Source: a virus (taxonomy: Duplodnaviria > Caudoviricetes). Taken from it: a stretch of 64,000 nt of DNA. The notes beneath the pieces were generated by a model that was not told where the DNA came from, ran no database searches, and worked only from the letters and a program-made list of their open reading frames with translations. Position numbers and translations under genes: made by a program. The DNA lies in IMG/VR virus record IMGVR_UViG_3300044267_003893, positions 22,071 to 86,070 of that record. The stretch is one strand, 5' to 3'. How positions within the stretch are numbered: position 1 is the stretch's first letter; each line of letters starts with the position of its first letter. This document shows, piece after piece, positions 1 through 64,000 of the stretch.

Positions 1-3000
1 AGTCATTGTTTGACCCATAAAAATAACTTCTGTAGCATCACTCTGTTCACTAGTTATTATATTTTTTATTTGTATAGGTTCTATTATTATATCTTTATTT
101 GATGGAGTAACTTGTTGTAATCTTAAAAAATTAGCATCTAATTCATCATAAGCATTATCTATTGTTTCACTATCTAATGTACCATTAAACATTCTAGAAG
201 CTTGTTCTGGATTTAATACATTTCTTTTAGTCATTTTAGATGCAGTTTCAGGAACTAGTATCATAGGTTTTCCTGTTTTTCTTTCTTGTTCTTCCGCCAT
301 CATTCTCATATTGTAAAGAGCCATCTTGTTCATTTTAGGTTGACCTTTACGTGGACCATCTTGCCATGTATCTAACTCTGGACTTAATATAGTCATAGAC
401 ATTTTTAAATATACAGTACCATCTCCATATACAAACTTTTTAGCATTTATATATTCCTTATTTTGTTTATATCCTAAAGTATTTTTTCCAACTTGTCCAA
501 AAAATTCTTCTGCTGTAACTGGTTCATTGTTTTGAATTTTTCTTATCAATTCATATTGAGAACGTGTTAACTGACCCAATCCAAACCAAAAATGCTTAAA
601 GGCATTTACTGTATAATATACTTGACCATCAGTTCTATCACCATTTGAAACCCCTCCTTCTAAGTTATGAGTTTGTTTAGTAATAGGATCTTTAAAAGTT
701 ATGTATCCAAATTTTTGAACTTTTTCAATACCATATTCTTTAGCCCCAACTAATGATGCTGCACTTGCCCCACCAGCATTTTGCATTTTAGCTCTCTTCC
801 CTGCATCTACTGCATCTTTTAAAGACATAGATTGATTTCCTAAATAGAATTCATTTAGATCAGCTGTATTTAACCAATTGCTAAAAAATATTTGTTTCAT
901 GTTATGAGACTGATCATCTGTTTTAAGTTTCATTTTACCAAAAGATGATAGTGCTTGAGCTGCTACACCTTTATCAGTACCATATGCAAGTTTTCCTTGT
1001 AATAATTTTTCATCAAAACCTTTAATAGCATTTGTGTGTATCATTAAGTCTTCAAATCTATTGAATTGAGACATTAACGCTTCCATTATAAAATCACGTC
1101 CACTTCTACCTTTACTATCAGTATAAGAATCCATAGCTTCACTAAATGTTTTTGGTGATTTAGTGTTTCTTGCATTCTTTTCTAAATGTTTTTTTAACTG
1201 ATTATCAAATAATGGATCTTCATCTCTTTCTCTTTTTTGTCTATCTTCTTCTGCTTTAAGTTCTTCTAATGGTATAATTCTATATCTTTTCTTTGTTTTA
1301 TCTTTAGTATTAAACCAATTTGCTATAGTTTTTCTTCTTGCATATTTAGCACCATTATAATCAAATTTATGTACAAATCCAGAATCTTCATCATATTGGT
1401 TAGAATATTGAACACCTTCTCCAAGACCATCTAGTACTTCAGATAAATCAGAATTTTGAGCTTGTATATTTCCTTCATATCTTACATAATATTCTATACC
1501 ATCTATCTCAATTATAGTAGCATTATTTCTTGCATCTAATCCTTTTATAGATTTATCTTTTAAAAATATTTTTTGTTTTTTATTATTAATACCTTCAGTT
1601 AAAAACTTAATATCATCTTTACCTATTATTGATATTACTTGTTCTGGATCTACTGATACTTGTCTTTCTATTATTTTTTGTATAGATAATAAACCATCAA
1701 CTTCATAATTAAATTTATAAGCTCTACCTGTAGTAACATCACTCATGGTTTCTTCAACTGTCTCTATACTTGTTATATCAAAACCTTTTTTATCTCTTAT
1801 TACATTATAACCTTCTTCTAAATCATCCTCGTTTCTTTCACCATTTGCTAATCTATTGTAGTTATATTGTATTTCATTATATTTTCTTTCTATTCTTTTT
1901 AACCACTTATCTATATATTCATCTGTAAATTGAGTTTGACCTTCAGGTCCTAATGTTTTTTTAATAGCCTCAATCATAGGTACGTTTTGAAAATCTGAAA
2001 TATTTGATTCACTAAGAACTCTTATCAAAAGAGGGTTATAGGCCATTTCATTATTTGACGTATCTGTAGCTGGATCATAATATCTTAAAGTTTTTACTTT
2101 ACCTGTTAATTCATTAAAATGTAAACCATACATATTAAATAAAGATGCTGTAAATTCATTAAAAGTTAGATTACCAAATGATCTACCTGGTAGTGTATTT
2201 ACATCTAATGTTTTATCTTCTACTAACTTACCATCTTTTATTTTCATTGATGTATCTTTAAGACCTAATTGTCTTATAATACGTAATTTTCCTTGTAATG
2301 ATAATTGTTTAAATCTTTCATCATTAAATAAATTATTATTTTTTAAGCTTTCAAACCCCTTTCTATTTGCTAATCTTCTTAAACCTTCTTCAGAATTCAT
2401 TTCTTCAGCTATTTCTAAATGGTATGAGGGAACTTGATGTGCATATATATAGTTACCTTCTGAATCATATAGTACAGTTGATCCTACTGTTTCATCAAAT
2501 GCTGCATTACCTATTGCCCATTTTTGTAATCTGTAATAAACACCTTCTGCTTGACCTTCATCTTGTTGAGCTGCATTTGTTACTTTCTTTTGATCTGGAT
2601 CTGTGTTTTGAGAATTTTCATTATCTGCTTCATTATATAAGTTCTCACCTTTAGATAAAGATCTTATCAATGAATCTATATCTGAAAATTTTTGATCTGC
2701 TGATACTGATGCATTAATTGGAGGAACCCCTTCGTTTAACTCTACTAAATCTTTTGCATATTGATTATCTAATGCTCTTGCTATTGCAATACTATATTCT
2801 ATATATTGAGGTGCTAAATTTATACCAAGACGTATTCTAAAGAAATTAGAAAACTCTAAACCTAACTCTTGTAATGTTGCTTTATCTACAGGTGCATTAG
2901 AATTTAATATATTTTGAAACTCTTGTAATTTTTTAATTATTTTACTATTAGTTTTAACTGCTATATTATTTCCTGAACCAGTAAAAGTATCTCTTCTAAT

Positions 3001-6000
3001 CTCATCTAGTAAAGCATCAAATTCTTTTGACCATATTTGTAATTGCCACTCTTCATCAGTTTGTTTATTAGCTGATATTAAACTTACATTACCACTTTTT
3101 ACATCTCTTAGTGCCTGAATATATTCAACTCTAAATTGATAAAACGCTTTCATCACCAAATTAAAAAGTCTTGCATTATCTGCTTTTTTAAAAGTTGGTA
3201 CACTTCCTTGTCCATTGACCCATTTATCCATTTGTTTTAAACCATCAGGTCCAAAAAAGTGTTGTATAAATACATCAACTGCTGCTTTTGTTTGTTCATT
3301 ATATTCTGCAAACATCCACATTTTCTTTAAAGCTTTGAAACTATCTTTTTGACCAGATAAACCTTTTAGAAGTCCGTTAAACACTTTAATATAATCAGGA
3401 GAATATTTTACTTTATATTTTTTTCCATCATCTTTAGGATTTATAACTCTATTTTTAAATGTATCACCTTCTCTTGGTTCAACTGATGATGTTAAAATCA
3501 TAGATCTTAAAAGTTCATTTACATTTTTAAATTGTCCCTGTTGATTTCTTTTTTCATTAGCATCATATGAAGATTCTGAATCTTCGTTTTCAACAAGGTA
3601 ATCATCAGTATTTAAAAAGTTTTCAACTCTACTTCCAATAGCAACATAATCTTTAACACCATTAATGATAGCTGTTTTATCTTTTAATAATGCTTTATGT
3701 TTTTTCTTTATTATTTTCTTTTCAGATAAACTAAATTGTTTATAATAAGGATTAGAAACTCTACGCATTTCTATTACCATATCTACAGCTTTTTCTATAA
3801 GAGCATTTCTATCTTTAGAAGGTTGTTCTTTTGTAGGTTTAAAATCTTTATCTAGATCATAATAAAGTGCTGTGGTCATTTTAATTAATTGATCTGTTTC
3901 ATGATGTGTAAAAGGAATTAAAATTCTTCTTTTTCTAGTTATAAATTCACCAGGTCTTGTTACACTTTCTACTTGATATTCACGTGTTATAATATCTTGT
4001 TTTATTATTGAGTATACTGGAGTAGATATACCACCACTACTTTCTGCAACTGCTTTTGTAAATTTATTAAATCCTATTTCAGGAGTAGTGACATCTTTAA
4101 ATCTACCTGAATCTATATCTTTAAATAATCTATGCAGTTCAGTATCTAATTGTGACATTTCTATTTCTGCATCCGCAACAGATGTTTGGCTAAATATAGA
4201 TACTATCCAGTCTATAATCTTTTGGAAAAGACTTTTAATTTCAGGTTCTACTTTTGTTTCTTTCGGTTTTGTTTTAAACTCTTCAAACTTATCTGCTAAC
4301 CATTCTTCAGACATACGGTCTATTGCTTCTTTTCTACTCATCTTTAAATAAGTAGGACTTAACTTTCTAAAGTCTTCTATAGCCTCATCTATACTTTTAT
4401 TTTCAGATTTTAAATCTTTTAACAATCCTTCTTTACCAAGTTTTGTATATTTTTTAATTTCAGCATTAGTAAGTAATAGTCTAAATACAGCATGAAAAGC
4501 TTCATGATATCTAAAAGAAGTTTCTGGACTAGTATAAATTTGTCCTGCAAATTGTAATCTACTACCAATTGTTTTAAGGTTCATTAAAAATGCACCATGA
4601 GTGATACCTTGATTCTGAAGTCTATCTGCAAGAGTATCTATATCTGCCATAGTTATCCAAGATGGAAGATTATCTTTTAACCATTTTCTAAATGTATTAA
4701 TATCTTCTATGTCTCTTCCGTCAAACTCTTCTGTTATTTTAAATTGTGCATCAAGATCTTGTATTCTTTTCTCTAGTGCTTTAACTTGTGGATCATTTTC
4801 AGCAGCCTCCATTGCTTGTTCTTCTCTTAATCCTTCATCTGCTATATAATCTGGATTATTATCTCCATTTTCAAGTTGTTCCTTTCCATATAAATCTAGG
4901 AACTCATTATATTTTTCTTCATATATTTTTTCTGATTGTTCTTTAAGATTATCTATTTCATCTAAAGTAGTTTGATCAGTTGAAGCATCTGATGTATTAC
5001 TTGATTCATTATCTTTTATATTATCTCCTACTTGCTTTATAAGTTTTTCAACTTTATTTGCTACTACAGGATGTTCTAATATGTATCTTTTTCTATCAGC
5101 AACTTTATCATCTCCTTGTATTTCTCCGTTTTTTGCAAGCTCTTTTGCAATATCTTCTAATATATCATCATCTACAGTTTCATAACCATCATTAAATATT
5201 TTATTCCAATAATCATCATTATCTAAACTGTTTATAGAAGTATCTGTACCTTTGTTTATTGGTTTATTGCTTTCTTCTTCAGTTTTGTTTCTTTCAACTT
5301 CTTGAGTACTATTAAGTATAATATTTACTTTAGCAACATCTGTAGATTGTAAAGTTGCTTGAACATTATTTCTTACTTGAGTTGTAATTACAGCTTCAGT
5401 TTTTTTATTTATAAAATCAAATGAATTATTTGCAGCTGAAATATTTGTAGGTAAAGATTCTCTAAAACTTATATTATCTCCAGATATTTGAATTGAAATT
5501 TTTGCATGAGTATTGTCTGCTACATGTGGTTGCTTATCTGAGACTTCTTTATTTATATCTTTGTTTATTATTCTAATTAAATCTTGAACACCTGTTTCAT
5601 TTTGTAATATAGTATTTACATAATTATATTTATAATTTTTTTGTACTACCCAAGGTTTTGTTTGACCTTTTGCAAGATATTTTGAATTAATATATGCAAC
5701 TTCTAAATCTCCATATGCATTAATAGAAAAATTAATATGTTGACCAGGTTTACCTGAAATAAAAAGATCATGTCTTAACTTATCATTTTCTAATGATGTA
5801 TAACTATAATCTTTTACTTTTCTTTCTCCGTTTACAACTTCAACATTTTCATCTTCTGTAATTTTCATTCTATCTCTTAACTTATGAATAAGAGCTGTTA
5901 TTTGTTCAAAAGTTTTTTGAGCAGGTTTTAATTGAATAGCAGTATATTCTCCGTTATCCCCAAGACCAGGTGAGTATACAAAATAAACATATCTACCAGA

Positions 6001-9000
6001 CTTAGTTGTATCATAACCTTGTCTTGTCATAGAATCAGCAATTTTAGCATTTATGTCTGCAAAATTTCTTCTATCTTGTTTTGATGTTACAGGTAGGTTT
6101 GTTATTTTATTAGATTCAATTGGATCTCCACCTTTATCTATTATTATTTGTTGATCCCAAATAATATAATAAGGTTCTTCTTCTCTGTTTTTTCCTGATG
6201 TATCTATAGTTCTTGTTCCTTCTCCAAGAGTAAATTTATTATCTGCTAATTCTTTAATTTTTGATTGACCAGGTACAGATGTTGTTTTTACTTTACCTGT
6301 ACTAGCATCAACTTCTCTTTGAACTTCTCTAAAAGCTGGTGAATCACTTGTAACATCAAAAACTATTTTATGTTCATTTCTTAATTTCTTTAAACTTATT
6401 ACAGCACTACCTGTATTAGATTGTTCTAATAACTTACCAAATACTTCTTCCATTGCAAATGCCATTGCATAATTTCTTTGTATTTGTTTATTAATATTTT
6501 TATTATGTGCTATATCTCCTTTTCTAAATAATTGTTGAGCTTGTTCATAAGTTATTGTAAGAGGATCTATTTTATTACCTTTTTTATCTACTAGGGTAAC
6601 ATCTTGTGGACTAGCAAGAACTAATAATTGTGTACCATCTTTTGTTCCTATTGTAACAAAATATTTAGAAGCACCTTTTCTTAATTGTGGATTTATTGGA
6701 TATTTATTTATACCTGGTAATTTAGCTCTATCTTTAGGTTCTACAGCCATGATATCATCAAACTCATCACCTTTTTGAATTGTAATTACTAATTCATCTT
6801 TTTGATCTGGACTTAATAGTTGTAATTTTTTATTTATATTATTTCTTAAAGTTGCTTGTTCATTTTCTTTTGTTATTGAATCTCTACTATCTGTTTCACC
6901 AGGTCTTGATTTATAATCATATGGATAAAGTTTTAAAGGTTCAATTATTTGTAACTTAGTAACTTGACTACTTTTAACTTCAACCTCTTGATCTGTAGCT
7001 CTTTTCCAACCTTCATTTTCAAATTGTCCTGAATCTATTACCTGACTTTTTCCTGTATCTATACTTTTAACATGTAATCTTCCACTACTGTCTACAGTTC
7101 TACTTTTTGATTCTACTGTATATCTATTACCTTTATTATCTTCTACAATTTCTCCAGTTATAAATTTTTCTTTCCCCTCTTTCCCTTCTTTTACGTTATA
7201 GAAGAATTCATTTTGTAAAGGCTTATTATTTTTAATCCAATTAGCAGCATTAAATGCTTTATCTTTAGCAACCTTTGGATCTGCATCTGTATATATTTCT
7301 GATAAGTTATCTACAGCACCTTTTAAACCTCCATATACAAAGAAGGCATTTTTATTATCTGGTATTGTTCTTATAATATAATGTACTCTACTTTGATTAT
7401 TTTCTTCATTATATGTTGTCTTTTCAATAATCTTAATGCCTGTATTATAATATTGATCACCTGTTTCAACTAATTTTTCATCACTCTTTAAACCTTTTTT
7501 TACTTGTTCTACTTCTGGAATTTCATCTAATACATTTTCAACAAGAATTTCTTCAGCTACTAATCCTCTTTTATTTAGTTCATTAGTAAAGAATTGTTCA
7601 GCTTGATTAGCTGTAAGCCATTCATCAAAACTTTTCTTTCTCTTCTTAGTAAGATTTTCAAATGTGTATCTTGCATGTAAATGATATCTAGCTTTTAAAA
7701 TTTGTGCTCCACCTTTAGCTGCAATAACCCATGAACTATAATCAAGAGGTTTATTATTTTCATCAAGAAGATCAGTTTTACCTAATTCATTTACTGCATA
7801 AGTATAATTATTATATAATTTCTTAAGAATTCTATTTGTACTTGTATCTGAATTTGAAAATTCTATAAGCTTAGATGAAGTAACAGTTAATGGATTAACA
7901 TCTTTTGCAACAGTTTGATTAGAGTCTTCTTCTGTATCTATTGCATTATACTGTTCTTCTTCTTTTATAGCATCAGCTGCATCAAGATCTCCCAAATCTA
8001 CATCTTCTGCTACAACTTCTGAATCTTTAGATTCTTCTTCCTTAACTTTTTCTTCTGCTTGTTTTTGTTTTGCATAATTACGCAATACTGTTTGTACAGT
8101 TTTATATGTTTCAGGATTATCTAAAGCAGTTATTTCATTTATTTTATTTTCATCACTAAACCAGTTAGCAGGTAAAGCCCCTGTTTTAATAAATAATTGT
8201 GCGTCATCAACATCAGTGTAAATACCTTTTCTAGCCAATTCAGATATAATTTTACCACGCTCTTGTTGATCCATAAATTTAGTCAACTTTTGACGTTGTA
8301 CATTTTTCTTTTTATGATGTTTCCAAATTTTATTAATTGCAACTGCAGATCTATCAGCAATATCATTTAATATAGTTGGATTATCTAAAATTCTAGAAGC
8401 TTGATAATAATCTGCTGTTCTTCCTTTTAAAGCTGTGTGATCCATAATCATTTCAAAAGCTTCATTTATTGAATCATTATCTGCAATTTGACCACCAGTA
8501 GTTTTAGCAATATGATTTAAATATTTAATAAATACTTTTTTAATTCTTTCTTTTCCAGCTTTTGTTAATCTTCTGCTATATTCAACAACATCCTCTTCTA
8601 CTATACTTCCATCTTCTTTTTTTACTTTTTGTTTTTTTGTACCAGATTTTTCATAGTTTTTATTTTCAAGAAATGTATCTCTATATTCTTTAAGAATTTT
8701 TAATTTTTCTTTTTTGTTTTTATGTTGTTCTTTTAATTCTTTAGAAGCAGTTTTAACAGGAGCAACAGCAACTTCATCAGTTAATATATCTATTTCTTTT
8801 TGTAAACCTTTTGCAGATTTAAATCCTTCTTCAGTTGACATTCCAACTAATGCTGCAATATCATTAGCAGCCATAGTAGTTACAGCAGGATTAGCTGAAA
8901 TTTTATCTAATATTGATTCCATTCTTTCAACACCTCTTTCATAAGTGTCTTTAGTAAATAGAAACATCATTTTAGCATGTTCAAATGCCATCCATCTTAT

Positions 9001-11346
9001 TTGCTCTTGAGCATGTAAATTAGTGCCTTCTTCATATTGTTCATAATCAAATGGATTTACATATTTATCATTAAACTTAATATAGTTCTCTTGCACTTGA
9101 TCTATCTTCTTTATCATCTTTTCAAATCTCTTTCTTATCTCTGCTGGTTTAGAATCTGAATTTTCAAATGCGTTTGCTAGATCTACATCATTCATATTTA
9201 CAAAAGCCTGTAAATGAGCTTTAAAATCACCAGCCTTATTATGCCTAAGCATTGTATAGATATGACTAAATATTGCTTGATCTTTATAATCTTTAAAGCT
9301 CATTACATCATTATTATATGATGCCAATAATGCTAATTGATTATATTGTCTTTGGTTTAGTGCATCTAATTTATTAATATCAAGCATGTCTATTGGATTG
9401 TTCCACATCTCATCATACATCTCAATTACATTTTTAACATAATCTTTTTTTCTTTGAGCATATTCATCATATGATTTACGGTCTGTAGTATATCTATATA
9501 GATTAGGCATATGTTCAAACATCATTGTTTGAAATGGTTGAACTAAACCACCCATTAAAAAACCTGACATAAAAGTTTCAAAACTAACAGCTTCTGATTG
9601 CATACCTGCTCTTAAAGATTCCATCCAACTAGCATCAGCATTTTTTACTCTATCTTCTAATTCTGCACTATTCATATTCATAGAGTCTGATAATACATCA
9701 TCAAGTAAATTATCATAGTAATCTCCTACACCAGCACTAACCGCTTCTTGTGCTAATTCTTGAAAACCTTCTGCTATATTTGCTTTACTGTATGCTACAG
9801 CTGCAACTCCTAATCCTGTTAAACCACCTTTTAATCCTTCTTTGTAAATTCTTTTTAAACTTGTACCTGCATCTACAAAAGCTTTTTCTCCTGCTTTTGC
9901 TACACCTGCCTTTCCAGTTCTCATTATTCTTCTACCAAGACCTGCCTGACCTTCTTGAAGTAATCTTCCTAAAGGTTTGAATCCTCTTAATGCTGTATCA
10001 AGTACAAACTTATTACTTAAAAATATTATAGGAAAGTTAGCTAATGCTGTTTTCATTCCTGCACTTTTAGATGCATTTTGTAGTATAGCCCATTGTTCAT
10101 CAGTTGGAGATTTTCCACCATTATCTCTTACAATTTTCATGTAATTATGCTCATTAGTCTCTAACTCTCTTAAAGCTCCTTCTAATCTAGATTCAGCCCA
10201 TGCAACATTAAACATTCTTAAATCTCTATAAAATCCTCCAAATGTTTGATTTACCTTAGCTAAGTTTGTTAAATTTTTTGCAGTATTTTTTGTAGAATTA
10301 ACAGTTTGTATTGCTCTTGTTGTTTCAGGAGCAAGTTGTCTTACCATCCAATCAGCAGCTTTTCCTGGTTGTGTACCTTTTGCATAAGTATAAAAATCTT
10401 TAGCTTTATCTACAGCACCCACATGTCTCATTAGATCCATTGAATAATTACCAACAGTTTGTCCTGCACCTCGTATCATATCAACACCATCAAAAAAATG
10501 TTTAAATCTTCCTGCGTTTCTTGTGGCTGCCATAGCTGGTAATGCGTATCCTCCCATAAATGCTAATGCAGCTTCTTCTACAAACATACTACCTACTATA
10601 CCAAATGTATATGCACTATTTAAATAAAGGTCATTCATAAATCCTGTAACACCACCTCTAGTTGAAGAAGCAATTCTCATAGCATCTCTCATTGCTTCTC
10701 CTCCTTCATAATCCATTTTAAAAGGATCTCCATGAAGAGTATTTCTTAAAGTTCTCCAACCACTAGTAAATGCTGGTTTAAACATACTAACAAAAGCACT
10801 ACTAGTTCTACTTAAATCATCCCATGCTGTAGAGTTTTGATTATAGTAAGTTTCATTGTCAACAAAAGGATGGAAACCTAAATCATTAAATGAACTATGA
10901 TTCAAATACCTATCAGCATTCATTTGCTTCTTACCAAAAATTATAGGATTTTTCCAAGCACCTGAATGAGGTGTATCATTACCTATATTAGCAATTTGTT
11001 GACCAGATCTTCCAAGAAAATCTCTTCTACCTTGTTTAGTTGTTAAATCAAATTGACCTGTTTGATCTGCAAAAGGATTTCTATTATTACTTACATTTCC
11101 AGGATATGGGGAACTAAATCTAGTTGGATAAAGAGGTGAAGTTTTATTTATAGAAGCTGCTTGATTATCCATGAACTTTATTGTGTCCATGTTGAGTTTA
11201 CTATCAGGATTATAAGAAACTGTTGCTTCTCTTAAAGAATCTACAATATCATTATGATCTTTTGAAGAATATTCAATTGGTGATATATCAACTCCTTTAT
11301 CTAGAGGTAAGTTATTTCCAGTATTTGTATTTGTATTTTCTGCCAT
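1..11346 (-). CDS. Giant virion protein (>3782 aa, 3' partial): internal/ejection-type N-terminus, zincin-like metallopeptidase domain, probable start of the crAss-like virion RNA polymerase
   Basis: ATG at 11344-11346 (MAENTNTNTGNNLPLDKG...), 7 nt after the upstream stop. The frame was read as open to position 1 (...IITSEQSDATEVIFMGQTMT), and the track lists no minus-strand ORF here, consistent with run-off. HEAFH at 4492-4506 plus a downstream EEWLAD at 4291-4308. Size, position after the cargo genes and zincin fusion match crAss-like virion RNAP polyproteins. The catalytic Asp triad was not seen in the window. Confidence 0.8.
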   Translation of the reverse strand, partial: MAENTNTNTGNNLPLDKGVDISPIEYSSKDHNDIVDSLREATVSYNPDSKLNMDTIKFMDNQAASINKTSPLYPTRFSSPYPGNVSNNRNPFADQTGQFDLTTKQGRRDFLGRSGQQIANIGNDTPHSGAWKNPIIFGKKQMNADRYLNHSSFNDLGFHPFVDNETYYNQNSTAWDDLSRTSSAFVSMFKPAFTSGWRTLRNTLHGDPFKMDYEGGEAMRDAMRIASSTRGGVTGFMNDLYLNSAYTFGIVGSMFVEEAALAFMGGYALPAMAATRNAGRFKHFFDGVDMIRGAGQTVGNYSMDLMRHVGAVDKAKDFYTYAKGTQPGKAADWMVRQLAPETTRAIQTVNSTKNTAKNLTNLAKVNQTFGGFYRDLRMFNVAWAESRLEGALRELETNEHNYMKIVRDNGGKSPTDEQWAILQNASKSAGMKTALANFPIIFLSNKFVLDTALRGFKPLGRLLQEGQAGLGRRIMRTGKAGVAKAGEKAFVDAGTSLKRIYKEGLKGGLTGLGVAAVAYSKANIAEGFQELAQEAVSAGVGDYYDNLLDDVLSDSMNMNSAELEDRVKNADASWMESLRAGMQSEAVSFETFMSGFLMGGLVQPFQTMMFEHMPNLYRYTTDRKSYDEYAQRKKDYVKNVIEMYDEMWNNPIDMLDINKLDALNQRQYNQLALLASYNNDVMSFKDYKDQAIFSHIYTMLRHNKAGDFKAHLQAFVNMNDVDLANAFENSDSKPAEIRKRFEKMIKKIDQVQENYIKFNDKYVNPFDYEQYEEGTNLHAQEQIRWMAFEHAKMMFLFTKDTYERGVERMESILDKISANPAVTTMAANDIAALVGMSTEEGFKSAKGLQKEIDILTDEVAVAPVKTASKELKEQHKNKKEKLKILKEYRDTFLENKNYEKSGTKKQKVKKEDGSIVEEDVVEYSRRLTKAGKERIKKVFIKYLNHIAKTTGGQIADNDSINEAFEMIMDHTALKGRTADYYQASRILDNPTILNDIADRSAVAINKIWKHHKKKNVQRQKLTKFMDQQERGKIISELARKGIYTDVDDAQLFIKTGALPANWFSDENKINEITALDNPETYKTVQTVLRNYAKQKQAEEKVKEEESKDSEVVAEDVDLGDLDAADAIKEEEQYNAIDTEEDSNQTVAKDVNPLTVTSSKLIEFSNSDTSTNRILKKLYNNYTYAVNELGKTDLLDENNKPLDYSSWVIAAKGGAQILKARYHLHARYTFENLTKKRKKSFDEWLTANQAEQFFTNELNKRGLVAEEILVENVLDEIPEVEQVKKGLKSDEKLVETGDQYYNTGIKIIEKTTYNEENNQSRVHYIIRTIPDNKNAFFVYGGLKGAVDNLSEIYTDADPKVAKDKAFNAANWIKNNKPLQNEFFYNVKEGKEGKEKFITGEIVEDNKGNRYTVESKSRTVDSSGRLHVKSIDTGKSQVIDSGQFENEGWKRATDQEVEVKSSQVTKLQIIEPLKLYPYDYKSRPGETDSRDSITKENEQATLRNNINKKLQLLSPDQKDELVITIQKGDEFDDIMAVEPKDRAKLPGINKYPINPQLRKGASKYFVTIGTKDGTQLLVLASPQDVTLVDKKGNKIDPLTITYEQAQQLFRKGDIAHNKNINKQIQRNYAMAFAMEEVFGKLLEQSNTGSAVISLKKLRNEHKIVFDVTSDSPAFREVQREVDASTGKVKTTSVPGQSKIKELADNKFTLGEGTRTIDTSGKNREEEPYYIIWDQQIIIDKGGDPIESNKITNLPVTSKQDRRNFADINAKIADSMTRQGYDTTKSGRYVYFVYSPGLGDNGEYTAIQLKPAQKTFEQITALIHKLRDRMKITEDENVEVVNGERKVKDYSYTSLENDKLRHDLFISGKPGQHINFSINAYGDLEVAYINSKYLAKGQTKPWVVQKNYKYNYVNTILQNETGVQDLIRIINKDINKEVSDKQPHVADNTHAKISIQISGDNISFRESLPTNISAANNSFDFINKKTEAVITTQVRNNVQATLQSTDVAKVNIILNSTQEVERNKTEEESNKPINKGTDTSINSLDNDDYWNKIFNDGYETVDDDILEDIAKELAKNGEIQGDDKVADRKRYILEHPVVANKVEKLIKQVGDNIKDNESSNTSDASTDQTTLDEIDNLKEQSEKIYEEKYNEFLDLYGKEQLENGDNNPDYIADEGLREEQAMEAAENDPQVKALEKRIQDLDAQFKITEEFDGRDIEDINTFRKWLKDNLPSWITMADIDTLADRLQNQGITHGAFLMNLKTIGSRLQFAGQIYTSPETSFRYHEAFHAVFRLLLTNAEIKKYTKLGKEGLLKDLKSENKSIDEAIEDFRKLSPTYLKMSRKEAIDRMSEEWLADKFEEFKTKPKETKVEPEIKSLFQKIIDWIVSIFSQTSVADAEIEMSQLDTELHRLFKDIDSGRFKDVTTPEIGFNKFTKAVAESSGGISTPVYSIIKQDIITREYQVESVTRPGEFITRKRRILIPFTHHETDQLIKMTTALYYDLDKDFKPTKEQPSKDRNALIEKAVDMVIEMRRVSNPYYKQFSLSEKKIIKKKHKALLKDKTAIINGVKDYVAIGSRVENFLNTDDYLVENEDSESSYDANEKRNQQGQFKNVNELLRSMILTSSVEPREGDTFKNRVINPKDDGKKYKVKYSPDYIKVFNGLLKGLSGQKDSFKALKKMWMFAEYNEQTKAAVDVFIQHFFGPDGLKQMDKWVNGQGSVPTFKKADNARLFNLVMKAFYQFRVEYIQALRDVKSGNVSLISANKQTDEEWQLQIWSKEFDALLDEIRRDTFTGSGNNIAVKTNSKIIKKLQEFQNILNSNAPVDKATLQELGLEFSNFFRIRLGINLAPQYIEYSIAIARALDNQYAKDLVELNEGVPPINASVSADQKFSDIDSLIRSLSKGENLYNEADNENSQNTDPDQKKVTNAAQQDEGQAEGVYYRLQKWAIGNAAFDETVGSTVLYDSEGNYIYAHQVPSYHLEIAEEMNSEEGLRRLANRKGFESLKNNNLFNDERFKQLSLQGKLRIIRQLGLKDTSMKIKDGKLVEDKTLDVNTLPGRSFGNLTFNEFTASLFNMYGLHFNELTGKVKTLRYYDPATDTSNNEMAYNPLLIRVLSESNISDFQNVPMIEAIKKTLGPEGQTQFTDEYIDKWLKRIERKYNEIQYNYNRLANGERNEDDLEEGYNVIRDKKGFDITSIETVEETMSDVTTGRAYKFNYEVDGLLSIQKIIERQVSVDPEQVISIIGKDDIKFLTEGINNKKQKIFLKDKSIKGLDARNNATIIEIDGIEYYVRYEGNIQAQNSDLSEVLDGLGEGVQYSNQYDEDSGFVHKFDYNGAKYARRKTIANWFNTKDKTKKRYRIIPLEELKAEEDRQKRERDEDPLFDNQLKKHLEKNARNTKSPKTFSEAMDSYTDSKGRSGRDFIMEALMSQFNRFEDLMIHTNAIKGFDEKLLQGKLAYGTDKGVAAQALSSFGKMKLKTDDQSHNMKQIFFSNWLNTADLNEFYLGNQSMSLKDAVDAGKRAKMQNAGGASAASLVGAKEYGIEKVQKFGYITFKDPITKQTHNLEGGVSNGDRTDGQVYYTVNAFKHFWFGLGQLTRSQYELIRKIQNNEPVTAEEFFGQVGKNTLGYKQNKEYINAKKFVYGDGTVYLKMSMTILSPELDTWQDGPRKGQPKMNKMALYNMRMMAEEQERKTGKPMILVPETASKMTKRNVLNPEQASRMFNGTLDSETIDNAYDELDANFLRLQQVTPSNKDIIIEPIQIKNIITSEQSDATEVIFMGQTMT

Positions 11347-11353
11347 TGGTTCA

Positions 11354-14300
11354 TTATTGATCTTGTTGTTCTCCTGAATTTTGAGTTACATTTTCATCTC
11401 TCACGGCTTGATTAGTTATTTTTATTCTATTTAAATCTGATATTGTCCTTGCTATTGCCTCATCTATAGCTTTAGGATCAATTGTTTGAGTTACATATAC
11501 TCCAGGATCTTTTTCATATGCCCCACTTCCATTATTAGCATTTGGATTCCAATATACAGGTGTTACAGTTCTAACAATATCCCCAGTATCATTCATATAA
11601 AAAGTTGCATCTCCTCCACCGCTAATTGTAGGTATTACATATTCATGATTACTCATTATCATTCTTTCTGCTGCACTAGGTCTTTGATTAATTGCATGCT
11701 TACTATTTATTTGAGAATCTAATTCTTGATTAACTATTATACTTATATTTCCTGTTGCAAATAATTCTGTAGTCTCAAAAGGTTTATCTCCTTCTTCACC
11801 TGTAGGATTAAACTTTGCAAACTCATTCATCATCTCACGATTTATACTAAACCTATAAACTGATCCATGTTCTGTATTACCATCTGCATCTTCAAATGTT
11901 GTAGGACCTTCTTGTACCCAATCTAATTGAACAGGCCATTTATCTATCCAATCTTTTTTAGATGATATTGCAGGTATTAAATGTTCTCTTAAGAACTTTT
12001 CTGCAATTGGATCACTAATCATATCTTCTCCAAATGGTTTTTCTAAATAATCTCCTTGCACAATAGTAACTTGACTATCAGGAAGATTAATAGCAGCTAA
12101 CGCACCATTGAAATTATTTAATGCATCAGGACTAGGATTAGAATTTAATTGTGTTTGACTAATAGTTGAAGCAAACATTCCAACACCAAGCTCTTCATCT
12201 TGCCCATATAATTTATTATATACTGATAACGTTGGAAAACCTGTACCTGCTTTAGAATTTGGATTATTCCAAACAGAATTTAATTCATCTTGTGTTTTTT
12301 GATAAAATCCATTTTCTCCTAAAATCAATGTTTCAACAGCACCTTCATCAAGATACCATCCTTGTCTTCTATCAAATTTCCAAGCTGCAGATCTAAGAGT
12401 ATTATCACCAGTAAACATTGAACTAGTTTCCATAAAATCTGTATCTCCATCAGGTGCTATAGAATTTAAATAGTCCGCCATTACTTGTTTACCAGTTCTT
12501 ATTATATTACCATCATTATCATATTCAGCTGGTCCAGACAATTGTGATATTTGAGCATCAACTAATTCTCTTCTTGATCTCATTATTGTTGGACTACTCC
12601 ATACCGCATTATATAAATTATCACTATGTTCTAAGAATTTAGGTGCACCTGTATTAGGATCTATTGGTACAATTCCTGATTGTATAGCTCTTGGTAATAT
12701 TACTTCATCCCATATTAATTTATTATAGTTTGGACTATTAGGATCCATAACTCTATCTTCAGGTCCTGCACTTAAATAAGCATTAGAAACACCTATTGAT
12801 TCTAAAGCTGAAATACCACTTGTAGTTGCAATAGGTCTGAATATTTTTTGTTGTTGTGTAAATTCACTATCAGGTTCTGTTCCCATTTTATAATTTATAG
12901 CATTTATAATATCATTTCCATATTCACTTCTAAGACCTACAGTACTTCCTGGTAGACCATTTTCATTTGAATATACATTTGCTATAATATTATTAAAAGC
13001 TAATTCTTCATCAGTTGTATATGAAGCATTTGGATTAAAATCATTTAAATAAGCATTACCTGTACCTGTTTTCTTTTCTTCAAGATCAGTATATATCCTT
13101 TCTAGAATATCATAGTTATCAGGATTATTAAGATATGATCTTGCTTCTGGATAAGAAAGATATCCTCCTTCTCCATCATTTAATTCTGATATCCACATTT
13201 GTCCTTGTGGATATGATTTTCCAACTTCAGAATTGGCTAAATATGCTTTCCAAGCTTCAGCAGTTGTACCATCTGATACCTTTGTTAAATTAAATATAAA
13301 ATCAAGTTTACCATCTATAACTTCTTTATATGTTTGATTAATAGCATTTGATGTCATATCAAATATATCAGCATCTCCTTCTTCCCCTGTTACATAACTT
13401 GAAGTTCTTACAGAGTTCATATCAACAATACTTTGATAAGCATTAGGTGCATACTTCATTGAAAGCTCTCTTTCTTTTTGTTCTAATGTTGCATAATCCA
13501 CTGCTTGTTGATGATTAAATTTTGCCCAGTTTAATCTAGTTGGATCAGGAGTAATATCCTTTTCCATAGTTTTATTGGCATATGCATTTGCTGCTGCTTC
13601 AAATCTTCCTTTCATTACATTTGCTATATATGCTGATGAAGCTTTTTGTTGTAATATTTTTTGATTATCTGTAGGAGCTGCTATATTAACTAATCTATCA
13701 TTTATTTTCTTTTTAGTTTGTAAAGCAAGAGAAACTTCATATTGTTTTCTCATAAGCTCTTCATCTTCAGATGATCCTGTAGGGATACCATGTGTTTTTT
13801 TATACTCTTCCCAATTTGCTAAGGATGCTTGATCTCCTTTAATACTTGTATCTAGTTCAGCTAGTTTTCTTAAATCCTCATCACCTTGTTTTTCTAAAAT
13901 TTCTCTATCCCAAGCTGTACCTGCTGCAAGTTTATCACCATTAAAATTATTTAAGTTCTCATCAACATATCTTCTTCTGGCAACTTTTTGTGCAACTCTC
14001 ATACCATTAATTATTCTAGGATCATCTCCTAAAGCATTAATTACATAATCCATTGCTATATTTTGTGTTCCCTCTTTCCATTCTCCATTTTCATCTTGAT
14101 ATTTTATTTTTTTATCAGTTAACGCAGGACCATTTTTTATTTTAATAATATAGTCATCTGTCATTTGAAAATCTTTTACATCAAAATTAGCTTCTTCTAA
14201 AATTCCCATTGCTGTATTAAATATATCAGGATTTCTAACATATTTTAACCTGTTATTATCAAACTTCATTAGATCATTATAATCTTGATTTATAAAATCA

Positions 14301-14749
14301 GACATAGAATAATTAATCCATTCTTCTCCTTCAATCCAATATTCTTTAGCAACATCTGCATTAGCTGCATTCTTTAACATATTAACATCTTTCATACTGT
14401 TTTTATATGTTTTAGTTGCAAGCATATCTTTAACTATTCTATCATCCTTATAAAAAGGACTAAATAAAGCTTTTGCAGTTGTAACATTTTGCGCTAAAGA
14501 AAGATCCATACCTGCAACTTGCTTTAATGAATTACTTAAAGCATTAGCATATTGATCTCTTTTTTGTTTATTTTTTTGATGAGATAAAGGTGCATAGACA
14601 ACTTCACCATAAAGTTTGTTTATTTCTTTAAAGTTGCTATCATATCTATCTTGCCTAGTAGACAAGACATCTTGTAAAAATTTATAATCAGGAGTAAATA
14701 CTTCTGTTTGTGGTATGAAAGGTTGTACTCCAGGTAAATAAGTTGCCAT
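11354..14749 (-). CDS. Internal virion (cargo/ejection) protein, 1131 aa
   Basis: Long ORF directly upstream of the giant RNAP-like gene with a helical N-terminus. Function is inferred from crAss-like synteny only. Confidence 0.6.
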   Translation of the reverse strand: MATYLPGVQPFIPQTEVFTPDYKFLQDVLSTRQDRYDSNFKEINKLYGEVVYAPLSHQKNKQKRDQYANALSNSLKQVAGMDLSLAQNVTTAKALFSPFYKDDRIVKDMLATKTYKNSMKDVNMLKNAANADVAKEYWIEGEEWINYSMSDFINQDYNDLMKFDNNRLKYVRNPDIFNTAMGILEEANFDVKDFQMTDDYIIKIKNGPALTDKKIKYQDENGEWKEGTQNIAMDYVINALGDDPRIINGMRVAQKVARRRYVDENLNNFNGDKLAAGTAWDREILEKQGDEDLRKLAELDTSIKGDQASLANWEEYKKTHGIPTGSSEDEELMRKQYEVSLALQTKKKINDRLVNIAAPTDNQKILQQKASSAYIANVMKGRFEAAANAYANKTMEKDITPDPTRLNWAKFNHQQAVDYATLEQKERELSMKYAPNAYQSIVDMNSVRTSSYVTGEEGDADIFDMTSNAINQTYKEVIDGKLDFIFNLTKVSDGTTAEAWKAYLANSEVGKSYPQGQMWISELNDGEGGYLSYPEARSYLNNPDNYDILERIYTDLEEKKTGTGNAYLNDFNPNASYTTDEELAFNNIIANVYSNENGLPGSTVGLRSEYGNDIINAINYKMGTEPDSEFTQQQKIFRPIATTSGISALESIGVSNAYLSAGPEDRVMDPNSPNYNKLIWDEVILPRAIQSGIVPIDPNTGAPKFLEHSDNLYNAVWSSPTIMRSRRELVDAQISQLSGPAEYDNDGNIIRTGKQVMADYLNSIAPDGDTDFMETSSMFTGDNTLRSAAWKFDRRQGWYLDEGAVETLILGENGFYQKTQDELNSVWNNPNSKAGTGFPTLSVYNKLYGQDEELGVGMFASTISQTQLNSNPSPDALNNFNGALAAINLPDSQVTIVQGDYLEKPFGEDMISDPIAEKFLREHLIPAISSKKDWIDKWPVQLDWVQEGPTTFEDADGNTEHGSVYRFSINREMMNEFAKFNPTGEEGDKPFETTELFATGNISIIVNQELDSQINSKHAINQRPSAAERMIMSNHEYVIPTISGGGDATFYMNDTGDIVRTVTPVYWNPNANNGSGAYEKDPGVYVTQTIDPKAIDEAIARTISDLNRIKITNQAVRDENVTQNSGEQQDQ

Positions 14750-14813
14750 ATATCAAAAATACTAAAATTTTTTAAGTTTTAAAATTATTTAGAATACACT
14801 TTTTAAGTGTAGA

Positions 14814-17321
14814 CTATTCAATTGTTTTTAATCTTCTTTGTCTTCTCTTAATCCCAAATGGAGCTATTGGCACACTTCCTCCCATATTCATATATGGATT
14901 TTGTTGTTGTTGTTGCATCATTAAATATTGCATCATTTGTGGATTTTGATAAGGATTCATATTGCTATCAGCATCATAAAAACCTCTATTATAAGGATTT
15001 ATAACAACATCTGCTCCAGGAGTTTCTGGTGTTTTGCTATCCAATCCTGTATTAATTAAATCAGAAAGCATAGTATCTGCAGCATCTGTACTTATAATTC
15101 CATCAGCTCTTAATTGTTTTATTCTACCTAACTTAGTTTCGTATGCTCCTTTATCATAACTTTCTGTTGGATAAAATTTATTATAATCTATAATATCAAC
15201 CATACCAGCTTTTCCAGGATCAATATCAAAATGTGGATATAATGTATTTAAATTATAAGTTTTTGCTCTATTAGTTTCTCTATTTACAATTTGTCTTCTA
15301 ATAGAATCATTAGCCTGTCTCATTGCATTATCATAATTTTCTTCTGTTAAATTTACTTTATCAGCATAATCAGACATTGCTCTTTTATTTGCTTCTTCAA
15401 ATTGATTTAATATTTGTGCATTTCTAGTTTGAGCATCTCCATATAGTTGTATGTTTTTATTATCTGTTTCTGCTTGCACATTAGCCATTTGACCCATAGC
15501 TTCTCCTTGAGCTTTAGCTACAACAGCAGCAGCTCTTTTAGGTCCAGCAAAAGCTCTAGCAGTATCTCCAGCTTGAGCAGCTAATTCTGCTATTTTAGCA
15601 TATTGTCTTTTTGGATCTACATACATAGGGTCAACTAATGTAGGTTCAAATTGTGTTAATGTAGGATAACGTTTTTTAATTCCAAATTTATCTAATACAG
15701 CAGCTGATAAATTTATATTATCTTGTTTCCAATAATCAGGAACTTTGGCTTCATATTTTTTATCAACTGGTAAATTATATTTAGGAAGTTCTTCTTCTGC
15801 TTCAGGTGTATACTTTGAAGTCATATATGTATTAATAAAATTATCTCCAGCTAAACCATCTACATTAGATAATGTTCCTTCAGCTCCTGTATTGTCATCT
15901 TGCTGTGGTCCTGTCATATTCATATTAAGACCAATATTTTTAAAGCCTTCTTCATACATAGGCATTCTTCCCATACTATTTAAAGCAACATGAGCATTTT
16001 GCACCTTTTCAATTTCATCATTATTTAAACCAGATCCATCAAAATCAGTTTCGTTTTTTAATCTATCAATTGCTTGATTATATTTATCATTACTTCCATC
16101 CCAATCTCCACTTTGAAAATAATCTTCTTCAAATGTATTGTGCATTAAATTTTTTATCTTATTATCTTTAACAAGTAAATTATCTATTTCTTTCTTTTGC
16201 TCTGAACTTAATTCCTCTTCACCTATTTGCTGTGCATAGTGTGAATAAAAAGCTTCTCTTAATTCTTTATTTCTATCATCATTCCAATTAGTTCCAAAAT
16301 CAGTTATTGAAGGATTTTCTGTTTCTGTTCCTTCATCTGCTCTTGGTATAAATGTAGAAAGATCTCCACCAAATCTCATTATTGGTGCTGCTGCAGGTTG
16401 AGCCATAGCTTGTGGTGGAGGCATCATTTGTTGAGGTGGTGGTCCTTGTGGGGGCATCATAGATTGTTGAGGAGCAGCACCTACAGGGGGACCAGGTGGC
16501 ATCATCTCTTGTTGAGGTGGTGCTTGATTTGTTTCTGGACCTCCTATAAAACTTTGAAGAATTTTAAATTTTTCTTGATCAGTAGGTTCCATTTCTAAAC
16601 TTTGCATTGCCATGCTTTCTTTTTTATTTAATTGATCTATTGTCTTTGCATATTTAGTGGGATCAATTCCTTTTTCTCTAAGATATGGATAAGCTGCAAC
16701 AGGTACACCCTCTTCAAATCCTTTCTTTGCTTCTTGTATAAAAGCTAAATGAGATAATTTTTTTTTATTTTTATCTAACATATATTCTGCAGTATCATTT
16801 GCAATATGATCTGATTGAGGATCATTAAGTATTTCAGAATATTTATTTAATGGAAATTTTTTTGAAACCCATGCTGGAGTTTTTTTCTTATTTTCATGAA
16901 CATTCATTTCTGCCATTTCATCCTTACTAAGTTTCATAACTCTTGTATCAGAATAAATAAATGATTGATCAGGTAGATCTAAAGGTGTTCCACCTTCATG
17001 ATGTCTTTTACCACCTATAGTATATAATTCAAATGAACCATCAAAATTTAAATCTGTTAAAACTGTTTCTCCTTTTTCAGCTTCAATATTAGATTCTTCT
17101 CTTTTATCAGGTCCTAAAGTATTTTGAACTTTACCAGCTGATGGAAAAAATGGAATTTCATTATCACCTTCTCCTCCATTCATAAATTGAGGAAATGTAA
17201 CTAATCCAAATTTATATTGATCTCCTGTAGTAAATCCACCTTCTTTTACAGACTTAATAATTTTTCCATTTGATACTTTATATCCTTTTGGTAATTTATT
17301 TATTTTTACTTTTTTTTTCAT
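14814..17321 (-). CDS. Internal virion (cargo) protein, 835 aa
   Basis: N-terminal IEAEKGET...GGKRHHEGGTPL segment recalled from crAss-like structural proteins, repeated xxGG motifs, P/Q/M-rich linker, synteny. Confidence 0.6.
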   Translation of the reverse strand: MKKKVKINKLPKGYKVSNGKIIKSVKEGGFTTGDQYKFGLVTFPQFMNGGEGDNEIPFFPSAGKVQNTLGPDKREESNIEAEKGETVLTDLNFDGSFELYTIGGKRHHEGGTPLDLPDQSFIYSDTRVMKLSKDEMAEMNVHENKKKTPAWVSKKFPLNKYSEILNDPQSDHIANDTAEYMLDKNKKKLSHLAFIQEAKKGFEEGVPVAAYPYLREKGIDPTKYAKTIDQLNKKESMAMQSLEMEPTDQEKFKILQSFIGGPETNQAPPQQEMMPPGPPVGAAPQQSMMPPQGPPPQQMMPPPQAMAQPAAAPIMRFGGDLSTFIPRADEGTETENPSITDFGTNWNDDRNKELREAFYSHYAQQIGEEELSSEQKKEIDNLLVKDNKIKNLMHNTFEEDYFQSGDWDGSNDKYNQAIDRLKNETDFDGSGLNNDEIEKVQNAHVALNSMGRMPMYEEGFKNIGLNMNMTGPQQDDNTGAEGTLSNVDGLAGDNFINTYMTSKYTPEAEEELPKYNLPVDKKYEAKVPDYWKQDNINLSAAVLDKFGIKKRYPTLTQFEPTLVDPMYVDPKRQYAKIAELAAQAGDTARAFAGPKRAAAVVAKAQGEAMGQMANVQAETDNKNIQLYGDAQTRNAQILNQFEEANKRAMSDYADKVNLTEENYDNAMRQANDSIRRQIVNRETNRAKTYNLNTLYPHFDIDPGKAGMVDIIDYNKFYPTESYDKGAYETKLGRIKQLRADGIISTDAADTMLSDLINTGLDSKTPETPGADVVINPYNRGFYDADSNMNPYQNPQMMQYLMMQQQQQNPYMNMGGSVPIAPFGIKRRQRRLKTIE

Positions 17322-20251
17322 TATAGATATTCTATTTCTGCTCCAAGAGCCATTAATCTTTCTATTTCATCTTCTTCTAATTCTATTGTTGTATCAACAT
17401 CATCATAGTCTCTCATTCTTAATTGTTCTGTTCTACCACCTTCATCAAAATTATACTTAACACTTAAACCAAAACTAGGATTTGTAGAAGGTGCAGGAAA
17501 ATATTGATTTAATACTTCTTGTGGTACATCATCACTTACAAATCTTTGATCTTCAAAACCAATTCTTGGTGTTAAAGAAATATTAGAATCTCCTATAGGA
17601 AAGTTTCTACTAAGACTCATCCCCTTCATTTTCATATCTACATAAGGATCTATAGCTTGTTCATTCATAAACATTCCTAAATTATATTTAGGTCCCGTAT
17701 ATGAAGCATATTGAGGTAAATTAAGATCTATCATTTCTGTTCCATGTGATCCTTGTCTAGCTCTTACACGTTTATCTTGAAATTGATAACCTGTATTAAT
17801 ATCAGTATCACCTCTACTACTTCTACTATCAGTTTGAAATTGATTTTGAGCTAATCCTCTAGCAACCATATCTGGTTTATCTGCTGCTTCACTGATTTGA
17901 TTAAATAATCCCATACCTTGCATAACTGCTTCATAAGCTTTTTCAAAACCTCTACCATCTCCTTTTTCTTTTTCTTCTCTTACTTCATCTACTTCTGTTA
18001 CTTGATTTTCACAAGCTTCTTGACATTTAACCGTATCTGATGCAGGTATATTTGCATCACAAGAACATAGTTCAGAATCTTCTGATATATCTTCTGTCAT
18101 TGTAGTTTGTGGAATATAATTACCATCTTCATCTAATCTATATGCTGGTGATCCTCCTTCAGCCATTTGTTGTTGATTATAATAATCATCCATTTTAGCA
18201 TAAATAAGATCTGCATCTTTATTTAATTGACTATAAGCAGCAGGATCAATATCATCTATATTTAATCCTCCAGCTACTGCAGAAGCTCCCATAGCATAAG
18301 GTGCTCCCTTTTTTATTTGTGACCAGCTAGGCATTAAACTAGGTATTTTATCTACATATGGTGTTAGCTTTGTTGCACTAGGTGCTACTTTAGATACAAG
18401 TGGTATTGCTTTTTGTGCTGCACCTTTAACTAAACCTGCTCCAACATATGTCATTGGATCAGTAGCTAAATCTACTGCAAGTTTTGGTAACCAATGAGAG
18501 TTTTCCATTCCTATAACATCAGATACATATTTAGCATCACCTTGAAGAGTATCAAACTCAAAATCTCCACTCATTCTAGGCACAACACCCTTCCAATTAA
18601 ACTCACCATCTCCTGTTCCTGCTAGTCCTTCTATACCTTCAACAATAAGATTTTTAGGTATACTTATTACATCTAATGCATGAGAGATAGGAGCTAAGAA
18701 AGTATCATAAGCCAGATCTCCAAGAAATCCCCAAGAGTTAGGACCTTCTCCCCATCCATAATTTACCTTTTGTTTACTCTCTGGTTCTTGTTGTACTTCA
18801 TAAAGTTTTAATGCTTCTTCTGGTGTTATTCCACTTTCCGCAGCAAAAGCATCTATTGAAGCTTGAAAATCTAATTCTTCTTGAGTCATTGCTGGTCCAT
18901 ATAAACCTATTTCACTAATTGGTGCTGGACCAGTATAACCAACAGAACCAGGATCTCCTGGTTTTATACCAAGCTCACGTTCACGTTCAGCCATTTTCAT
19001 TTTTGCATCAGCTATTTTATTTACATCTGAACTTGGTGCAGGACGTTGTGATAAATCTGGATGTGTATAATATGATAATAACTCATCCTCTGTTACACCA
19101 AGTTTATTTCTTACGTACTTCTTTTCAAAACCACTAAGTGAATCATACTTTCTTTCTCCTTCTGGTTTATATCTTTCATCCCAAACTTCTTGAGAAGATA
19201 CTCCAAGTAAGTCTTGAAGTTGTTTATGTTTAGCATATTCATCAGCTGATCTATAATCCCATTGACCATATTGATCATGTAAACGTTTCTGTCTTTTAGC
19301 TTCAGTTACATAATCTTCAAGGTTCATGTCTTTATACATATCACCACGTTTTTCATATACACTTTGCCAATCAATTTCCTTACCTTCTGGAGCTTGGCTT
19401 ATTGTATTTATAGGTTTAGGTACATCCATTTGACTTGCTGGTGTAGGGAGAGGTTTCTCTATTTCAAAACCAATTTGTGCAGGTGAGTATGAAAACTTTC
19501 TACTAGTACCTTCACGATCTTTAGTTTCAATATTTCCTTCTTTATCACTAATCAAACTTCCAGAAAGAGTATTGTCATCTTTATTGAATCCTATATATGC
19601 TGCACCTGGATTTTCATCACTAAATATATCTCCTTCAAGTTTATCTCCAGCATATGTTATTTCTCTTGTAGTAGGATCAAATCCTGTTACTTTTTGAAAT
19701 TTTTCTGGATTAGCTTCATGTCTTGCATTAAGATTTGCTATTACATGATCACTTTTTATTTTATTCCAATAGTCTTCATATTCATCTTTATTCATTAACT
19801 TTGTTGGATTGAATTTATCATAATACATTGTTTCATCACTTGTATTATGTAATGTCCACTCTTTCTTTCTTAAAGGATTTTTTTTAGGATCAAATTCTTC
19901 TCTATAAGTACCGTCTTCATTAAACAAATAATCTTGTTGTTTATCAAATAGTCTATTAGTTTTATTTCTATCTCTTTCTATTTTAGATGTTGTAAATTCA
20001 CCTTCTGCATATGGATCAAATTCTTCTCCATCAAGTTCTAAATCATAACCTTCTGTACCAGAAGTATAACGTTGAACTAAATGAGGATTATTAAGAAAAT
20101 TAACACTAGTATCATCTATTAAATCAAGTGGATCTTGATATTGATTTAAATCTACACCTTGATTAGCTTTAACTAAACCTCCAAGGTTTAAGTAATCTAA
20201 ATAATTATAAAAATCTATAGGATTAATATATTGACTTGGATAATTACTCAT
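17321..20251 (-). CDS. Internal virion (cargo) protein, 976 aa
   Basis: LNLGG, MAEGG and FDEGG motifs; Gly/Ala-rich hydrophobic stretch (PMTYVGAGLVKGAAQKA...AMGASAVAGG); 1-nt overlap with the next gene; synteny. Confidence 0.55.
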   Translation of the reverse strand: MSNYPSQYINPIDFYNYLDYLNLGGLVKANQGVDLNQYQDPLDLIDDTSVNFLNNPHLVQRYTSGTEGYDLELDGEEFDPYAEGEFTTSKIERDRNKTNRLFDKQQDYLFNEDGTYREEFDPKKNPLRKKEWTLHNTSDETMYYDKFNPTKLMNKDEYEDYWNKIKSDHVIANLNARHEANPEKFQKVTGFDPTTREITYAGDKLEGDIFSDENPGAAYIGFNKDDNTLSGSLISDKEGNIETKDREGTSRKFSYSPAQIGFEIEKPLPTPASQMDVPKPINTISQAPEGKEIDWQSVYEKRGDMYKDMNLEDYVTEAKRQKRLHDQYGQWDYRSADEYAKHKQLQDLLGVSSQEVWDERYKPEGERKYDSLSGFEKKYVRNKLGVTEDELLSYYTHPDLSQRPAPSSDVNKIADAKMKMAERERELGIKPGDPGSVGYTGPAPISEIGLYGPAMTQEELDFQASIDAFAAESGITPEEALKLYEVQQEPESKQKVNYGWGEGPNSWGFLGDLAYDTFLAPISHALDVISIPKNLIVEGIEGLAGTGDGEFNWKGVVPRMSGDFEFDTLQGDAKYVSDVIGMENSHWLPKLAVDLATDPMTYVGAGLVKGAAQKAIPLVSKVAPSATKLTPYVDKIPSLMPSWSQIKKGAPYAMGASAVAGGLNIDDIDPAAYSQLNKDADLIYAKMDDYYNQQQMAEGGSPAYRLDEDGNYIPQTTMTEDISEDSELCSCDANIPASDTVKCQEACENQVTEVDEVREEKEKGDGRGFEKAYEAVMQGMGLFNQISEAADKPDMVARGLAQNQFQTDSRSSRGDTDINTGYQFQDKRVRARQGSHGTEMIDLNLPQYASYTGPKYNLGMFMNEQAIDPYVDMKMKGMSLSRNFPIGDSNISLTPRIGFEDQRFVSDDVPQEVLNQYFPAPSTNPSFGLSVKYNFDEGGRTEQLRMRDYDDVDTTIELEEDEIERLMALGAEIEYL

Positions 20252-20282
20252 ATTTTTTATTTTTTATAAACTATTCTATATT

Positions 20283-20295
20283 ATAATATACTAAA
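20283..20295 (-). promoter_or_regulatory. Late promoter-like motif TTTAGTATATTAT
   Basis: Upstream of the cargo gene cluster (start at 20251). Confidence 0.55.
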
Positions 20296-20316
20296 TATTA
20301 AGGAGATAATCTAATT

Positions 20317-22251
20317 TTATAGTTTTGAAGTATAGCTATCATCTCTTCCTATTACTTTACCATCTCCATCAAAATCATATTTATTTAAATATTGTGATCT
20401 ATCTAATACATTCTCATCTGATTGATCTTTTGGTCTTTCAAATATTCTCATAAATGCACCAGTTGCATAAGTTGGATTTTTATAATCATTTTTTAAATAT
20501 TTTTCCATACTACGTTCTGTCATAGCATAATCAATTTGACCTTGCCAATTTGTTTTCCAATCTTCTCCTACAAAGTTTTTCATTTTTTCTAATCTAGATT
20601 TATGGTGTTGAAATAATCCTCCAGATGTACCGCTATCTCCCATTACACCTGGTCTAAATCCAGATTCATGTTCTATATTAGCAACTATACCTACTACTTG
20701 ATTTTCAGTTAAATTAGGATTTTTATATTTAATATATTCATATACATCATTTGCTGTAGGTTTAGATTTATTTTTAATATATTTTTTATCTGCTTGAATC
20801 ATACCTAATTTAACAAATTCATGTTTCATTGTGTTAGATATAGTATCACCAGCTAAATATCTTTTATATTCATTTTTTAATCTATTTTGTTTTTTATGGA
20901 ACTTACCTTCTAGATCTCCATTAAATTCCATCTTTTCTATTTCTTCTTTTGAATATTTATTTAAAAACTTATTAGCTATATTAGGTGGTAATGTATTTAA
21001 AATATAATGCTCAAAACTTTTTGATTCATCATATTTTTCATTAACCTCTCTAAACTGCTTCATAAATTCATATGGAGTTTTACTTTTAGATTCAAGATCT
21101 TCTCCATATAAATCAGGAAACATTTCACCTAAAGATGATCCATCTCTATATGTACCTTCTATAAATTTTTTTGTATTAGGTTCTCCCATAAAATTAATTA
21201 ATCCAGCTATTTCTGTTTGAGTATACGGAATATTTAAATTTCTATATTCATTCTGTATTTCTTTAGCTGCTTTCTCCATACTTCTTGAATTTTCATTTAA
21301 CACTCCATTAATCTTATTGTCAAATATTTCATTTTGTTTTTCTATATCATTCTTATATTCATCTAAAGTACCGCCATATATACCAGCATCTTTTAATACA
21401 GAATAATCTTGACCATATAAACCAGAAGAAAAATCATTATATTTTTCTGTATTAATTATACCAGCTTTTAATAAATTTTTATCTACTCCAGGATACCATA
21501 TATTTTCAAATTCTTCTCCAAAACCTTCTGCTAACTTATCATTTTCATGTGTTATATTTTGCCTATTAGGAATAGTATCATTATAAAAAGTACTGTCTTC
21601 TCCTATATTATAAACAAACCCATGACCATGAGGGTCTTCTACTTTATCTGGCTCTATTGAAGCTAATATATTTTTATATTCTTGAGTATCTTGATAACCA
21701 TTATCTTTATAAGTTTTCCACTTATTCCCATATGAAACAGAATTAAAACCACCAGCACCTTTAACAGAACCTTTACGTCCATCATAAAATTTATATGTTC
21801 TATTTAAGTCTACATTTTCATGGCCTGGATTATAAAAATCTATATGAAAATGAGCAGCACCTGGTCTTCCTCTTTCATCTAATATTCTCATATTATGTTT
21901 TTTTAAAAACTCTTTTCCGTGTGGAGTTAAAGTATGTATATGGTCATGAGCATTAAATTTTTTTGTTCCTTGATTTGGTGCAATTTCATAATCTTCAAAA
22001 AAGAAATCTAATAAAGCCCTATGCTCATTACTTGTAGAACTTATGTCTAAAGCACTTGCATGTGCGTGACTTGATGCCTTTTTATGCTTTGTTCTATATG
22101 CACTATTTAAACGAAATAAATAATCTTCTGTTTCTCCTATTTGACCCATAAGATCATAAAGAGCAACCATAGCATGTTCGTCTAGTTGTGTTTTCTGAGG
22201 ATTACTTCCTATTTCATATCCTTTATCACCATACATTTGTTTTGACTCCAT
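20317..22251 (-). CDS. Virion-associated multi-domain peptidoglycan hydrolase: N-terminal M15/LAS-type Zn peptidase plus C-terminal phage tail lysozyme
   Basis: SAYR...SHAHASALD (H-x6-D) and HFH give the LAS Zn ligands. The C-terminal GIVANIEHESGF...GGLFQHH...QIDYAMTE...FERP is a Phage_lysozyme2-like pattern. Confidence 0.8.
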   Translation of the reverse strand: MESKQMYGDKGYEIGSNPQKTQLDEHAMVALYDLMGQIGETEDYLFRLNSAYRTKHKKASSHAHASALDISSTSNEHRALLDFFFEDYEIAPNQGTKKFNAHDHIHTLTPHGKEFLKKHNMRILDERGRPGAAHFHIDFYNPGHENVDLNRTYKFYDGRKGSVKGAGGFNSVSYGNKWKTYKDNGYQDTQEYKNILASIEPDKVEDPHGHGFVYNIGEDSTFYNDTIPNRQNITHENDKLAEGFGEEFENIWYPGVDKNLLKAGIINTEKYNDFSSGLYGQDYSVLKDAGIYGGTLDEYKNDIEKQNEIFDNKINGVLNENSRSMEKAAKEIQNEYRNLNIPYTQTEIAGLINFMGEPNTKKFIEGTYRDGSSLGEMFPDLYGEDLESKSKTPYEFMKQFREVNEKYDESKSFEHYILNTLPPNIANKFLNKYSKEEIEKMEFNGDLEGKFHKKQNRLKNEYKRYLAGDTISNTMKHEFVKLGMIQADKKYIKNKSKPTANDVYEYIKYKNPNLTENQVVGIVANIEHESGFRPGVMGDSGTSGGLFQHHKSRLEKMKNFVGEDWKTNWQGQIDYAMTERSMEKYLKNDYKNPTYATGAFMRIFERPKDQSDENVLDRSQYLNKYDFDGDGKVIGRDDSYTSKL

Positions 22252-22261
22252 AAATATAATT

Positions 22262-25200
22262 TTATCTTATTGATAGATTTATTTTAGTATTAACTAATTT
22301 AAGTATCATTTTTCTTGTATGAAGAAAAGCTGCTGGATCTATAGGATTTCCTAATTCATCAAATATTTCAGGAACATTATTAATATTTGTATAAATTTGT
22401 TCTCCCTCATATATACATGTACCATCATCAACTGTTGCTTCTGGATAATAATTTAATGCTGTTGAGTCCATGCAACCACAAATAGATCCTGGAGGACATA
22501 CGTTTTGAGCATATATACAAGTACAATTATCAGCAGTAGCACCACCAAAATAATTTAATGCACTAGGATCTGTACATCCTGGAACACAACCTTCTTCAAG
22601 AATAGGTCCTTCTCCACATGGAAAACATGGTTCAGGTATTTCAGGAATTTGAATAGCAGGATTTACAAAATATTGAACTCTCTTTTTTAGAATTAAATTA
22701 TTAGTATAATGTCTGAATTTTTTACGTTCTAATTGTGGTTTATCATAATTCATATAAGAAGCATTTAAGTCTCTTATATAACCATTTAATTGAGTTATAA
22801 AAATTGATTCAGATATATTTCTATCATTTGTGATATCCCAAAATTGATCAAATCTATATTTTTGTTCTACTTTACTATATAGTATTTGTATATCTTCAGT
22901 TCCTATTATTGGATATTGTAATGTGTCATTTATATTTGCTGTTTGTTGATTTAATACTAATAAGCCTGAAACCTGTTCAGAATTATATATAATAGCTTCA
23001 TCAAAATTATACATTAAATCATGCCATCTATCATCACATCCAAAATTTAATACACAACCATCTGCATCAAATTTTGGTTTATATTGATATGATTCTAATT
23101 GATACTCAATACTTCTTACTGTATTAACAGACTGACCCATACTTTCAACAAGTTCTATTTCCCAAGGATATTGTACTGAATAATAATTATTAAATAAATC
23201 ACAACGTACATTATGTTTCCATATACCTCCTCCTTGATATGTAGGTTCTACAAATGCTTGTTTATCAAATTGACACATTGCAGGATTTTCATTAACATAT
23301 GTCCATTCTTCTCCTGTACCTGGATGTACTCCATAAAATTCTGAATACCCCCATAAATAAGGATCATCACAATCACCATATTCAGTTAACCATACATAAG
23401 GATCTATATCATCAGGTAGATTAGGAACTGTTAAATCATAATCTTCTAATACAGGACATGAACATTCTATCTTTATACATTTTGGTGGAAAGAAAGGATT
23501 TGTAGCTACTAGCTCACCATTTATAAGTTGATAATTAGCAAAAGTATCACCAACTTGAGTGTATCCTTCAGGACATTCACATTCACAAGGATTAAACATG
23601 TTTTGTATCAATTGATTGAGTATAGGTCCATAATCATCACAAGGTCCGTTTGCATATTGATACAGATAAGGTTGAGATTGAGTTGGTCCAAATCCATATG
23701 CATACTCTCCCTGATCACTACAAGATGAGTTAAGTAATCCGGCTTGAGCATAGTCTGGAAGATCTTCAAAACATGCAGCTACTGGATTAGCAAATACAGC
23801 AAATACTTCAGTTCCTGAATAACAAATATCAGCAGCATCACCACCAAATCCACCCTGACTTAATTGATCACTTAATAAAAATAAAATATTTCTAAAATTA
23901 GAACAAGAATATCTATCATTATAAGTTCCATCACCACATTGAACAGTCGTACTACCTATTGGCAATGCAGATTCTTCAGTATTCATCAGGTTCTCAAATC
24001 CTGCATCTAATCCTTCTTGTATATCTGTTCCACCACCAAAAGGATTTTGAGCATTTGGACATATACCCCAATTTGTAAACATTGGTGTACTTTCAGATTC
24101 ACCAGTATTAGACCAAAGAGTATATCCTGCTTGTATATATCCTGCATTAGCATAAGGTTGAAGTAATTCCATAAGACCACAAGCAAAACCCCATTCTGCT
24201 CCATATACACCCCCAGAATATGTTGATCCAGAAGCATCCATACTAAAAACTATATTCATTGGATCTACAGTTATTTCCGGGTCACAACAATCAACAACGT
24301 CTATATCTATTTGAGCAGGTTGAAGTTCTTGTATTTTATATTCACATTCACCTGTATCTGGATTATATAAAAATCCATCAACACAAGTAGGATATGGAAG
24401 AGGTCTTGTATTTGTTGTCATAAAATGGTTATGACTTTGTATATTAAGTTCTGGATGCCAATCATGAAAAGATACCCATCCTTTTATTTTTGGATCATAA
24501 CTTGCTGTCCATGATACATCTTTAAAGTAATCACTATCTTGTATATCAATTTCTGTTATTACATCATTATACACAGGATCAACACACTCTCTATCTTCAC
24601 AAACTTTAGCAGCACAATGAACTTGTATAGTCTCATCAAAACAATCAGTATCTGTAGCTGGTATATCTGTTCCATATAATACTAACTCATATTCTTCTCC
24701 GAGATGACTACAATCACAATATTCATCAAAAGGCTCCGGTAATGGAGGCAACTCATCACAGACAAGACATCCATCAATCAAAGCACTTTGTAATGTAGGT
24801 TTAATTTGTTGTTTTAGTTGTATAGGATTATATTTCCAATTTTTAGAATAATCATTAACATATGCTACATTTGGAAGACAATCAGGATCACTTGCCTGAT
24901 CTTCACCACACCCATAATAAGATAATATTCCTGACGCTTGAAAAGATGGTACCATATATAAAGGTCCACTTCCTATAGTTATAGGTTCAGTAGTTGGATC
25001 TGCAAGTTGGAAGAAAGGTAATTCAAAGTTATATACAGCACCCGTTTCCATTTCAGTTAAAGGTTCAGCAGTTGTACCTTGCCATGTAACACCACAATCA
25101 AATCCTGAAGGAGATCCTCTTTTACAATTATTTAAGGGGCCTGGTCCTGCAGCATCATAATCATAACCTGTATCATCAAGTGAATCAGGATTGTATAACC

Positions 25201-28200
25201 AAGGGCTAGTAAAATTAAAAGACCCTCCAGTACCATCTCCTAAAAATTGAAACTCTTCATCAGCTTCAAATGCTAGATCATTATGTTCATGTTTTGCTCC
25301 TATAACATGTCCTAGTTCATGTAAAAGTAATTGTGTGCTACCATAATTACCAACATTATCATATTGATCTTGAGTTTCAATATCAAGATCCATATTAAAA
25401 GCACCTTCATTAAGAAAATCATTGCTTAGAGAAAGCGCAGCAGAATAATGAGGTCTATGATAACCTAGATCGGTTATACTATTACAACCTACACTTCCTG
25501 TAAGCCCTACACCACTATTACTAAAATTATTAACAAAACCTGGTATACAACCGTCTGGAAATTGTTCTTCACAAGTTAAAGCTGAGTCTGTATTACATTC
25601 ACAAAATCCATCCCAATTAGATAAATATTCATATATCTCATAAGGTGAACCATCTGGCATTTCTGTGCATTGTCTTGGTCTTGTAATCCAAGTACCAACT
25701 ACATCTTTTGGTATTGCAATTAAATCAGGTTCATTACTATGTAGTGTTCTAGATAGTAAATTTAAAGTATTCATACTTCCCATTAAACCTCCCCATGTAG
25801 GAGCATAAGCAAGACAATATGAATTAATACAATCATCACCAGTATACTGAGCTCCATGAATATATGGACATTGATCTGGATCTTCATATATTGCTATACC
25901 TGCTAATGTAATTTGTGCACCAACATTTTGGAACATTATTTCACTCATTATTGCAATCTGTGCTTCTACATATGCGGTCCAAGCATCAACATCGTTTTGA
26001 GGATAAAAAGCTGGATTATAATTTGTTAACCAGGTATTACACGTGTTACCAAAAGGTGCAGCAGCAAAAGTAAACCAAGGTATATCAACAAAATGTCTTA
26101 TACAAACTTCTTCTCCATCTACAAACATTACAGATGGATTTTGATCTAACATTCTAGATGATATATTTGATTCACCTCTAGCTGATCTTGCTGCTCTTTC
26201 TAGTTTAAAGTTTACTTCTGATTCATTTGCTTTCCAAATATTTCTTAACTCATTTCTTCTGTGTATAATTTCTTCAGGGGTTCCATCATCTGTTCCACAA
26301 CCTAAATTATTAATTTCAACTACACCTTCTCCTTCTACTCTTCCTATTCTATCTGAAAATTTAAATAAACCATATTTTGAATTTTGAAGTTGACCAATAT
26401 CATATTGCTCATCATTTATCATTATAAACCCTGTTATTTTAGAATTATCTTTATTACCTGAAATTATTATTTTTCCTTTATATTTATAAAGTTCATTAGT
26501 TAATATAGATTGTTCTTCTCCTCTTATATTATAAATTCTATTAGAAGTTGGTTTACTATCTTGCATAATAATACCATCCTTAGTACTTCTTCTAACTTTA
26601 AAACTATTTAAAATAGGAGATGCTTCAATTAAATTTACAGTAAGTACTTCATCATTTTTAAATGGTATTTCTAAATGAAATTTCTTAGGTTTTTTATCCC
26701 AAATAGTATCAAAAAATATTTTAGATACTCTAAATGATATACTATTATCTTTATCTCTAGTTCGCTCTGCTTTTTGTTTTTCTATTGGATTAGTAAAAGT
26801 TTTTCTAATAAAGCTTTTTCCAAAAGAAACCATTTCACCAGTATCTGGACTATCTTCATCATCATCTTCACCTTCAGTATCTTCAACTGGTAAAACTTGA
26901 TATGCTCCAGTTACTACTGTACAGCATTTTTGTAATTCTTCATCCCATATCCAACCTCCTGGACAAGGTCTACAACAACTTTGAAGTTCTTCATCCCATT
27001 CATATTTTGGATGAGGACAGCTTCTTACTTGCTCTACTCCAAGACATTCTGTTTCATTTACAAAAAACATTTGATTTTCTGGATCAAATTGTAAACATTG
27101 ATTTGTATTACAAGGTTCATAATCCTTTTTACTAAAGTATACAATGTCATAGTTAGGATCATATACGGCTTGGCAACCAATACCTATTACAGGATTATCA
27201 GCAAATTTAGTTCCTTCTAATTCTGGAAATGCTTTTAATAATCTAGATGGTAAATATGTATTAAACCATTGTTTCATTCCTGCATCAGCAATATTAGTTA
27301 ATGACTGTGAGTAATTAAATATTTTACCTTGAGCTTGAGACATGTAATATACTCCTGCAGGTGTATTTATTACACTCAATGAATTTTCACATGATCCATA
27401 TTCATGTGGTAAATCAGCTGTACTTATTTGTTGCATTGGATCATTAAATAAACCTCCATCACCAATAGTAAGCTTTGTGTTAAAGTCTGTACTTAAAGTA
27501 TCAACACCTTGAAATAATTGTGGAGCTATATGAGGAAATAAAATTAATGCTCCTGATTTAGATATAGGTTTAACTGTAGTAGGAACGTTTTTAAAGTCTT
27601 GATAATTATTTGGTAAGAATACTCTCCAAAAATCTTTTTTAGATTCTTTATTAGCTTGATTTGAATATATTATTCTTTTAGTATAGTAATCATAACATGT
27701 ATCTGCTACTATAGGATCATAGTCTCTTGGTTGTATTAATCCGTAAGTTACCATTTGACTTACCATATTAGATTTACTTAAAGAAAAATCATATTTATAA
27801 TAATTACCTTTCTCTATTATATCTGCATGAAATAATGATTGAATATCTGTATAGTCAGCCCAATCATAATGTTTTTGATCTGTACTTTCTCCTTGATGTC
27901 TTAATCCTACATTAAGTTCTGATTCAACAAAGAAATCATTTATACCACTACAATGAGTATACATATAAGCAGTTCTTAAAATAAACATACTATTAGTTGA
28001 AGTATTTTCTTGATTTTCAACATCTTCTAATACAGGACCATTAGCAAGATAAACACCAGATCCAAGATCTGATGTATCACCAATAGCAAATCCAGGTGGT
28101 CTATCTAAATTACGCATTGCTGATGGAACAGCATTACCATCAGTCCAATCAAAAGAAAAGTTTGTAATAGGTGCAAGTATATTATGAATATCATATTTTG

Positions 28201-31200
28201 TAGTATCCATCCAATATCTTGCAAAACCAACATTCATATACTGTCTATAATCAAAAGCAAATTTATCAGGTTGCCCATTTAAAAATTCCCAAAAGAAAGG
28301 CATTATAACCTTTTCATTATATCTATTTATATAACAATCACCACCAAATAAAATACCTGATTTAAATACTTCTCCTGGTACAAATGTATCATCATCTAAA
28401 TTTTCAGTAAATGGAACTAAAGTATCTGGTGTAACTTCAACATCTTCAACATACACACAAGTACAATCATCATTAGTGGCAGTTGAATTATAGTTAACTG
28501 CTAATGGATCTGTACAACCTGCAATACAGTTTCCTAATATCCAATCATCTCCTTGACAAGGAGAACATGGTTCAGGTTCTTCTGTAAATCCTGGTCTAAT
28601 AAATTTTTGAGCACAAGGTACAGGTAGTTGTTTAATACCATCTAATTGACCATATTGATTATCCATTGCAAACTTTAATCCTACATAATGAGCACCAATA
28701 TATGATATATAACTTTGAGTAGGAGTAGTCCAATTCTCTAAAGTACCTATTGTAAATCTAGATGAATCAAAGTTATTACCATCTTGCCATATTGGAGTTT
28801 GAATATTTCCAAAAGTTCCTGCAGTTTGAATAGTAACAGTAGCAGGTCTATGTAAATTATTAATTTTAATATTCTCAGTAGTATTAGTGGATCCAAAGTC
28901 TTGTAAGGTGTTACCTACATATCTTCCTTTGGTTATATTATTTCTATATACAGATCCTTCTTGAAGTTCAAATGTATCTGAATACAGACCATATGAATTA
29001 TATTTATAGGCATGATTTCTTAATCCTGCTACATTATATATAAAGTCAATTATTATATCTCCACCTACAGCAGCATAATGGAATGTCATAAATACACCAC
29101 TTATAATCTGTCCTAAGTTAGGTAGTGATTTTACATCAGTACCTTCAAACTTAATTTTTCTATTACCTATTGCTTCACCAAAAGCAGCTTGTTGTATAAG
29201 GTTAAGAGGTTGAAGTGTACCGTCTAATATTGTACCTGTACCTGAGTAATATGCAGCTTCAGCTATACCTGGTGTAGCAAGAGAACCCTGTGTAAATCCA
29301 GTTTCTGCAGCTTCTATAAGTAAATTATTTACAATACCTGGATTAGGACCAAATAAGGGAGGTGGAGCTCCTATTCCTGTTGCTACTTCAAGTTCAGTAG
29401 CTCTTTTACCACGCATTTTACTAATTCCATAACCTACACCGACCACTGCTGCAATGATAGCTGCAAAGTCTCGTAATAGTGTAACTTTAGGATGTCCTTC
29501 GGAAGGTCTAAAAGATCCTGTTTGAATACCCCTTGTCCATCCGTAAGTCTTAACTTCAGCAGGATTTAAATAAGGTCTTTGGAAAGATGTCTCAGGTGAA
29601 TGAAAAGTATAAAAATTATTACAATTCAAAGGATTAGTACTATTACCACAATATCCTGTACCTGGTTGTCCCATAGGTTGTGGGTTTGTATTATCCCAAA
29701 ATTGTGGTGCAGCTGTTGTTAAAAAAACATCATTGTTAGTACTATTATATGGATAGTTAGCATGAAGACCTACAGATCCTTGAGCAATTCCATCTCCAAA
29801 AGTATCTACTAGAGGATATTGTTTCATGTTTCTAAATAATCCTTTTGATAGTATAGATTTGTTACCTTCTCTTGATCCAACTAAAATTTCATAACCTACA
29901 ACATTTGATATTGGTTTACCAGAATTATCTATAGGCCAAGCAATATTATCAAATTCAACTCCTAAAATACGTATTCTTTGATTATTATTATTAGATCTAT
30001 CAACAGTCCATTCTGTAGTATCTGTTTGTTCTTCTGGAAATTTATGATGTCTAATAGGTTTACCACATAAATCTCCCCATCTTCCATGAGGATCTTCTGA
30101 AGGATATAATTCTGTTGATTCCCAATATCCCATTTGACCTTTAGAAAGTATAACACCTCCATCATCTGTTGTTGTTACTCCATCAAATTCATCTACAGAT
30201 GCTGTATTAGAAACTTGCCATGGTTCTGTTTCATTTGATCTAAGTATATTATTACCATCTGTAAGTGTAGAATCTTTTTCATCATCAGTTGCTTCACGTC
30301 CAGGAATATGATATGAACTAGATTTTTCACCAGTTTGATAAATAAATCTAATAAAGAAAGCATATTGTTCATCTCTCATAAATGTTGGCTTATTACCACC
30401 ATTCTTATAATACTCAGCAGGATATTCTACAGAAACCCATTTAGCAGTTATGTTATTTGCTAAAGGTTGATAATTAAAATCAAAATTTGTTGTTGGACTT
30501 ATTCTAAGAAGATAATCATTAAGAGGTATCATCTTATCAGATTTTTCATATGCAGGATTTTGTAAAGTTAAATTCTGCAATGGAACTTGTTGTGATGTAG
30601 CTTTATTTGTAGGGATATAATCAATACTAATAGTTGTTTGTTTTGTACTGTAAAATCCCACTTGAACAGCTGTTGGTTGTTGCTGTTGATTTGATAATAT
30701 AACTAATTTATAAAAATCAAAATTTTCATCTAAGTTAGAAATTTTTATATTTAATGAACAGGCTGTACCATCATTATCAAATAAAGGTTGAATATTAGAT
30801 ACACCAATATAATCACCTATTTGTTGTTCATTTATTGTATATGCAACATAGGCTTGATAAGATCCATTAGGTAATTGTCCAGGACTATCTCCTTTCTCAA
30901 TATCAATACATGGAGTTTTCATTAATGGTGCTAAACGTATAAGATCACAATTGAGTCTTTTTGGTTCTATGTCTTCATAAACATAACAATCAGAACCATC
31001 AATTCCAGGACCTGAAACTTGTTCTTGAAACCAAGGAACATATTCATTTTCAGGTATACTATTAGCAAAACCTAAATTAAGAGTTCTAGAAGGATTTAAA
31101 CCATCATCCCAATATATTTGCCAAGTACAATCATAGTTTTCTTTAGCAGCTCCTGTTATAAGATTAGAATGTCTAAAGTTTAAACATTGATCATTTACTA

Positions 31201-31531
31201 ATGTAGTATATTCACATTTACTATCATCAAATAATCCTATCTCACTTCCCCAATTATCATTTCCAGAAAATATTATCCAACTATCTCCATATAAATAAAT
31301 GGCACCTATAATAACAAATCCTGTTTGAACACATATAAGATTAGCAGGTTCATTACCTATAGTACCAGCATCACCTTTTGCAGAATTATTAATACAATTT
31401 CTACAGTGTACCCAGTTTTCTTTTCCCACAAAACTTTTATGAGAATCTTTTATCATACCTTTTACAAATACATCAGTATCTACATTAGAGGTATCATTAG
31501 GTTTAAAGTTTTTACTTTTATTCTCTGCCAT
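22262..31531 (-). CDS. Tail stabilisation protein (crAss-like, P22 gp10-like class), 3089 aa, with inserted metzincin protease, vWA and Cys-rich modules
   Basis: Conserved-looking segments (NDYLLRIS...FMRDEQYAFFIRF; GWVSFHDWHP; GIWKHN...YPWEIE) are interrupted by HELGHVIGAKH (25289-25321) and DASGS (24224-24238). Located after the ring-protein genes. Confidence 0.75.
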   Translation of the reverse strand: MAENKSKNFKPNDTSNVDTDVFVKGMIKDSHKSFVGKENWVHCRNCINNSAKGDAGTIGNEPANLICVQTGFVIIGAIYLYGDSWIIFSGNDNWGSEIGLFDDSKCEYTTLVNDQCLNFRHSNLITGAAKENYDCTWQIYWDDGLNPSRTLNLGFANSIPENEYVPWFQEQVSGPGIDGSDCYVYEDIEPKRLNCDLIRLAPLMKTPCIDIEKGDSPGQLPNGSYQAYVAYTINEQQIGDYIGVSNIQPLFDNDGTACSLNIKISNLDENFDFYKLVILSNQQQQPTAVQVGFYSTKQTTISIDYIPTNKATSQQVPLQNLTLQNPAYEKSDKMIPLNDYLLRISPTTNFDFNYQPLANNITAKWVSVEYPAEYYKNGGNKPTFMRDEQYAFFIRFIYQTGEKSSSYHIPGREATDDEKDSTLTDGNNILRSNETEPWQVSNTASVDEFDGVTTTDDGGVILSKGQMGYWESTELYPSEDPHGRWGDLCGKPIRHHKFPEEQTDTTEWTVDRSNNNNQRIRILGVEFDNIAWPIDNSGKPISNVVGYEILVGSREGNKSILSKGLFRNMKQYPLVDTFGDGIAQGSVGLHANYPYNSTNNDVFLTTAAPQFWDNTNPQPMGQPGTGYCGNSTNPLNCNNFYTFHSPETSFQRPYLNPAEVKTYGWTRGIQTGSFRPSEGHPKVTLLRDFAAIIAAVVGVGYGISKMRGKRATELEVATGIGAPPPLFGPNPGIVNNLLIEAAETGFTQGSLATPGIAEAAYYSGTGTILDGTLQPLNLIQQAAFGEAIGNRKIKFEGTDVKSLPNLGQIISGVFMTFHYAAVGGDIIIDFIYNVAGLRNHAYKYNSYGLYSDTFELQEGSVYRNNITKGRYVGNTLQDFGSTNTTENIKINNLHRPATVTIQTAGTFGNIQTPIWQDGNNFDSSRFTIGTLENWTTPTQSYISYIGAHYVGLKFAMDNQYGQLDGIKQLPVPCAQKFIRPGFTEEPEPCSPCQGDDWILGNCIAGCTDPLAVNYNSTATNDDCTCVYVEDVEVTPDTLVPFTENLDDDTFVPGEVFKSGILFGGDCYINRYNEKVIMPFFWEFLNGQPDKFAFDYRQYMNVGFARYWMDTTKYDIHNILAPITNFSFDWTDGNAVPSAMRNLDRPPGFAIGDTSDLGSGVYLANGPVLEDVENQENTSTNSMFILRTAYMYTHCSGINDFFVESELNVGLRHQGESTDQKHYDWADYTDIQSLFHADIIEKGNYYKYDFSLSKSNMVSQMVTYGLIQPRDYDPIVADTCYDYYTKRIIYSNQANKESKKDFWRVFLPNNYQDFKNVPTTVKPISKSGALILFPHIAPQLFQGVDTLSTDFNTKLTIGDGGLFNDPMQQISTADLPHEYGSCENSLSVINTPAGVYYMSQAQGKIFNYSQSLTNIADAGMKQWFNTYLPSRLLKAFPELEGTKFADNPVIGIGCQAVYDPNYDIVYFSKKDYEPCNTNQCLQFDPENQMFFVNETECLGVEQVRSCPHPKYEWDEELQSCCRPCPGGWIWDEELQKCCTVVTGAYQVLPVEDTEGEDDDEDSPDTGEMVSFGKSFIRKTFTNPIEKQKAERTRDKDNSISFRVSKIFFDTIWDKKPKKFHLEIPFKNDEVLTVNLIEASPILNSFKVRRSTKDGIIMQDSKPTSNRIYNIRGEEQSILTNELYKYKGKIIISGNKDNSKITGFIMINDEQYDIGQLQNSKYGLFKFSDRIGRVEGEGVVEINNLGCGTDDGTPEEIIHRRNELRNIWKANESEVNFKLERAARSARGESNISSRMLDQNPSVMFVDGEEVCIRHFVDIPWFTFAAAPFGNTCNTWLTNYNPAFYPQNDVDAWTAYVEAQIAIMSEIMFQNVGAQITLAGIAIYEDPDQCPYIHGAQYTGDDCINSYCLAYAPTWGGLMGSMNTLNLLSRTLHSNEPDLIAIPKDVVGTWITRPRQCTEMPDGSPYEIYEYLSNWDGFCECNTDSALTCEEQFPDGCIPGFVNNFSNSGVGLTGSVGCNSITDLGYHRPHYSAALSLSNDFLNEGAFNMDLDIETQDQYDNVGNYGSTQLLLHELGHVIGAKHEHNDLAFEADEEFQFLGDGTGGSFNFTSPWLYNPDSLDDTGYDYDAAGPGPLNNCKRGSPSGFDCGVTWQGTTAEPLTEMETGAVYNFELPFFQLADPTTEPITIGSGPLYMVPSFQASGILSYYGCGEDQASDPDCLPNVAYVNDYSKNWKYNPIQLKQQIKPTLQSALIDGCLVCDELPPLPEPFDEYCDCSHLGEEYELVLYGTDIPATDTDCFDETIQVHCAAKVCEDRECVDPVYNDVITEIDIQDSDYFKDVSWTASYDPKIKGWVSFHDWHPELNIQSHNHFMTTNTRPLPYPTCVDGFLYNPDTGECEYKIQELQPAQIDIDVVDCCDPEITVDPMNIVFSMDASGSTYSGGVYGAEWGFACGLMELLQPYANAGYIQAGYTLWSNTGESESTPMFTNWGICPNAQNPFGGGTDIQEGLDAGFENLMNTEESALPIGSTTVQCGDGTYNDRYSCSNFRNILFLLSDQLSQGGFGGDAADICYSGTEVFAVFANPVAACFEDLPDYAQAGLLNSSCSDQGEYAYGFGPTQSQPYLYQYANGPCDDYGPILNQLIQNMFNPCECECPEGYTQVGDTFANYQLINGELVATNPFFPPKCIKIECSCPVLEDYDLTVPNLPDDIDPYVWLTEYGDCDDPYLWGYSEFYGVHPGTGEEWTYVNENPAMCQFDKQAFVEPTYQGGGIWKHNVRCDLFNNYYSVQYPWEIELVESMGQSVNTVRSIEYQLESYQYKPKFDADGCVLNFGCDDRWHDLMYNFDEAIIYNSEQVSGLLVLNQQTANINDTLQYPIIGTEDIQILYSKVEQKYRFDQFWDITNDRNISESIFITQLNGYIRDLNASYMNYDKPQLERKKFRHYTNNLILKKRVQYFVNPAIQIPEIPEPCFPCGEGPILEEGCVPGCTDPSALNYFGGATADNCTCIYAQNVCPPGSICGCMDSTALNYYPEATVDDGTCIYEGEQIYTNINNVPEIFDELGNPIDPAAFLHTRKMILKLVNTKINLSIR

Positions 31532-31536
31532 TTTAT

Positions 31537-32451
31537 TTATCTTACAGGAGGATAACTTCTAAACATATCATAATAATTATGATATTGTGCTTTTCTATTT
31601 ACACTCCATATTTTTTGCATGTCTTTAAAGTCTGGAGTATTTATAAATCCTAATGCATTATTACGTGCTGCTCTTAATTTACCTTGCATATATTTTAATT
31701 TTTGAGAAACATCTTCTCCATCAAATAACATGTTTTCTAATATTCTTTCTTTCAATGCATATTCATAGTATTCATTACAATAAGGATGATCTAATACTAA
31801 TAATTCTCCTTCTTCATTCTCCATTGCTCCTTGATAATTCATGTATACTTTTCCTGTATCAAAATTAGTTAATAAAAATCCATCTTTTATTTCTGCAATA
31901 TCAACAGCTTCAGCATTAATATTAGGACAACCGTTTTCAATAACTGAAGTACTATTTTTTATTCTTAATGGATAAAATCTTGTAGAAGTTCTATATTGTT
32001 CAGCACCCATATATTGAACTACCATATATTGATTAGTATATACAGTTTCTCCATTTTCTTCTTTAGGACAAGTTTTAACTACACAAACATCTTTACATGT
32101 AGGATCATCACAAGGACCAACGTCTCCTCCATCAGGAGATGGTACATACTCAGTTTGAGTTGTGTCAACATGTGTACCAGAAGGAAATGTATTTACAGTT
32201 TTAAATTCATCACATACAAAAGCATAATTTAGATATTTAAAATCAGAGGGTAATTTAACTTTACTATGTTCAACTTCTAATACATCTTCTTTAGTTCTAT
32301 GTATTTTTAATCCTAAATCATAATTAACTCTGATTGCAACTTTAATTAATTGCTGAGGTTCAACCATCCCTTCTAAAGCTTGACTAGAAAAGTCAATACT
32401 AACATCTTCCATTAATTGATTAAATGTTCTATATTTATGTGAAATTGCCAT
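31537..32451 (-). CDS. Tail ring / tail tubular protein (crAss-like)
   Basis: 304 aa with the motif YMNYQGAMENEEGELLVLDHP...YEYALK, directly before the tail stabilisation gene as in crAss-like gene order. Confidence 0.65.
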   Translation of the reverse strand: MAISHKYRTFNQLMEDVSIDFSSQALEGMVEPQQLIKVAIRVNYDLGLKIHRTKEDVLEVEHSKVKLPSDFKYLNYAFVCDEFKTVNTFPSGTHVDTTQTEYVPSPDGGDVGPCDDPTCKDVCVVKTCPKEENGETVYTNQYMVVQYMGAEQYRTSTRFYPLRIKNSTSVIENGCPNINAEAVDIAEIKDGFLLTNFDTGKVYMNYQGAMENEEGELLVLDHPYCNEYYEYALKERILENMLFDGEDVSQKLKYMQGKLRAARNNALGFINTPDFKDMQKIWSVNRKAQYHNYYDMFRSYPPVR

Positions 32452-33122
32452 TATCTATTTAAATTTTGTTTATTATCTGAATCTTCTGAAGGAACTTTTA
32501 ATGTATTAAATGTTTCTTGCATTACTTGTTGTTCTATTTCTGCAAATAAGAATTCAGGTATAAACATTCTTTGTTTATATCTTGGTATACAGTTATCTGA
32601 AGGATCACAATTAAAATTTGAAATATCATTTTCCCAAACCCCTTCTATTTTTACAGCATCCCAATCTATATTAGGAAAATATAAATAATCATTTAAAAAC
32701 CAAAAGTATTTAGTTGTGTTATATTTAAATGTAGTTGACTTAGTCATTGATGCATAAGTTCCTGGTGCAGTAGCTTGACACTCTGTACAACCATCAATTG
32801 ATGATACAGTTCTAATTAATGGACCCCAATATCCTTCTTGAAATGCTGGAAGTTTTAATTTTGTACGTTTAATAGTTATATCACTTTTTATTCCAATATA
32901 ATCTGATTCTATTTTATCTATATCAACTAATTCTACATAATCTAAACTTTGCCAAATACCATTAAACTTCATTAGCTTATTAGCATTATCTTGTCTTCTC
33001 ATGTATAATTGAGCATATTTTTTAATCAGACTATAAAGATATCTATCTGTAACAAATGCATCTTCAGATTCAGCTTTTATTTGACCTCTGACCCGAGATA
33101 CTATATCTCCTATTGTTTGCAT
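32451..33122 (-). CDS. Conserved structural (ring-type) protein
   Basis: 223 aa; YFWFLNDYLYFPN motif; coupled by a 1-nt overlap to the next gene; synteny. Confidence 0.55.
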   Translation of the reverse strand: MQTIGDIVSRVRGQIKAESEDAFVTDRYLYSLIKKYAQLYMRRQDNANKLMKFNGIWQSLDYVELVDIDKIESDYIGIKSDITIKRTKLKLPAFQEGYWGPLIRTVSSIDGCTECQATAPGTYASMTKSTTFKYNTTKYFWFLNDYLYFPNIDWDAVKIEGVWENDISNFNCDPSDNCIPRYKQRMFIPEFLFAEIEQQVMQETFNTLKVPSEDSDNKQNLNR

Positions 33123-33127
33123 ACTAT

Positions 33128-33649
33128 TTAACTTTTATTTTTATACATATGAGCAACTCTTTTCTTACTTTCCATAACAATATATTTAGGCCATTGTTCA
33201 GGATATGTTTTTGCTACAGCTCTTTTAAATTGTCTAACAGCTTTAAATTGCCACAGTTCTCTATTTTTAAATCTATATTTAGTTGCTAAATTTGTATAAA
33301 ATATTTTAGCAATTTTACCATCAGTTGCATGATTTCTATTTTGAAGAACTTTACCATATTGTTTTGAAAGAGAATAATTAGTATTTACACTCTTTGCAGC
33401 AGGACATGTTCCTATAAATAAATAACCTAGGGAATCAGGTAATTCTACACCTTCTCTGCTTTCTATAACTTCTTCCCACAACTTTGTATTATATAATCTA
33501 ATAATTTTTTTAAGCTTAGAATTGTCTATATTACTATATACAGGATACTTATCTTTAAATTCTTTTATCAATTCTGAATTTAATAAACTTAAAACTTTTT
33601 CCCTGTATCTAGGAGCATTTAAATTTGGAGCTTTAAAATTACTTATCAT
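33128..33649 (-). CDS. IHF/HU-like DNA-binding protein (crAss-like conserved)
   Basis: KKIIRLYNTKLWEEVIESREGVELPDSLGYLFI resembles the HU/IHF helix-strand pattern. The ATG at 33649 is preferred over the track's TTG at 33658. Confidence 0.6.
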   Translation of the reverse strand: MISNFKAPNLNAPRYREKVLSLLNSELIKEFKDKYPVYSNIDNSKLKKIIRLYNTKLWEEVIESREGVELPDSLGYLFIGTCPAAKSVNTNYSLSKQYGKVLQNRNHATDGKIAKIFYTNLATKYRFKNRELWQFKAVRQFKRAVAKTYPEQWPKYIVMESKKRVAHMYKNKS

Positions 33650-33659
33650 ACTATACAAT

Positions 33660-33672
33660 ATAATTTACAAAA
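33660..33672 (-). promoter_or_regulatory. Variant motif TTTTGTAAATTAT
   Basis: Upstream of the IHF-like gene. Confidence 0.45.
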
Positions 33673-33706
33673 AAAAGAGGATTAATAAAAGTTTAAACCC
33701 AATAGA

Positions 33707-34915
33707 TTAGTCTGGTGAATAAGTTAGTTCACATATATTACCTTTATTATAATCATGTAATTCTATTACACCTGATCTTTTAGATCCTACAAACTTATTA
33801 TGATAATGCCAATAATCTGTTCTAGAAAGACTTGGAAGTATCTTTAGCATAAAACCTGTACGTTCATTTGTAGTAATATATTCTACTTTCTTTTTATGAT
33901 GCAAATGACCTGTAAATAAGGTTCTATTTGCAGTTATACCCCATTGTTGTGCAAACTCTGTAGCATAAAGTAAAAGAGAGTTTTTAGTATTTACATCACC
34001 ATGTTCAAAAGCAAAGAAATTATCACCCCATGTATATACTTTTCTTTCAAGATATGTTACATCCCAAAGTATATTAGGATCATCTATAGCTCTAGATAAA
34101 GCATGAGTTAAATGAAATGAAGATAATCTATCATGGTTACCAGGAATATATACAACCTGAAGATCATCACAATATTGTTTTATAAAATTTATACTCCAAT
34201 ATATTGCATCAAATGCTTGCATATATGCATCTGTAGCAGTAGAACAATTATCTAATGGTGTACCACTAGTAGTAGTACCTGCCCATGTATCCATATTCAT
34301 TAGATCTCCTCCTACTACATAAAATATTTTTTTAAGATTATGGCCAGAATGTGCTCTTTCTACAAGATCCATAATAGTTTCTTCAAAATCTTTATCTATA
34401 GTTTCGTTACCTTGTTTACCAAAATGAATATCTTGTAAAGATAAAATAGCACATACATCTTTTTTACTTTGACTTTTAATTCTTTTAACTGGAGAGAATT
34501 TTTTAGGTTTCCAGTTTTCAAGTAATTGTTCTATATGAGCAGTATCATCATTTTTAAGTTTTGTAATTAAAGCTGATATACGCCAATGATCTGACATTTG
34601 TTTATTCCAATATTGAGATAACTTCCATTGTGTTGTGTCAATATTTAATATTTGTATAATTTCTTCAGGAGATTTAGGTTCTGTATGTGATATTCCAGTA
34701 ATTTTTCCTTGACCATTTTCCATGTCATATGATGATGTACAATCATCTGTGACATATCCCATCTCTTTTTCTTCTTTTCTTTTTTCTCTTTCTTCTGCAT
34801 AAATTTCTTTTTTTATTTTATCAAATTCTTCTTCTGTTATTCCTAATCTCTCTGCACAATATTCTGAATTCTTTTTCCATTTTAAAGCATTTTTTACTTT
34901 TTCTTTTAAATTCAT
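33707..34915 (-). CDS. Calcineurin-like metallophosphoesterase with an N-terminal HTH-like segment
   Basis: Motifs DIHFG, GGDLMNMD, PGNHD, EHGD and TGHLHH. Confidence 0.9.
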   Translation of the reverse strand: MNLKEKVKNALKWKKNSEYCAERLGITEEEFDKIKKEIYAEEREKRKEEKEMGYVTDDCTSSYDMENGQGKITGISHTEPKSPEEIIQILNIDTTQWKLSQYWNKQMSDHWRISALITKLKNDDTAHIEQLLENWKPKKFSPVKRIKSQSKKDVCAILSLQDIHFGKQGNETIDKDFEETIMDLVERAHSGHNLKKIFYVVGGDLMNMDTWAGTTTSGTPLDNCSTATDAYMQAFDAIYWSINFIKQYCDDLQVVYIPGNHDRLSSFHLTHALSRAIDDPNILWDVTYLERKVYTWGDNFFAFEHGDVNTKNSLLLYATEFAQQWGITANRTLFTGHLHHKKKVEYITTNERTGFMLKILPSLSRTDYWHYHNKFVGSKRSGVIELHDYNKGNICELTYSPD

Positions 34916-34940
34916 AAGATAGCTATATTAATTAGTGCTG

Positions 34941-34953
34941 CTAATATATAAAA
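34941..34953 (-). promoter_or_regulatory. Variant motif TTTTATATATTAG
   Basis: Between the terminator and the phosphoesterase start; same 13-mer as 62324-62336. Confidence 0.55.
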
Positions 34954-34964
34954 AAAATGTTAAT

Positions 34965-34997
34965 AAAAAAAGAGCCCCAGATGAATATCTAGGGCTC
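34965..34997 (-). terminator. Intrinsic terminator
   Basis: Minus strand GAGCCCTAGAT-attc-ATCTGGGGCTC followed by a T run, about 45 nt after the 35043 stop. Confidence 0.85.
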
Positions 34998-35042
34998 AAG
35001 CGGTTTGTAGAGTAAAACCAACAAAAAATCTCTACTTCCTCG

Positions 35043-35681
35043 CTATGGAATTGTTACATATAATATTACTGATGCCGGATCATATGTATTAATTGTATCA
35101 TTTGGACCTGGACCAGTTGTAATAAATTTTAATTTATAAGTTGTACCTGAAACCATTGAATTATTAAGAATTAATCTAAATGTGTTATTCATCATAGGAT
35201 TTCCTGAATTAAAACTTTGCCATTCTTGCCAATCATCTGTACCATCAGTTGCAAACCAAAGTCTCATATCTGTTATATTAGATGAAAAATCATAATATAT
35301 AATATCTATAAGATCTTTTGTTACTTGGCTTATATAGAAATTTTTAACCATATATGGATATGCTGTTGGATCACTTTGTGCTAATGCTAATTTTTGTAGA
35401 AAATGATCTAATCTTTCACCTTTGTTCATACATACTTCTACTGCAGAATATAGATCATCTTGTCCATCAGGTCCTCCCCAATCTGTTACTTGTATATTTG
35501 TACACCATTTATTTTGTTGATGACAATTTCTTACACATTCAGAACACGTTACTTCACTACACGGTTCTGAAGGAGTTCTACAAGTAGAATCTCCATATAC
35601 TGCATTTGCAGGTATTGTATAGGAAGTACCTGCACAATTACATGTATTAGGTGTAGAACAAGTTCCGTTTTTACAAGCCAT
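35043..35681 (-). CDS. Cys-rich structural protein (fibre-associated)
   Basis: 212 aa with a Cys-rich N-terminus (CKNGTC..CNC..C..PCSEVTCSECV), directly after the fibre gene. Confidence 0.5.
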   Translation of the reverse strand: MACKNGTCSTPNTCNCAGTSYTIPANAVYGDSTCRTPSEPCSEVTCSECVRNCHQQNKWCTNIQVTDWGGPDGQDDLYSAVEVCMNKGERLDHFLQKLALAQSDPTAYPYMVKNFYISQVTKDLIDIIYYDFSSNITDMRLWFATDGTDDWQEWQSFNSGNPMMNNTFRLILNNSMVSGTTYKLKFITTGPGPNDTINTYDPASVILYVTIP

Positions 35682-35700
35682 TTTTTTTAATTTTTAATTA

Positions 35701-38700
35701 TTAACAATCTGCTACATATTTTATATTAACCCAATAAATACCAGTAGTAGCTCCATCTCTATCATATTGTGCAACTCTTCTAACTGAATTTGTAGTAGCA
35801 GCTCCATGTTGTGCATAATATGCTCCATCTACTGGCTGATCAGTTACAGCTCCAGCATTTCCTCCTGCTGCAGATAAATAAGCTGGTACACTTGGATCAA
35901 ATTGAACTCCTGTTGTATTATATAAGTTTATACAATTACTTGCAGTTACCGCAGCAGTTCCTGCTTTAGTACAATTTGTGGTATCACCTGAATCAGTAGC
36001 ATATGTTGAAACCGGATCTCCATTAAGTGTTCCTGACATAATTTGTACAGAATCAGTACCTGTTGGACATTTTGTATCAGTAGTTAATTCCATGCCAGAA
36101 GTATCAATACCTGTTACACGCATTATTGCATTACCTATAAAGTTTGATTGATCTCCTCCAGAATGTAAATTAGAATCAGTTGTTAAATAACTCTTATCTA
36201 TAAAAGGAACAACTCTAAATCCATAATTATATAAACCACTAATAGTATTAGATCCACCTACAGTTGTTCCTGTATATGGAACCATTTGAGATGAGTTAGG
36301 TCCAATATAACCATCTATATTAATTGGATTTTTAACACTACCAGTAGGGAATCCTTTTAATCCTGTTTCTGATAATACTGTTCCTGTTAAAGCACCTGCT
36401 GTTTGTAATACTGTTGCAGCACTTCCATCTTGTGATGAAGAAACTATAGGTACCAATACTTGTTTTAAATCAAACTTTTTATATGTACATCCTTGAGCAG
36501 TTCCCCAACTAGTTCTTGCAGAACCATTAACGTATAATATATCTAATAATTCATCATAATTTTGTTGATACTTAGCAGTAGGTTGTGAACCCCATCCTGC
36601 TGATAAAGTTGCACCACCATAATTACCTTTAGAATTAACATCTCCAATAAAGCAAATTAAGTATACAGTACTTGGTACAGAACCTCCAGATGCCCAATAA
36701 GAAGGTAAACTCTTAAATGAAGAATATCCTGGTGCTACAGTTATACTACCACTTGCTCCATTAGCTTTATCTACCATTGATTTAGTATATTCCATATAAT
36801 CACCAGAATTACCACCTGCTACAGGTACATAATTAATAGTTCCTGTCCATGTTGAACAATTAGATTGAATTAATGTTTTAACTCTTTCCATTTCTGTTTT
36901 TATAACAGCTGCTTCATCTTCACTTAATATATTAGTATCAACAAATACAGTAATATCCGTATCTGTATTTTGAACTGTTGAAGCATCAACTATAGGTATT
37001 GTTATAGTATTAATAGTTCTATTACCTGGATTACCTATAGTACAATCTGTTTCTGCATATACCTCTACAGAATCAATTCCACTAGCTGGACGTGTAGAAT
37101 TAGGAGTATATTTTAATTGAACAGTTCCTCCTAAATTAGAATCATATGTTGAATCAGAAGGTAAAACAAAAGAAGTTGTACCACCTAAAGTAGATGTAGC
37201 ATTCCATGTAATTGGAGTAGTTTGTGTTGAATATCCTACTATATCAATAGGGATTCTTAAAGTTTTACTAGCAACTGCATACCATGCATGTCTATCTGGT
37301 GCATATGCTTCTGAAGTTGAAATTGTAGAAGTATCTCCATATTTAGTTCTTACATAAGATGGCTTGCAATCACAACAAAAAACAACTTGATCTATAGTTT
37401 TATTGACAGTATTAGCTAAAGCATAAATATAATATGTTGTAGCTCCTGCTTTTTTTAGAGATCCTACATATTGCCATCCGTTTTCATTTGAATTCATTGT
37501 AGTAGTCATTCCACTAGCTGGATATGCTACATTTCCACAACTTATACTAGTTGTAGGATTATCACTAATAGCTGTTGTATTAAGAACAAAATGACCATCT
37601 GTTCCTGTTTCAGTACTATCTGTACCTTTATAAACTTCAGGTAATCCTGTAGAAGAATTAAATCCTACTATCCATGCTGTAGTTGTAGCTCCACTTCTAT
37701 TAGTAGCTAATGTTAATTTTGTAGTACCTATACTTGATATTGTTGAAAGATAATCAGAAGATGTTTTACTATAGGATGTACAAGTAGCAGAAGTAGTTGT
37801 AAATGTAGTTCTATCACAAGTTGAAATATTTCCTGATAAACTTGTTGTTTGAACATAAATATCATATTTAGTTCCTGCAATTAATCCAGCTGTTTTTCCA
37901 GTTGTAGAAGTTGCTGTTGGTGATTTAATAGTTTGTTTAGAAATCATACTTCCTGATTGATCCTCAACTATAACTTCATAAGTAGATTTTGAAACAGTAC
38001 TCATTTTAGTTACACTATATTCTACAGATGTTTCTCCTGTAGTAGTTAAAGTAACTGTAGGACATGCTGATGAATTTTCTAATGTAAATTCCATAATACG
38101 TTCACATTGATGAGAACCATCTGTAAAACAAAAATCTATTTTTATTTTAAAATTACTATTTAAATCTAATCCTTTACCATTTAAACCTGCAATACTAAAA
38201 CCTCTAGTATTTGTTAAGTAATTATTAACTTGTACATAATCTATATAAGTATTAAGAGATGAGTCTTCTACAGTAATTTTTGTTCCTTTTACTTTATCAC
38301 AATCATAAAATCCATCAGGAATTACCATGCTTGTAAATAAAAATTTAATACTTGATACAGCTCCTGTTGTTTGATTTTTAACTAAACTTACTTTTGGATC
38401 ATATGTAAATCCAGTACATCCAGAAGGAGTTACAGTAGTTTGTAAACTATCAAGTGCTGTTCTCATATCACATATAGTTTTCCATGCATTACTAAATGAT
38501 TGAGCTAAATTTGATGGTGAAGTATTCCATCCTGGAATTGATGTCATGGTACCATTACCACTTAAACGATCTTTAGTATTTAAACCAACACATGAAGCTT
38601 TAGAAGCTTTTAAAATTTCTGGAGCAGTTCCTAATGCTTGTTTTAATTTACCATAATCTTTTTCTAAGAGTTCTAGGAGTTGATTCATCTCCATTCTTTG

Positions 38701-40101
38701 ACCCTTCTTACCTATATATTTTGGTACAACTTTAGGTGGAACGTATGCAGCACCTCCTTTACCTCTTTCTATTTCTCTTATTTGATTTTTAAGTGTTGTA
38801 ATAATAGGTAGTCTAGCTATGTGAGAATTGCTAACTCCCGTACCAAATCCTTGACTTTCTCCTACTATTGTAACATCACCTGTATCTACTGTCCCCATTC
38901 CTGGTTTAGGAGCACACGAACCATGACTAGCATTTAATAAACAACATATCTTTTGATTTACAAAATCTGTCCAACCACTATATTGATATTCTTCTACTGT
39001 TGTACTAGCATTGTCATCAAAATCACCATAATTATCTGGATCATAAGCCCAATTTATTATTTCAGAATAATAATCATCTTCAAGAGTTTGCAAGAACATA
39101 GTGTCACCTGCTACAAGTGGGGTATTTTGATCTGGATCATTTATGTTGTTATATAAATCACCAACTAATTGTGAACTGCCACTACTAGTATAACCAGTAA
39201 AAAAACATTGTGGTAATACCACCTTAATTATTCCTGGATCTCCAGGTTCACCTTGTAGACCTTGTTCACCCTGAATAGTTTCTCCTGTAAAAGATGTACC
39301 ATCACTATATAACCAAGTAAATGTACCATCACCATTATCTGTAGTACTTATAATTGTTATACCATCTGCACCTTGTTCTCCTTGTAAACCTTGCTCTCCT
39401 TGTAAACCTTGCTCTCCTTGTATACCTTGCTCTCCTATTGGTCCTTGCCATAAATCAATTACATAAGGCTCATCTCCTGAACAAGTTGTATAAATTAAAA
39501 AAGTATTATTATCATTTTGTACAACATTACTTATACCACAACCATCTGGCCCAATATCTCCTTGTAATCCTTGTAATCCTTGTAATCCTTGCAATCCTTG
39601 TGCACCTTGTGGTCCTTCTGGTCCTTCTGGTCCTTCTAAACCTTGTAGTCCTTGTTCTCCTTGTAGTCCCTGTTCTCCTTGTGCTCCAGACAAACCCTGC
39701 ACACCTTGTAAGCCTTGCGGTCCTACAGCTCCTTGTGGTCCTTGTTGTAATTCTAGTCCATCTATATCTGCTATTATTTCTTGAATAGCATCAATATTAA
39801 AATTTACTTGATTTTGTACATTACATAATGTATAAATTATATCTTGAGTAATTTCTTGAATTGTAGTTCCTGGAGCTTCCTCATCTAAAGTACAAAGTGG
39901 TAAAATACCACTTACATCAACAGAAGCTTCTAATCCATTTTCTATTAAAGAACATATTAATTCAGCAATTTTTGCAATAACAGTGCTTACATTATCACCA
40001 TTACATACATTAATACAGTTTAAATCTGGCCCTTGCCAAATAACACATTCAGATGATATAGGATTGCATCCTCTTGTAGCCTGAGTACTTAATGGTAACA
40101 T
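35701..40101 (-). CDS. Tail/head fibre protein with collagen-like repeats and an FN3 domain, 1466 aa
   Basis: Three G-X-Y blocks ([13 protein letters not shown]..., [13 protein letters not shown]..., [13 protein letters not shown]). FN3-like ...[16 protein letters not shown] at about 37830-38065. Thr/Ser-rich beta-type C-terminal half. Confidence 0.8.
39205..39760 (-). repeat. Collagen-like G-X-Y tandem repeats (9/18-nt units)
   Basis: Tandem TCCTTGTAA units (about 39558-39597), GGTCCTTCT x3 (39611-39637) and ACCTTGCTCTCCTTGTAA units (about 39371-39436). Confidence 0.9.
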
Positions 40102-40143
40102 AAATTTCTTTTTTTTATTTTTCTTCTGAAATTACTATATATA

Positions 40144-40162
40144 ATAATATACAAAAGATTTA
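40144..40162 (-). promoter_or_regulatory. Late promoter-like motif upstream of the fibre gene
   Basis: Identical to 50089-50107. Confidence 0.7.
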
Positions 40163-40175
40163 ATTAACAACCAAG

Positions 40176-42194
40176 TTATTCACATTTTGATATATTGTTA
40201 CATTCAGCTTTACTAACTGTAGTATCAATTATATTATTATCTGTAATAACTAACTTTATATATTTTTGAGAACACCAACCGGTTGTTTCAAAACAATAAC
40301 ATACATTAATTGTATGATTTGTATTAACTGATGCATTTTCTATAGTAGTTTTAAATCTTCCAAATTCATCAGTAAAACCAAAATTTCCTCCATCTAATAT
40401 TATTTCGTAGTTTGGTATTGGAGTTCCGTTTTGATTTACAACTTCAATAAATAGAGTTTCTATATCCTCAACACAACTAACTTCAGGATATGGGGTTATT
40501 TCTATTTCTGTACTAACCCATTGACCATTAGAACATGTTTGATTTGGTGCAACACATCCCAACATTGGATGAATCATATCTAATGTTGTTTGATATCCAA
40601 GACAAGTAGTTACTGGAGCAGGTATTTGTTCACAAGAAATATCTTGTCCACCAGCACTTGTTAGAAAAATTAAATTCGTACCTTCAGGACAACAACATGT
40701 TGAATTAGTATCTATATCACTAGGATTACAATCTACTGGTATTGGTCCGTGACTAATAAATTCAAAAGTATAATTTTCATTTTCATTAAGTGGATCAAAA
40801 CTACTCCAATTTCCATAAATAAGAAGAGGTCCTGGTTGAAAAGTTTCTACTTCTGAAGCATTAGGAATAATAGTAAATCCTTCTAAAAGACAGGGAGTAT
40901 TACTTACACTTGTTCCTTCATCAGAATAAACACCAGTAACAAAATTATCACCAGAATCAAGTGTGGCAGTGTATGATGGTTCATAAAAAGTTGTTCCTTG
41001 TGCGCAATCATATGAACATGTTCTTTGAAGTATTGATTTTTCAGCTCCCATTAAACCCCAATTTGCTTGAGGACCACAACCACTCCAGAATATACTATCT
41101 ATATCTGTTACTCCTATACTCCAAGAAGGCATATAAGTTCCAGAAAATATATCAGCATCATCAAGAACAGACTCTGGAGTAGGTAATTCTTCATAATTAT
41201 TATTTTCATCAATTTCACTAGAATATTTTAAATCATAAATATTATCTCCATCTACATATACTACAGTTATTGGTCTAGGACCATTCGCTTCACCTCCATT
41301 TAATTTAAATGAATTATAATCTTTATTAGTATTTCCAAATAAAGTAAGAGCTACTATTAGAGCTTCTCTATTTTCTCCAGTTGCCCCTTCACTTGGTGCT
41401 GTACTAAAATGATTATAATCAATATACCAAACATCTCCATTTTCATCTGTATATTCTGTTAAACCAACAGTACCATAACCTTCAGTTGGATCATATAATC
41501 CAGTTTCATCATCATAAAAATCTTCAGAAGACTCTATATAAAAACGCATATTTGGATCGTTATATTTAAACCACGCACCTATTGTACCAGCTTTAGGATG
41601 ACCTTCTGGATAAGGTTTTAAATAGAATTGAGCAATAGGAATTTTATAAACAGGTCCATTTGGATCAGGAGAATTGCTTGGATCATAATCAGGATGATCT
41701 TGCCATTCATTTATAAAACCAACTGGATCTACTGTATAATAAAAAGTAACTTGACCTTCTCCAGACTTTACTGGAAAATGATATAGAGGTTTAAAAAAAA
41801 GAGTTCTACTAATATTGATACCACCACCACTATTATATCCACTACCTAATGGACCTTCTCCACAATCATTATTATTAAGTTGTTTAGCATTTGGTATAAA
41901 AACTTGAGGTTTTGGACAACCATTATTACATGTATGTGTCATCCAAGGTTTACATGAATCACCAGGTTCCCAATTATCTTTACAATATTCTATTTCAGAT
42001 TCAAGATATGGATAATGTTTTTTTAGATCAAGATCTTTCCAACTATATAATTCTTTTTTTATTATATATTTTTCTAATTGTTCTGTTATATTAGATGAGC
42101 ATATTCCATATCTTTTATGTTTAAAATCTTTTAAAACATAATCTGCAAATTTTTGCTCAACGTCAACTCTTTTTCTTAGATCTCTATTATTCAT
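40176..42194 (-). CDS. Putative structural protein, 672 aa, with a C-terminal Ig/carboxypeptidase-regulatory-like beta domain
   Basis: C-terminal LFIEVVNQNGTPIPNYEIILDGGNFGFTDEFGRF pattern; acidic, Cys-containing middle; located in the structural module. Confidence 0.5.
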   Translation of the reverse strand: MNNRDLRKRVDVEQKFADYVLKDFKHKRYGICSSNITEQLEKYIIKKELYSWKDLDLKKHYPYLESEIEYCKDNWEPGDSCKPWMTHTCNNGCPKPQVFIPNAKQLNNNDCGEGPLGSGYNSGGGINISRTLFFKPLYHFPVKSGEGQVTFYYTVDPVGFINEWQDHPDYDPSNSPDPNGPVYKIPIAQFYLKPYPEGHPKAGTIGAWFKYNDPNMRFYIESSEDFYDDETGLYDPTEGYGTVGLTEYTDENGDVWYIDYNHFSTAPSEGATGENREALIVALTLFGNTNKDYNSFKLNGGEANGPRPITVVYVDGDNIYDLKYSSEIDENNNYEELPTPESVLDDADIFSGTYMPSWSIGVTDIDSIFWSGCGPQANWGLMGAEKSILQRTCSYDCAQGTTFYEPSYTATLDSGDNFVTGVYSDEGTSVSNTPCLLEGFTIIPNASEVETFQPGPLLIYGNWSSFDPLNENENYTFEFISHGPIPVDCNPSDIDTNSTCCCPEGTNLIFLTSAGGQDISCEQIPAPVTTCLGYQTTLDMIHPMLGCVAPNQTCSNGQWVSTEIEITPYPEVSCVEDIETLFIEVVNQNGTPIPNYEIILDGGNFGFTDEFGRFKTTIENASVNTNHTINVCYCFETTGWCSQKYIKLVITDNNIIDTTVSKAECNNISKCE

Positions 42195-42203
42195 GTTATT
42201 TAA

Positions 42204-42749
42204 CTAGCAAGATGTAGGTGTTATCTTTTTTAATTTAGATTCAGCATATCTATAAATTTCCCATCCTTCATCTGGTGAACTACCATATTCTACTTTTGCT
42301 TTAGCAGCATCAATCATTATTTTTATTTGAGACATCTGTGATAAAACTCTTTTTTTTGATGAACTTGGCTCACATGGATGAATATCTATATCATTTAATT
42401 TTTTATAATACTCAGTCATTATTGAAGTTATTCTTAAATGATTATATTCAACATATACTTTATCATGTGGTTGTACTCTATATTGTATAGCATATATACC
42501 ATCAGGATAACTATTTAAAACTTGTCCACAATCAACTTTTTGTAAACCTATTGCACAAGGATTGATATTTAAACTAAATCCTTGTTGTACTTCTACAATA
42601 AAAGGAACTTGAAATCCAGGAGGTAAAATTAATAATTCAGGACATTCTACAGCTAGATTATCTGCATATTGACTTGTATCTTTGATACTTAATATGTTTT
42701 GATTTGATACTGGAAGCACTTCCAGACTTAATATATGTTTTGCTGCCAT
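42204..42749 (-). CDS. Conserved structural protein, 181 aa
   Basis: Compact ORF (YPDGIYAIQYRVQP...VEYNHLR) downstream of the auxiliary capsid gene and preceded by the late motif. Confidence 0.5.
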   Translation of the reverse strand: MAAKHILSLEVLPVSNQNILSIKDTSQYADNLAVECPELLILPPGFQVPFIVEVQQGFSLNINPCAIGLQKVDCGQVLNSYPDGIYAIQYRVQPHDKVYVEYNHLRITSIMTEYYKKLNDIDIHPCEPSSSKKRVLSQMSQIKIMIDAAKAKVEYGSSPDEGWEIYRYAESKLKKITPTSC

Positions 42750-42776
42750 AGGATTATTTTAATATAGTACTCATAA

Positions 42777-42789
42777 ATAATATACAAAA
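42777..42789 (-). promoter_or_regulatory. Late promoter-like motif TTTTGTATATTAT
   Basis: Sits just downstream of the terminator and upstream of the 42749 start. Confidence 0.65.
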
Positions 42790-42803
42790 AATGGCTTTGA
42801 TAT

Positions 42804-42838
42804 AAAAATAAAAAGGGCAGGAAAATACCCGCCCTTTT
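42804..42838 (-). terminator. Intrinsic terminator
   Basis: Minus strand AAAAGGGCGGG-tatttt-CCTGCCCTTTTTATTTTT, about 20 nt after the 42859 stop. Confidence 0.85.
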
Positions 42839-42858
42839 TAAATATAAGCTGATTACTA

Positions 42859-44082
42859 TTATAAAGAAGAATCAACTGAGTTAAGATCGGTATAACCAAT
42901 ACCAGCCCAAGCAGGTAAATTAGTTCCAAATAAAGTAACTAAATCACCATCTGCGCCAACACCATCTCTAGCAGCAACTCTAATCATATATTGATCATTG
43001 TCAAACGTACCAGAAGGGTTATTAAACCTTGGAACAGAATGTTGGATATAATAACTATTCCAATCATTCTGCGTTCTATCTACATAAGTAAATAAATCAT
43101 CACCTTGTTCAATCTCTCTCATTCTAGAAGCATTTCTAGTTCCAACTGGAAAATGATGCTGTCTATATGATTCAGATAAAATAAGATCTCTTAAAACTGT
43201 TTCACCAGATCCAATTAATTGTGCACCATTTGCAGTATGTGCAAAAGTTCCACAAGTAACACATACGTCACCTGTTTCATCTAATACATCTGCATTAGTG
43301 ATAATAATTGGTTCCATTTCATGATAATCTCTAGGATCAAATGAACAATTACCAAATGTAGTGCTAGTAAAGGCAGCAGTTAAAATTAACTGACCTTGAT
43401 TAGAACTAGTAATTGTAGATAATGCAGATCCACTGTTATAACCAGTTACAAAAGAATCACTTGATGCAGTTACAGTACTAAATGTAGCACCACCATCAGT
43501 AGATGTCTTTAATGTAGCAGTTATAAATTGTGACCAAAAAGTATCATCATTAATCTCATCAGCAATATTAGCTAATACCCAAGTTGGATCTTGATAAGAT
43601 TCACCTGTAGTACAACATAAATTGTTAGCAGAAAATACTTTATACATATTGTGACTCATAAATCTAAGAGCAGGAGATCCTTTAAGATCAACTCTTACCA
43701 TACCTAATGATCCACATGGAAAACAATTGTATTGTGCAGTTAATGTAATTGCATCATTTACTGCAGCTTGTGCATCCATTTTACCAATAAAATTAACATA
43801 CTTTGGATTTAAAATTTTACTTTTAATAGTTTCCTGATATCCTCCCATTGCTGGATTATTTCCTACAGTATCTGAACCATAGAAAGATCCTTGAGCAAAA
43901 TAAAACAAATCCGGTGTGTTAGCATTGTGGGCATTTAAACCCGCAGTTGCTAAACTAGCATTTGTTGTAGGACTAAATAATCCTAACTTTTGAGAAGTCA
44001 TCTGGATAGGGGATTGACCGGACGCTGTCTGGACATCTCCTGGAATAAACGTTTTTCTAAACGCATGACTAAAATAACTCAT
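42859..44082 (-). CDS. Auxiliary capsid / major structural protein (crAss-like)
   Basis: 407 aa with its own promoter motif and terminator, suggesting high expression. C-terminal HSVPRFNNPSGTFDNDQY motif; position near the MCP gene. Confidence 0.6.
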   Translation of the reverse strand: MSYFSHAFRKTFIPGDVQTASGQSPIQMTSQKLGLFSPTTNASLATAGLNAHNANTPDLFYFAQGSFYGSDTVGNNPAMGGYQETIKSKILNPKYVNFIGKMDAQAAVNDAITLTAQYNCFPCGSLGMVRVDLKGSPALRFMSHNMYKVFSANNLCCTTGESYQDPTWVLANIADEINDDTFWSQFITATLKTSTDGGATFSTVTASSDSFVTGYNSGSALSTITSSNQGQLILTAAFTSTTFGNCSFDPRDYHEMEPIIITNADVLDETGDVCVTCGTFAHTANGAQLIGSGETVLRDLILSESYRQHHFPVGTRNASRMREIEQGDDLFTYVDRTQNDWNSYYIQHSVPRFNNPSGTFDNDQYMIRVAARDGVGADGDLVTLFGTNLPAWAGIGYTDLNSVDSSL

Positions 44083-44152
44083 AATTAATAAATTTATTAA
44101 ATAAACATTGAGGCCTTAAAAGGCCAATAAACAAACAAGAAGGTTTTATATA

Positions 44153-44165
44153 ATAATATACGAAA
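44153..44165 (-). promoter_or_regulatory. Late promoter-like motif TTTCGTATATTAT
   Basis: Upstream of the auxiliary capsid gene. Confidence 0.6.
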
Positions 44166-44187
44166 AATAAATAAAACTCTTTGTATA

Positions 44188-45855
44188 TTAATTATTTTTT
44201 TCAGCAGCCTGTTCTCCTCTTACCATTTGATTTGCATCACTTATATCACCTGCAAGAGTTGAAACAGCACTATCTATAATTATTTCTACTATATCATCTT
44301 TAAATTCAGAAGATATATCAGCAGCAACTGTATTTCCAGTATAAGGATCAACAGAACCTGCAATTTGAATTCTTCTAGGAGTTCTATAATAAATAAGAAC
44401 AGGATCCATTACATAAAAATTTCTTCTCCAAATTCTTAATCCTGCTGTAGGTCCTTCTTCACCACCTTTTCCTTGAAATGTACAAAACGTTTCACACCAT
44501 TCAAAATCAGGTCTTTTTAATGGATCTCTTAGTATAACATCTGTATTAGCTACTTCTGATTGATAAACAGTCATTGTTCTAGGTACAACACAAAAATTAT
44601 TTGGATTTGTACCTGGAGCACAATAACATTTGTCTATAGTCAAACCAGGTCTAGTTACATCAATTTGATATTCAGTGGTTGTACCTTCAACATATTCTCC
44701 TTGAGAGTTCATTGTATAACCAACATCTCCCCAAGCATCCGGAGCAGTATCTTGAACTGCAGTACTTTCAAAAGCATCTGTTTGAAAATTATTTAAAGAT
44801 AAAGTTTGTATTTCAACTGAAGTAGGATTAAACCAACATCCACTTAAAGTACAAAGACCATTACCATTATTAAATATATTTGGTACAGTATTTACCCAAG
44901 TATTTTGTAGATTACCATAATTATATTGATCTATATTAATTGTTCCCTGACCAGATAAACTAGGAATAGCATTAAATGTAGCTGGTACTTCACTACAATC
45001 AATATATTCATTATGAGGTCCTCCAACTAAGTAACCAGCAGTAGATTGATTACACATAGTAGTTAATAGAGTTGTATCTGCTAATATATCTCCTGCAGTT
45101 ATATTACAATAATTACAAGCTGTACTTAAATCACCATTAGTATGAAATGGTAATATTATATTAGTATTATAAACATTAGTGCCTAAACCGTCACTAAACC
45201 ACATACCTATTTCATTTATATTATGTTCCCAAGGTTGTTGTGTAACTATTTCTGTTGGTTGAATTGTAGGAGTTGAATCTCCAACAGCACCATAGCTACC
45301 CCAAGTAGAAACTACATTACCAGTAAAACCAGTAAGATCTGTAGAGGTATTTCCATTAGTTGTAAATGTAAATACCCTAAGATTAAATAACTCATCATAA
45401 GTTAATGTCATATCAGGTAACCAATAACCTTGTGTTGTATTAACTAAATCTAAAGTTTCTGTATTAGAAGTAATAGAGACACCTCCGTTAGATGGAAAAC
45501 ATTGTTGTGCTGCACACTCAACTTTTTTAAATTCTAAATAATCACCCCCTGCTTCAGGATCATAAATATCTGAAAAGTTAGTACAATTAAAATATCCAAA
45601 TTCAGAATTATATTGAACATCAACACCTTCAAGTTTAACTGTTTTTAAAAGAAGACTGAGATCATCTATTCTTCGTTTAGACATCTCATCTCCTTCCTTA
45701 CGCATATTGGTTCCTGCTAGTTGCCTTCTACACCATTCTAATTGTGCTTTATTAAAGGCTTCTGCAATTTCCCAAGATTTAATATTATCATAGTCTTGAC
45801 TATCAATTTTATTTAATCTTTGCTTAAACTTTACTTGTAAGGTGTTATTATTCAT
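44188..45855 (-). CDS. Ring/neck protein with a large internal insertion, 555 aa
   Basis: Conserved-looking ends (FKQRLNKIDSQDYDN...NKAQLEWCRRQ; PDFEWCETFCT; YYRTPRRIQIAG) flank about 290 aa of N/T/G-rich beta-type sequence. Confidence 0.6.
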   Translation of the reverse strand: MNNNTLQVKFKQRLNKIDSQDYDNIKSWEIAEAFNKAQLEWCRRQLAGTNMRKEGDEMSKRRIDDLSLLLKTVKLEGVDVQYNSEFGYFNCTNFSDIYDPEAGGDYLEFKKVECAAQQCFPSNGGVSITSNTETLDLVNTTQGYWLPDMTLTYDELFNLRVFTFTTNGNTSTDLTGFTGNVVSTWGSYGAVGDSTPTIQPTEIVTQQPWEHNINEIGMWFSDGLGTNVYNTNIILPFHTNGDLSTACNYCNITAGDILADTTLLTTMCNQSTAGYLVGGPHNEYIDCSEVPATFNAIPSLSGQGTINIDQYNYGNLQNTWVNTVPNIFNNGNGLCTLSGCWFNPTSVEIQTLSLNNFQTDAFESTAVQDTAPDAWGDVGYTMNSQGEYVEGTTTEYQIDVTRPGLTIDKCYCAPGTNPNNFCVVPRTMTVYQSEVANTDVILRDPLKRPDFEWCETFCTFQGKGGEEGPTAGLRIWRRNFYVMDPVLIYYRTPRRIQIAGSVDPYTGNTVAADISSEFKDDIVEIIIDSAVSTLAGDISDANQMVRGEQAAEKNN

Positions 45856-46962
45856 TTATCTTGACCATTGATGTTCAACTTTTTCTAAAATATACATTAA
45901 TACTTCATCATTTAAAGGACTAGATAAAAATTGCAAAGCGTCATCCATAGTTCTTCCTAATCTCTCACCTTTATCTGTATAAATAAACCCATCTGATTTA
46001 TCCATCAAAATTCTATAATATCTAGCATCTGCTAATACAGCTGCTAATTTTATCTCTTCCATTGAAGATTTAGAAGTTTCTAAAAATATTTGAGCAGCTC
46101 TATTTCTATTTCTTTCTGATCCTTCACCATGTATGTATGCATCCATATCTTCATAAATTACATCATTAGGTGTTGAATTAGTATATCCCTCATATGTCTC
46201 AAGTACTTTTGCAACATATCTTAATTTTGTAGGATTACTATCATACAAATTCTGTAATGCTGCAAGAGCTCTATTTCTAACTTTAGAAGTTTTAGTTCTA
46301 GTATCAACTGTATCTTTTAAATTATCTAAGTAAAATTTACAACCGCTACCTCTTCTTTTAGCTTCTTCTAAATTTTTTGCAACAATAGAAAATCCACCAG
46401 CTTCAATTGCAAAGATCTTTATTAAATCATAAGGATCTTTTTTTGGATCTAAATACATAGGATCATTTCCAATCCTTACACTTATTTTAGACCAAAATTC
46501 ATCATTGTTAGGTCTAAGTAACTTTACTTTATTCCAAAATTCTGGATCATCTACTTTAAGAACATTTTGTGCTAATTCTTTTTCTAATTCAGCAACAGCA
46601 GTTCTTATTTGTTTTACTTTAGCACTTCTTTTTGAAGACTCAAGTTGTTTAATTTCTGGAGCAAATTCATTTAATCCTGTAATATATCTTCTTACTCCAT
46701 TAATATCTAAACAAGTTAATTGTTCTTCATGAAATACATTATCATAAAGAGATAACCCGTAACTTTCTAATCCCATGTTTTCTGCATCTGTAACAAAAGG
46801 ACGTATTGCTATATTTTGATTTTTATCTTGTTGATACTTTTCAATCATTGTAAAATCTTCCATTGAAACTTCAGGTTCAGTGAAAGTTGGAGCAGTAGTT
46901 TCTATTGTATCAACTTGAGTATTTTCTACCACTTCTTTTTCAGTTGTTTTTTTCTTTGCCAT
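45856..46962 (-). CDS. Conserved crAss-like protein immediately downstream of the MCP gene
   Basis: 368 aa; RYITGLNEFAPE and DPYDLIK motifs; synteny. Confidence 0.55.
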   Translation of the reverse strand: MAKKKTTEKEVVENTQVDTIETTAPTFTEPEVSMEDFTMIEKYQQDKNQNIAIRPFVTDAENMGLESYGLSLYDNVFHEEQLTCLDINGVRRYITGLNEFAPEIKQLESSKRSAKVKQIRTAVAELEKELAQNVLKVDDPEFWNKVKLLRPNNDEFWSKISVRIGNDPMYLDPKKDPYDLIKIFAIEAGGFSIVAKNLEEAKRRGSGCKFYLDNLKDTVDTRTKTSKVRNRALAALQNLYDSNPTKLRYVAKVLETYEGYTNSTPNDVIYEDMDAYIHGEGSERNRNRAAQIFLETSKSSMEEIKLAAVLADARYYRILMDKSDGFIYTDKGERLGRTMDDALQFLSSPLNDEVLMYILEKVEHQWSR

Positions 46963-47001
46963 TATTTAAAGGTTTTAAAAGTTTTTAAAATTAATTTAAA
47001 T

Positions 47002-47030
47002 TTAAAAGAGGGACCGTTAAGATCCCTCTT
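47002..47030 (-). terminator. Intrinsic terminator after the major capsid gene
   Basis: Minus strand AAGAGGGATC-ttaac-GGTCCCTCTTTT. Confidence 0.8.
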
Positions 47031-47045
47031 CTAAATAAGAACATA

Positions 47046-48683
47046 TTAGAATGATCCACCTGTTGTAGGATTCTTCATAACTATCTTCAATACCTTGGTA
47101 GGGTCTTTTACCCATATTGCCGGCATGGTTTGAGTCATATAAACTCTATAGCCATTGAATTGTCCAGAAGATTGGAATCCTTGAGTTCTTCCCATATAAT
47201 CCATAGTTCCATTTTGGTAGAACCATTTTAATTGATTATCCCAATTTAATTTCAATAAGTGAATATTGTCATTTCCTTGGTCTGTTACATCAAAGATTAT
47301 AAATGAATAAGAACTTAGAGGTCTTCCATCAATAAGAGGATTTTCAACATCATTAGTATGTAAGTTATCAAAAGCTGGATTCAGAACAAATTTTACATTT
47401 GCTAAGAATGGAATTACAAATGATGTAAATGACCATCCATAACCCATATCCATACCTTGACCTGTAACTGCACCAACATTATCAGCATTGATTACCCACG
47501 GATTACCTTGTCCATTATTGATCATACTAACATCATCTTTAATAGCTTTGTTAATCAGTTGCATACCACCGATACCTGTTTGTACAATTAATGATCTTTG
47601 TGGATCTGGTCCATCTAATTCAACTTTACCTTGATAGAAGTTATAAAGTTCAGACTTGAACATATCCAAGTTGAATGAAGCTTTATTATAAACTCTTTTA
47701 AATGAGTTGTCTAATTGTCTCCAAAGACCCACTGATAATCTAATATCATCTGGACCATCTTGTTTAACTCTACCTCCACGTCCCCACATTAGGTACGTTT
47801 CAATATCAGTTGCTATCTTAGAAAGATGAGCAGCTTCCATATTAGTAAGGAAAGTTCTAGAAAGATCACCGTTGTCAAACGCTCTTCTTACATAATCAGG
47901 ACCCATTATTTCTACCATTGATTCTAATGAAGAAACAGAAGGATCTATTTGTCTGTCAAATGATCTCCAAATCTCAGTAACAGGAATAGTACCATCAGCA
48001 TTCATTCCTCCTTTGATCATAAGATCAGCTCTAGAAGAAATAGAATAATGAACATGTGCTTCAGCTCCTCCTACAAAATTGTAGAATTCTCTGAAACCTG
48101 TTGAAGTTGTAAGATCTGAAAATCTTTCACCATATTCGCCACGTGCAGAACCTTTTCTAAAATATTTAGTTCCTGGCTTAAGATAAGTTGCCCTATCAAA
48201 AGTTGTAGCATTTGCATTGTTTACCATTTGAACAGTGTACACCCATCCTTCACCTGCTTCATAAATATCATCAGCCGTAATGTAAAGTTCAGCACCATTA
48301 TACTTATCATAAGTAATAATGTCACCATGACCGAATGCTCTTTTACTAAGCATAATTTTAAATGTTGTACCGTCAGCACCAAAATAAGTACCTCCTGTTT
48401 CTATATCTTTAACGATATATGGTAAATCTTGAGTAACGGGAGTTTGCCACTTATACTCACCTCTAGCATTATCCACCATAATTGTATTCTGACCACCAAA
48501 AGATGCTAATTGATATAAAGGCATTTCTACCTTTTGAACTTGCGCCCAAATATCAATAGGACCCATATCCATGGGTTCAGTGTCCCCAAGCATATTTGTC
48601 AAGTGATAAGAATCAACATGTGAACTAGCTTTATAGTTTGTATCACGTAGGAAAATCCCATTATTTAAAACTGGAGTTGCCAT
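47046..48683 (-). CDS. Major capsid protein (crAss-like)
   Basis: 545 aa after portal and scaffold, with a dedicated terminator and codon bias typical of high expression. Motifs LMWGRGG, LSVGLWRQL, VQTGIGG and VKFVLNPAFD. Confidence 0.88.
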   Translation of the reverse strand: MATPVLNNGIFLRDTNYKASSHVDSYHLTNMLGDTEPMDMGPIDIWAQVQKVEMPLYQLASFGGQNTIMVDNARGEYKWQTPVTQDLPYIVKDIETGGTYFGADGTTFKIMLSKRAFGHGDIITYDKYNGAELYITADDIYEAGEGWVYTVQMVNNANATTFDRATYLKPGTKYFRKGSARGEYGERFSDLTTSTGFREFYNFVGGAEAHVHYSISSRADLMIKGGMNADGTIPVTEIWRSFDRQIDPSVSSLESMVEIMGPDYVRRAFDNGDLSRTFLTNMEAAHLSKIATDIETYLMWGRGGRVKQDGPDDIRLSVGLWRQLDNSFKRVYNKASFNLDMFKSELYNFYQGKVELDGPDPQRSLIVQTGIGGMQLINKAIKDDVSMINNGQGNPWVINADNVGAVTGQGMDMGYGWSFTSFVIPFLANVKFVLNPAFDNLHTNDVENPLIDGRPLSSYSFIIFDVTDQGNDNIHLLKLNWDNQLKWFYQNGTMDYMGRTQGFQSSGQFNGYRVYMTQTMPAIWVKDPTKVLKIVMKNPTTGGSF

Positions 48684-48728
48684 AATTAAATTCTTTTTTT
48701 ATTTGTTAAACATTAATTAAATTATATA

Positions 48729-50057
48729 TTAAAACCTTTTAAATATATTTTTACTTCTTGGTAGTTTTCTTGTACCACCTTTATTTGTTTTTTCTTTACT
48801 TTCTATACTTGCTGCAGAACTTGCTTTTTGTGATTGAGCTGTTTTTAACTTTCTCACTGTTTTTTCTGTAGCAACTGTTTCACCCTTCTCCATCAATTTT
48901 TCTTTGTATCCTTTTGGATCTGCTAATAACCATAATGCTTCAGTTATTAACGGATAGTTTGGTTCAACAAACTGATACTTTTCAAGAAGGTGTCCTAACA
49001 AGTTTGTATTTTTTCCTGTTATAGATGGATAAGACGGTTCTACTAATCCATTATATAACAAAGATTGAGTCTTTCTATCTACTTTAATTTCATTAATCTC
49101 ACCACCTTTTAAAGTCTCATATACATTTGCCATGTATTTTTCAGAAGCTTGTTGTTGTTGTTTCTTCTTCATTTCTTGCTCTTGCAATCTTTTTGCAACA
49201 ACTTTTTCTTGCATCTTATCTAACTTTGGTTTAAATTTAGAAGCTTGTTTTTCAAGTTTTCCTAAATCTTTCCAAATTTCAATTTCTTCAGCAATCTCTT
49301 CTGAACTACCATAACCCGTTGCGCCTAAGTATTCTCTAATTATACGCTCTTGATCTTTTTCTTTTTTTATGTCTAAAGCTCTACTTTCTTCTACTTTTGA
49401 TAAAGCTCCAAACAATCCTCTTAAATCTTTACCTCCATCTGCTACATATCTAGCAGCTATTTGTAATTCTTCAGGTAAACTTTTAAAAAACTGTTTAGGT
49501 GTTTCTTGTCTAACCTGATTTACTCTTTCATCTAAATTAGCTTGAATTAATTCTTCCCAATCTTTTGGACTATAGTCATCAAGCTCTTTATCATCATCAA
49601 AAGGAATTATTTTTTCATCTTTAATAAGTTTAGAAAAAACATCACTAATTCCTTCTATTTTCTTTCTTCCTTTTTTAGTAGGTTGTTCTATTACTTCTTC
49701 ACTTTCTTCTAATTCTTTTAATCCTAAAACTTCTTCAACATCAACCTTTTCTTTAGGTTCTTGTGCTTTAGTAGTAGTTTTACTTTCTTCTTTCTTTTTT
49801 TCAACAACCTCATCTTTTATTTCTTCTTTTACCTCCTCCTTTACTTCTTCCTGTGGTTGTTCTTTTTTACTTTCATATAAGAAACTAGTATCAACAGGTT
49901 TCTTTCTACTGAAAATATTTGGTTTCTTTTCTTCAGTTGTAGTTTCTTCTGGCAGCGTTATTGAGTCTCCTCCTGGTGCTGCGTTAAAAATATCATTAAG
50001 GTCAACATCAACTTGTTCAACCTTTGTATCAACTATTTTGGTTTCTTTTTCAGCCAT
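48729..50057 (-). CDS. Capsid scaffolding protein (putative)
   Basis: Acidic, K/E-rich coiled-coil protein located between the portal and MCP genes. Confidence 0.7.
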   Translation of the reverse strand: MAEKETKIVDTKVEQVDVDLNDIFNAAPGGDSITLPEETTTEEKKPNIFSRKKPVDTSFLYESKKEQPQEEVKEEVKEEIKDEVVEKKKEESKTTTKAQEPKEKVDVEEVLGLKELEESEEVIEQPTKKGRKKIEGISDVFSKLIKDEKIIPFDDDKELDDYSPKDWEELIQANLDERVNQVRQETPKQFFKSLPEELQIAARYVADGGKDLRGLFGALSKVEESRALDIKKEKDQERIIREYLGATGYGSSEEIAEEIEIWKDLGKLEKQASKFKPKLDKMQEKVVAKRLQEQEMKKKQQQQASEKYMANVYETLKGGEINEIKVDRKTQSLLYNGLVEPSYPSITGKNTNLLGHLLEKYQFVEPNYPLITEALWLLADPKGYKEKLMEKGETVATEKTVRKLKTAQSQKASSAASIESKEKTNKGGTRKLPRSKNIFKRF

Positions 50058-50088
50058 GGTTATTTGTTGTTTTAATTGTTATACATAT

Positions 50089-50107
50089 ATAATATACAAA
50101 AGATTTA
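50089..50107 (-). promoter_or_regulatory. Late promoter-like motif TAAATCTTTTGTATATTAT upstream of the scaffold/MCP genes
   Basis: An identical 19-mer occurs at 40144-40162; this copy is 32 nt upstream of the ATG. Confidence 0.7.
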
Positions 50108-50165
50108 TAACTAAACCTTAAAAATTTTTTTCAATTTAAAAAATTATTACAGTATATAGCTATAA

Positions 50166-52937
50166 TTACTTTTTCTTCTTATCATCACTCTTTTTTTTGG
50201 TAGATTCAACATCATACTTATTTTTATTTTCACGTGCAATTTCTAGATTTTTATTAGCAATTTCTCTTTGAGTTGCTAATTTTTCTCTATCAATATTCAT
50301 TTTTGCTTGATCATTAGCATTTTTAGTGGCAGCTTCTTGTCTTTTAAAATTCATTTGCTCTCTATATTCATCTCTTTTACGCATATCTTGCATTGCATCT
50401 TTAAAGTCACTTTGCATATTTTGATCAATATCAACCTGTGATCCATAACTTGCAGCTCTTATTTCAGCAACCATAAGATCTTTCTTACGGTTCTCAGCAT
50501 TTTCTTTACTTTGGAATTCACGTTCTGCTTGCTTCTCTTGAGCTTGAGCTTGAATTTGTTCTTGCTGCATTTTTTGTTGTTGCTGCATTTCTGCTTGTTT
50601 TTGTTCTTTTTGTTTAGCTTCAGAATCTTTAAGTATATCTGTAACTTCAGCAATAGAATCAGCTTTAATAATACTTCCAAGATCATATATACTCGCTCCT
50701 GCTGTATTATTTTGAATAGCTAATTGTTTCAATTGATCTAATATTGCTCTATGATTTGTTCTTGTTGTACAGAAAATATTAAATTCTCTCATTAATAAAT
50801 CTTTACCATTCATTTGGAAATTAACTTTTTCTGCTTCACTAGATATATAATTTAATCTAATACTTGGTGCACTACTATGATAATATTGAGAAACATCTGT
50901 TCTCATTTGATGTACTCTTGGCATTAGATTATCTGAATGTTGTACAAAATACATTTCAGTTTGAGCAAAAGATTGTTGCATTGCTTGCTGTACTCCAGTT
51001 GCAGTTTGTCTTGCAATCTCTTGTCCCATTCTTTGTTGATTAACACCAATAGCTTCAAATGCTTGTTGTTTAAAATGATTTGCTAATTGAATTCTAGACA
51101 TTAATCTATTTGTTTGTTCCATATTTAATGTCTGATAATGATTAAAGTTTGTAGCATTTTCTGTGTTAGTAATGGAAGTATCTAGTGGTAACATTCCAAA
51201 ATCTTTCATTGCTACATATGCTTTAGCCATATTATTCTTACCCCAGTCTTCTCCCATAGAATGACGTGGTAATGCATTTTGATCAAACATAATTACAGTA
51301 CCAAGTTCATCTACAAGTATATCAGCTATCTGATTATTTACCATATTATAACCAACTTGATATGCTTTCATAAGATCAACAAGTGAAGTAGATCTAGTAT
51401 TTCTATCAGAGAATACTCTACCTTCTACTGGAAGTTTACATCCGTATAAAGAATTTTCTCCTTTAAATTGAAATTGAAGTCTACCAGGTTTAGTTGCATT
51501 AATACCAACATATATTGGATTTAATTCTGTTGCTGTTTGTCTCCATGTTGCTGGCATATTAGGTCCAATTTTAACACCTCCCCATACTTCATTAATCCAT
51601 ATCCAGTCTATATGTTCTCCATATGCAAGATTATCTCTTGTTTTATCTTTAAATAAATTTGTATTATAAACAGGTTTTTCTGAAAGTTTAAAGTTTTCAT
51701 CAACAACTTTTTGAATAACTTTTCCATTTTCCATTACACGTGTTAAATGTCCAACTTTTCTTTGTGTTTTCCAATAAGCTGTTGTAACTCTTAACATATT
51801 TCTTTCACCCCATAATGCTACATCTTCACCTTCATTTAAAATCCATTTAACTATATCATTACCTGCATCAGGTGAATTTTGCCAATTACTAACAAATTGT
51901 CTATAACCTAATGAAGGCATATCTGTATTCCATTTGTGTGATCTAGTAGGATCATAAAATGTTCCATCATTTTGATAACCTTGTATATTATACTTTACAT
52001 TTTTAGCAGGATAAATCTTTTCTAATGAACTTAATTGTTTTTCAGTCATAAGATATCCAAATGAATCTACAACATCAGAAACTGTCATCATTTCACATTT
52101 ACCAACATAATTAGAATCTGATATATATCTAGCATCAGGAGACTTTTGATAAAATGTTAAAGCTGGATTCCATAATTCAACATGATAATCATCTTCCATC
52201 ATTTTAAAATGCCAGAATTCTCTATCACAAATAAGCATATCCCTAAAACCTCTTTCTTCTAGTTCATACATTTTAAATCTTTCTTCATCAACTGTTAATT
52301 GGTGAGAAGCCCATTCTTCAACCATACTTCTATAATCTTTAGAAAAGAAATCTTCTATTTCTGGAAGTGTTTTAAGCTTATTAGGATCAAGATGTTCTTT
52401 AGCTTCTTTAGATTTAGGATCCATACCCATCTTAACCATCCTCATTGTTACCTTTGCCTTAGCATCTGCTAAAAGAGTATCTTCAACCATTTTTCTTTTT
52501 GATTCAAGCATCTCATTATATGACAAATCATCAACAGCTCTAAATTGTACTTTTGTAAATCTTTTAGAAAATTCTCCTGTAAGAACATTTATTACATTTG
52601 GTATAATAGGATAGAATTTAAGTTCTAAAGCAGAATCATCTGATTTAGTTAATACATCCATAAGATCTTTATAATCATTATCTTCTTCAACTATATAATC
52701 AGTTTTATCAATAATACCTTTTGCTAATTTATAATTTTTAAGAACTTTTCTAGAAGTTTTTCTTAAATACTCCATACCTTCTAATTCTAACCAGTCTAAA
52801 TTCCAAGCCGCCCAAGAATCATCTTTTTTCTTAGCTGGTAAAAACTGTACAGGTTGCGTCAAACTAGCTGTAGAAGGATAATCCTTGCTATCAGCCTTAG
52901 CACCTTTTTTCATTTGTAAGGCATTAAGTACTCTCAT
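50166..52937 (-). CDS. Portal protein
   Basis: 923 aa after terminase. FYPIIPNVINVLTGEFSKR and WIWINEVWGGVKIG motifs; Q/E/K coiled-coil C-terminus. Confidence 0.88.
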   Translation of the reverse strand: MRVLNALQMKKGAKADSKDYPSTASLTQPVQFLPAKKKDDSWAAWNLDWLELEGMEYLRKTSRKVLKNYKLAKGIIDKTDYIVEEDNDYKDLMDVLTKSDDSALELKFYPIIPNVINVLTGEFSKRFTKVQFRAVDDLSYNEMLESKRKMVEDTLLADAKAKVTMRMVKMGMDPKSKEAKEHLDPNKLKTLPEIEDFFSKDYRSMVEEWASHQLTVDEERFKMYELEERGFRDMLICDREFWHFKMMEDDYHVELWNPALTFYQKSPDARYISDSNYVGKCEMMTVSDVVDSFGYLMTEKQLSSLEKIYPAKNVKYNIQGYQNDGTFYDPTRSHKWNTDMPSLGYRQFVSNWQNSPDAGNDIVKWILNEGEDVALWGERNMLRVTTAYWKTQRKVGHLTRVMENGKVIQKVVDENFKLSEKPVYNTNLFKDKTRDNLAYGEHIDWIWINEVWGGVKIGPNMPATWRQTATELNPIYVGINATKPGRLQFQFKGENSLYGCKLPVEGRVFSDRNTRSTSLVDLMKAYQVGYNMVNNQIADILVDELGTVIMFDQNALPRHSMGEDWGKNNMAKAYVAMKDFGMLPLDTSITNTENATNFNHYQTLNMEQTNRLMSRIQLANHFKQQAFEAIGVNQQRMGQEIARQTATGVQQAMQQSFAQTEMYFVQHSDNLMPRVHQMRTDVSQYYHSSAPSIRLNYISSEAEKVNFQMNGKDLLMREFNIFCTTRTNHRAILDQLKQLAIQNNTAGASIYDLGSIIKADSIAEVTDILKDSEAKQKEQKQAEMQQQQKMQQEQIQAQAQEKQAEREFQSKENAENRKKDLMVAEIRAASYGSQVDIDQNMQSDFKDAMQDMRKRDEYREQMNFKRQEAATKNANDQAKMNIDREKLATQREIANKNLEIARENKNKYDVESTKKKSDDKKKK

Positions 52938-52938
52938 A

Positions 52939-53043
52939 TTATTTTTTATTTATTGTATATTTAATAGATACCTTTCCATAAGATGATGTAGTTGTCCAGT
53001 TTGATATATATCCTGTTGAAGTGGTTGTCCAATATTTACTCAT
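52939..53043 (-). CDS. Small 34-aa ORF (MSKYWTTTSTGYISNWTTTSSYGKVSIKYTINKK), not in the ORF track
   Basis: The ATG directly abuts the terminase TAA, and the stop lies 1 nt before the portal ATG, so it fills the gap exactly. Confidence 0.5.
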   Translation of the reverse strand: MSKYWTTTSTGYISNWTTTSSYGKVSIKYTINKK

Positions 53044-55233
53044 TTATTTTATGTTTTTAAATGGAGACTTTTTAAATTTAGTTTTTCCAAGTCTTTTACT
53101 TCTTCCTAAATTTTTAAAAGGCCTACTAGATAATTTATACATTTTTTGTGATTTTTCCAAGCTATCCTTAGACTTATCTTCTTCTTTACGCTTTAAATAA
53201 CCTCTATTAGCTTGTTGTAATCTTGCAAATGCTATTAATGCAGAAAATGCTACAAGTCTATCTACATTCAATCCTGGGAAATATTGCATCATTTCTGTTA
53301 ATAACATTTTGTCAGGAATTCTTTCAACTCCTAATGTTGTTTTTATTATGTTTCCATGTTCATCTGTGTCCTGATATATCTCTTCTCTAACAAATTCTAT
53401 AGCGTATGAAACAAGATGATTTTTAAATAATACTCCTGTATTTTTCCATCCATATTCTTGAAATACATTATTATTTGATCCAAGATCTTTTAGAAATACT
53501 ATTTGTTGTTTTGGTACTAAATATTTTTGTTTTTTTCTAGCTATCATATGTTGAATAAAAAGAGATATATTATTTTCAACTAATGTCCAAGCATTATACC
53601 ATTCTATTATAAGTTCTAGTTGTTCATGTGTTTTATTTATATCATCATATCTACCACACCAAGAAGCTACAATTTTATCACCTTCTATAAATGTTTCTAA
53701 CCCTTCTTTAGTTTGTCTAGTTACTTCTATTGGATTTTTATAAACAAATATACTACATAAAGAATCTGATGTAGTTGTTTTACCTTCTGATACAGGGTCA
53801 ATAGATGCATAGTACATGCTAAAGCTTGGATTTTTTACAGGCTTTTCCCATACAACTAATGATCCAGTTTTATCTTCCATTTTTTTATTTACAGGAAATG
53901 TAGATATAGGAAGTTTACTTGTTTTACTTGCTTTAATCCCACTACTAGTTCTTTCAAGTTTTACAAATTCATATGCGTATTCTTTTTCATCAATTCTTCT
54001 AAGTTGTTTAGATATTACAGCTTGTGGAAATATTGCCTCTTTTCTATAAGCAAATGCTTCAGCAATATCTATTGGTTTTTGAGATATTCTTAATTGATAC
54101 TGTTCTGGAGTTAAATCTTTTTTCCATTGAGCTCTTTCTTCTTTTATAGCATTTAAAGCTTGCTCAATTAATGTATTACCATATTTATCAATATGAGGAG
54201 GCATAGACCATTGCTCTGGAATAAATAATCCACAAGCACCTATGGTTCCTTTATCATCCATTAAATTTGTTTCTACAGCATATATATCATTTCCTTGTGG
54301 ATTTAATATCATTTGTTTTAATGGCTCACATTGATCAAGATCACCCACTGATCCTGCCGCAATAAACATACCTGTAGTCATCATACCTGATGTCATTGCT
54401 GGTCTAATATATTCAAATGTTTGATCCATCTTTGGAGCAATACCAGCTTCTTCATGAAAGAAGTAAGTACATGGTCCACCAACACCAGTAGTTGGATTTT
54501 TCTCAAAGGAAGCACCTTGTATTTTAGACATAAGACCTTTATTAGTCTTTCTATTATTTATTCTAACCTCAATCTTTTGTTCCCATAATAAAACTTTTTC
54601 TGGAGTACAAGGTCTATACCAAGCAGTATGTTCATTAAGAAAAGTTTTATATTCATCTAAAAATTTCCAAGATCCTTTATCATTTATATAATCTTTAAGT
54701 GATGCACCTATTTTACAAATAGACCCTTCTTCAAACCAAAATTGGTTTAAGCATTTAGCCATATGAAAATAGGATGAAGCTATTTGACGTTTTTTAAGAA
54801 TAGCTGCATGTCTATGATGTAATTCTGCTAATAATTCATATAATGCCATATGATATTGAGCATCTCTTACTTTAGCAAATCCATAATGTTTTTCTTCTTT
54901 ATCAAAAATAGGTAAGAAATTTAACCACATGTAATAATCTCTTGTAAGATAAAATATATTTTTTTCACCATAGAATATTGCACCTTCTCTACATTTTTCT
55001 TTTTCAAGATTCCAATATTTAATATAATCTTTAGATCTAAAAGGTTTATTACAATAAAACCCTTGATCATTAAATATATTAGCTTGCTCATTAAATAACA
55101 AGGCAGTCTCATCAAATTGATACTGCCCTGGTTCTTTAAAAAGTGTTAAAATAAAATTAGTAAAATCTTCTTTTGTTTCAAATTCCTTATAATCCCATTT
55201 ATCATCTTTATATGTAGGAATTTTTTTATACAT
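53044..55233 (-). CDS. terL: Terminase large subunit
   Basis: Walker A-like LKKRQIASS, Walker B-like FFHEEAG, and RNase H-like nuclease motif SIDPV; upstream of portal. Confidence 0.92.
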   Translation of the reverse strand: MYKKIPTYKDDKWDYKEFETKEDFTNFILTLFKEPGQYQFDETALLFNEQANIFNDQGFYCNKPFRSKDYIKYWNLEKEKCREGAIFYGEKNIFYLTRDYYMWLNFLPIFDKEEKHYGFAKVRDAQYHMALYELLAELHHRHAAILKKRQIASSYFHMAKCLNQFWFEEGSICKIGASLKDYINDKGSWKFLDEYKTFLNEHTAWYRPCTPEKVLLWEQKIEVRINNRKTNKGLMSKIQGASFEKNPTTGVGGPCTYFFHEEAGIAPKMDQTFEYIRPAMTSGMMTTGMFIAAGSVGDLDQCEPLKQMILNPQGNDIYAVETNLMDDKGTIGACGLFIPEQWSMPPHIDKYGNTLIEQALNAIKEERAQWKKDLTPEQYQLRISQKPIDIAEAFAYRKEAIFPQAVISKQLRRIDEKEYAYEFVKLERTSSGIKASKTSKLPISTFPVNKKMEDKTGSLVVWEKPVKNPSFSMYYASIDPVSEGKTTTSDSLCSIFVYKNPIEVTRQTKEGLETFIEGDKIVASWCGRYDDINKTHEQLELIIEWYNAWTLVENNISLFIQHMIARKKQKYLVPKQQIVFLKDLGSNNNVFQEYGWKNTGVLFKNHLVSYAIEFVREEIYQDTDEHGNIIKTTLGVERIPDKMLLTEMMQYFPGLNVDRLVAFSALIAFARLQQANRGYLKRKEEDKSKDSLEKSQKMYKLSSRPFKNLGRSKRLGKTKFKKSPFKNIK

Positions 55234-55525
55234 GCTTTAATTTACATACTACAGCATCAGTATGTAATAATATATGCTTTTCACCCTGATGTATAAATTC
55301 TTTATCTTCAATAGACATGTTTATAACCCATTGTATAAAATCTCCAACTTCAATACCTTCTACATCAGGTCCTGCAGCAACTACAGTACCTTGAGGTTTT
55401 TGTTGTACTTGAGAATCAGGAAGTATAATTCCTGAATTTGTTTGTTCTACTTTTTCTACTGGTTTAATTAAAATTCTTTTACCAATAGGTATTACTTCAT
55501 AATTTTCAATATTTTCTTTTATCAT
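55226..55525 (-). CDS. groES: Co-chaperonin GroES (Cpn10)
   Basis: PIGKRILIKP...TNSGIILPDS...PQGTVVAAGP...VGD matches the Cpn10 signature, including the GIIL mobile loop. Confidence 0.92.
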   Translation of the reverse strand: MIKENIENYEVIPIGKRILIKPVEKVEQTNSGIILPDSQVQQKPQGTVVAAGPDVEGIEVGDFIQWVINMSIEDKEFIHQGEKHILLHTDAVVCKLKHV

Positions 55526-55536
55526 AGTTTTTAAAT

Positions 55537-56055
55537 TTATAGTTGATCATAAGCTAATCCCTGTCCACCACGGACAGAGCTTTGTTGTTCATTTTTCATA
55601 TCAGTATATGCTCCTTTAAATGATTGTCTAATTTGATCAAACTTAGCAGCAGTATTTACTAATGAAGTTAAATTTCCATCTCTACCATGTTCAATAGATG
55701 TGGTTTCCATATATCTAGCTAATCTATCAAGCATTGTTTTAATTCCTTTATATGCTCTATAGGTAGGAGTTTGATACATATCTTTACAAATATCAAGAGC
55801 TTGTCTTATTTCTCCATCTTCTGTAGATTCTTCTAATTCTATCTCTTCTATAATCATATCTTCTTTTTCATGCTCAGGCATATTGAAAAAAGGATTCATA
55901 TCTGGATCTGGACATGTCATATAAAATATATATTGATATACAGATAAATATGTATCTGGATATTTATCCATTATTTTCTTTAAAGACTTTAATGTATAAC
56001 AATGTTCACTAGGAACAACTTTACCATTTTGTATATCAAATAATTTTACTAACAT
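55537..56055 (-). CDS. Conserved hypothetical protein
   Basis: 172-aa ORF that overlaps the upstream gene; no recognisable motif. Confidence 0.55.
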   Translation of the reverse strand: MLVKLFDIQNGKVVPSEHCYTLKSLKKIMDKYPDTYLSVYQYIFYMTCPDPDMNPFFNMPEHEKEDMIIEEIELEESTEDGEIRQALDICKDMYQTPTYRAYKGIKTMLDRLARYMETTSIEHGRDGNLTSLVNTAAKFDQIRQSFKGAYTDMKNEQQSSVRGGQGLAYDQL

Positions 56056-56879
56056 ATTGGATTATCTTTTAACCACATCATAAGACTTTGTATTTCATCT
56101 TTTAAATATGGTAATTCATATATAATTACTTCTTTTACAACAGGTTCTCCATTTACATATTTACTTATAGGATATCCATATTTATCTTTACCCTCTTCTT
56201 CAAATATTACATGTTGTATTTTTAAATCTCCAACTTTAAGTTTAGGATTATGTTTTTTAATAATATAAGCATATAAACTTAATTGTAAGTTATAATGTTT
56301 AAGATTACAATCATCTAAATGACTAACAGGATTATACATTTTAGAAACAATACCTTCCCAATTTTTAAATCCTTTTTTCTTTATTTCTTTATTAGTTTTA
56401 TAATCAAGAATATTTATTTTACCATTTACTATACTAACAAGATCTGCTTGTCCACATAAACCAGCAGATTTTAAATAAACAAAATGTTCTGGATAAACAC
56501 CATCTTTTAATTTTTGTTCTGGTGCAATTTTAATTCCGTTTTTATCAGTAATAGGTTCTATTATTGGAACTTCTACACCATCTCTTTCTATTGTAGAAAA
56601 CTCTAATAATCTTTTTTCTCTTTCATCATGATACCAATTACCTAATTTAATAGCTCTTTCAGATTCTTTATTCCAAATTTCTAATATTTCTTTTGGAGGT
56701 ATTTTATACCATTTAGATCTTTTATTTTTAGATGATTTTTTTGATTGTGCTTCTGCATCAAATTTTGGTTTAAACATACCTACAAATGATGTAACACTTG
56801 TCCACTTAATTTGATCTTTTTCAAGATTTTCATCAAGTGTTTCATAAACATGACCATCTGATTTAAATATTACTGGCAT
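56049..56879 (-). CDS. PD-(D/E)XK family nuclease
   Basis: CGQADLV...ILDYKTN motif and a downstream YNLQLSLY. Confidence 0.85.
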   Translation of the reverse strand: MPVIFKSDGHVYETLDENLEKDQIKWTSVTSFVGMFKPKFDAEAQSKKSSKNKRSKWYKIPPKEILEIWNKESERAIKLGNWYHDEREKRLLEFSTIERDGVEVPIIEPITDKNGIKIAPEQKLKDGVYPEHFVYLKSAGLCGQADLVSIVNGKINILDYKTNKEIKKKGFKNWEGIVSKMYNPVSHLDDCNLKHYNLQLSLYAYIIKKHNPKLKVGDLKIQHVIFEEEGKDKYGYPISKYVNGEPVVKEVIIYELPYLKDEIQSLMMWLKDNPIC

Positions 56880-57234
56880 CTTTTTTGTTTTTATTTTTCT
56901 CTTTTATTTTTTCATTTCTGCTTTCTAAGATTTGTTGTTTAATCTTTTTTTCTCCCTCCTTATTAACAACAGCTGTCCAACGTCCTTTTGGACAACTAGA
57001 TGATAAAGCTCTTAATTTAAGACCTAAACTACATCCACAATCTGCACAACATGGTTGTGTAGTAGGTACTGCACACTTATCTCCTTTTTCATCTAATGAA
57101 GGACAATTTAAACATTGCATCCATCTAATATCTGCAATTTGTTCAACATCATCCTTTTTAAAAATTTTATTTTTTACACCCTCCATAATTTTATCCATAT
57201 TATTGAAGGCTCCAATAATTTTATTCCACTTCAT
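56863..57234 (-). CDS. Small Cys-rich (Zn-finger-like) protein
   Basis: CLNCP...C.....CC..CGC......R.....CPKGRW pattern. Confidence 0.65.
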   Translation of the reverse strand: MKWNKIIGAFNNMDKIMEGVKNKIFKKDDVEQIADIRWMQCLNCPSLDEKGDKCAVPTTQPCCADCGCSLGLKLRALSSSCPKGRWTAVVNKEGEKKIKQQILESRNEKIKEKNKNKKDASNI

Positions 57235-57580
57235 TTTTAAAGTCTTTTTTTTGTTGTATTTTTTTATTTAACATATTTAAAGCATTTTCCATTTGCTTTA
57301 ATTTATTTTTAACAGGTACATATTTATCATATCCTTTATATGTCATTTTTTCAAGATTACCTATTATATCTTTGTTCTTTTTTATATTTTTTTCTAATCT
57401 TTTTTTTCTTAATATAAAAGTTCCTAATCCTGCAACATTAATGTGTGTATCTTTTAAATCAGATAAACTTTTCCTTAGCTTACCATAATAAAATGTTACT
57501 AAATCATCAACTACATCTTTATGTACATCTATCTCTTCTGCAACATCTTTAAAAAAAGATTTATGATTCTTAGGCTTCAA
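57221..57580 (-). CDS. HU/IHF-like DNA-binding protein
   Basis: FFKDVAEEIDVHKDVVDDLVTFYYGKLRKSL...INVAGLGTF matches the HU fold signature. Confidence 0.75.
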   Translation of the reverse strand: MKPKNHKSFFKDVAEEIDVHKDVVDDLVTFYYGKLRKSLSDLKDTHINVAGLGTFILRKKRLEKNIKKNKDIIGNLEKMTYKGYDKYVPVKNKLKQMENALNMLNKKIQQKKDFKNEVE

Positions 57581-57932
57581 CTCCTAAAATTTTATAATCT
57601 AATAAAATAGTTCCTTCTGTTTGAACATTCATATCAACATTTATACTAATGGTTTTTTTATTAGATCCGTTTTTAATAATTAATTTTTTCTTTTCTGCTT
57701 TTGTTAAGGCATTTCTACAAGATTGTGCACTTTTAAAAATTCCTTTTTTTGATATATCTTCACAAAATAATGTTAACTCTTTAGTTCCACATTTTGCTAA
57801 TTCAGATAAACATTCAAGATCTGAATTACTTATTTGTATATCATTTAGAAAGCAATGAGTAAGGATTTGATATTTAATAACATCATCCTTACTCATCTTA
57901 ACTTTCTTATTTACTTTATTAACTATAGCCAT
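57570..57932 (-). CDS. Hypothetical protein (possible winged helix)
   Basis: 120 aa overlapping both neighbours; helix-helix-helix-strand pattern (SAQSCRNALTKAEKKKLIIK). Confidence 0.5.
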   Translation of the reverse strand: MAIVNKVNKKVKMSKDDVIKYQILTHCFLNDIQISNSDLECLSELAKCGTKELTLFCEDISKKGIFKSAQSCRNALTKAEKKKLIIKNGSNKKTISINVDMNVQTEGTILLDYKILGVEA

Positions 57933-58576
57933 GAAGTTAATATTTTATTACTTTCTAGTAATGTATAAGTAAATCTATTTCCCCAAGTATTTCTAGCTTT
58001 TCTACATATACTCATAAATTCTCTCCAGTCATTATTAGCTGCAATTACTTGGCAACCTGCTGACCATTTATCTACTTGCGTAGATTTTTTATTAGCATAT
58101 TTAGTGGCTCTATGAATATTAATTCCAAATAAACCAGTTTGTACAGATTCTTCATAAAGATTATACCATTGATCACGGTTATCATCTCTATATACTGAAA
58201 CAGGTCTATCTTGTCCTAATGCTTCATATCTACCTTGGTGTTTTCTAATAATATGACTTCCTTTATATTGACCAGGTTTAAGTATAGCTACACCCTCTTT
58301 TCTCATTATATTTTCTACCCAATGAGTTCCTGGATCTGTAGTACAATCATAACAATGAAAATGCCATGTACCACCTTTGCCATTTTTATCAGTTCCTGTC
58401 TTATATGATAAAGTTATCTTATCATCAAATCTGTTAGTAACTTCAGTGCCAGACTCAGAATTTCTAATTCCTACAATGTTAAGGTTATAATCACCTTTTT
58501 CAAACCATGCATAATCAGTCATCTGCTTTATAGTCTGCTCTATCTGTTCTCTTGTAACTTTAATTTCTTTAATCAT
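57923..58576 (-). CDS. Putative endolysin, L,D-transpeptidase (YkuD)-like catalytic fold
   Basis: NIVGIR...FDD...TTDPG...LKPGQY...GINIHRA...WSAGCQV, with the H...S-x-G-C catalytic pattern. Confidence 0.65.
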   Translation of the reverse strand: MIKEIKVTREQIEQTIKQMTDYAWFEKGDYNLNIVGIRNSESGTEVTNRFDDKITLSYKTGTDKNGKGGTWHFHCYDCTTDPGTHWVENIMRKEGVAILKPGQYKGSHIIRKHQGRYEALGQDRPVSVYRDDNRDQWYNLYEESVQTGLFGINIHRATKYANKKSTQVDKWSAGCQVIAANNDWREFMSICRKARNTWGNRFTYTLLESNKILTSWL

Positions 58577-58904
58577 TACTTTCAGTTTTTTTTAGAGTTC
58601 TTTTTTTACTTTCAGGTTTAGCAGGCTCTAGTTTAGTTACACGTGATTCCATATTTGGTGTAGGAGGAGCAGGAGCCTTTACACCTTCAGGTGGTGTAGC
58701 TGCCATTTTAGTCATAAAAGCTTGTGCTTGCATTCTTTCAGCACGACACTTTTCAATGTCTTTAAGTAAATTTTCATACTCTAATTGAGTTTTTAAATGT
58801 GGAATATGATCAGAATAATAATTTGTGATCTCATCCCTTTTTGCAGTTAACTCTTCTTGTGAAAGTTCAACTGCTTCTTTTGGATTTTCTTTTTTATCCG
58901 CCAT
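58569..58904 (-). CDS. Hypothetical protein (coiled coil plus Pro-rich tail)
   Basis: 111-aa ORF with an upstream promoter-like motif. Confidence 0.55.
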   Translation of the reverse strand: MADKKENPKEAVELSQEELTAKRDEITNYYSDHIPHLKTQLEYENLLKDIEKCRAERMQAQAFMTKMAATPPEGVKAPAPPTPNMESRVTKLEPAKPESKKRTLKKTESND

Positions 58905-58934
58905 GATTTTTAAATTTTAAAATTAATAACTAGG

Positions 58935-58947
58935 CAAATATATAAAA
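58935..58947 (-). promoter_or_regulatory. TTTTATATATTTG, containing the Bacteroidota -7 consensus TAnnTTTG
   Basis: Upstream of the 58904 start. Confidence 0.6.
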
Positions 58948-58987
58948 AAAGTTTAAATAAAAGAAGTTTATTGAAAAAATTTATTTT

Positions 58988-59332
58988 TTAAGATTCTATA
59001 TTAGCATTTTGATTTGATAATTCAGTCTTTGTAATCCAGCTAACAGCATATGCAGAATTATCTAATGCTAATAAAAGATCATATTCATCTGGATATTCAA
59101 ACGGTGTATCAAATAGATCTACAGTATATCCTTTTTTTATTAAAAAACTTTTTAATATTTCTACTGTAGTTGTTGAACTATGTAATTTGATAGTAACATA
59201 TATATCAGTTGTATCTATATTACTTATTTTACAAGAATGTACTTTATAGGTAAATCCATTATTTGTTCTAGCATGTCCTATTAATTGGTTATCTGTATTA
59301 CCTGTATGATTCTGTTTTATATTATATATCAT
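58988..59332 (-). CDS. Putative small virion structural protein
   Basis: 114-aa all-beta pattern, adjacent to the fibre-like gene. Confidence 0.45.
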   Translation of the reverse strand: MIYNIKQNHTGNTDNQLIGHARTNNGFTYKVHSCKISNIDTTDIYVTIKLHSSTTTVEILKSFLIKKGYTVDLFDTPFEYPDEYDLLLALDNSAYAVSWITKTELSNQNANIES

Positions 59333-59336
59333 AATT

Positions 59337-60461
59337 TTAAGTCTTTATAAGAATTAGTTTACCTCCAAAAAAGAAATCTCTTGATTCACCTACAATTAAT
59401 TTTATTGAAATAGTTTTTGTTCCATCTCCAACAACATTTGAAGAAAAAGTACAAACACTACCTACTGCAGTAGCACTTCCTCTAGATGTTACTGTTGATG
59501 CATTTAATGCACTTTCAAATGGTTGAAATGTATTAGTTCCAGTATCTCCATATATAACACAACTAGTGGCAGTAAATCCAAGAGGTATAACTTTCTCTAT
59601 AAAACCTGATTGGCCACTATGAGAAGCCCATTCACCTCCACTTAAACCTTCCATACCCCATGCACACGCCCCTCTAGCATCTGACATTCCTTGAAAATCA
59701 GTGGCAGTAATAGGAATATAATATACACTACTCACATATTGTATATCTCCTATATTACCACCTCTATATAACCCCGTTGTATTTACATAATTAGTTGCAG
59801 CTCCTACCTCTAATTGTATATTTGCCGCAGAATCTAATGTAACTGTTGTTCCAGCTAATTCTATAGTTCCAGAACGTGAAATTATACCACTTGATATACT
59901 TGTATCTTCAGCTGTGATAGCACTACTACCAGTTCCAGATAATATAGCATTATCAGTTAAAGAAGTTGCTCCTGTTCCTCCATCACCTACTGCTAATGTT
60001 CCTGTAATACTAGAAGCTCCTAAATCCATTGATAATTCTGTAGAATCTATAACTATTCCACTATCTGCTTTAATATCTGCACTAAATGTAGTACCAGAAA
60101 GATCTAAACCATCTCCAGCTGAATATGTAGTATTAGTATCTGTAGCATTAATAGTAACTGTTCTACCTGAAACAGCTGTTGTTACATTTGTACCCCCAGT
60201 AAATGTAAATGTTCCTGAACTTGTAATTGCTGTACCTGATCCAGAATCTGCTGCAGGTGTTATAGAAGTTACAGTACCACTACCTGAAGCATTAGTAGTC
60301 CAAGTTAAAACACCATTACCATCAGTAGTTAGTACTTGTCCTGCAGTACCATCATCATTAGGTAAGGTTAATTCATAAGAGTATTGATTATCTGGAGGTG
60401 TAAGAAGAACTCCTCCAATTAAAAGATCACTAAATACAGGATGTTTTCCTATCCATTTCAT
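59337..60461 (-). CDS. Tail-fibre-like structural protein
   Basis: Phage fibre motifs LTLPNDDGTAGQVLTTDGNGVLTW, TTYSAGDGLDLSGTTFS and LAVGDGGTGATS; very rich in T/S/G. Confidence 0.65.
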   Translation of the reverse strand: MKWIGKHPVFSDLLIGGVLLTPPDNQYSYELTLPNDDGTAGQVLTTDGNGVLTWTTNASGSGTVTSITPAADSGSGTAITSSGTFTFTGGTNVTTAVSGRTVTINATDTNTTYSAGDGLDLSGTTFSADIKADSGIVIDSTELSMDLGASSITGTLAVGDGGTGATSLTDNAILSGTGSSAITAEDTSISSGIISRSGTIELAGTTVTLDSAANIQLEVGAATNYVNTTGLYRGGNIGDIQYVSSVYYIPITATDFQGMSDARGACAWGMEGLSGGEWASHSGQSGFIEKVIPLGFTATSCVIYGDTGTNTFQPFESALNASTVTSRGSATAVGSVCTFSSNVVGDGTKTISIKLIVGESRDFFFGGKLILIKT

Positions 60462-60473
60462 ATTTTTTATTTT

Positions 60474-60983
60474 TTAACAATCTGGACATGGAGTTACAGA
60501 TCCTGGTATTCCCATAGGTTCACCATCAATATCATAACAACCTATAATATCTAAAACAGGGCTAACTTCAGTGGGATTTGGACCTTCCCATGCATATGCT
60601 ATATTATTAGGATCAAGTTTACAAGCTTCTTCTATATGACATGTATATGCAGAATTATAATTCCAATCAGAAGGATTTGTACAACCATAACAACAATTAG
60701 GATTACCTTTCCAACCTTCTGTTAAATAATCTGTTCCATTTGCCCAACAATCACAATTTTCATTAGTTGTACTTGTTGTTGCAAAGAAAAAAGTTTCTGG
60801 TATATATTGAGCTACTGCTTGAGGTATTTCATTAAGTTCTGTATTGTATCCATCATTAAATCCACCCATGTCATTATAAGCTTGATTAAAAGCTTCTTGC
60901 CACTCAGGTTCACTATAATCTTCAGGTGCGGGTAAACCCTGAATCATAAGTGCTATATATTGATTTATTAAATCTTGATTCAT
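60474..60983 (-). CDS. Acidic Cys-containing protein with a GCTxP repeat
   Basis: 169 aa containing CCYGCTNPSDWNYNSAYTC. Confidence 0.5.
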   Translation of the reverse strand: MNQDLINQYIALMIQGLPAPEDYSEPEWQEAFNQAYNDMGGFNDGYNTELNEIPQAVAQYIPETFFFATTSTTNENCDCWANGTDYLTEGWKGNPNCCYGCTNPSDWNYNSAYTCHIEEACKLDPNNIAYAWEGPNPTEVSPVLDIIGCYDIDGEPMGIPGSVTPCPDC

Positions 60984-61195
60984 TACTTCTTAGCAAATTT
61001 TTCAATACCACTAATACCAAAGCATCCTAATACAACCCATACAAATGAATCATATACAAACTCGTTTATTACTAAATCATAACCATACCAGCCAGTTGCT
61101 AGATCAGCCATCATTATTACACACATTATTACAAAGGCTACAAAGCCTATGATTGATTTTTCATTCCAATCATTATTATCTTTAAATATATTCAT
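60983..61195 (-). CDS. Small two-TM membrane protein, holin candidate
   Basis: 70 aa with two hydrophobic helices and a basic C-terminus (EKFAKK). Confidence 0.5.
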   Translation of the reverse strand: MNIFKDNNDWNEKSIIGFVAFVIMCVIMMADLATGWYGYDLVINEFVYDSFVWVVLGCFGISGIEKFAKK

Positions 61196-61198
61196 TGT

Positions 61199-61627
61199 TT
61201 ATCTTACTTTTATTCTTCTTTTTCTTCCTTTAGGTTTTCTCCCAGTAACTGTTGGGATTCTTATTCTTTTTTCACTAGTTATATCACCATTTATATCTCT
61301 ACTATTAAACATAGGGTTTATTTTTTTATTAAGTTCTTTAATATTAAAGTATCTTGTCATTGTCATTGCAGTATGCCAATTATAATTTCTTTTTAGTAAG
61401 TTAACTAAAATCTGTAAAAATTTTCTATGATATTTTTTACCTGTTCTTTTTATTTTAAGTTTTTTAGCTTTACTCAGCATACCAATACAAATTCCCATAT
61501 GTGAATTTTCACCTAAACAAACAGGATCTCTTCTAAGAGTAGATTTTTTTGATCTATCTCTAGGATATGATCTAGCTATTCCTTTACCTGTTGATCTTTT
61601 TCTTTTTGACTTATAAGGTGTACTCAT
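61199..61627 (-). CDS. Highly basic hypothetical protein
   Basis: 142 aa with about 42 K+R residues; fits the gap with 3-nt spacers on both sides. Confidence 0.5.
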   Translation of the reverse strand: MSTPYKSKRKRSTGKGIARSYPRDRSKKSTLRRDPVCLGENSHMGICIGMLSKAKKLKIKRTGKKYHRKFLQILVNLLKRNYNWHTAMTMTRYFNIKELNKKINPMFNSRDINGDITSEKRIRIPTVTGRKPKGRKRRIKVR

Positions 61628-61630
61628 ATA

Positions 61631-62011
61631 TTATATACTTTTACGTTTACCTCCGTTATATTCTACGGCATGACCTTCTTGTACGAGACAATCATTTACG
61701 CAAACTTTTGTTATTACATCTTTTCCTGCAATTTTATCTATTAGTAATCTACCAAGAACTCTACCATACTTACCAAGTTCTTGTGATTCTAATTCAAAGT
61801 GATTAGCAGCTCCATCTAACATTTCAATTAATCTTTCTTTTGCAGCCAATCCTAATTTCTTTTCAACCTTATTTCTAGTTCTAGACTCTGGTGCATTAAT
61901 GCCAGCAAGTCTTATTCTTTTTTTAATCTTAACATCAAAGCCAAGATCTATTTCTGCATCAATAGTGTCACCATCCACTACTCTGATACATTTTGCATTA
62001 TAATTATACAT
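61631..62011 (-). CDS. Thermonuclease (SNase-like) family protein
   Basis: RVVDGDTI...IRLAGINAPE...GKYGRVLG motifs. Confidence 0.9.
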   Translation of the reverse strand: MYNYNAKCIRVVDGDTIDAEIDLGFDVKIKKRIRLAGINAPESRTRNKVEKKLGLAAKERLIEMLDGAANHFELESQELGKYGRVLGRLLIDKIAGKDVITKVCVNDCLVQEGHAVEYNGGKRKSI

Positions 62012-62306
62012 AATTATCTAATATTTTTTTTAATTCTGCACACTTCTCATACTCCTCTTCATCTTCAAAATAATGAATTAGATCCTCTACGACTTGTTCA
62101 TCCCAACCATCACCTGGATCATAAATTAATATTGCTTGTTGACCAAAAGCACTTTTAACATTCATCAATTCTTCAAAAGTTATTTTTTTAGTTACAACTT
62201 TATACGAATTTTCAAACGCTTTCTGGACCATCATTTGTTCCATTTCATATTTTTCTGCTTCGCTTAATTCAGGAAGACGTTCTTCATTATGTTCTTGATC
62301 ACTCAT
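62004..62306 (-). CDS. Small acidic protein with a C-terminal UVR (UvrB/UvrC-like) motif
   Basis: LIHYFEDEEEYEKCAELKKILD. The start MSDQEH at 62306 is preferred over the track start at 62447 because a promoter-like motif lies at 62324-62336. Confidence 0.6.
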   Translation of the reverse strand: MSDQEHNEERLPELSEAEKYEMEQMMVQKAFENSYKVVTKKITFEELMNVKSAFGQQAILIYDPGDGWDEQVVEDLIHYFEDEEEYEKCAELKKILDNYV

Positions 62307-62323
62307 ATTATTTAAAATTTTTG

Positions 62324-62336
62324 CTAATATATAAAA
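62324..62336 (-). promoter_or_regulatory. Variant motif TTTTATATATTAG
   Basis: 18 nt upstream of the ATG at 62306. Confidence 0.55.
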
Positions 62337-62424
62337 AATAAATGAAGAGTGAGGACTTGTTGCTATGTGATAACAAGATTGGGCCCGACCAACAGAGGTC
62401 CCCATAATCTTCAAAAAAAAAATA

Positions 62425-62832
62425 CTATCCGTCAGTAGTTGCTGCACATGCAGTTATACCAGCAAAATTACTACCAGTATCTACCGCATCATAAACAACA
62501 ATAAAACCTCTGTCATATTTAGCATTTGGATCACCAACAGTAATTGGTGAGTTGATTGCAGCTACAAGAGACTTCATAAAGTCTTTCTCAAAGCTTGCAC
62601 CTCCAGCATGTGTAAGATTAACATACACGTGTCTTTTGGTTCCCCAAGATTCATCATCTGCACCATAGTCAGCTTGAGCATAATCATTACCAGTAAACGT
62701 CATTCTAATATTAGTACCTGACGTTGCTGCCACTGATGTAAGCTTTTTAGCTTGAACTATGATGTCATTATCTGCTGCGGATCTAAAATATAAATAAGGT
62801 TCTGCAGCGACCATTGTATCAAATTGTGCCAT
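62425..62832 (-). CDS. Hypothetical protein, 135 aa (first gene of the minus-strand module)
   Basis: Clean ORF with an A-rich start context. Confidence 0.6.
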   Translation of the reverse strand: MAQFDTMVAAEPYLYFRSAADNDIIVQAKKLTSVAATSGTNIRMTFTGNDYAQADYGADDESWGTKRHVYVNLTHAGGASFEKDFMKSLVAAINSPITVGDPNAKYDRGFIVVYDAVDTGSNFAGITACAATTDG

Positions 62833-63195
62833 AACATAAAAAATTTAAAAATTTAACATAAAGGGACGTATCTATTTCTAAACACCTGTCCCCAACCTAA
62901 ACATAATAAACACGACCATTATATATACATACGACATTTATCTTCACCCAATAAGTAATAATTAATATACTTTGGTGTATTTATATAGGGATGAATGTGC
63001 AACTGCACAAGCCTTTTTGTAAAGGATGGGGCTGTATACTCAATCCCCCCTACTATATAATATAAGAAATTTCCTCCCCAAATAGAAATTTTGTATGTAT
63101 TAAGTTCTTGTGGGGTCCTATAGTTCCGCTCCCCTCCTAGATTTTGGTTGGGGAGTACCCCCTGTAATTAACCACGTTTAATTAACCAGTATACT

Positions 63196-63528
63196 ATGAA
63201 AGACTTATTCTTCCATAAGTATGCAGTTGACAGTGAAGGTAATAACCTTAACAGTGTCATCTGCAAGACTGAGTGCATTGAACGTAAGGAACTTACCTTA
63301 AATGGTAAGACTGCTCACACGCGTACCCAAGGGAACGCTCAGTTTTGTCTTCTGATAATTACTGACGCTAATGGTAACACCATTGACCCGCGTATGTATG
63401 AGTTTAAGCCTAATCAGGTTCTTGAAGGTATCTGTGATAGTGGCCAACCGGTCATTGATCAGAAGACCGGAGAGCCAACAGGCTTGAACTGGGCAGAGCC
63501 TTACGTCAAGGTCTCAGTAGAAGACTAG
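63196..63528 (+). CDS. Hypothetical protein, 110 aa (only credible plus-strand gene; possible early gene)
   Basis: Divergent from the late module, visibly higher GC and different codon usage, not overlapping any minus-strand gene. Confidence 0.75.
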   Translation: MKDLFFHKYAVDSEGNNLNSVICKTECIERKELTLNGKTAHTRTQGNAQFCLLIITDANGNTIDPRMYEFKPNQVLEGICDSGQPVIDQKTGEPTGLNWAEPYVKVSVED

Positions 63529-63553
63529 CTGCCGCTAGTGCTTCCTTCGGACC

Positions 63554-63975
63554 CAGCTTATGGTCTGTTACTCAAGTAAGCAAACCCAGAGTCTAGGTGA
63601 AAGCAGACTCTTGGTTTTAGGCTGATATAATGTCTTGACATCTTATCTTTCTAGTGGTATAAAATCCGCGTAACATTTACTAGATTTATCATGAAACAGA
63701 TAGACATCTAACCAATTATACAGTTAATCTATTAATTATAGTAGATTAGCTGTTAATTGTGTGGTTAATTTTATTTTTTTGTGTGTGAATCTTTAAAAGG
63801 GTGGTCAATAATCCCACATTATACCACTTTAAAAGAAATAATGTTATGGTTAATACCATAATATATAATATAGCTATAACTAGAGCATAAACCTTCAATG
63901 GGGTATTGATACAGTGATTGACTCTTGAGTTGCAAATCTTGAGTCCATGTTTATCATAACTCTGGTTATAGTCTA
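63554..63975 (+). ncRNA. Candidate structured non-coding RNA or hairpin array
   Basis: At least five stem-loops, with G-U pairs that form only on the plus strand; no ORF in the region. Confidence 0.4.
63635..63663 (+). promoter_or_regulatory. Sigma70-consensus-like promoter TTGACA-N17-TATAAA
   Basis: Exact -35 box and 17-nt spacer, but the background is AT-rich and the Bacteroidota consensus differs. Confidence 0.35.
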
Positions 63976-64000
63976 TTGTTCTCTCTCTATAGGATAAGAG

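Follow-up and report, generated by a model that had tools for sequence, protein, structure and literature searches.

A predicted reprolysin-like protease zymogen within the muzzle protein of a marine crAss-like phage

What a protease-like segment may be doing inside a structural protein of a phage tail, and how it came to be there, is the question raised by one gene in the window, the 64,000 nucleotide stretch analysed in this work (positions 22,071 to 86,070 of IMG/VR virus record IMGVR_UViG_3300044267_003893). An earlier note on this DNA had described the segment as a prodomain plus catalytic domain of a reprolysin-like metzincin, spliced in frame into the tail stabilisation protein. Coordinates given below are those of the window, and all features lie on the minus strand, a point absent from the earlier note.

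The muzzle gene and its insertion sites

The gene (22262..31531) is one uninterrupted ORF of 3089 amino acids, as taken from the ORF list and its translation. It matches the Pfam family crAss_MUZ (PF25731) at E 8.8e-21, with 74.2 bits where the cut-off is 27; the best stretch is aa 19-284. It is located between the tail ring protein genes, with CrAss_Ring_2 and CrAss_Ring_1 directly upstream, and the genes for cargo and RNA polymerase, with cargo-like genes including a tail lysozyme protein directly downstream. This order is that of gp43-gp44-gp45 in crAss001 and is also found in two relatives (L002 and L085). Judged by sequence, the gene thus encodes the muzzle (tail-tip) protein of a marine crAss-like phage, and on the Pfam match the host protein named in the earlier note has to be corrected to muzzle protein. 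The name "tail stabilisation protein" goes back to older bioinformatic annotation. The protein resembles crAss001 gp44 in its N-terminal Pfam match and in gene order, but gp44 has 1371 amino acids and no enzyme domain.

Comparison by BLASTP with the structural protein of Cellulophaga phage phi17:2 delimits the muzzle core. The N-terminal part (aa 1-1475, 27107..31531), for which 1700 homologues were found, ends in core block A (aa 1400-1475). The core resumes in block B (aa 2318-2375, 24407..24580; phi17:2 residues 2049-2096), present in 115 homologues, and again in block C with the C-terminus (aa 2765-3089, 22265..23239; phi17:2 residues 2102-2244). Between blocks B and C, where phi17:2 has only about 6 amino acids, is a second, vWA-like insert with a DxSxS motif (aa 2376-2764, 23240..24406), which is outside the main finding; a Pfam search of this insert gave no match, and many relatives have Pfam VWA (PF00092) somewhere along their length.

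The segment between blocks A and B is a true insert. BLASTP found no protease module in the phi17:2 homologue, most relatives are without a protease, and in muzzle relatives of 1698-1705 amino acids the flanking core blocks are almost adjacent. In P0169 and P0199 they are 28-39 and 8-10 amino acids apart. Gap sizes span 12 to 1777 amino acids at site 1, and at site 2 they span 8 to 824. As the core returns in frame after the insert here and insert-free homologues exist, the in-frame insertion proposed earlier is borne out. Differences in muzzle length have been put down to insertions within two domains, crass and IG2 (PMC10172136). Block A aligns weakly to gp44 residues 1122-1211, ending at about residue 1200 (E 1e-5 and 8e-4), and the two hot spots tentatively appear to lie later than crass and IG2, in the C-terminal beta-propeller part of the muzzle.

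Sequence and predicted fold of the protease segment

The protease segment spans aa 1567-2261, which matches the range 24750-26833 of the earlier note. All motifs listed in the earlier note were found at their positions within the single ORF, and the coordinates given for the zinc motif proved exact. The insert is entered through a Cys-rich connector and acidic linker read from the sequence (aa 1476-1566, 26834..27106; the acidic linker alone aa 1550-1566, 26834-26884) and left through a second Cys-rich connector (aa 2262-2317, 24581..24748), which has a homologue in other phage copies; connectors similar to aa 1476-1566 precede the module in those copies. The segment opens with MVSFGKSF (aa 1567-1574, 26810-26833). 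The MVSFGK stretch was considered as a leftover bacterial signal peptide and rejected, other phage modules beginning at the mature N-terminus without it.

The prodomain (aa 1567-1745, 26297..26833), defined by phmmer, a prodomain HMM and hhalign, includes FHLEIPF at aa 1618 and ITGFIMINDEQYDI at aa 1699 and ends within LGCGTDD (aa 1743-1749, 26285-26305) at the family-invariant Cys1745 (26297-26299). A linker (aa 1746-1799, 26135..26296), placed by alignments and predicted to be helical (helices at segment residues 186-218), is longer than in bacterial enzymes. It leads to the adamalysin/reprolysin-type catalytic domain with large lineage-specific loops (aa 1800-2261, 24749..26134), assigned by structure match and, in its N-terminal half, by hhalign. 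This domain contains the zinc-binding motif HELGHVIGAKHEH (aa 2071-2083, 25283..25321), whose HELGHVIGAKH (aa 2071-2081, 25289-25321) is the sole HExxH within the 3089 amino acids, and the Met-turn equivalent SGILSYYGC (aa 2200-2208, 24908..24934; GILSYYGC aa 2201-2208, 24908-24931).

Family HMMs detect the catalytic domain only marginally; over the segment as a whole the signal exceeds chance. With Pfam Reprolysin_5 (cut-off 27), the segment taken by itself reaches 29.0 bits and the whole protein 24.4 bits, the best-scoring stretch being limited to the motif region (aa 2044-2085). A phmmer search of the segment against 1.84 billion representatives matched only P0002 (E 4.9e-11) and P0003, both Reprolysin_3/5 proteins with a signal peptide. 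The profile of this bacterial family aligns to the segment by hhalign over 257 columns (98.8%, E 1.2e-16), covering the N-terminal half of the catalytic domain, with E 1.5e-5 for the zinc-motif region; the prodomain HMM gives E 1.1e-19. Trimming the family HMMs down to the Met-turn, to the C-terminal helix or to the middle part yielded no significant placement in the segment. Against PDB sequences phmmer of the segment returned only a marginal BMP-1/astacin motif match (E 0.2), and the whole protein no match.

In an alignment of 82 sequences (A3), used for the catalytic and Met-turn columns, the H, E, G, H and H of the zinc motif fall in invariant columns. The catalytic residues H2071, E2072, H2075 and H2081 are intact, and the sister phage proteins P0123 and P0129 have the motif as well. 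S2204, Y2205 and C2208 are likewise invariant, and the family Met column is occupied by L2203. Methionine is kept in the 11 other complete phage modules and in the bacterial family, leucine being found only in this lineage. Both A3 and the intermediate phage modules uphold the Met-turn position with Leu for Met proposed earlier. A 45-sequence MAFFT alignment had set the family GTIMSYC against GTTAEPL (aa about 2151); this placement was rejected because A3 and the intermediate-module alignment concur on SGILSYYGC and hhalign weakly puts the family C-terminal helix at KYNPIQLKQQ. Since one of the defining residues is changed, membership of the metzincins and of M12B rests on descent. The Cys1745 column is invariant in 24 bacterial sequences and aligned in all 14 phage sequences.

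The predicted fold agrees with the profiles. AlphaFold gave the prodomain (segment residues 21-160) block-mean pLDDT values of 69-92. The first model, of the whole segment, had 391/695 residues below pLDDT 50 and was poor in its C-terminal half. The catalytic domain was for this reason modelled again from an alignment that was deeper and trimmed, giving a mean pLDDT of 59 (209/476 residues below 50) with inserted loops of low confidence and a block mean of 68 for the Met-turn region. In VIA-align this model matches the snake-venom adamalysin 1kug_A with Z 18.9 (rmsd 3.0, 198/201 residues, model range 1..461) and a total of 131 chains at Z of 8 or more. The top-ranked Foldseek matches are all M12B enzymes, and the fold matches include some catalytically dead ADAMs (ADAM22, for example). 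The two-domain model matches zymogen ADAM17, its prodomain included (Z 13.4, 308-313 residues aligned). The whole adamalysin catalytic fold (sheet, helix A, active-site helix, C-terminal subdomain and final helix) is therefore present in the prediction, and the earlier description of a prodomain with a complete reprolysin-like catalytic domain is sustained by profiles and fold together.

The module shares with secreted reprolysin-like zymogens of Bacteroidota (P0002, P0003, L003-L082) the prodomain with its invariant Cys, the first strand, the HELGHxxGxxH motif, the S-Y-x-C turn region and the C-terminal helix, and the segment is by this evidence homologous to those of marine Flavobacteriales. 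The bacterial enzymes are independent proteins bearing a signal peptide and, at the C-terminus, TSP3, LRR or Por-tail domains. The phage copy lacks a signal peptide, and a virion protein holds it at both ends; its loops contain about 200 additional residues, Leu replaces the Met-turn Met, and HEH takes the place of HTH after the third His. Adamalysins, snake-venom metalloproteinases and the ADAM17 zymogen (MEROPS M12B; 1kug, 1iag, 9o54, 9q7y) have the same catalytic fold, zinc motif and domain arrangement at only 12-17% identity, but the ADAM disintegrin and Cys-rich domains are absent from the phage module. Eukaryotic prodomains are cut at a furin site, whereas here classical removal of a prodomain tethered at both ends is not possible, nor is any such release evident.

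Distribution, descent and divergence of the module

The module is present in 12 of the best 120 muzzle homologues, at either of the two hot spots, and every complete phage copy retains HExxH-x5-H. A scan of IMG/VR with the bacterial family profile found one more module-bearing muzzle protein (L087) and 39 other loci on viral contigs, 36 of them ORFs of about 480-1230 amino acids; the scan patterns are too narrow for an estimate of prevalence. By tblastn, 50,697 GenBank phage records contain no match to the segment or to the less diverged P0194 module. The earlier note knew of no described crAss-like tail protein with such an insert, and as far as publications go this stands, no report of a metzincin in a crAss-like or other phage tail having been found in the literature searched, which was limited in coverage; the module is nevertheless not unique to this phage, recurring by sequence comparison in at least 12 related marine muzzle proteins.

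In the tree the 13 phage modules group together as a single clade (SH-aLRT 97), which sits among the enzymes of marine bacteria (98). The module thus descends from secreted proteases of marine Flavobacteriales-type bacteria and entered the phage muzzle lineage once; it has since moved between the two hot spots. It evolves faster than the muzzle core, and in most comparisons it has diverged further. The copy described here is the most diverged, with a branch length of 1.88 and Leu for the Met-turn Met, and activity in this lineage may consequently be altered or reduced. Against the sister phage, dN/dS is about 1.0 across the catalytic domain and 0.2-0.3 in the core, and the substitutions do not spare confidently folded elements; the value near 1 fits relaxed constraint as well as diversifying selection.

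Possible functions at the tail tip

That a muzzle gene carries a complete M12B zymogen insert of bacterial descent, which entered once, switched sites and evolves faster than its surroundings, can be held with high confidence. Cleavage of host surface proteins as the mechanism of the module is a more tentative proposal, to which we give slightly less than an even chance. The overall explanation, a zymogen borne on the muzzle and cleaving surface proteins, we consider rather probable.

A hexameric muzzle closing the tail end has been shown for crAss001 only (PMC10172136). By homology to gp44 the protein of this phage would also be a hexamer at the tail end, so that about six protease modules would project from it. 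Exposure of the module is plausible, considering that insertions in the crAss001 muzzle are said to alter the surface properties of the assembly, that the crAss001 tail is disulfide-stabilised (both PMC10172136), and that Cys-rich connectors flank the module. Displayed in this manner the module would be a virion-borne protein "depolymerase". Its prodomain would hold the enzyme latent, possibly via a cysteine switch, for which the conserved prodomain Cys is the candidate. On contact with the cell the enzyme might cut host surface proteins, either adhesins or another protein layer, letting the muzzle reach the outer membrane; receptor destruction is another possible role.

The alternative that survives best, although unlikely, is a non-catalytic binding or recognition domain, in which the protease fold serves as a receptor-binding scaffold and rapid change tracks variation of the host surface. 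The dN/dS of about 1 with patchy substitutions, the Met to Leu change on a very long branch, the divergence of modules relative to the core and the dead ADAMs among the fold matches would all suit it, but H-E-H-H is kept here, in the sister and in the 11 other complete modules, the closest pairs of which are as low as 45-61% identical, and an inhibitory prodomain with an invariant Cys has no obvious use in pure binding.

Improbable is a protease acting within the virion, on the muzzle, tail-stored cargo or tail parts, during assembly or ejection, and not on the surface of the host. The crAss001 muzzle contacts a cargo protein stored in the tail (PMC10172136), and the cargo-like genes directly downstream would agree with such a role; against it, the module derives from secreted extracellular enzymes with signal peptides, surface-protein domains (SprB and CHU_C) are encoded on the contig of P0002, the majority of relatives have no protease and still assemble, and inserts ranging from nearly nothing to 1777 amino acids at the two sites show that they are dispensable for assembly.

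A decaying relic, once functional and now drifting neutrally at a site that accepts any insert, is very improbable. A dN/dS of about 1.0, poor recognition of the catalytic domain by family HMMs and the replaced Met-turn Met are what such a relic might show, but neither stops nor frameshifts have arisen over about 2.1 kb in two lineages with a difference of about 20% between their catalytic domains, several stretches (the first strands, helix A, zinc helix and Met-turn region, among others) are 95-100% conserved, and the whole fold is still predicted. An assembly chimera or gene-calling artefact joining a bacterial protease to a phage gene, for which only the metagenome-type assembly of the window speaks, has a negligible chance and is refuted by independent assemblies, since the exact protein is found on 3 contigs, other projects yielded partial copies that are nearly identical (P0124, P0127) as well as sisters of full length (P0123, P0129), sisters 85-97% identical from other assemblies have the same architecture, twelve further and diverse muzzle proteins carry the module, and the core returns in frame.

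To return to surface-protein cleavage, phage depolymerases are to our knowledge almost all glycanases or lyases, carried on fibres or spikes. Baculovirus enhancin is a virion-borne metalloprotease which digests the insect gut mucin layer; it is from a different family of zincins and forms no part of a tail. Like these, the proposed particle-borne enzyme would remove a surface barrier before entry, but as a metzincin zymogen built into a nozzle-like tail tip, a different route past surfaces rich in protein, such as those of marine Flavobacteria that glide. A wider proposal, possible though doubtful, is that the six-fold tail tip in this marine crAss-like clade bears a latent metzincin derived from the host, in many cases along with a metal-dependent vWA adhesion domain, as a "bind-and-cut" device that proteolytically clears protein layers of Flavobacteria-type cells before DNA ejection, its modules being swapped between the two hot spots as fast-evolving determinants of host range; if true, it would be the first case of a podovirus nozzle with a built-in depolymerase of the protease type. 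For expression and assay, modules of related phages that have diverged less are at hand even where no host is in culture. The crAss-type muzzle is a modular platform whose two hot spots take up host genes, a protease here and vWA in relatives, and this modularity bears directly on the host range of phage lineages that are among the most abundant in ocean and gut.

Muzzle protein and its insertion sites

Lodged in the tail-tip (muzzle) protein of this crAss-like phage is a complete M12B-type zymogen module of host origin, with its catalytic tetrad intact, which the phage clade has kept. The gene is a single ORF (22262..31531, minus strand) encoding 3089 amino acids, whose N-terminus matches the Crassvirus muzzle protein family (Pfam PF25731; 74.2 bits, E 9e-21). 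Two genes upstream code for CrAss_Ring_2 and CrAss_Ring_1, and the product of the gene downstream includes a phage tail lysozyme domain, an order which is that of gp43 (ring 1), gp44 (muzzle) and gp45 (cargo) in the Bacteroides phage crAss001. In crAss001 the tail end is closed by a hexameric muzzle of about 1 MDa; it is supposed to contact the cell surface and varies in length through insertions (PMC10172136). The closest deposited phages are the Cellulophaga phages phi17:2 and phi4:1, with about 25% identity over the muzzle core.

Three other ORFs of the window, all on the minus strand, were noted. The 644 amino acid product of the gene directly downstream (20317-22251) carries its Phage_lysozyme2 domain at residues 499-617, has tape-measure-type PHROG matches and is likely an ejected cell-wall hydrolase. 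An ORF of more than 3782 amino acids (1-11346), which continues past the window edge, occupies the place of the virion RNA polymerase or cargo genes in crAss-like phages, and in a 1466 amino acid protein (35701-40101) residues 105-290 match collagen-like or tail-fibre PHROGs.

Matches of the muzzle core to phi17:2 extend up to residue 1474 and resume at residues 2325-2372 and 2769-2923. This leaves two insertion sites, site 1 between core blocks A (residues 1400-1475) and B (2318-2375) and site 2 between block B and block C (from residue 2765). Among 115 homologues the A-B gap ranges from 12 to 1777 residues and the B-C gap from 8 to 824, and the homologues P0169 (1698 amino acids) and P0199 (1705 amino acids) have next to nothing at either site. 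These insert-poor proteins, together with the resumption of the core, bear out the view of the earlier note that a protease is spliced in frame into a tail protein. On weak alignments block A would end near residue 1200 of gp44, in the C-terminal propeller part, whereas the length variation of the crAss001 muzzle is assigned to the crass and IG2 domains (PMC10172136). An assembly chimera at the junctions is excluded, since the identical muzzle protein is found on three contigs, and the same architecture and neighbouring genes recur in identical partial copies as well as in two sisters of full length (85-97% identity) from other, independent assemblies.

Site 2 of the window's protein carries a second insert (23240-24406, minus strand; residues 2376-2764) with the DxSxS motif FSMDASGS and no Pfam match, even when searched alone. 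The Pfam VWA domain (PF00092) is present in about 35 of the best 120 of 1700 muzzle homologues, scored anywhere in the protein. The muzzle protein contains three small cysteine motifs of the form GCTDPxAxNY..A..DD.(S/T)C.Y (28487-28516, 22550-22576 and 22445-22474, minus strand), which are also found after the protease domain in bacterial homologues and in other phage modules; they resemble a shared connector mini-module of marine Bacteroidota.

Motifs, homology and predicted fold of the protease module

The module comprises residues 1567-2261, to which the range given in the earlier note (24750-26833) corresponds, and all motifs quoted in that note are found where it puts them, on the minus strand. 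An acidic linker (residues 1550-1566) is followed by MVSFGKSF (from residue 1567; 26810-26833), LGCGTDD (residue 1743), the zinc motif HELGHVIGAKH (residues 2071-2081; 25289-25321), which is the sole HExxH of the muzzle protein, and GILSYYGC (residues 2201-2208). Placement of the Met-turn is ambiguous by sequence alone. In an alignment of 82 sequences S2204, Y2205 and C2208 lie in invariant columns with L2203 in the Met column, and alignment via intermediate phage modules gives the same placement; because the two agree, the proposal of a Leu in place of the turn Met was right.

By Pfam the metzincin assignment is marginal. Around the zinc motif Reprolysin_5 scores 29.0 bits with the isolated segment and 24.4 bits with the whole protein, at a cut-off of 27 bits. 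With the segment as query, an exhaustive phmmer search covering 1.84 billion representatives matched two proteins, P0002 and P0003, across the segment's beta-rich N-terminal part; both are bacterial, bear a signal peptide and have clear Reprolysin_3/_5 domains, and P0002 comes from a marine metagenome contig which also carries genes for SprB and CHU_C domains, typical of Bacteroidota. A profile of 24 bacterial proteins aligned to the prodomain and the N-terminal half of the catalytic domain (98.8% probability, E 1.2e-16), and the zinc motif region, aligned separately to the bacterial profile, gave E 1.5e-5.

Structure prediction recovered a metzincin-type fold. The model of the whole segment has a confident prodomain and a moderately confident first half of its catalytic domain; it matches best to ADAM17 zymogen structures (Foldseek E 8e-6), which VIA-align superposes over 308-313 residues including both prodomain and catalytic domain (Z 13.4). 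A second model of the catalytic domain alone (residues 1800-2275), built with the sister phage and 80 trimmed homologues from bacteria, has a pTM of 0.65; its strands, helix A, active-site helix and C-terminal helix are confident. All its top Foldseek matches are M12B enzymes, and it aligns with entire snake-venom adamalysins over 198 of 201 residues (Z 18.9, rmsd 3.0). The phage domain has about 460 residues against about 250, and the surplus is modelled as low-confidence loops.

Distribution and origin of the module

Homologues of the N-terminal core number 1700 (1698-5406 amino acids), many from Tara Oceans data, and 12 others among the best 120 have both prodomain and catalytic domain. The putative metzincin zymogen in the phage muzzle is real and recurrent. 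The earlier note knew of no described crAss-like tail protein with such an insert; the insert is not unique to the window's phage. Enzyme domains on phage tails are already known. Insertions in muzzle proteins are likewise known in general (PMC10172136); the literature searched contained no report of a metzincin zymogen in the tail of any phage, crAss-like or otherwise. The module was not found in any deposited phage genome (50,697 phage records searched), and one further muzzle copy with it turned up in IMG/VR. Some 36 ORFs of roughly 480-1230 amino acids on IMG/VR contigs classed as viral (loci L088-L126) are related to the same reprolysin-like family and have an intact HExxH-x5-H; none matches the muzzle core.

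The protease lies at site 1 in P0001 (the window's protein), P0123, P0130, P0135, P0139, P0151, P0161 and P0221, and at site 2 in P0133, P0134, P0140, P0194 and P0227, and Cys-rich connectors border it in each phage copy. The module, like its flanks, is rich in cysteine. Sister module clades sit at different sites, and therefore the module has been moved or exchanged between two muzzle hot spots. A 77-sequence tree unites the 13 phage modules in a single clade (SH-aLRT 97) that is nested in marine Flavobacteriales-type enzymes beside P0002 and the P0003 group (98), with a very long branch (1.88) to the window's phage. The tree was searched quickly and rooted at its midpoint, and its nesting suggests passage from bacterial enzymes to the phage muzzle.

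Divergence and possible function

Compared with its sister P0123, the window's protein shows 97% identity in the muzzle core (dN/dS 0.2-0.3), 96% in the prodomain (0.58), 80.5% in the catalytic domain (1.0), where dS is raised too, and 86% in the second insert (0.93). Three of four other close pairs likewise show far greater divergence in the module than in the core. Such rates are consistent with diversifying selection or recombination acting on an exposed domain and, taken on their own, with relaxed constraint too. The changes in the catalytic domain are patchy and do not track model confidence overall; long stretches, among them the first strands, helix A and residues 2090-2139, carry no change, and the zinc helix carries two, both conservative. 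The module could also be a non-catalytic binding module. Among complete phage copies, Leu at the turn Met position is confined to the lineage of the window's phage, and HExxH-x5-H with the turn Met is kept in all 11 others. Further rivals are a processing protease acting inside the virion and a drifting relic.

The prodomain cysteine does not vary across the 38 sequences examined. Like the switch Cys of ADAM17, it is positioned upstream of the catalytic domain. On the reading as a displayed zymogen, the muzzle would present six projecting copies of the module, the enzyme would be held latent by its prodomain, which is tethered at both ends, and at the cell surface it may cleave protein barriers or receptors.

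Follow-up and report, generated by a model that had tools for sequence, protein, structure and literature searches.

Does the tail protein encoded at this locus carry a von Willebrand A (vWA) domain with an intact metal site, and what would such a domain do on a phage? The locus lies in a stretch of viral DNA of 64,000 nucleotides, here called the window. A preliminary description of it, made from the letters, proposed a MIDAS-containing vWA domain as the second insert in a tail protein, flanked by small Cys modules and possibly acting together with a protease. We followed these proposals with profile searches, structure prediction and a survey of related proteins.

The muzzle protein and its phage

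All motif strings on which the preliminary description relied were found at their given positions; a single minus-strand ORF at 22262-31531 of the window, encoding 3089 aa (P0001), contains them all. The product was recognised as the muzzle, the tail-tip protein, of a marine crAss-like phage from Pfam matches of its homologues, its similarity to crAss001 gp44 and its gene position. The full-length homologues P0013, P0015 and P0043 match Pfam crAss_MUZ (PF25731) with E of about 1e-23; P0001 itself gave no crAss_MUZ match in a whole-protein Pfam scan. The HMM of the P0001 family matches residues 6-151 of gp44 with E=9.7e-8. Also on the minus strand are the genes for tail ring protein 1 (31537-32451; Pfam CrAss_Ring_1, E=3e-10), tail ring protein 2 (32451-33122; CrAss_Ring_2, E=3e-17) and a Crassvirus-type major capsid protein (47046-48683; Crass_capsid, E=1e-29). 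The order CrAss_Ring_2, CrAss_Ring_1, then P0001 is the same as that of gp43-gp44 in crAss001.

Full-length alignment of insert-free relatives with gp44 by hhalign reached a probability of 28%, too weak for slot mapping, and was replaced by a structural comparison confined to the C-terminal region. In this comparison P0001 was represented by its relative P0084, which is 50% identical to it over the first 700 aa. The last 546 aa of P0084 align structurally to residues 1071-1371 of gp44 (7qol_P) with Z=12.9, and the next matches are podophage nozzles with Z of 7-8. The crAss001 protein gp44 (PDB 7QOK/7QOL) resembles P0001 in family, in gene order after the ring genes, in the N-terminal HMM match and in the C-terminal propeller; it differs in being only 1371 aa long, with neither a vWA domain nor a protease.

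Cultured relatives identified by the P0001 N-terminus turned out to be only distant, with at most 27% identity: Cellulophaga phages phi17:2 and phi4:1, Flavobacterium phage FpV4 and Leptolyngbya phage Lbo-JY46. A tblastn search of the C-terminal third of P0001 against 50,697 phage records returned a single weak match. The host probably belongs to the marine Flavobacteriia.

The vWA domain and its MIDAS

Residues 2415-2648 of P0001 (window 23588-24289, minus strand) are an integrin I-domain-like vWA domain and not a chance motif, as identified by AlphaFold, Foldseek, VIA-align, BLASTP and a family profile. The profile search suggested in the preliminary description did not recognise the domain directly: neither Pfam VWA (PF00092) nor VWA_2 (PF13519) matched the whole of P0001 at E<=1 or a 287-aa sub-region at E<=10. 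The link to recognised vWA domains is nevertheless provided by the family. The vWA domain of P0001 aligns to the insert of P0016, at residues 1510-1679 of that protein (BLASTP E=1e-9), and that insert matches Pfam VWA PF00092 with E=6.4e-7 and 30.2 bits vs a cut-off of 23.8. Searched against the PDB, the profile of the family alignment A1 matches the vWA domain of PTMP1 (1.8e-7) and the integrin alpha1 I-domain (8.6e-6), and DxSxS, T and D line up in the alignments. The protein language-model neighbours of the domain all belong to VWA families. No match was found by phmmer among PDB sequences. A phmmer search against 1.84 billion representatives gave 2 matches, both fragments of the same family, so that no cellular donor of the domain can be named. 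There are 13 Cys in the domain, and ~30 additional residues form an excursion ahead of strand beta4.

A Rossmann-type vWA fold, whose absence had been set beforehand as a possible refutation, is predicted for residues 2415-2648. The AlphaFold model (pLDDT 73, pTM 0.71) shows alternating strands and helices, with low confidence in the C-terminal third (pLDDT 45-60). The best Foldseek matches of the model are vWA domains only (CMG2, C2a, TEM8 and integrin alphaM/alphaX). In VIA-align, the model superimposes on the Mg-bound integrin alphaM I-domain 1ido with Z=15.5 and an rmsd of 3.1 A over 169 residues; a Z of at least 8 was obtained for 584 compared chains, and all 50 matches listed are of vWA type. 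Rpn10 of the proteasome and the ArnAB/Sec23-like complex also appear among the structural matches.

The MIDAS is complete at the sequence level, with all five residues present. The first motif lies in NIVFSMDASGS (residues 2426-2436): D2432-x-S2434-x-S2436, encoded at 24224-24238 on the minus strand as the preliminary description had it, stands at the C-terminal end of beta1 in the model, and its D, S and S are kept in 114, 114 and 115 of 121 copies. The MIDAS Thr2502 (24026-24028, minus strand) belongs to GGGTDIQEGL (residues 2499-2508, window 24008-24037), is kept in 110/121 copies and corresponds in the family profile to the Thr of the integrin alpha1 MIDAS. Asp2555 (23867-23869, minus strand), in ILFLLSDQ (residues 2549-2556, window 23864-23887), is kept in 116 of the 121 copies and directly follows strand beta4. 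Each of the five residues D-S-S-T-D is therefore retained in 110-116 of 121 family copies, which we count as an indication of selection for metal binding. The claimed canonical beta-alpha order is borne out by the AlphaFold model, where DxSxS ends beta1, the Thr lies just ahead of a helix and the Asp comes right after beta4. The residues thus occupy canonical topological positions aligned with the integrin alpha1 I-domain, as judged from the family profile and the topology of the model.

Of the known systems, the integrin alpha I-domains (alphaM/CR3 1ido, alphaX, alpha1 and alphaL) are the best structural match, covering 169/184 residues. The likeness extends to architecture: in both cases the vWA domain is inserted, with adjacent termini, in a loop of a beta-propeller-containing scaffold. 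Unlike in integrins, however, the scaffold here is a phage nozzle-type propeller, and sequence identity is only ~17%. The architectural likeness is convergent, not inherited.

Insertion slots, cassettes and variability

Two insertion slots were mapped in the C-terminal beta-propeller region, which matches gp44 1071-1371, and the vWA domain fills the second of them. This upholds the proposal of a second insert in one tail protein, between WVSFHDW (residues 2352-2358) and GIWKHN (residues 2769-2774). The former belongs to conserved block A (SWT.SYDPK..W.SFHDW...; 24401-24520, minus strand), which forms the border between slots 1 and 2 and served as an anchor over 199 homologues. The latter lies in block B (GGIWKHN.RCD...YPWE...; 23081-23230, minus strand), the anchor at the distal border of slot 2. 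Slot 1 is filled by an insert of 867 aa (24521-27118, minus strand), which carries a reprolysin-like HExxH module with HELGH at residue 2071. The match to Pfam Reprolysin_5 (E=4e-5, 24.4 bits) is below the cut-off of 27.

Small Cys modules do flank the vWA domain on both sides, as was proposed, but they are part of the host scaffold and not of the insert. On the N-terminal side of the insertion point, TCVDGFLYNPDTGEC (residues 2382-2396, window 24344-24388) contains a Cys beta-hairpin, C2383...C2396 (24344-24385, minus strand), both Cys of which are invariant in alignment A1; insert-free relatives have this hairpin too. On the C-terminal side, CECPEGY (residues 2651-2657; 23561-23581, minus strand) represents a CxCPxGY element that in insert-free relatives follows only a few residues after the first hairpin region. 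In relatives without any insert the CPxGY...C and CxCPxGY hairpins are both retained and joined directly. The vWA domain is thus inserted cleanly, as a cassette: it separates two disulfide-type hairpins that belong to a Cys-rich beta excursion of the C-terminal beta-propeller region.

These observations do not agree with the suggested architecture of protease, vWA and Cys/EGF-like modules resembling ADAM or extracellular matrix proteins. The only EGF-type Pfam match, cEGF, is sub-threshold (E=0.08, 13.2 bits vs a cut-off of 26.6) and spans 9 residues, and Pfam scans of P0001 found no disintegrin domain. An EGF- or ADAM-like reading of the Cys modules was rejected because of this sub-threshold match and the persistence of the hairpins in insert-free relatives. 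We know of no vWA domain in ADAM proteins.

The presence and absence of the insert, also raised in the preliminary description, was surveyed in 117 relatives picked by N-terminal similarity. In 75 of them slot 2 is occupied by a vWA domain, in 24 by another insert and in 4 by an HExxH module; in 14 it is empty. Since these 14 relatives do without any slot-2 insert, muzzle function does not depend on the vWA domain. Up to two vWA copies per chain occur in 26/117 relatives. A slot-1 HExxH insert together with a slot-2 vWA domain was seen in only 6/117, and HExxH inserts are also paired with other slot-2 contents or sit in slot 2 itself. Because the pairing is rare and the HExxH module occurs with other slot-2 contents, the slot-1 protease and the slot-2 vWA are independent cassettes.

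Variation in muzzle length through insertions has already been published, the insertions being located in the crass and IG2 domains (PMC10172136). Both slots of P0001, by contrast, lie in the C-terminal propeller region, and the two-slot finding extends the published variability beyond the crass and IG2 domains. The muzzle is a two-slot display platform in which vWA, protease and other cassettes are exchanged. It resembles in this respect the modular, mosaic domains with which phage tail fibres and spikes bind receptors, where an optional hypervariable cassette is likewise combined with a conserved scaffold; here, however, the cassette is a MIDAS vWA domain inside a nozzle/muzzle protein and not on a fibre. 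A literature search found no published vWA domain in a crassvirus muzzle or phage tail protein. One archaeal-virus paper was considered as a precedent for a tail vWA domain and rejected, as it concerns CobT and not tails.

The vWA domain is the fastest-changing part of the muzzle protein. Between P0001 and its nearest haplotype, P0002, dN/dS amounts to 1.37 for the vWA domain, 0.91 for the slot-1 protease module, 0.16 for the N-terminus and 0.06 for block A (Fisher p=3e-7), all from one haplotype pair and thus a single independent comparison, since the 90% cluster holds two haplotypes only. Between the two, dS is even along the gene (0.05-0.10). The vWA domain has 47 replacements, none of them at a MIDAS residue and 33 of them in predicted loops. 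The dN/dS of the vWA domain is not significantly >1 (binomial p=0.22), and relaxed constraint on the loops may be an alternative to selection as the cause of the high value. Import of a divergent segment by recombination was also considered for this pair and is not supported, the dS of the vWA domain (0.099) being no higher than that of its flanks. Across the family, in pairs whose N-termini are 90-100% identical, the vWA domains are 64% identical at the median and only 33% in the most divergent pair. For some pairs the contrast reaches 98% N-terminal vs 36-40% vWA identity, and here cassette exchange is the likelier cause.

Probable host binding and alternative roles

The vWA domain is probably a swappable, metal-dependent host-binding module that sets specificity at the tail tip. 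As the fastest-changing part of the tail-tip protein, present in most marine relatives, it probably helps decide which host is bound. In crAss001 the muzzle lies at the tail tip and is proposed to contact the cell surface (PMC10172136). Since crAss001 muzzles are hexameric, six vWA copies would be expected at the tip. With the N- and C-termini of the domain together and opposite the MIDAS, the metal site should face away from the scaffold. When the tail tip touches the outer membrane, an acidic side chain or carboxylate of a host surface molecule would complete the coordination sphere of a divalent cation at the MIDAS; attachment would then be metal-dependent, and the variable loops would choose the molecule recognised. 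Mg2+ is abundant in seawater. Metal-dependent adhesion by a MIDAS vWA domain at the tip of a surface filament is known from pilus tip adhesins, two of which match the model: Mfa5 of the Bacteroidota species Porphyromonas gingivalis (6tnj/6to1; VIA-align Z=13.9) and SpaC of Lactobacillus rhamnosus (6m48; Foldseek E=3e-5). These differ in being bacterial adhesins for host tissue, with an unrelated domain context.

Marine crAss-like phages are abundant; hardly any of them have been cultured, and to our knowledge none has a known receptor. An optional hypervariable tail-tip domain with well-understood chemistry, namely a metal ion and an acidic ligand, offers a concrete handle on them. The vWA domain could be expressed alone as a probe for host cells and receptors, switchable by metal and EDTA.

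The preliminary description went further and suggested a module that binds and cuts. In such a module the vWA MIDAS would capture a host surface protein and bring it to the reprolysin-like protease in slot 1 of the same chain. The two modules do sit in adjacent slots of one chain, both evolve fast (the dN/dS of 0.91 and 1.37 of the single haplotype pair), and the nearest vWA relatives of the P0001 copy, P0019, P0003 and P0004, likewise have an HExxH insert in slot 1. The closest known precedent for such a mechanism is complement C2/factor B, a better analogy than ADAM, in which the vWA MIDAS docks the complex and the linked protease cuts. C2a (2odp, Foldseek E=1.4e-6) and factor B are among the best structural matches, as is every other vWA class; their protease, however, is a serine protease fused directly to the vWA domain, whereas that of P0001 is a zinc metzincin in a separate slot. 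Such cooperation is thus possible in this lineage, but it is not the general logic of the family: only 6 of the 117 relatives combine the modules, 69 of the 75 slot-2 vWA domains have no protease-type HExxH motif in slot 1, and the HExxH inserts turn up beside other slot-2 contents or in slot 2. On balance we consider it unlikely.

A clamp within the virion appears more doubtful still. The MIDAS would in that case bind an acidic residue of some other virion component, such as a fibre, a cargo plug or an adjacent muzzle subunit, and would stabilise or gate the tail tip instead of binding the host. Conservation of the MIDAS throughout the family, irrespective of host, is consistent with such a role. 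So is the tendency of vWA domains to build complexes, with Rpn10 and the ArnAB/Sec23-like complex among the structural matches, and the tails of crAss001 are heavily cross-braced (PMC10172136). However, the domain is optional, slot 2 being empty in 14 and differently filled in 28 of the 117 relatives, and it is the least conserved segment between near-identical phages, where a fixed structural interface should show the opposite.

The Flavobacteriia are particle-associated, and binding to the surroundings has parallels in the Ig-domain 'adherence to mucus' model and in the collagen-binding vWA domain of the mussel byssus protein PTMP1. That the vWA domain serves to tether the virion to host-rich exopolymers, algal surfaces or marine particles, and not to a host receptor, is nonetheless very improbable, even with PTMP1 as the best PDB sequence-profile match and up to two vWA copies per chain in some relatives. 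Near-identical phages differ in this domain in a cassette-like, hypervariable way, which agrees better with an arms race against a variable host receptor than with binding to a generic matrix, and the tail tip is the site of host contact (PMC10172136).

If the vWA domain is the host-binding module favoured here, it might in addition work by integrin-like allostery, which we regard as a long shot. A ligand at the MIDAS would shift the C-terminal helix, and the resulting pull through the disulfide-braced neck into the propeller would help to open the gate loop. Were this so, a mechanical link would connect receptor recognition with the discharge of DNA and cargo proteins, and the virus would have convergently reinvented the integrin arrangement of an I-domain in a propeller.

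A giant muzzle protein

With a G+C content of about 30%, the window is AT-rich; almost all genes lie on the minus strand, and the assembly is a single 86-kb contig. A single minus-strand ORF (22262–31531) encodes the 3089-aa protein P0001 and contains the whole von Willebrand A (vWA) feature. Directly upstream of it lies tail ring protein 1 (31537–32451), preceded by tail ring protein 2 (32451–33122); both were assigned by Pfam, as was the crassvirus major capsid protein (47046–48683). The ring genes followed by the P0001 ORF reproduce the gp43-gp44 gene order of crAss001. P0001 itself has no match to Pfam crAss_MUZ; its full-length homologues match this family with E of about 1e-23, and the P0001-family profile matches residues 6–151 of crAss001 gp44 (E = 9.7e-8). 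The scaffold was modeled on the C-terminal 546 aa of P0084, an insert-free relative (pLDDT 79). This model matches gp44 residues 1071–1371 with Z = 12.9, the next-best structures being podophage nozzle proteins (Z 7–8) and generic WD40 propellers (Z 6–7). Gene order, the crAss_MUZ matches of homologues, the profile match and the structural match to gp44 thus show that this marine crAss-like phage encodes its giant muzzle protein in the ORF. In crAss001 gp44, IG2 and crass domains span residues 318–1021, and what remains falls to a seven-bladed propeller and a ring-joining domain; the muzzle is a tail-tip hexamer for which contact with the cell surface was proposed (PMC10172136).

The N-terminal 700 residues of P0001 match 1817 proteins (length range searched 1698–5406 aa), many of them from Tara and other ocean metagenomes. 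Cultured relatives are distant (≤27% identity), and their hosts are Cellulophaga, Flavobacterium and, in one case, the cyanobacterium Leptolyngbya.

Several neighboring genes deserve mention. Just downstream of the muzzle gene, a 644-aa protein (20317–22251) has a C-terminus that matches tape-measure-type PHROGs, and its counterpart in a related phage contig carries Phage_lysozyme2; the protein is probably a cell-wall hydrolase carried in the virion. A 1466-aa protein (35701–40101) whose residues ~110–290 match collagen-like and tail-fibre PHROGs is likely a tail fibre, and the phage would therefore possess a fibre-borne binding system besides the muzzle cassettes. In the contig of P0084, the gene after the muzzle (L002:15508–19917) encodes a 1469-aa protein with Pfam ART-PolyVal (PF18760), which points to an ADP-ribosyltransferase domain; in this related phage, the protein is presumed to be ejected cargo.

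The vWA domain and its predicted metal site

The preliminary description reported a MIDAS-intact vWA domain as a second insert of this tail protein, and every motif string it quoted is in place. DASGS occupies residues 2432–2436 (24224–24238), the MIDAS Thr is T2502 within GGGTD, and the MIDAS Asp is D2555 within LLSD. Two Cys-containing strings lie at residues 2382–2396 and 2651–2657, and the blocks WVSFHDW (2352) and GIWKHN (2769) stand on either side of the vWA region, as described.

The P0001 region (residues 2415–2648; 23588–24289) has no match to Pfam VWA, even at E ≤ 10, nor any in a PDB sequence search, and it finds two matches only among 1.84 billion representative proteins. The suggested profile search succeeded indirectly, via a homologue and a family profile. 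The region aligns with residues 1510–1679 of the homologue P0016 (BLASTP E = 1e-9), with DxSGS, Thr and Asp all aligned, and residues 1511–1703 of P0016 are a Pfam VWA domain (E = 6.4e-7) exceeding the curated cut-off. A profile of 54 family members matches the solved vWA domains of mussel PTMP1 (1.8e-7), integrin alpha1 (I-domain, 8.6e-6), TRAP and complement C2, the printed alignments placing its MIDAS motifs in register with those of integrin alpha1.

An AlphaFold model covering the region (287 aa, pLDDT 73, pTM 0.71) has the strand-helix alternation of vWA domains, the final third of the domain being of low confidence. Foldseek returned exclusively vWA domains as top matches, and VIA-align superimposed the model on the Mg-bound integrin alphaM I-domain (Z = 15.5, rmsd 3.1 Å, 169/184 residues) and on CMG2 (Z = 15.2). 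The language-model neighbors belong to VWA families without exception. Transitive homology, profile, model and language-model neighbors therefore agree in predicting a vWA domain. The MIDAS elements take up the canonical positions in the model, with DxSxS at the end of strand beta1, T2502 ahead of a helix and D2555 after strand beta4. Among the fetched homologues, an iterated HMM found 121 vWA copies, in which the MIDAS D, S, S, T and D are kept in 114, 114, 115, 110 and 116 cases, respectively.

The vWA region (23582–24289) contains 13 Cys, at residues 2415, 2416, 2451, 2491, 2532, 2543, 2570, 2587, 2604, 2631, 2649, 2651 and 2653. Two Cys occur only where the insert is present, a conserved one located nine residues N-terminal of DxSxS and an additional one immediately ahead of the scaffold CxC; they may form a disulfide clamping the neck of the inserted domain.

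Two insertion slots

Three conserved blocks of the muzzle homologues, X (...DIVYF.KKDY), A (SWT.SYDPK..W.SFHDW) and B (GGIW.HN.RCD...YPWE), anchor two slots and place the vWA domain in the second. Slot 1 (X to A) measures ~35–50 aa if empty and slot 2 (A to B) ~135–150 aa. Aligned with ten relatives in which slot 2 is empty, the vWA domain of P0001 is a clean cassette. In these relatives the first Cys hairpin (CPPGY...C plus a short strand) almost abuts CxCPxGY, which shows that the small Cys modules flanking the insert are native scaffold. The modules are real, and their reading as part of an ADAM-like or EGF-like unit was rejected; EGF-type Pfam matches in the vWA sub-region amount to one, sub-threshold.

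Slot occupancy was surveyed in 117 relatives picked by N-terminal similarity without bias for the insert; the set derives from the top 120 among the 1817 matches, themselves found by searching only proteins of 1698–5406 aa, so its fractions are indicative only. Slot 2 holds a vWA domain in 75 relatives, another insert in 24 and an HExxH-containing insert in four, and is empty in 14; slot 1 is empty in 68, and its content is a vWA domain in 26, HExxH in seven and another insert in 16. The insert is optional, and the P0001 arrangement of HExxH in slot 1 and vWA in slot 2 occurs in 6/117. The bind-and-cut module envisaged in the preliminary description is ruled out as a general role, since most vWA copies lack a protease; for the P0001 lineage it is a possible, though rather improbable, reading. 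A tree built from 183 copies of the vWA domain shows the closest relatives of the P0001 copy in proteins that likewise have a slot-1 protease. The same tree groups 45 of the 46 slot-1 copies in one pure clade (support 0.99), indicating that the slots hold old paralogous lineages, not freely hopping copies.

HExxH lies in slot 2, not slot 1, in the muzzle proteins P0065, P0068, P0096, P0116 and P0126, and the protease-type cassette can therefore take either slot; this assignment is based on the motif and on precomputed reprolysin Pfam labels, not on fold. Some large inserts of both slots carry neither vWA nor HExxH; slot 2 spans 300–850 aa without vWA in 24/117 relatives (e.g., P0054, P0055, P0058, P0091). 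P0140 has a precomputed PF01607 label.

Sequence change and proposed role

The 90% cluster of P0001 comprises two haplotypes, each on several contigs. Nei-Gojobori counts for the window gene against the other haplotype, a single pair, give dN/dS of 0.16 for the N-terminal 700 aa, 0.06 for block A, 0.91 for the slot-1 insert and 1.37 for the vWA domain (69.3 non-synonymous and 13.7 synonymous changes), with dS uniform along the gene (0.05–0.10). The vWA domain differs strongly from the N-terminus (Fisher p = 3e-7); its ratio does not significantly exceed neutrality (p = 0.22). Predicted loops receive 33 of the 47 vWA replacements, including stretches right after each MIDAS element, and the MIDAS residues themselves are unchanged. 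With P0001 as reference, identity has a median of 33% in the vWA domain, 54% in the N-terminus and 64% in the C-terminal scaffold. The pattern extends beyond the two haplotypes: across 35 protein pairs with 90–100% N-terminal identity, vWA identity has a median of 64% and a minimum of 33%; some pairs with 98% at the N-terminus retain 36–40% in the vWA domain, and for these cassette exchange is the best explanation.

Adhesins with vWA/MIDAS domains are well known and include integrins, anthrax toxin receptors and pilus tips (e.g., Mfa5 of a Bacteroidota species). The termini of a vWA domain adjoin each other, opposite the MIDAS, and an inserted copy would therefore present its metal site outward, like an integrin I-domain on its propeller. 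A hexameric tail tip would carry six such domains; a host surface molecule would contribute the acidic group that completes the coordination of bound Mg2+, Mn2+ or Ca2+. Because a conserved metal site is combined with fast-changing loops in an optional cassette, we favor, with some reserve, the slot-2 vWA domain as a host-specificity determinant. A clamp within the virion fits the variability less well and seems unlikely; tethering to marine particles, which likewise fits it less well, is more doubtful still.

Literature searches turned up no account of a vWA domain in muzzle or nozzle proteins. Muzzle length variation was noted in the crAss001 paper, with insertions assigned to the crass and IG2 domains (PMC10172136), whereas the P0001 slots lie in the C-terminal propeller region. 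VWFA proteins occur widely among viruses, and no BFVD match is named a muzzle protein. VWA is already among the precomputed Pfam labels on metagenomic relatives, and the muzzle insert is not unique to the P0001 phage; as a class, an integrin-like I-domain that is set as a cassette into the tail-tip propeller of a phage and is subject to diversifying change is an undescribed variant. In crAss001, gp52 (L001:35503–36270) is a separate small protein outside the virion module, annotated with a vWA-like domain; its context is unrelated to the P0001 insert.

Two other parts of the muzzle vary against the nearest haplotype. The protease-bearing slot-1 insert (24521–27118, residues 1472–2337) is also fast-evolving, with 72–75% amino-acid identity around residues 1900–2300 and 97–99% in the flanks. 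The third variable patch, residues 701–800 (~29130–29430), lies in the Gly/Ala/Pro-rich segment that follows the 700 conserved N-terminal residues; here identity is 83% and the lengths differ by 6 residues, in a region otherwise 96–100% identical.
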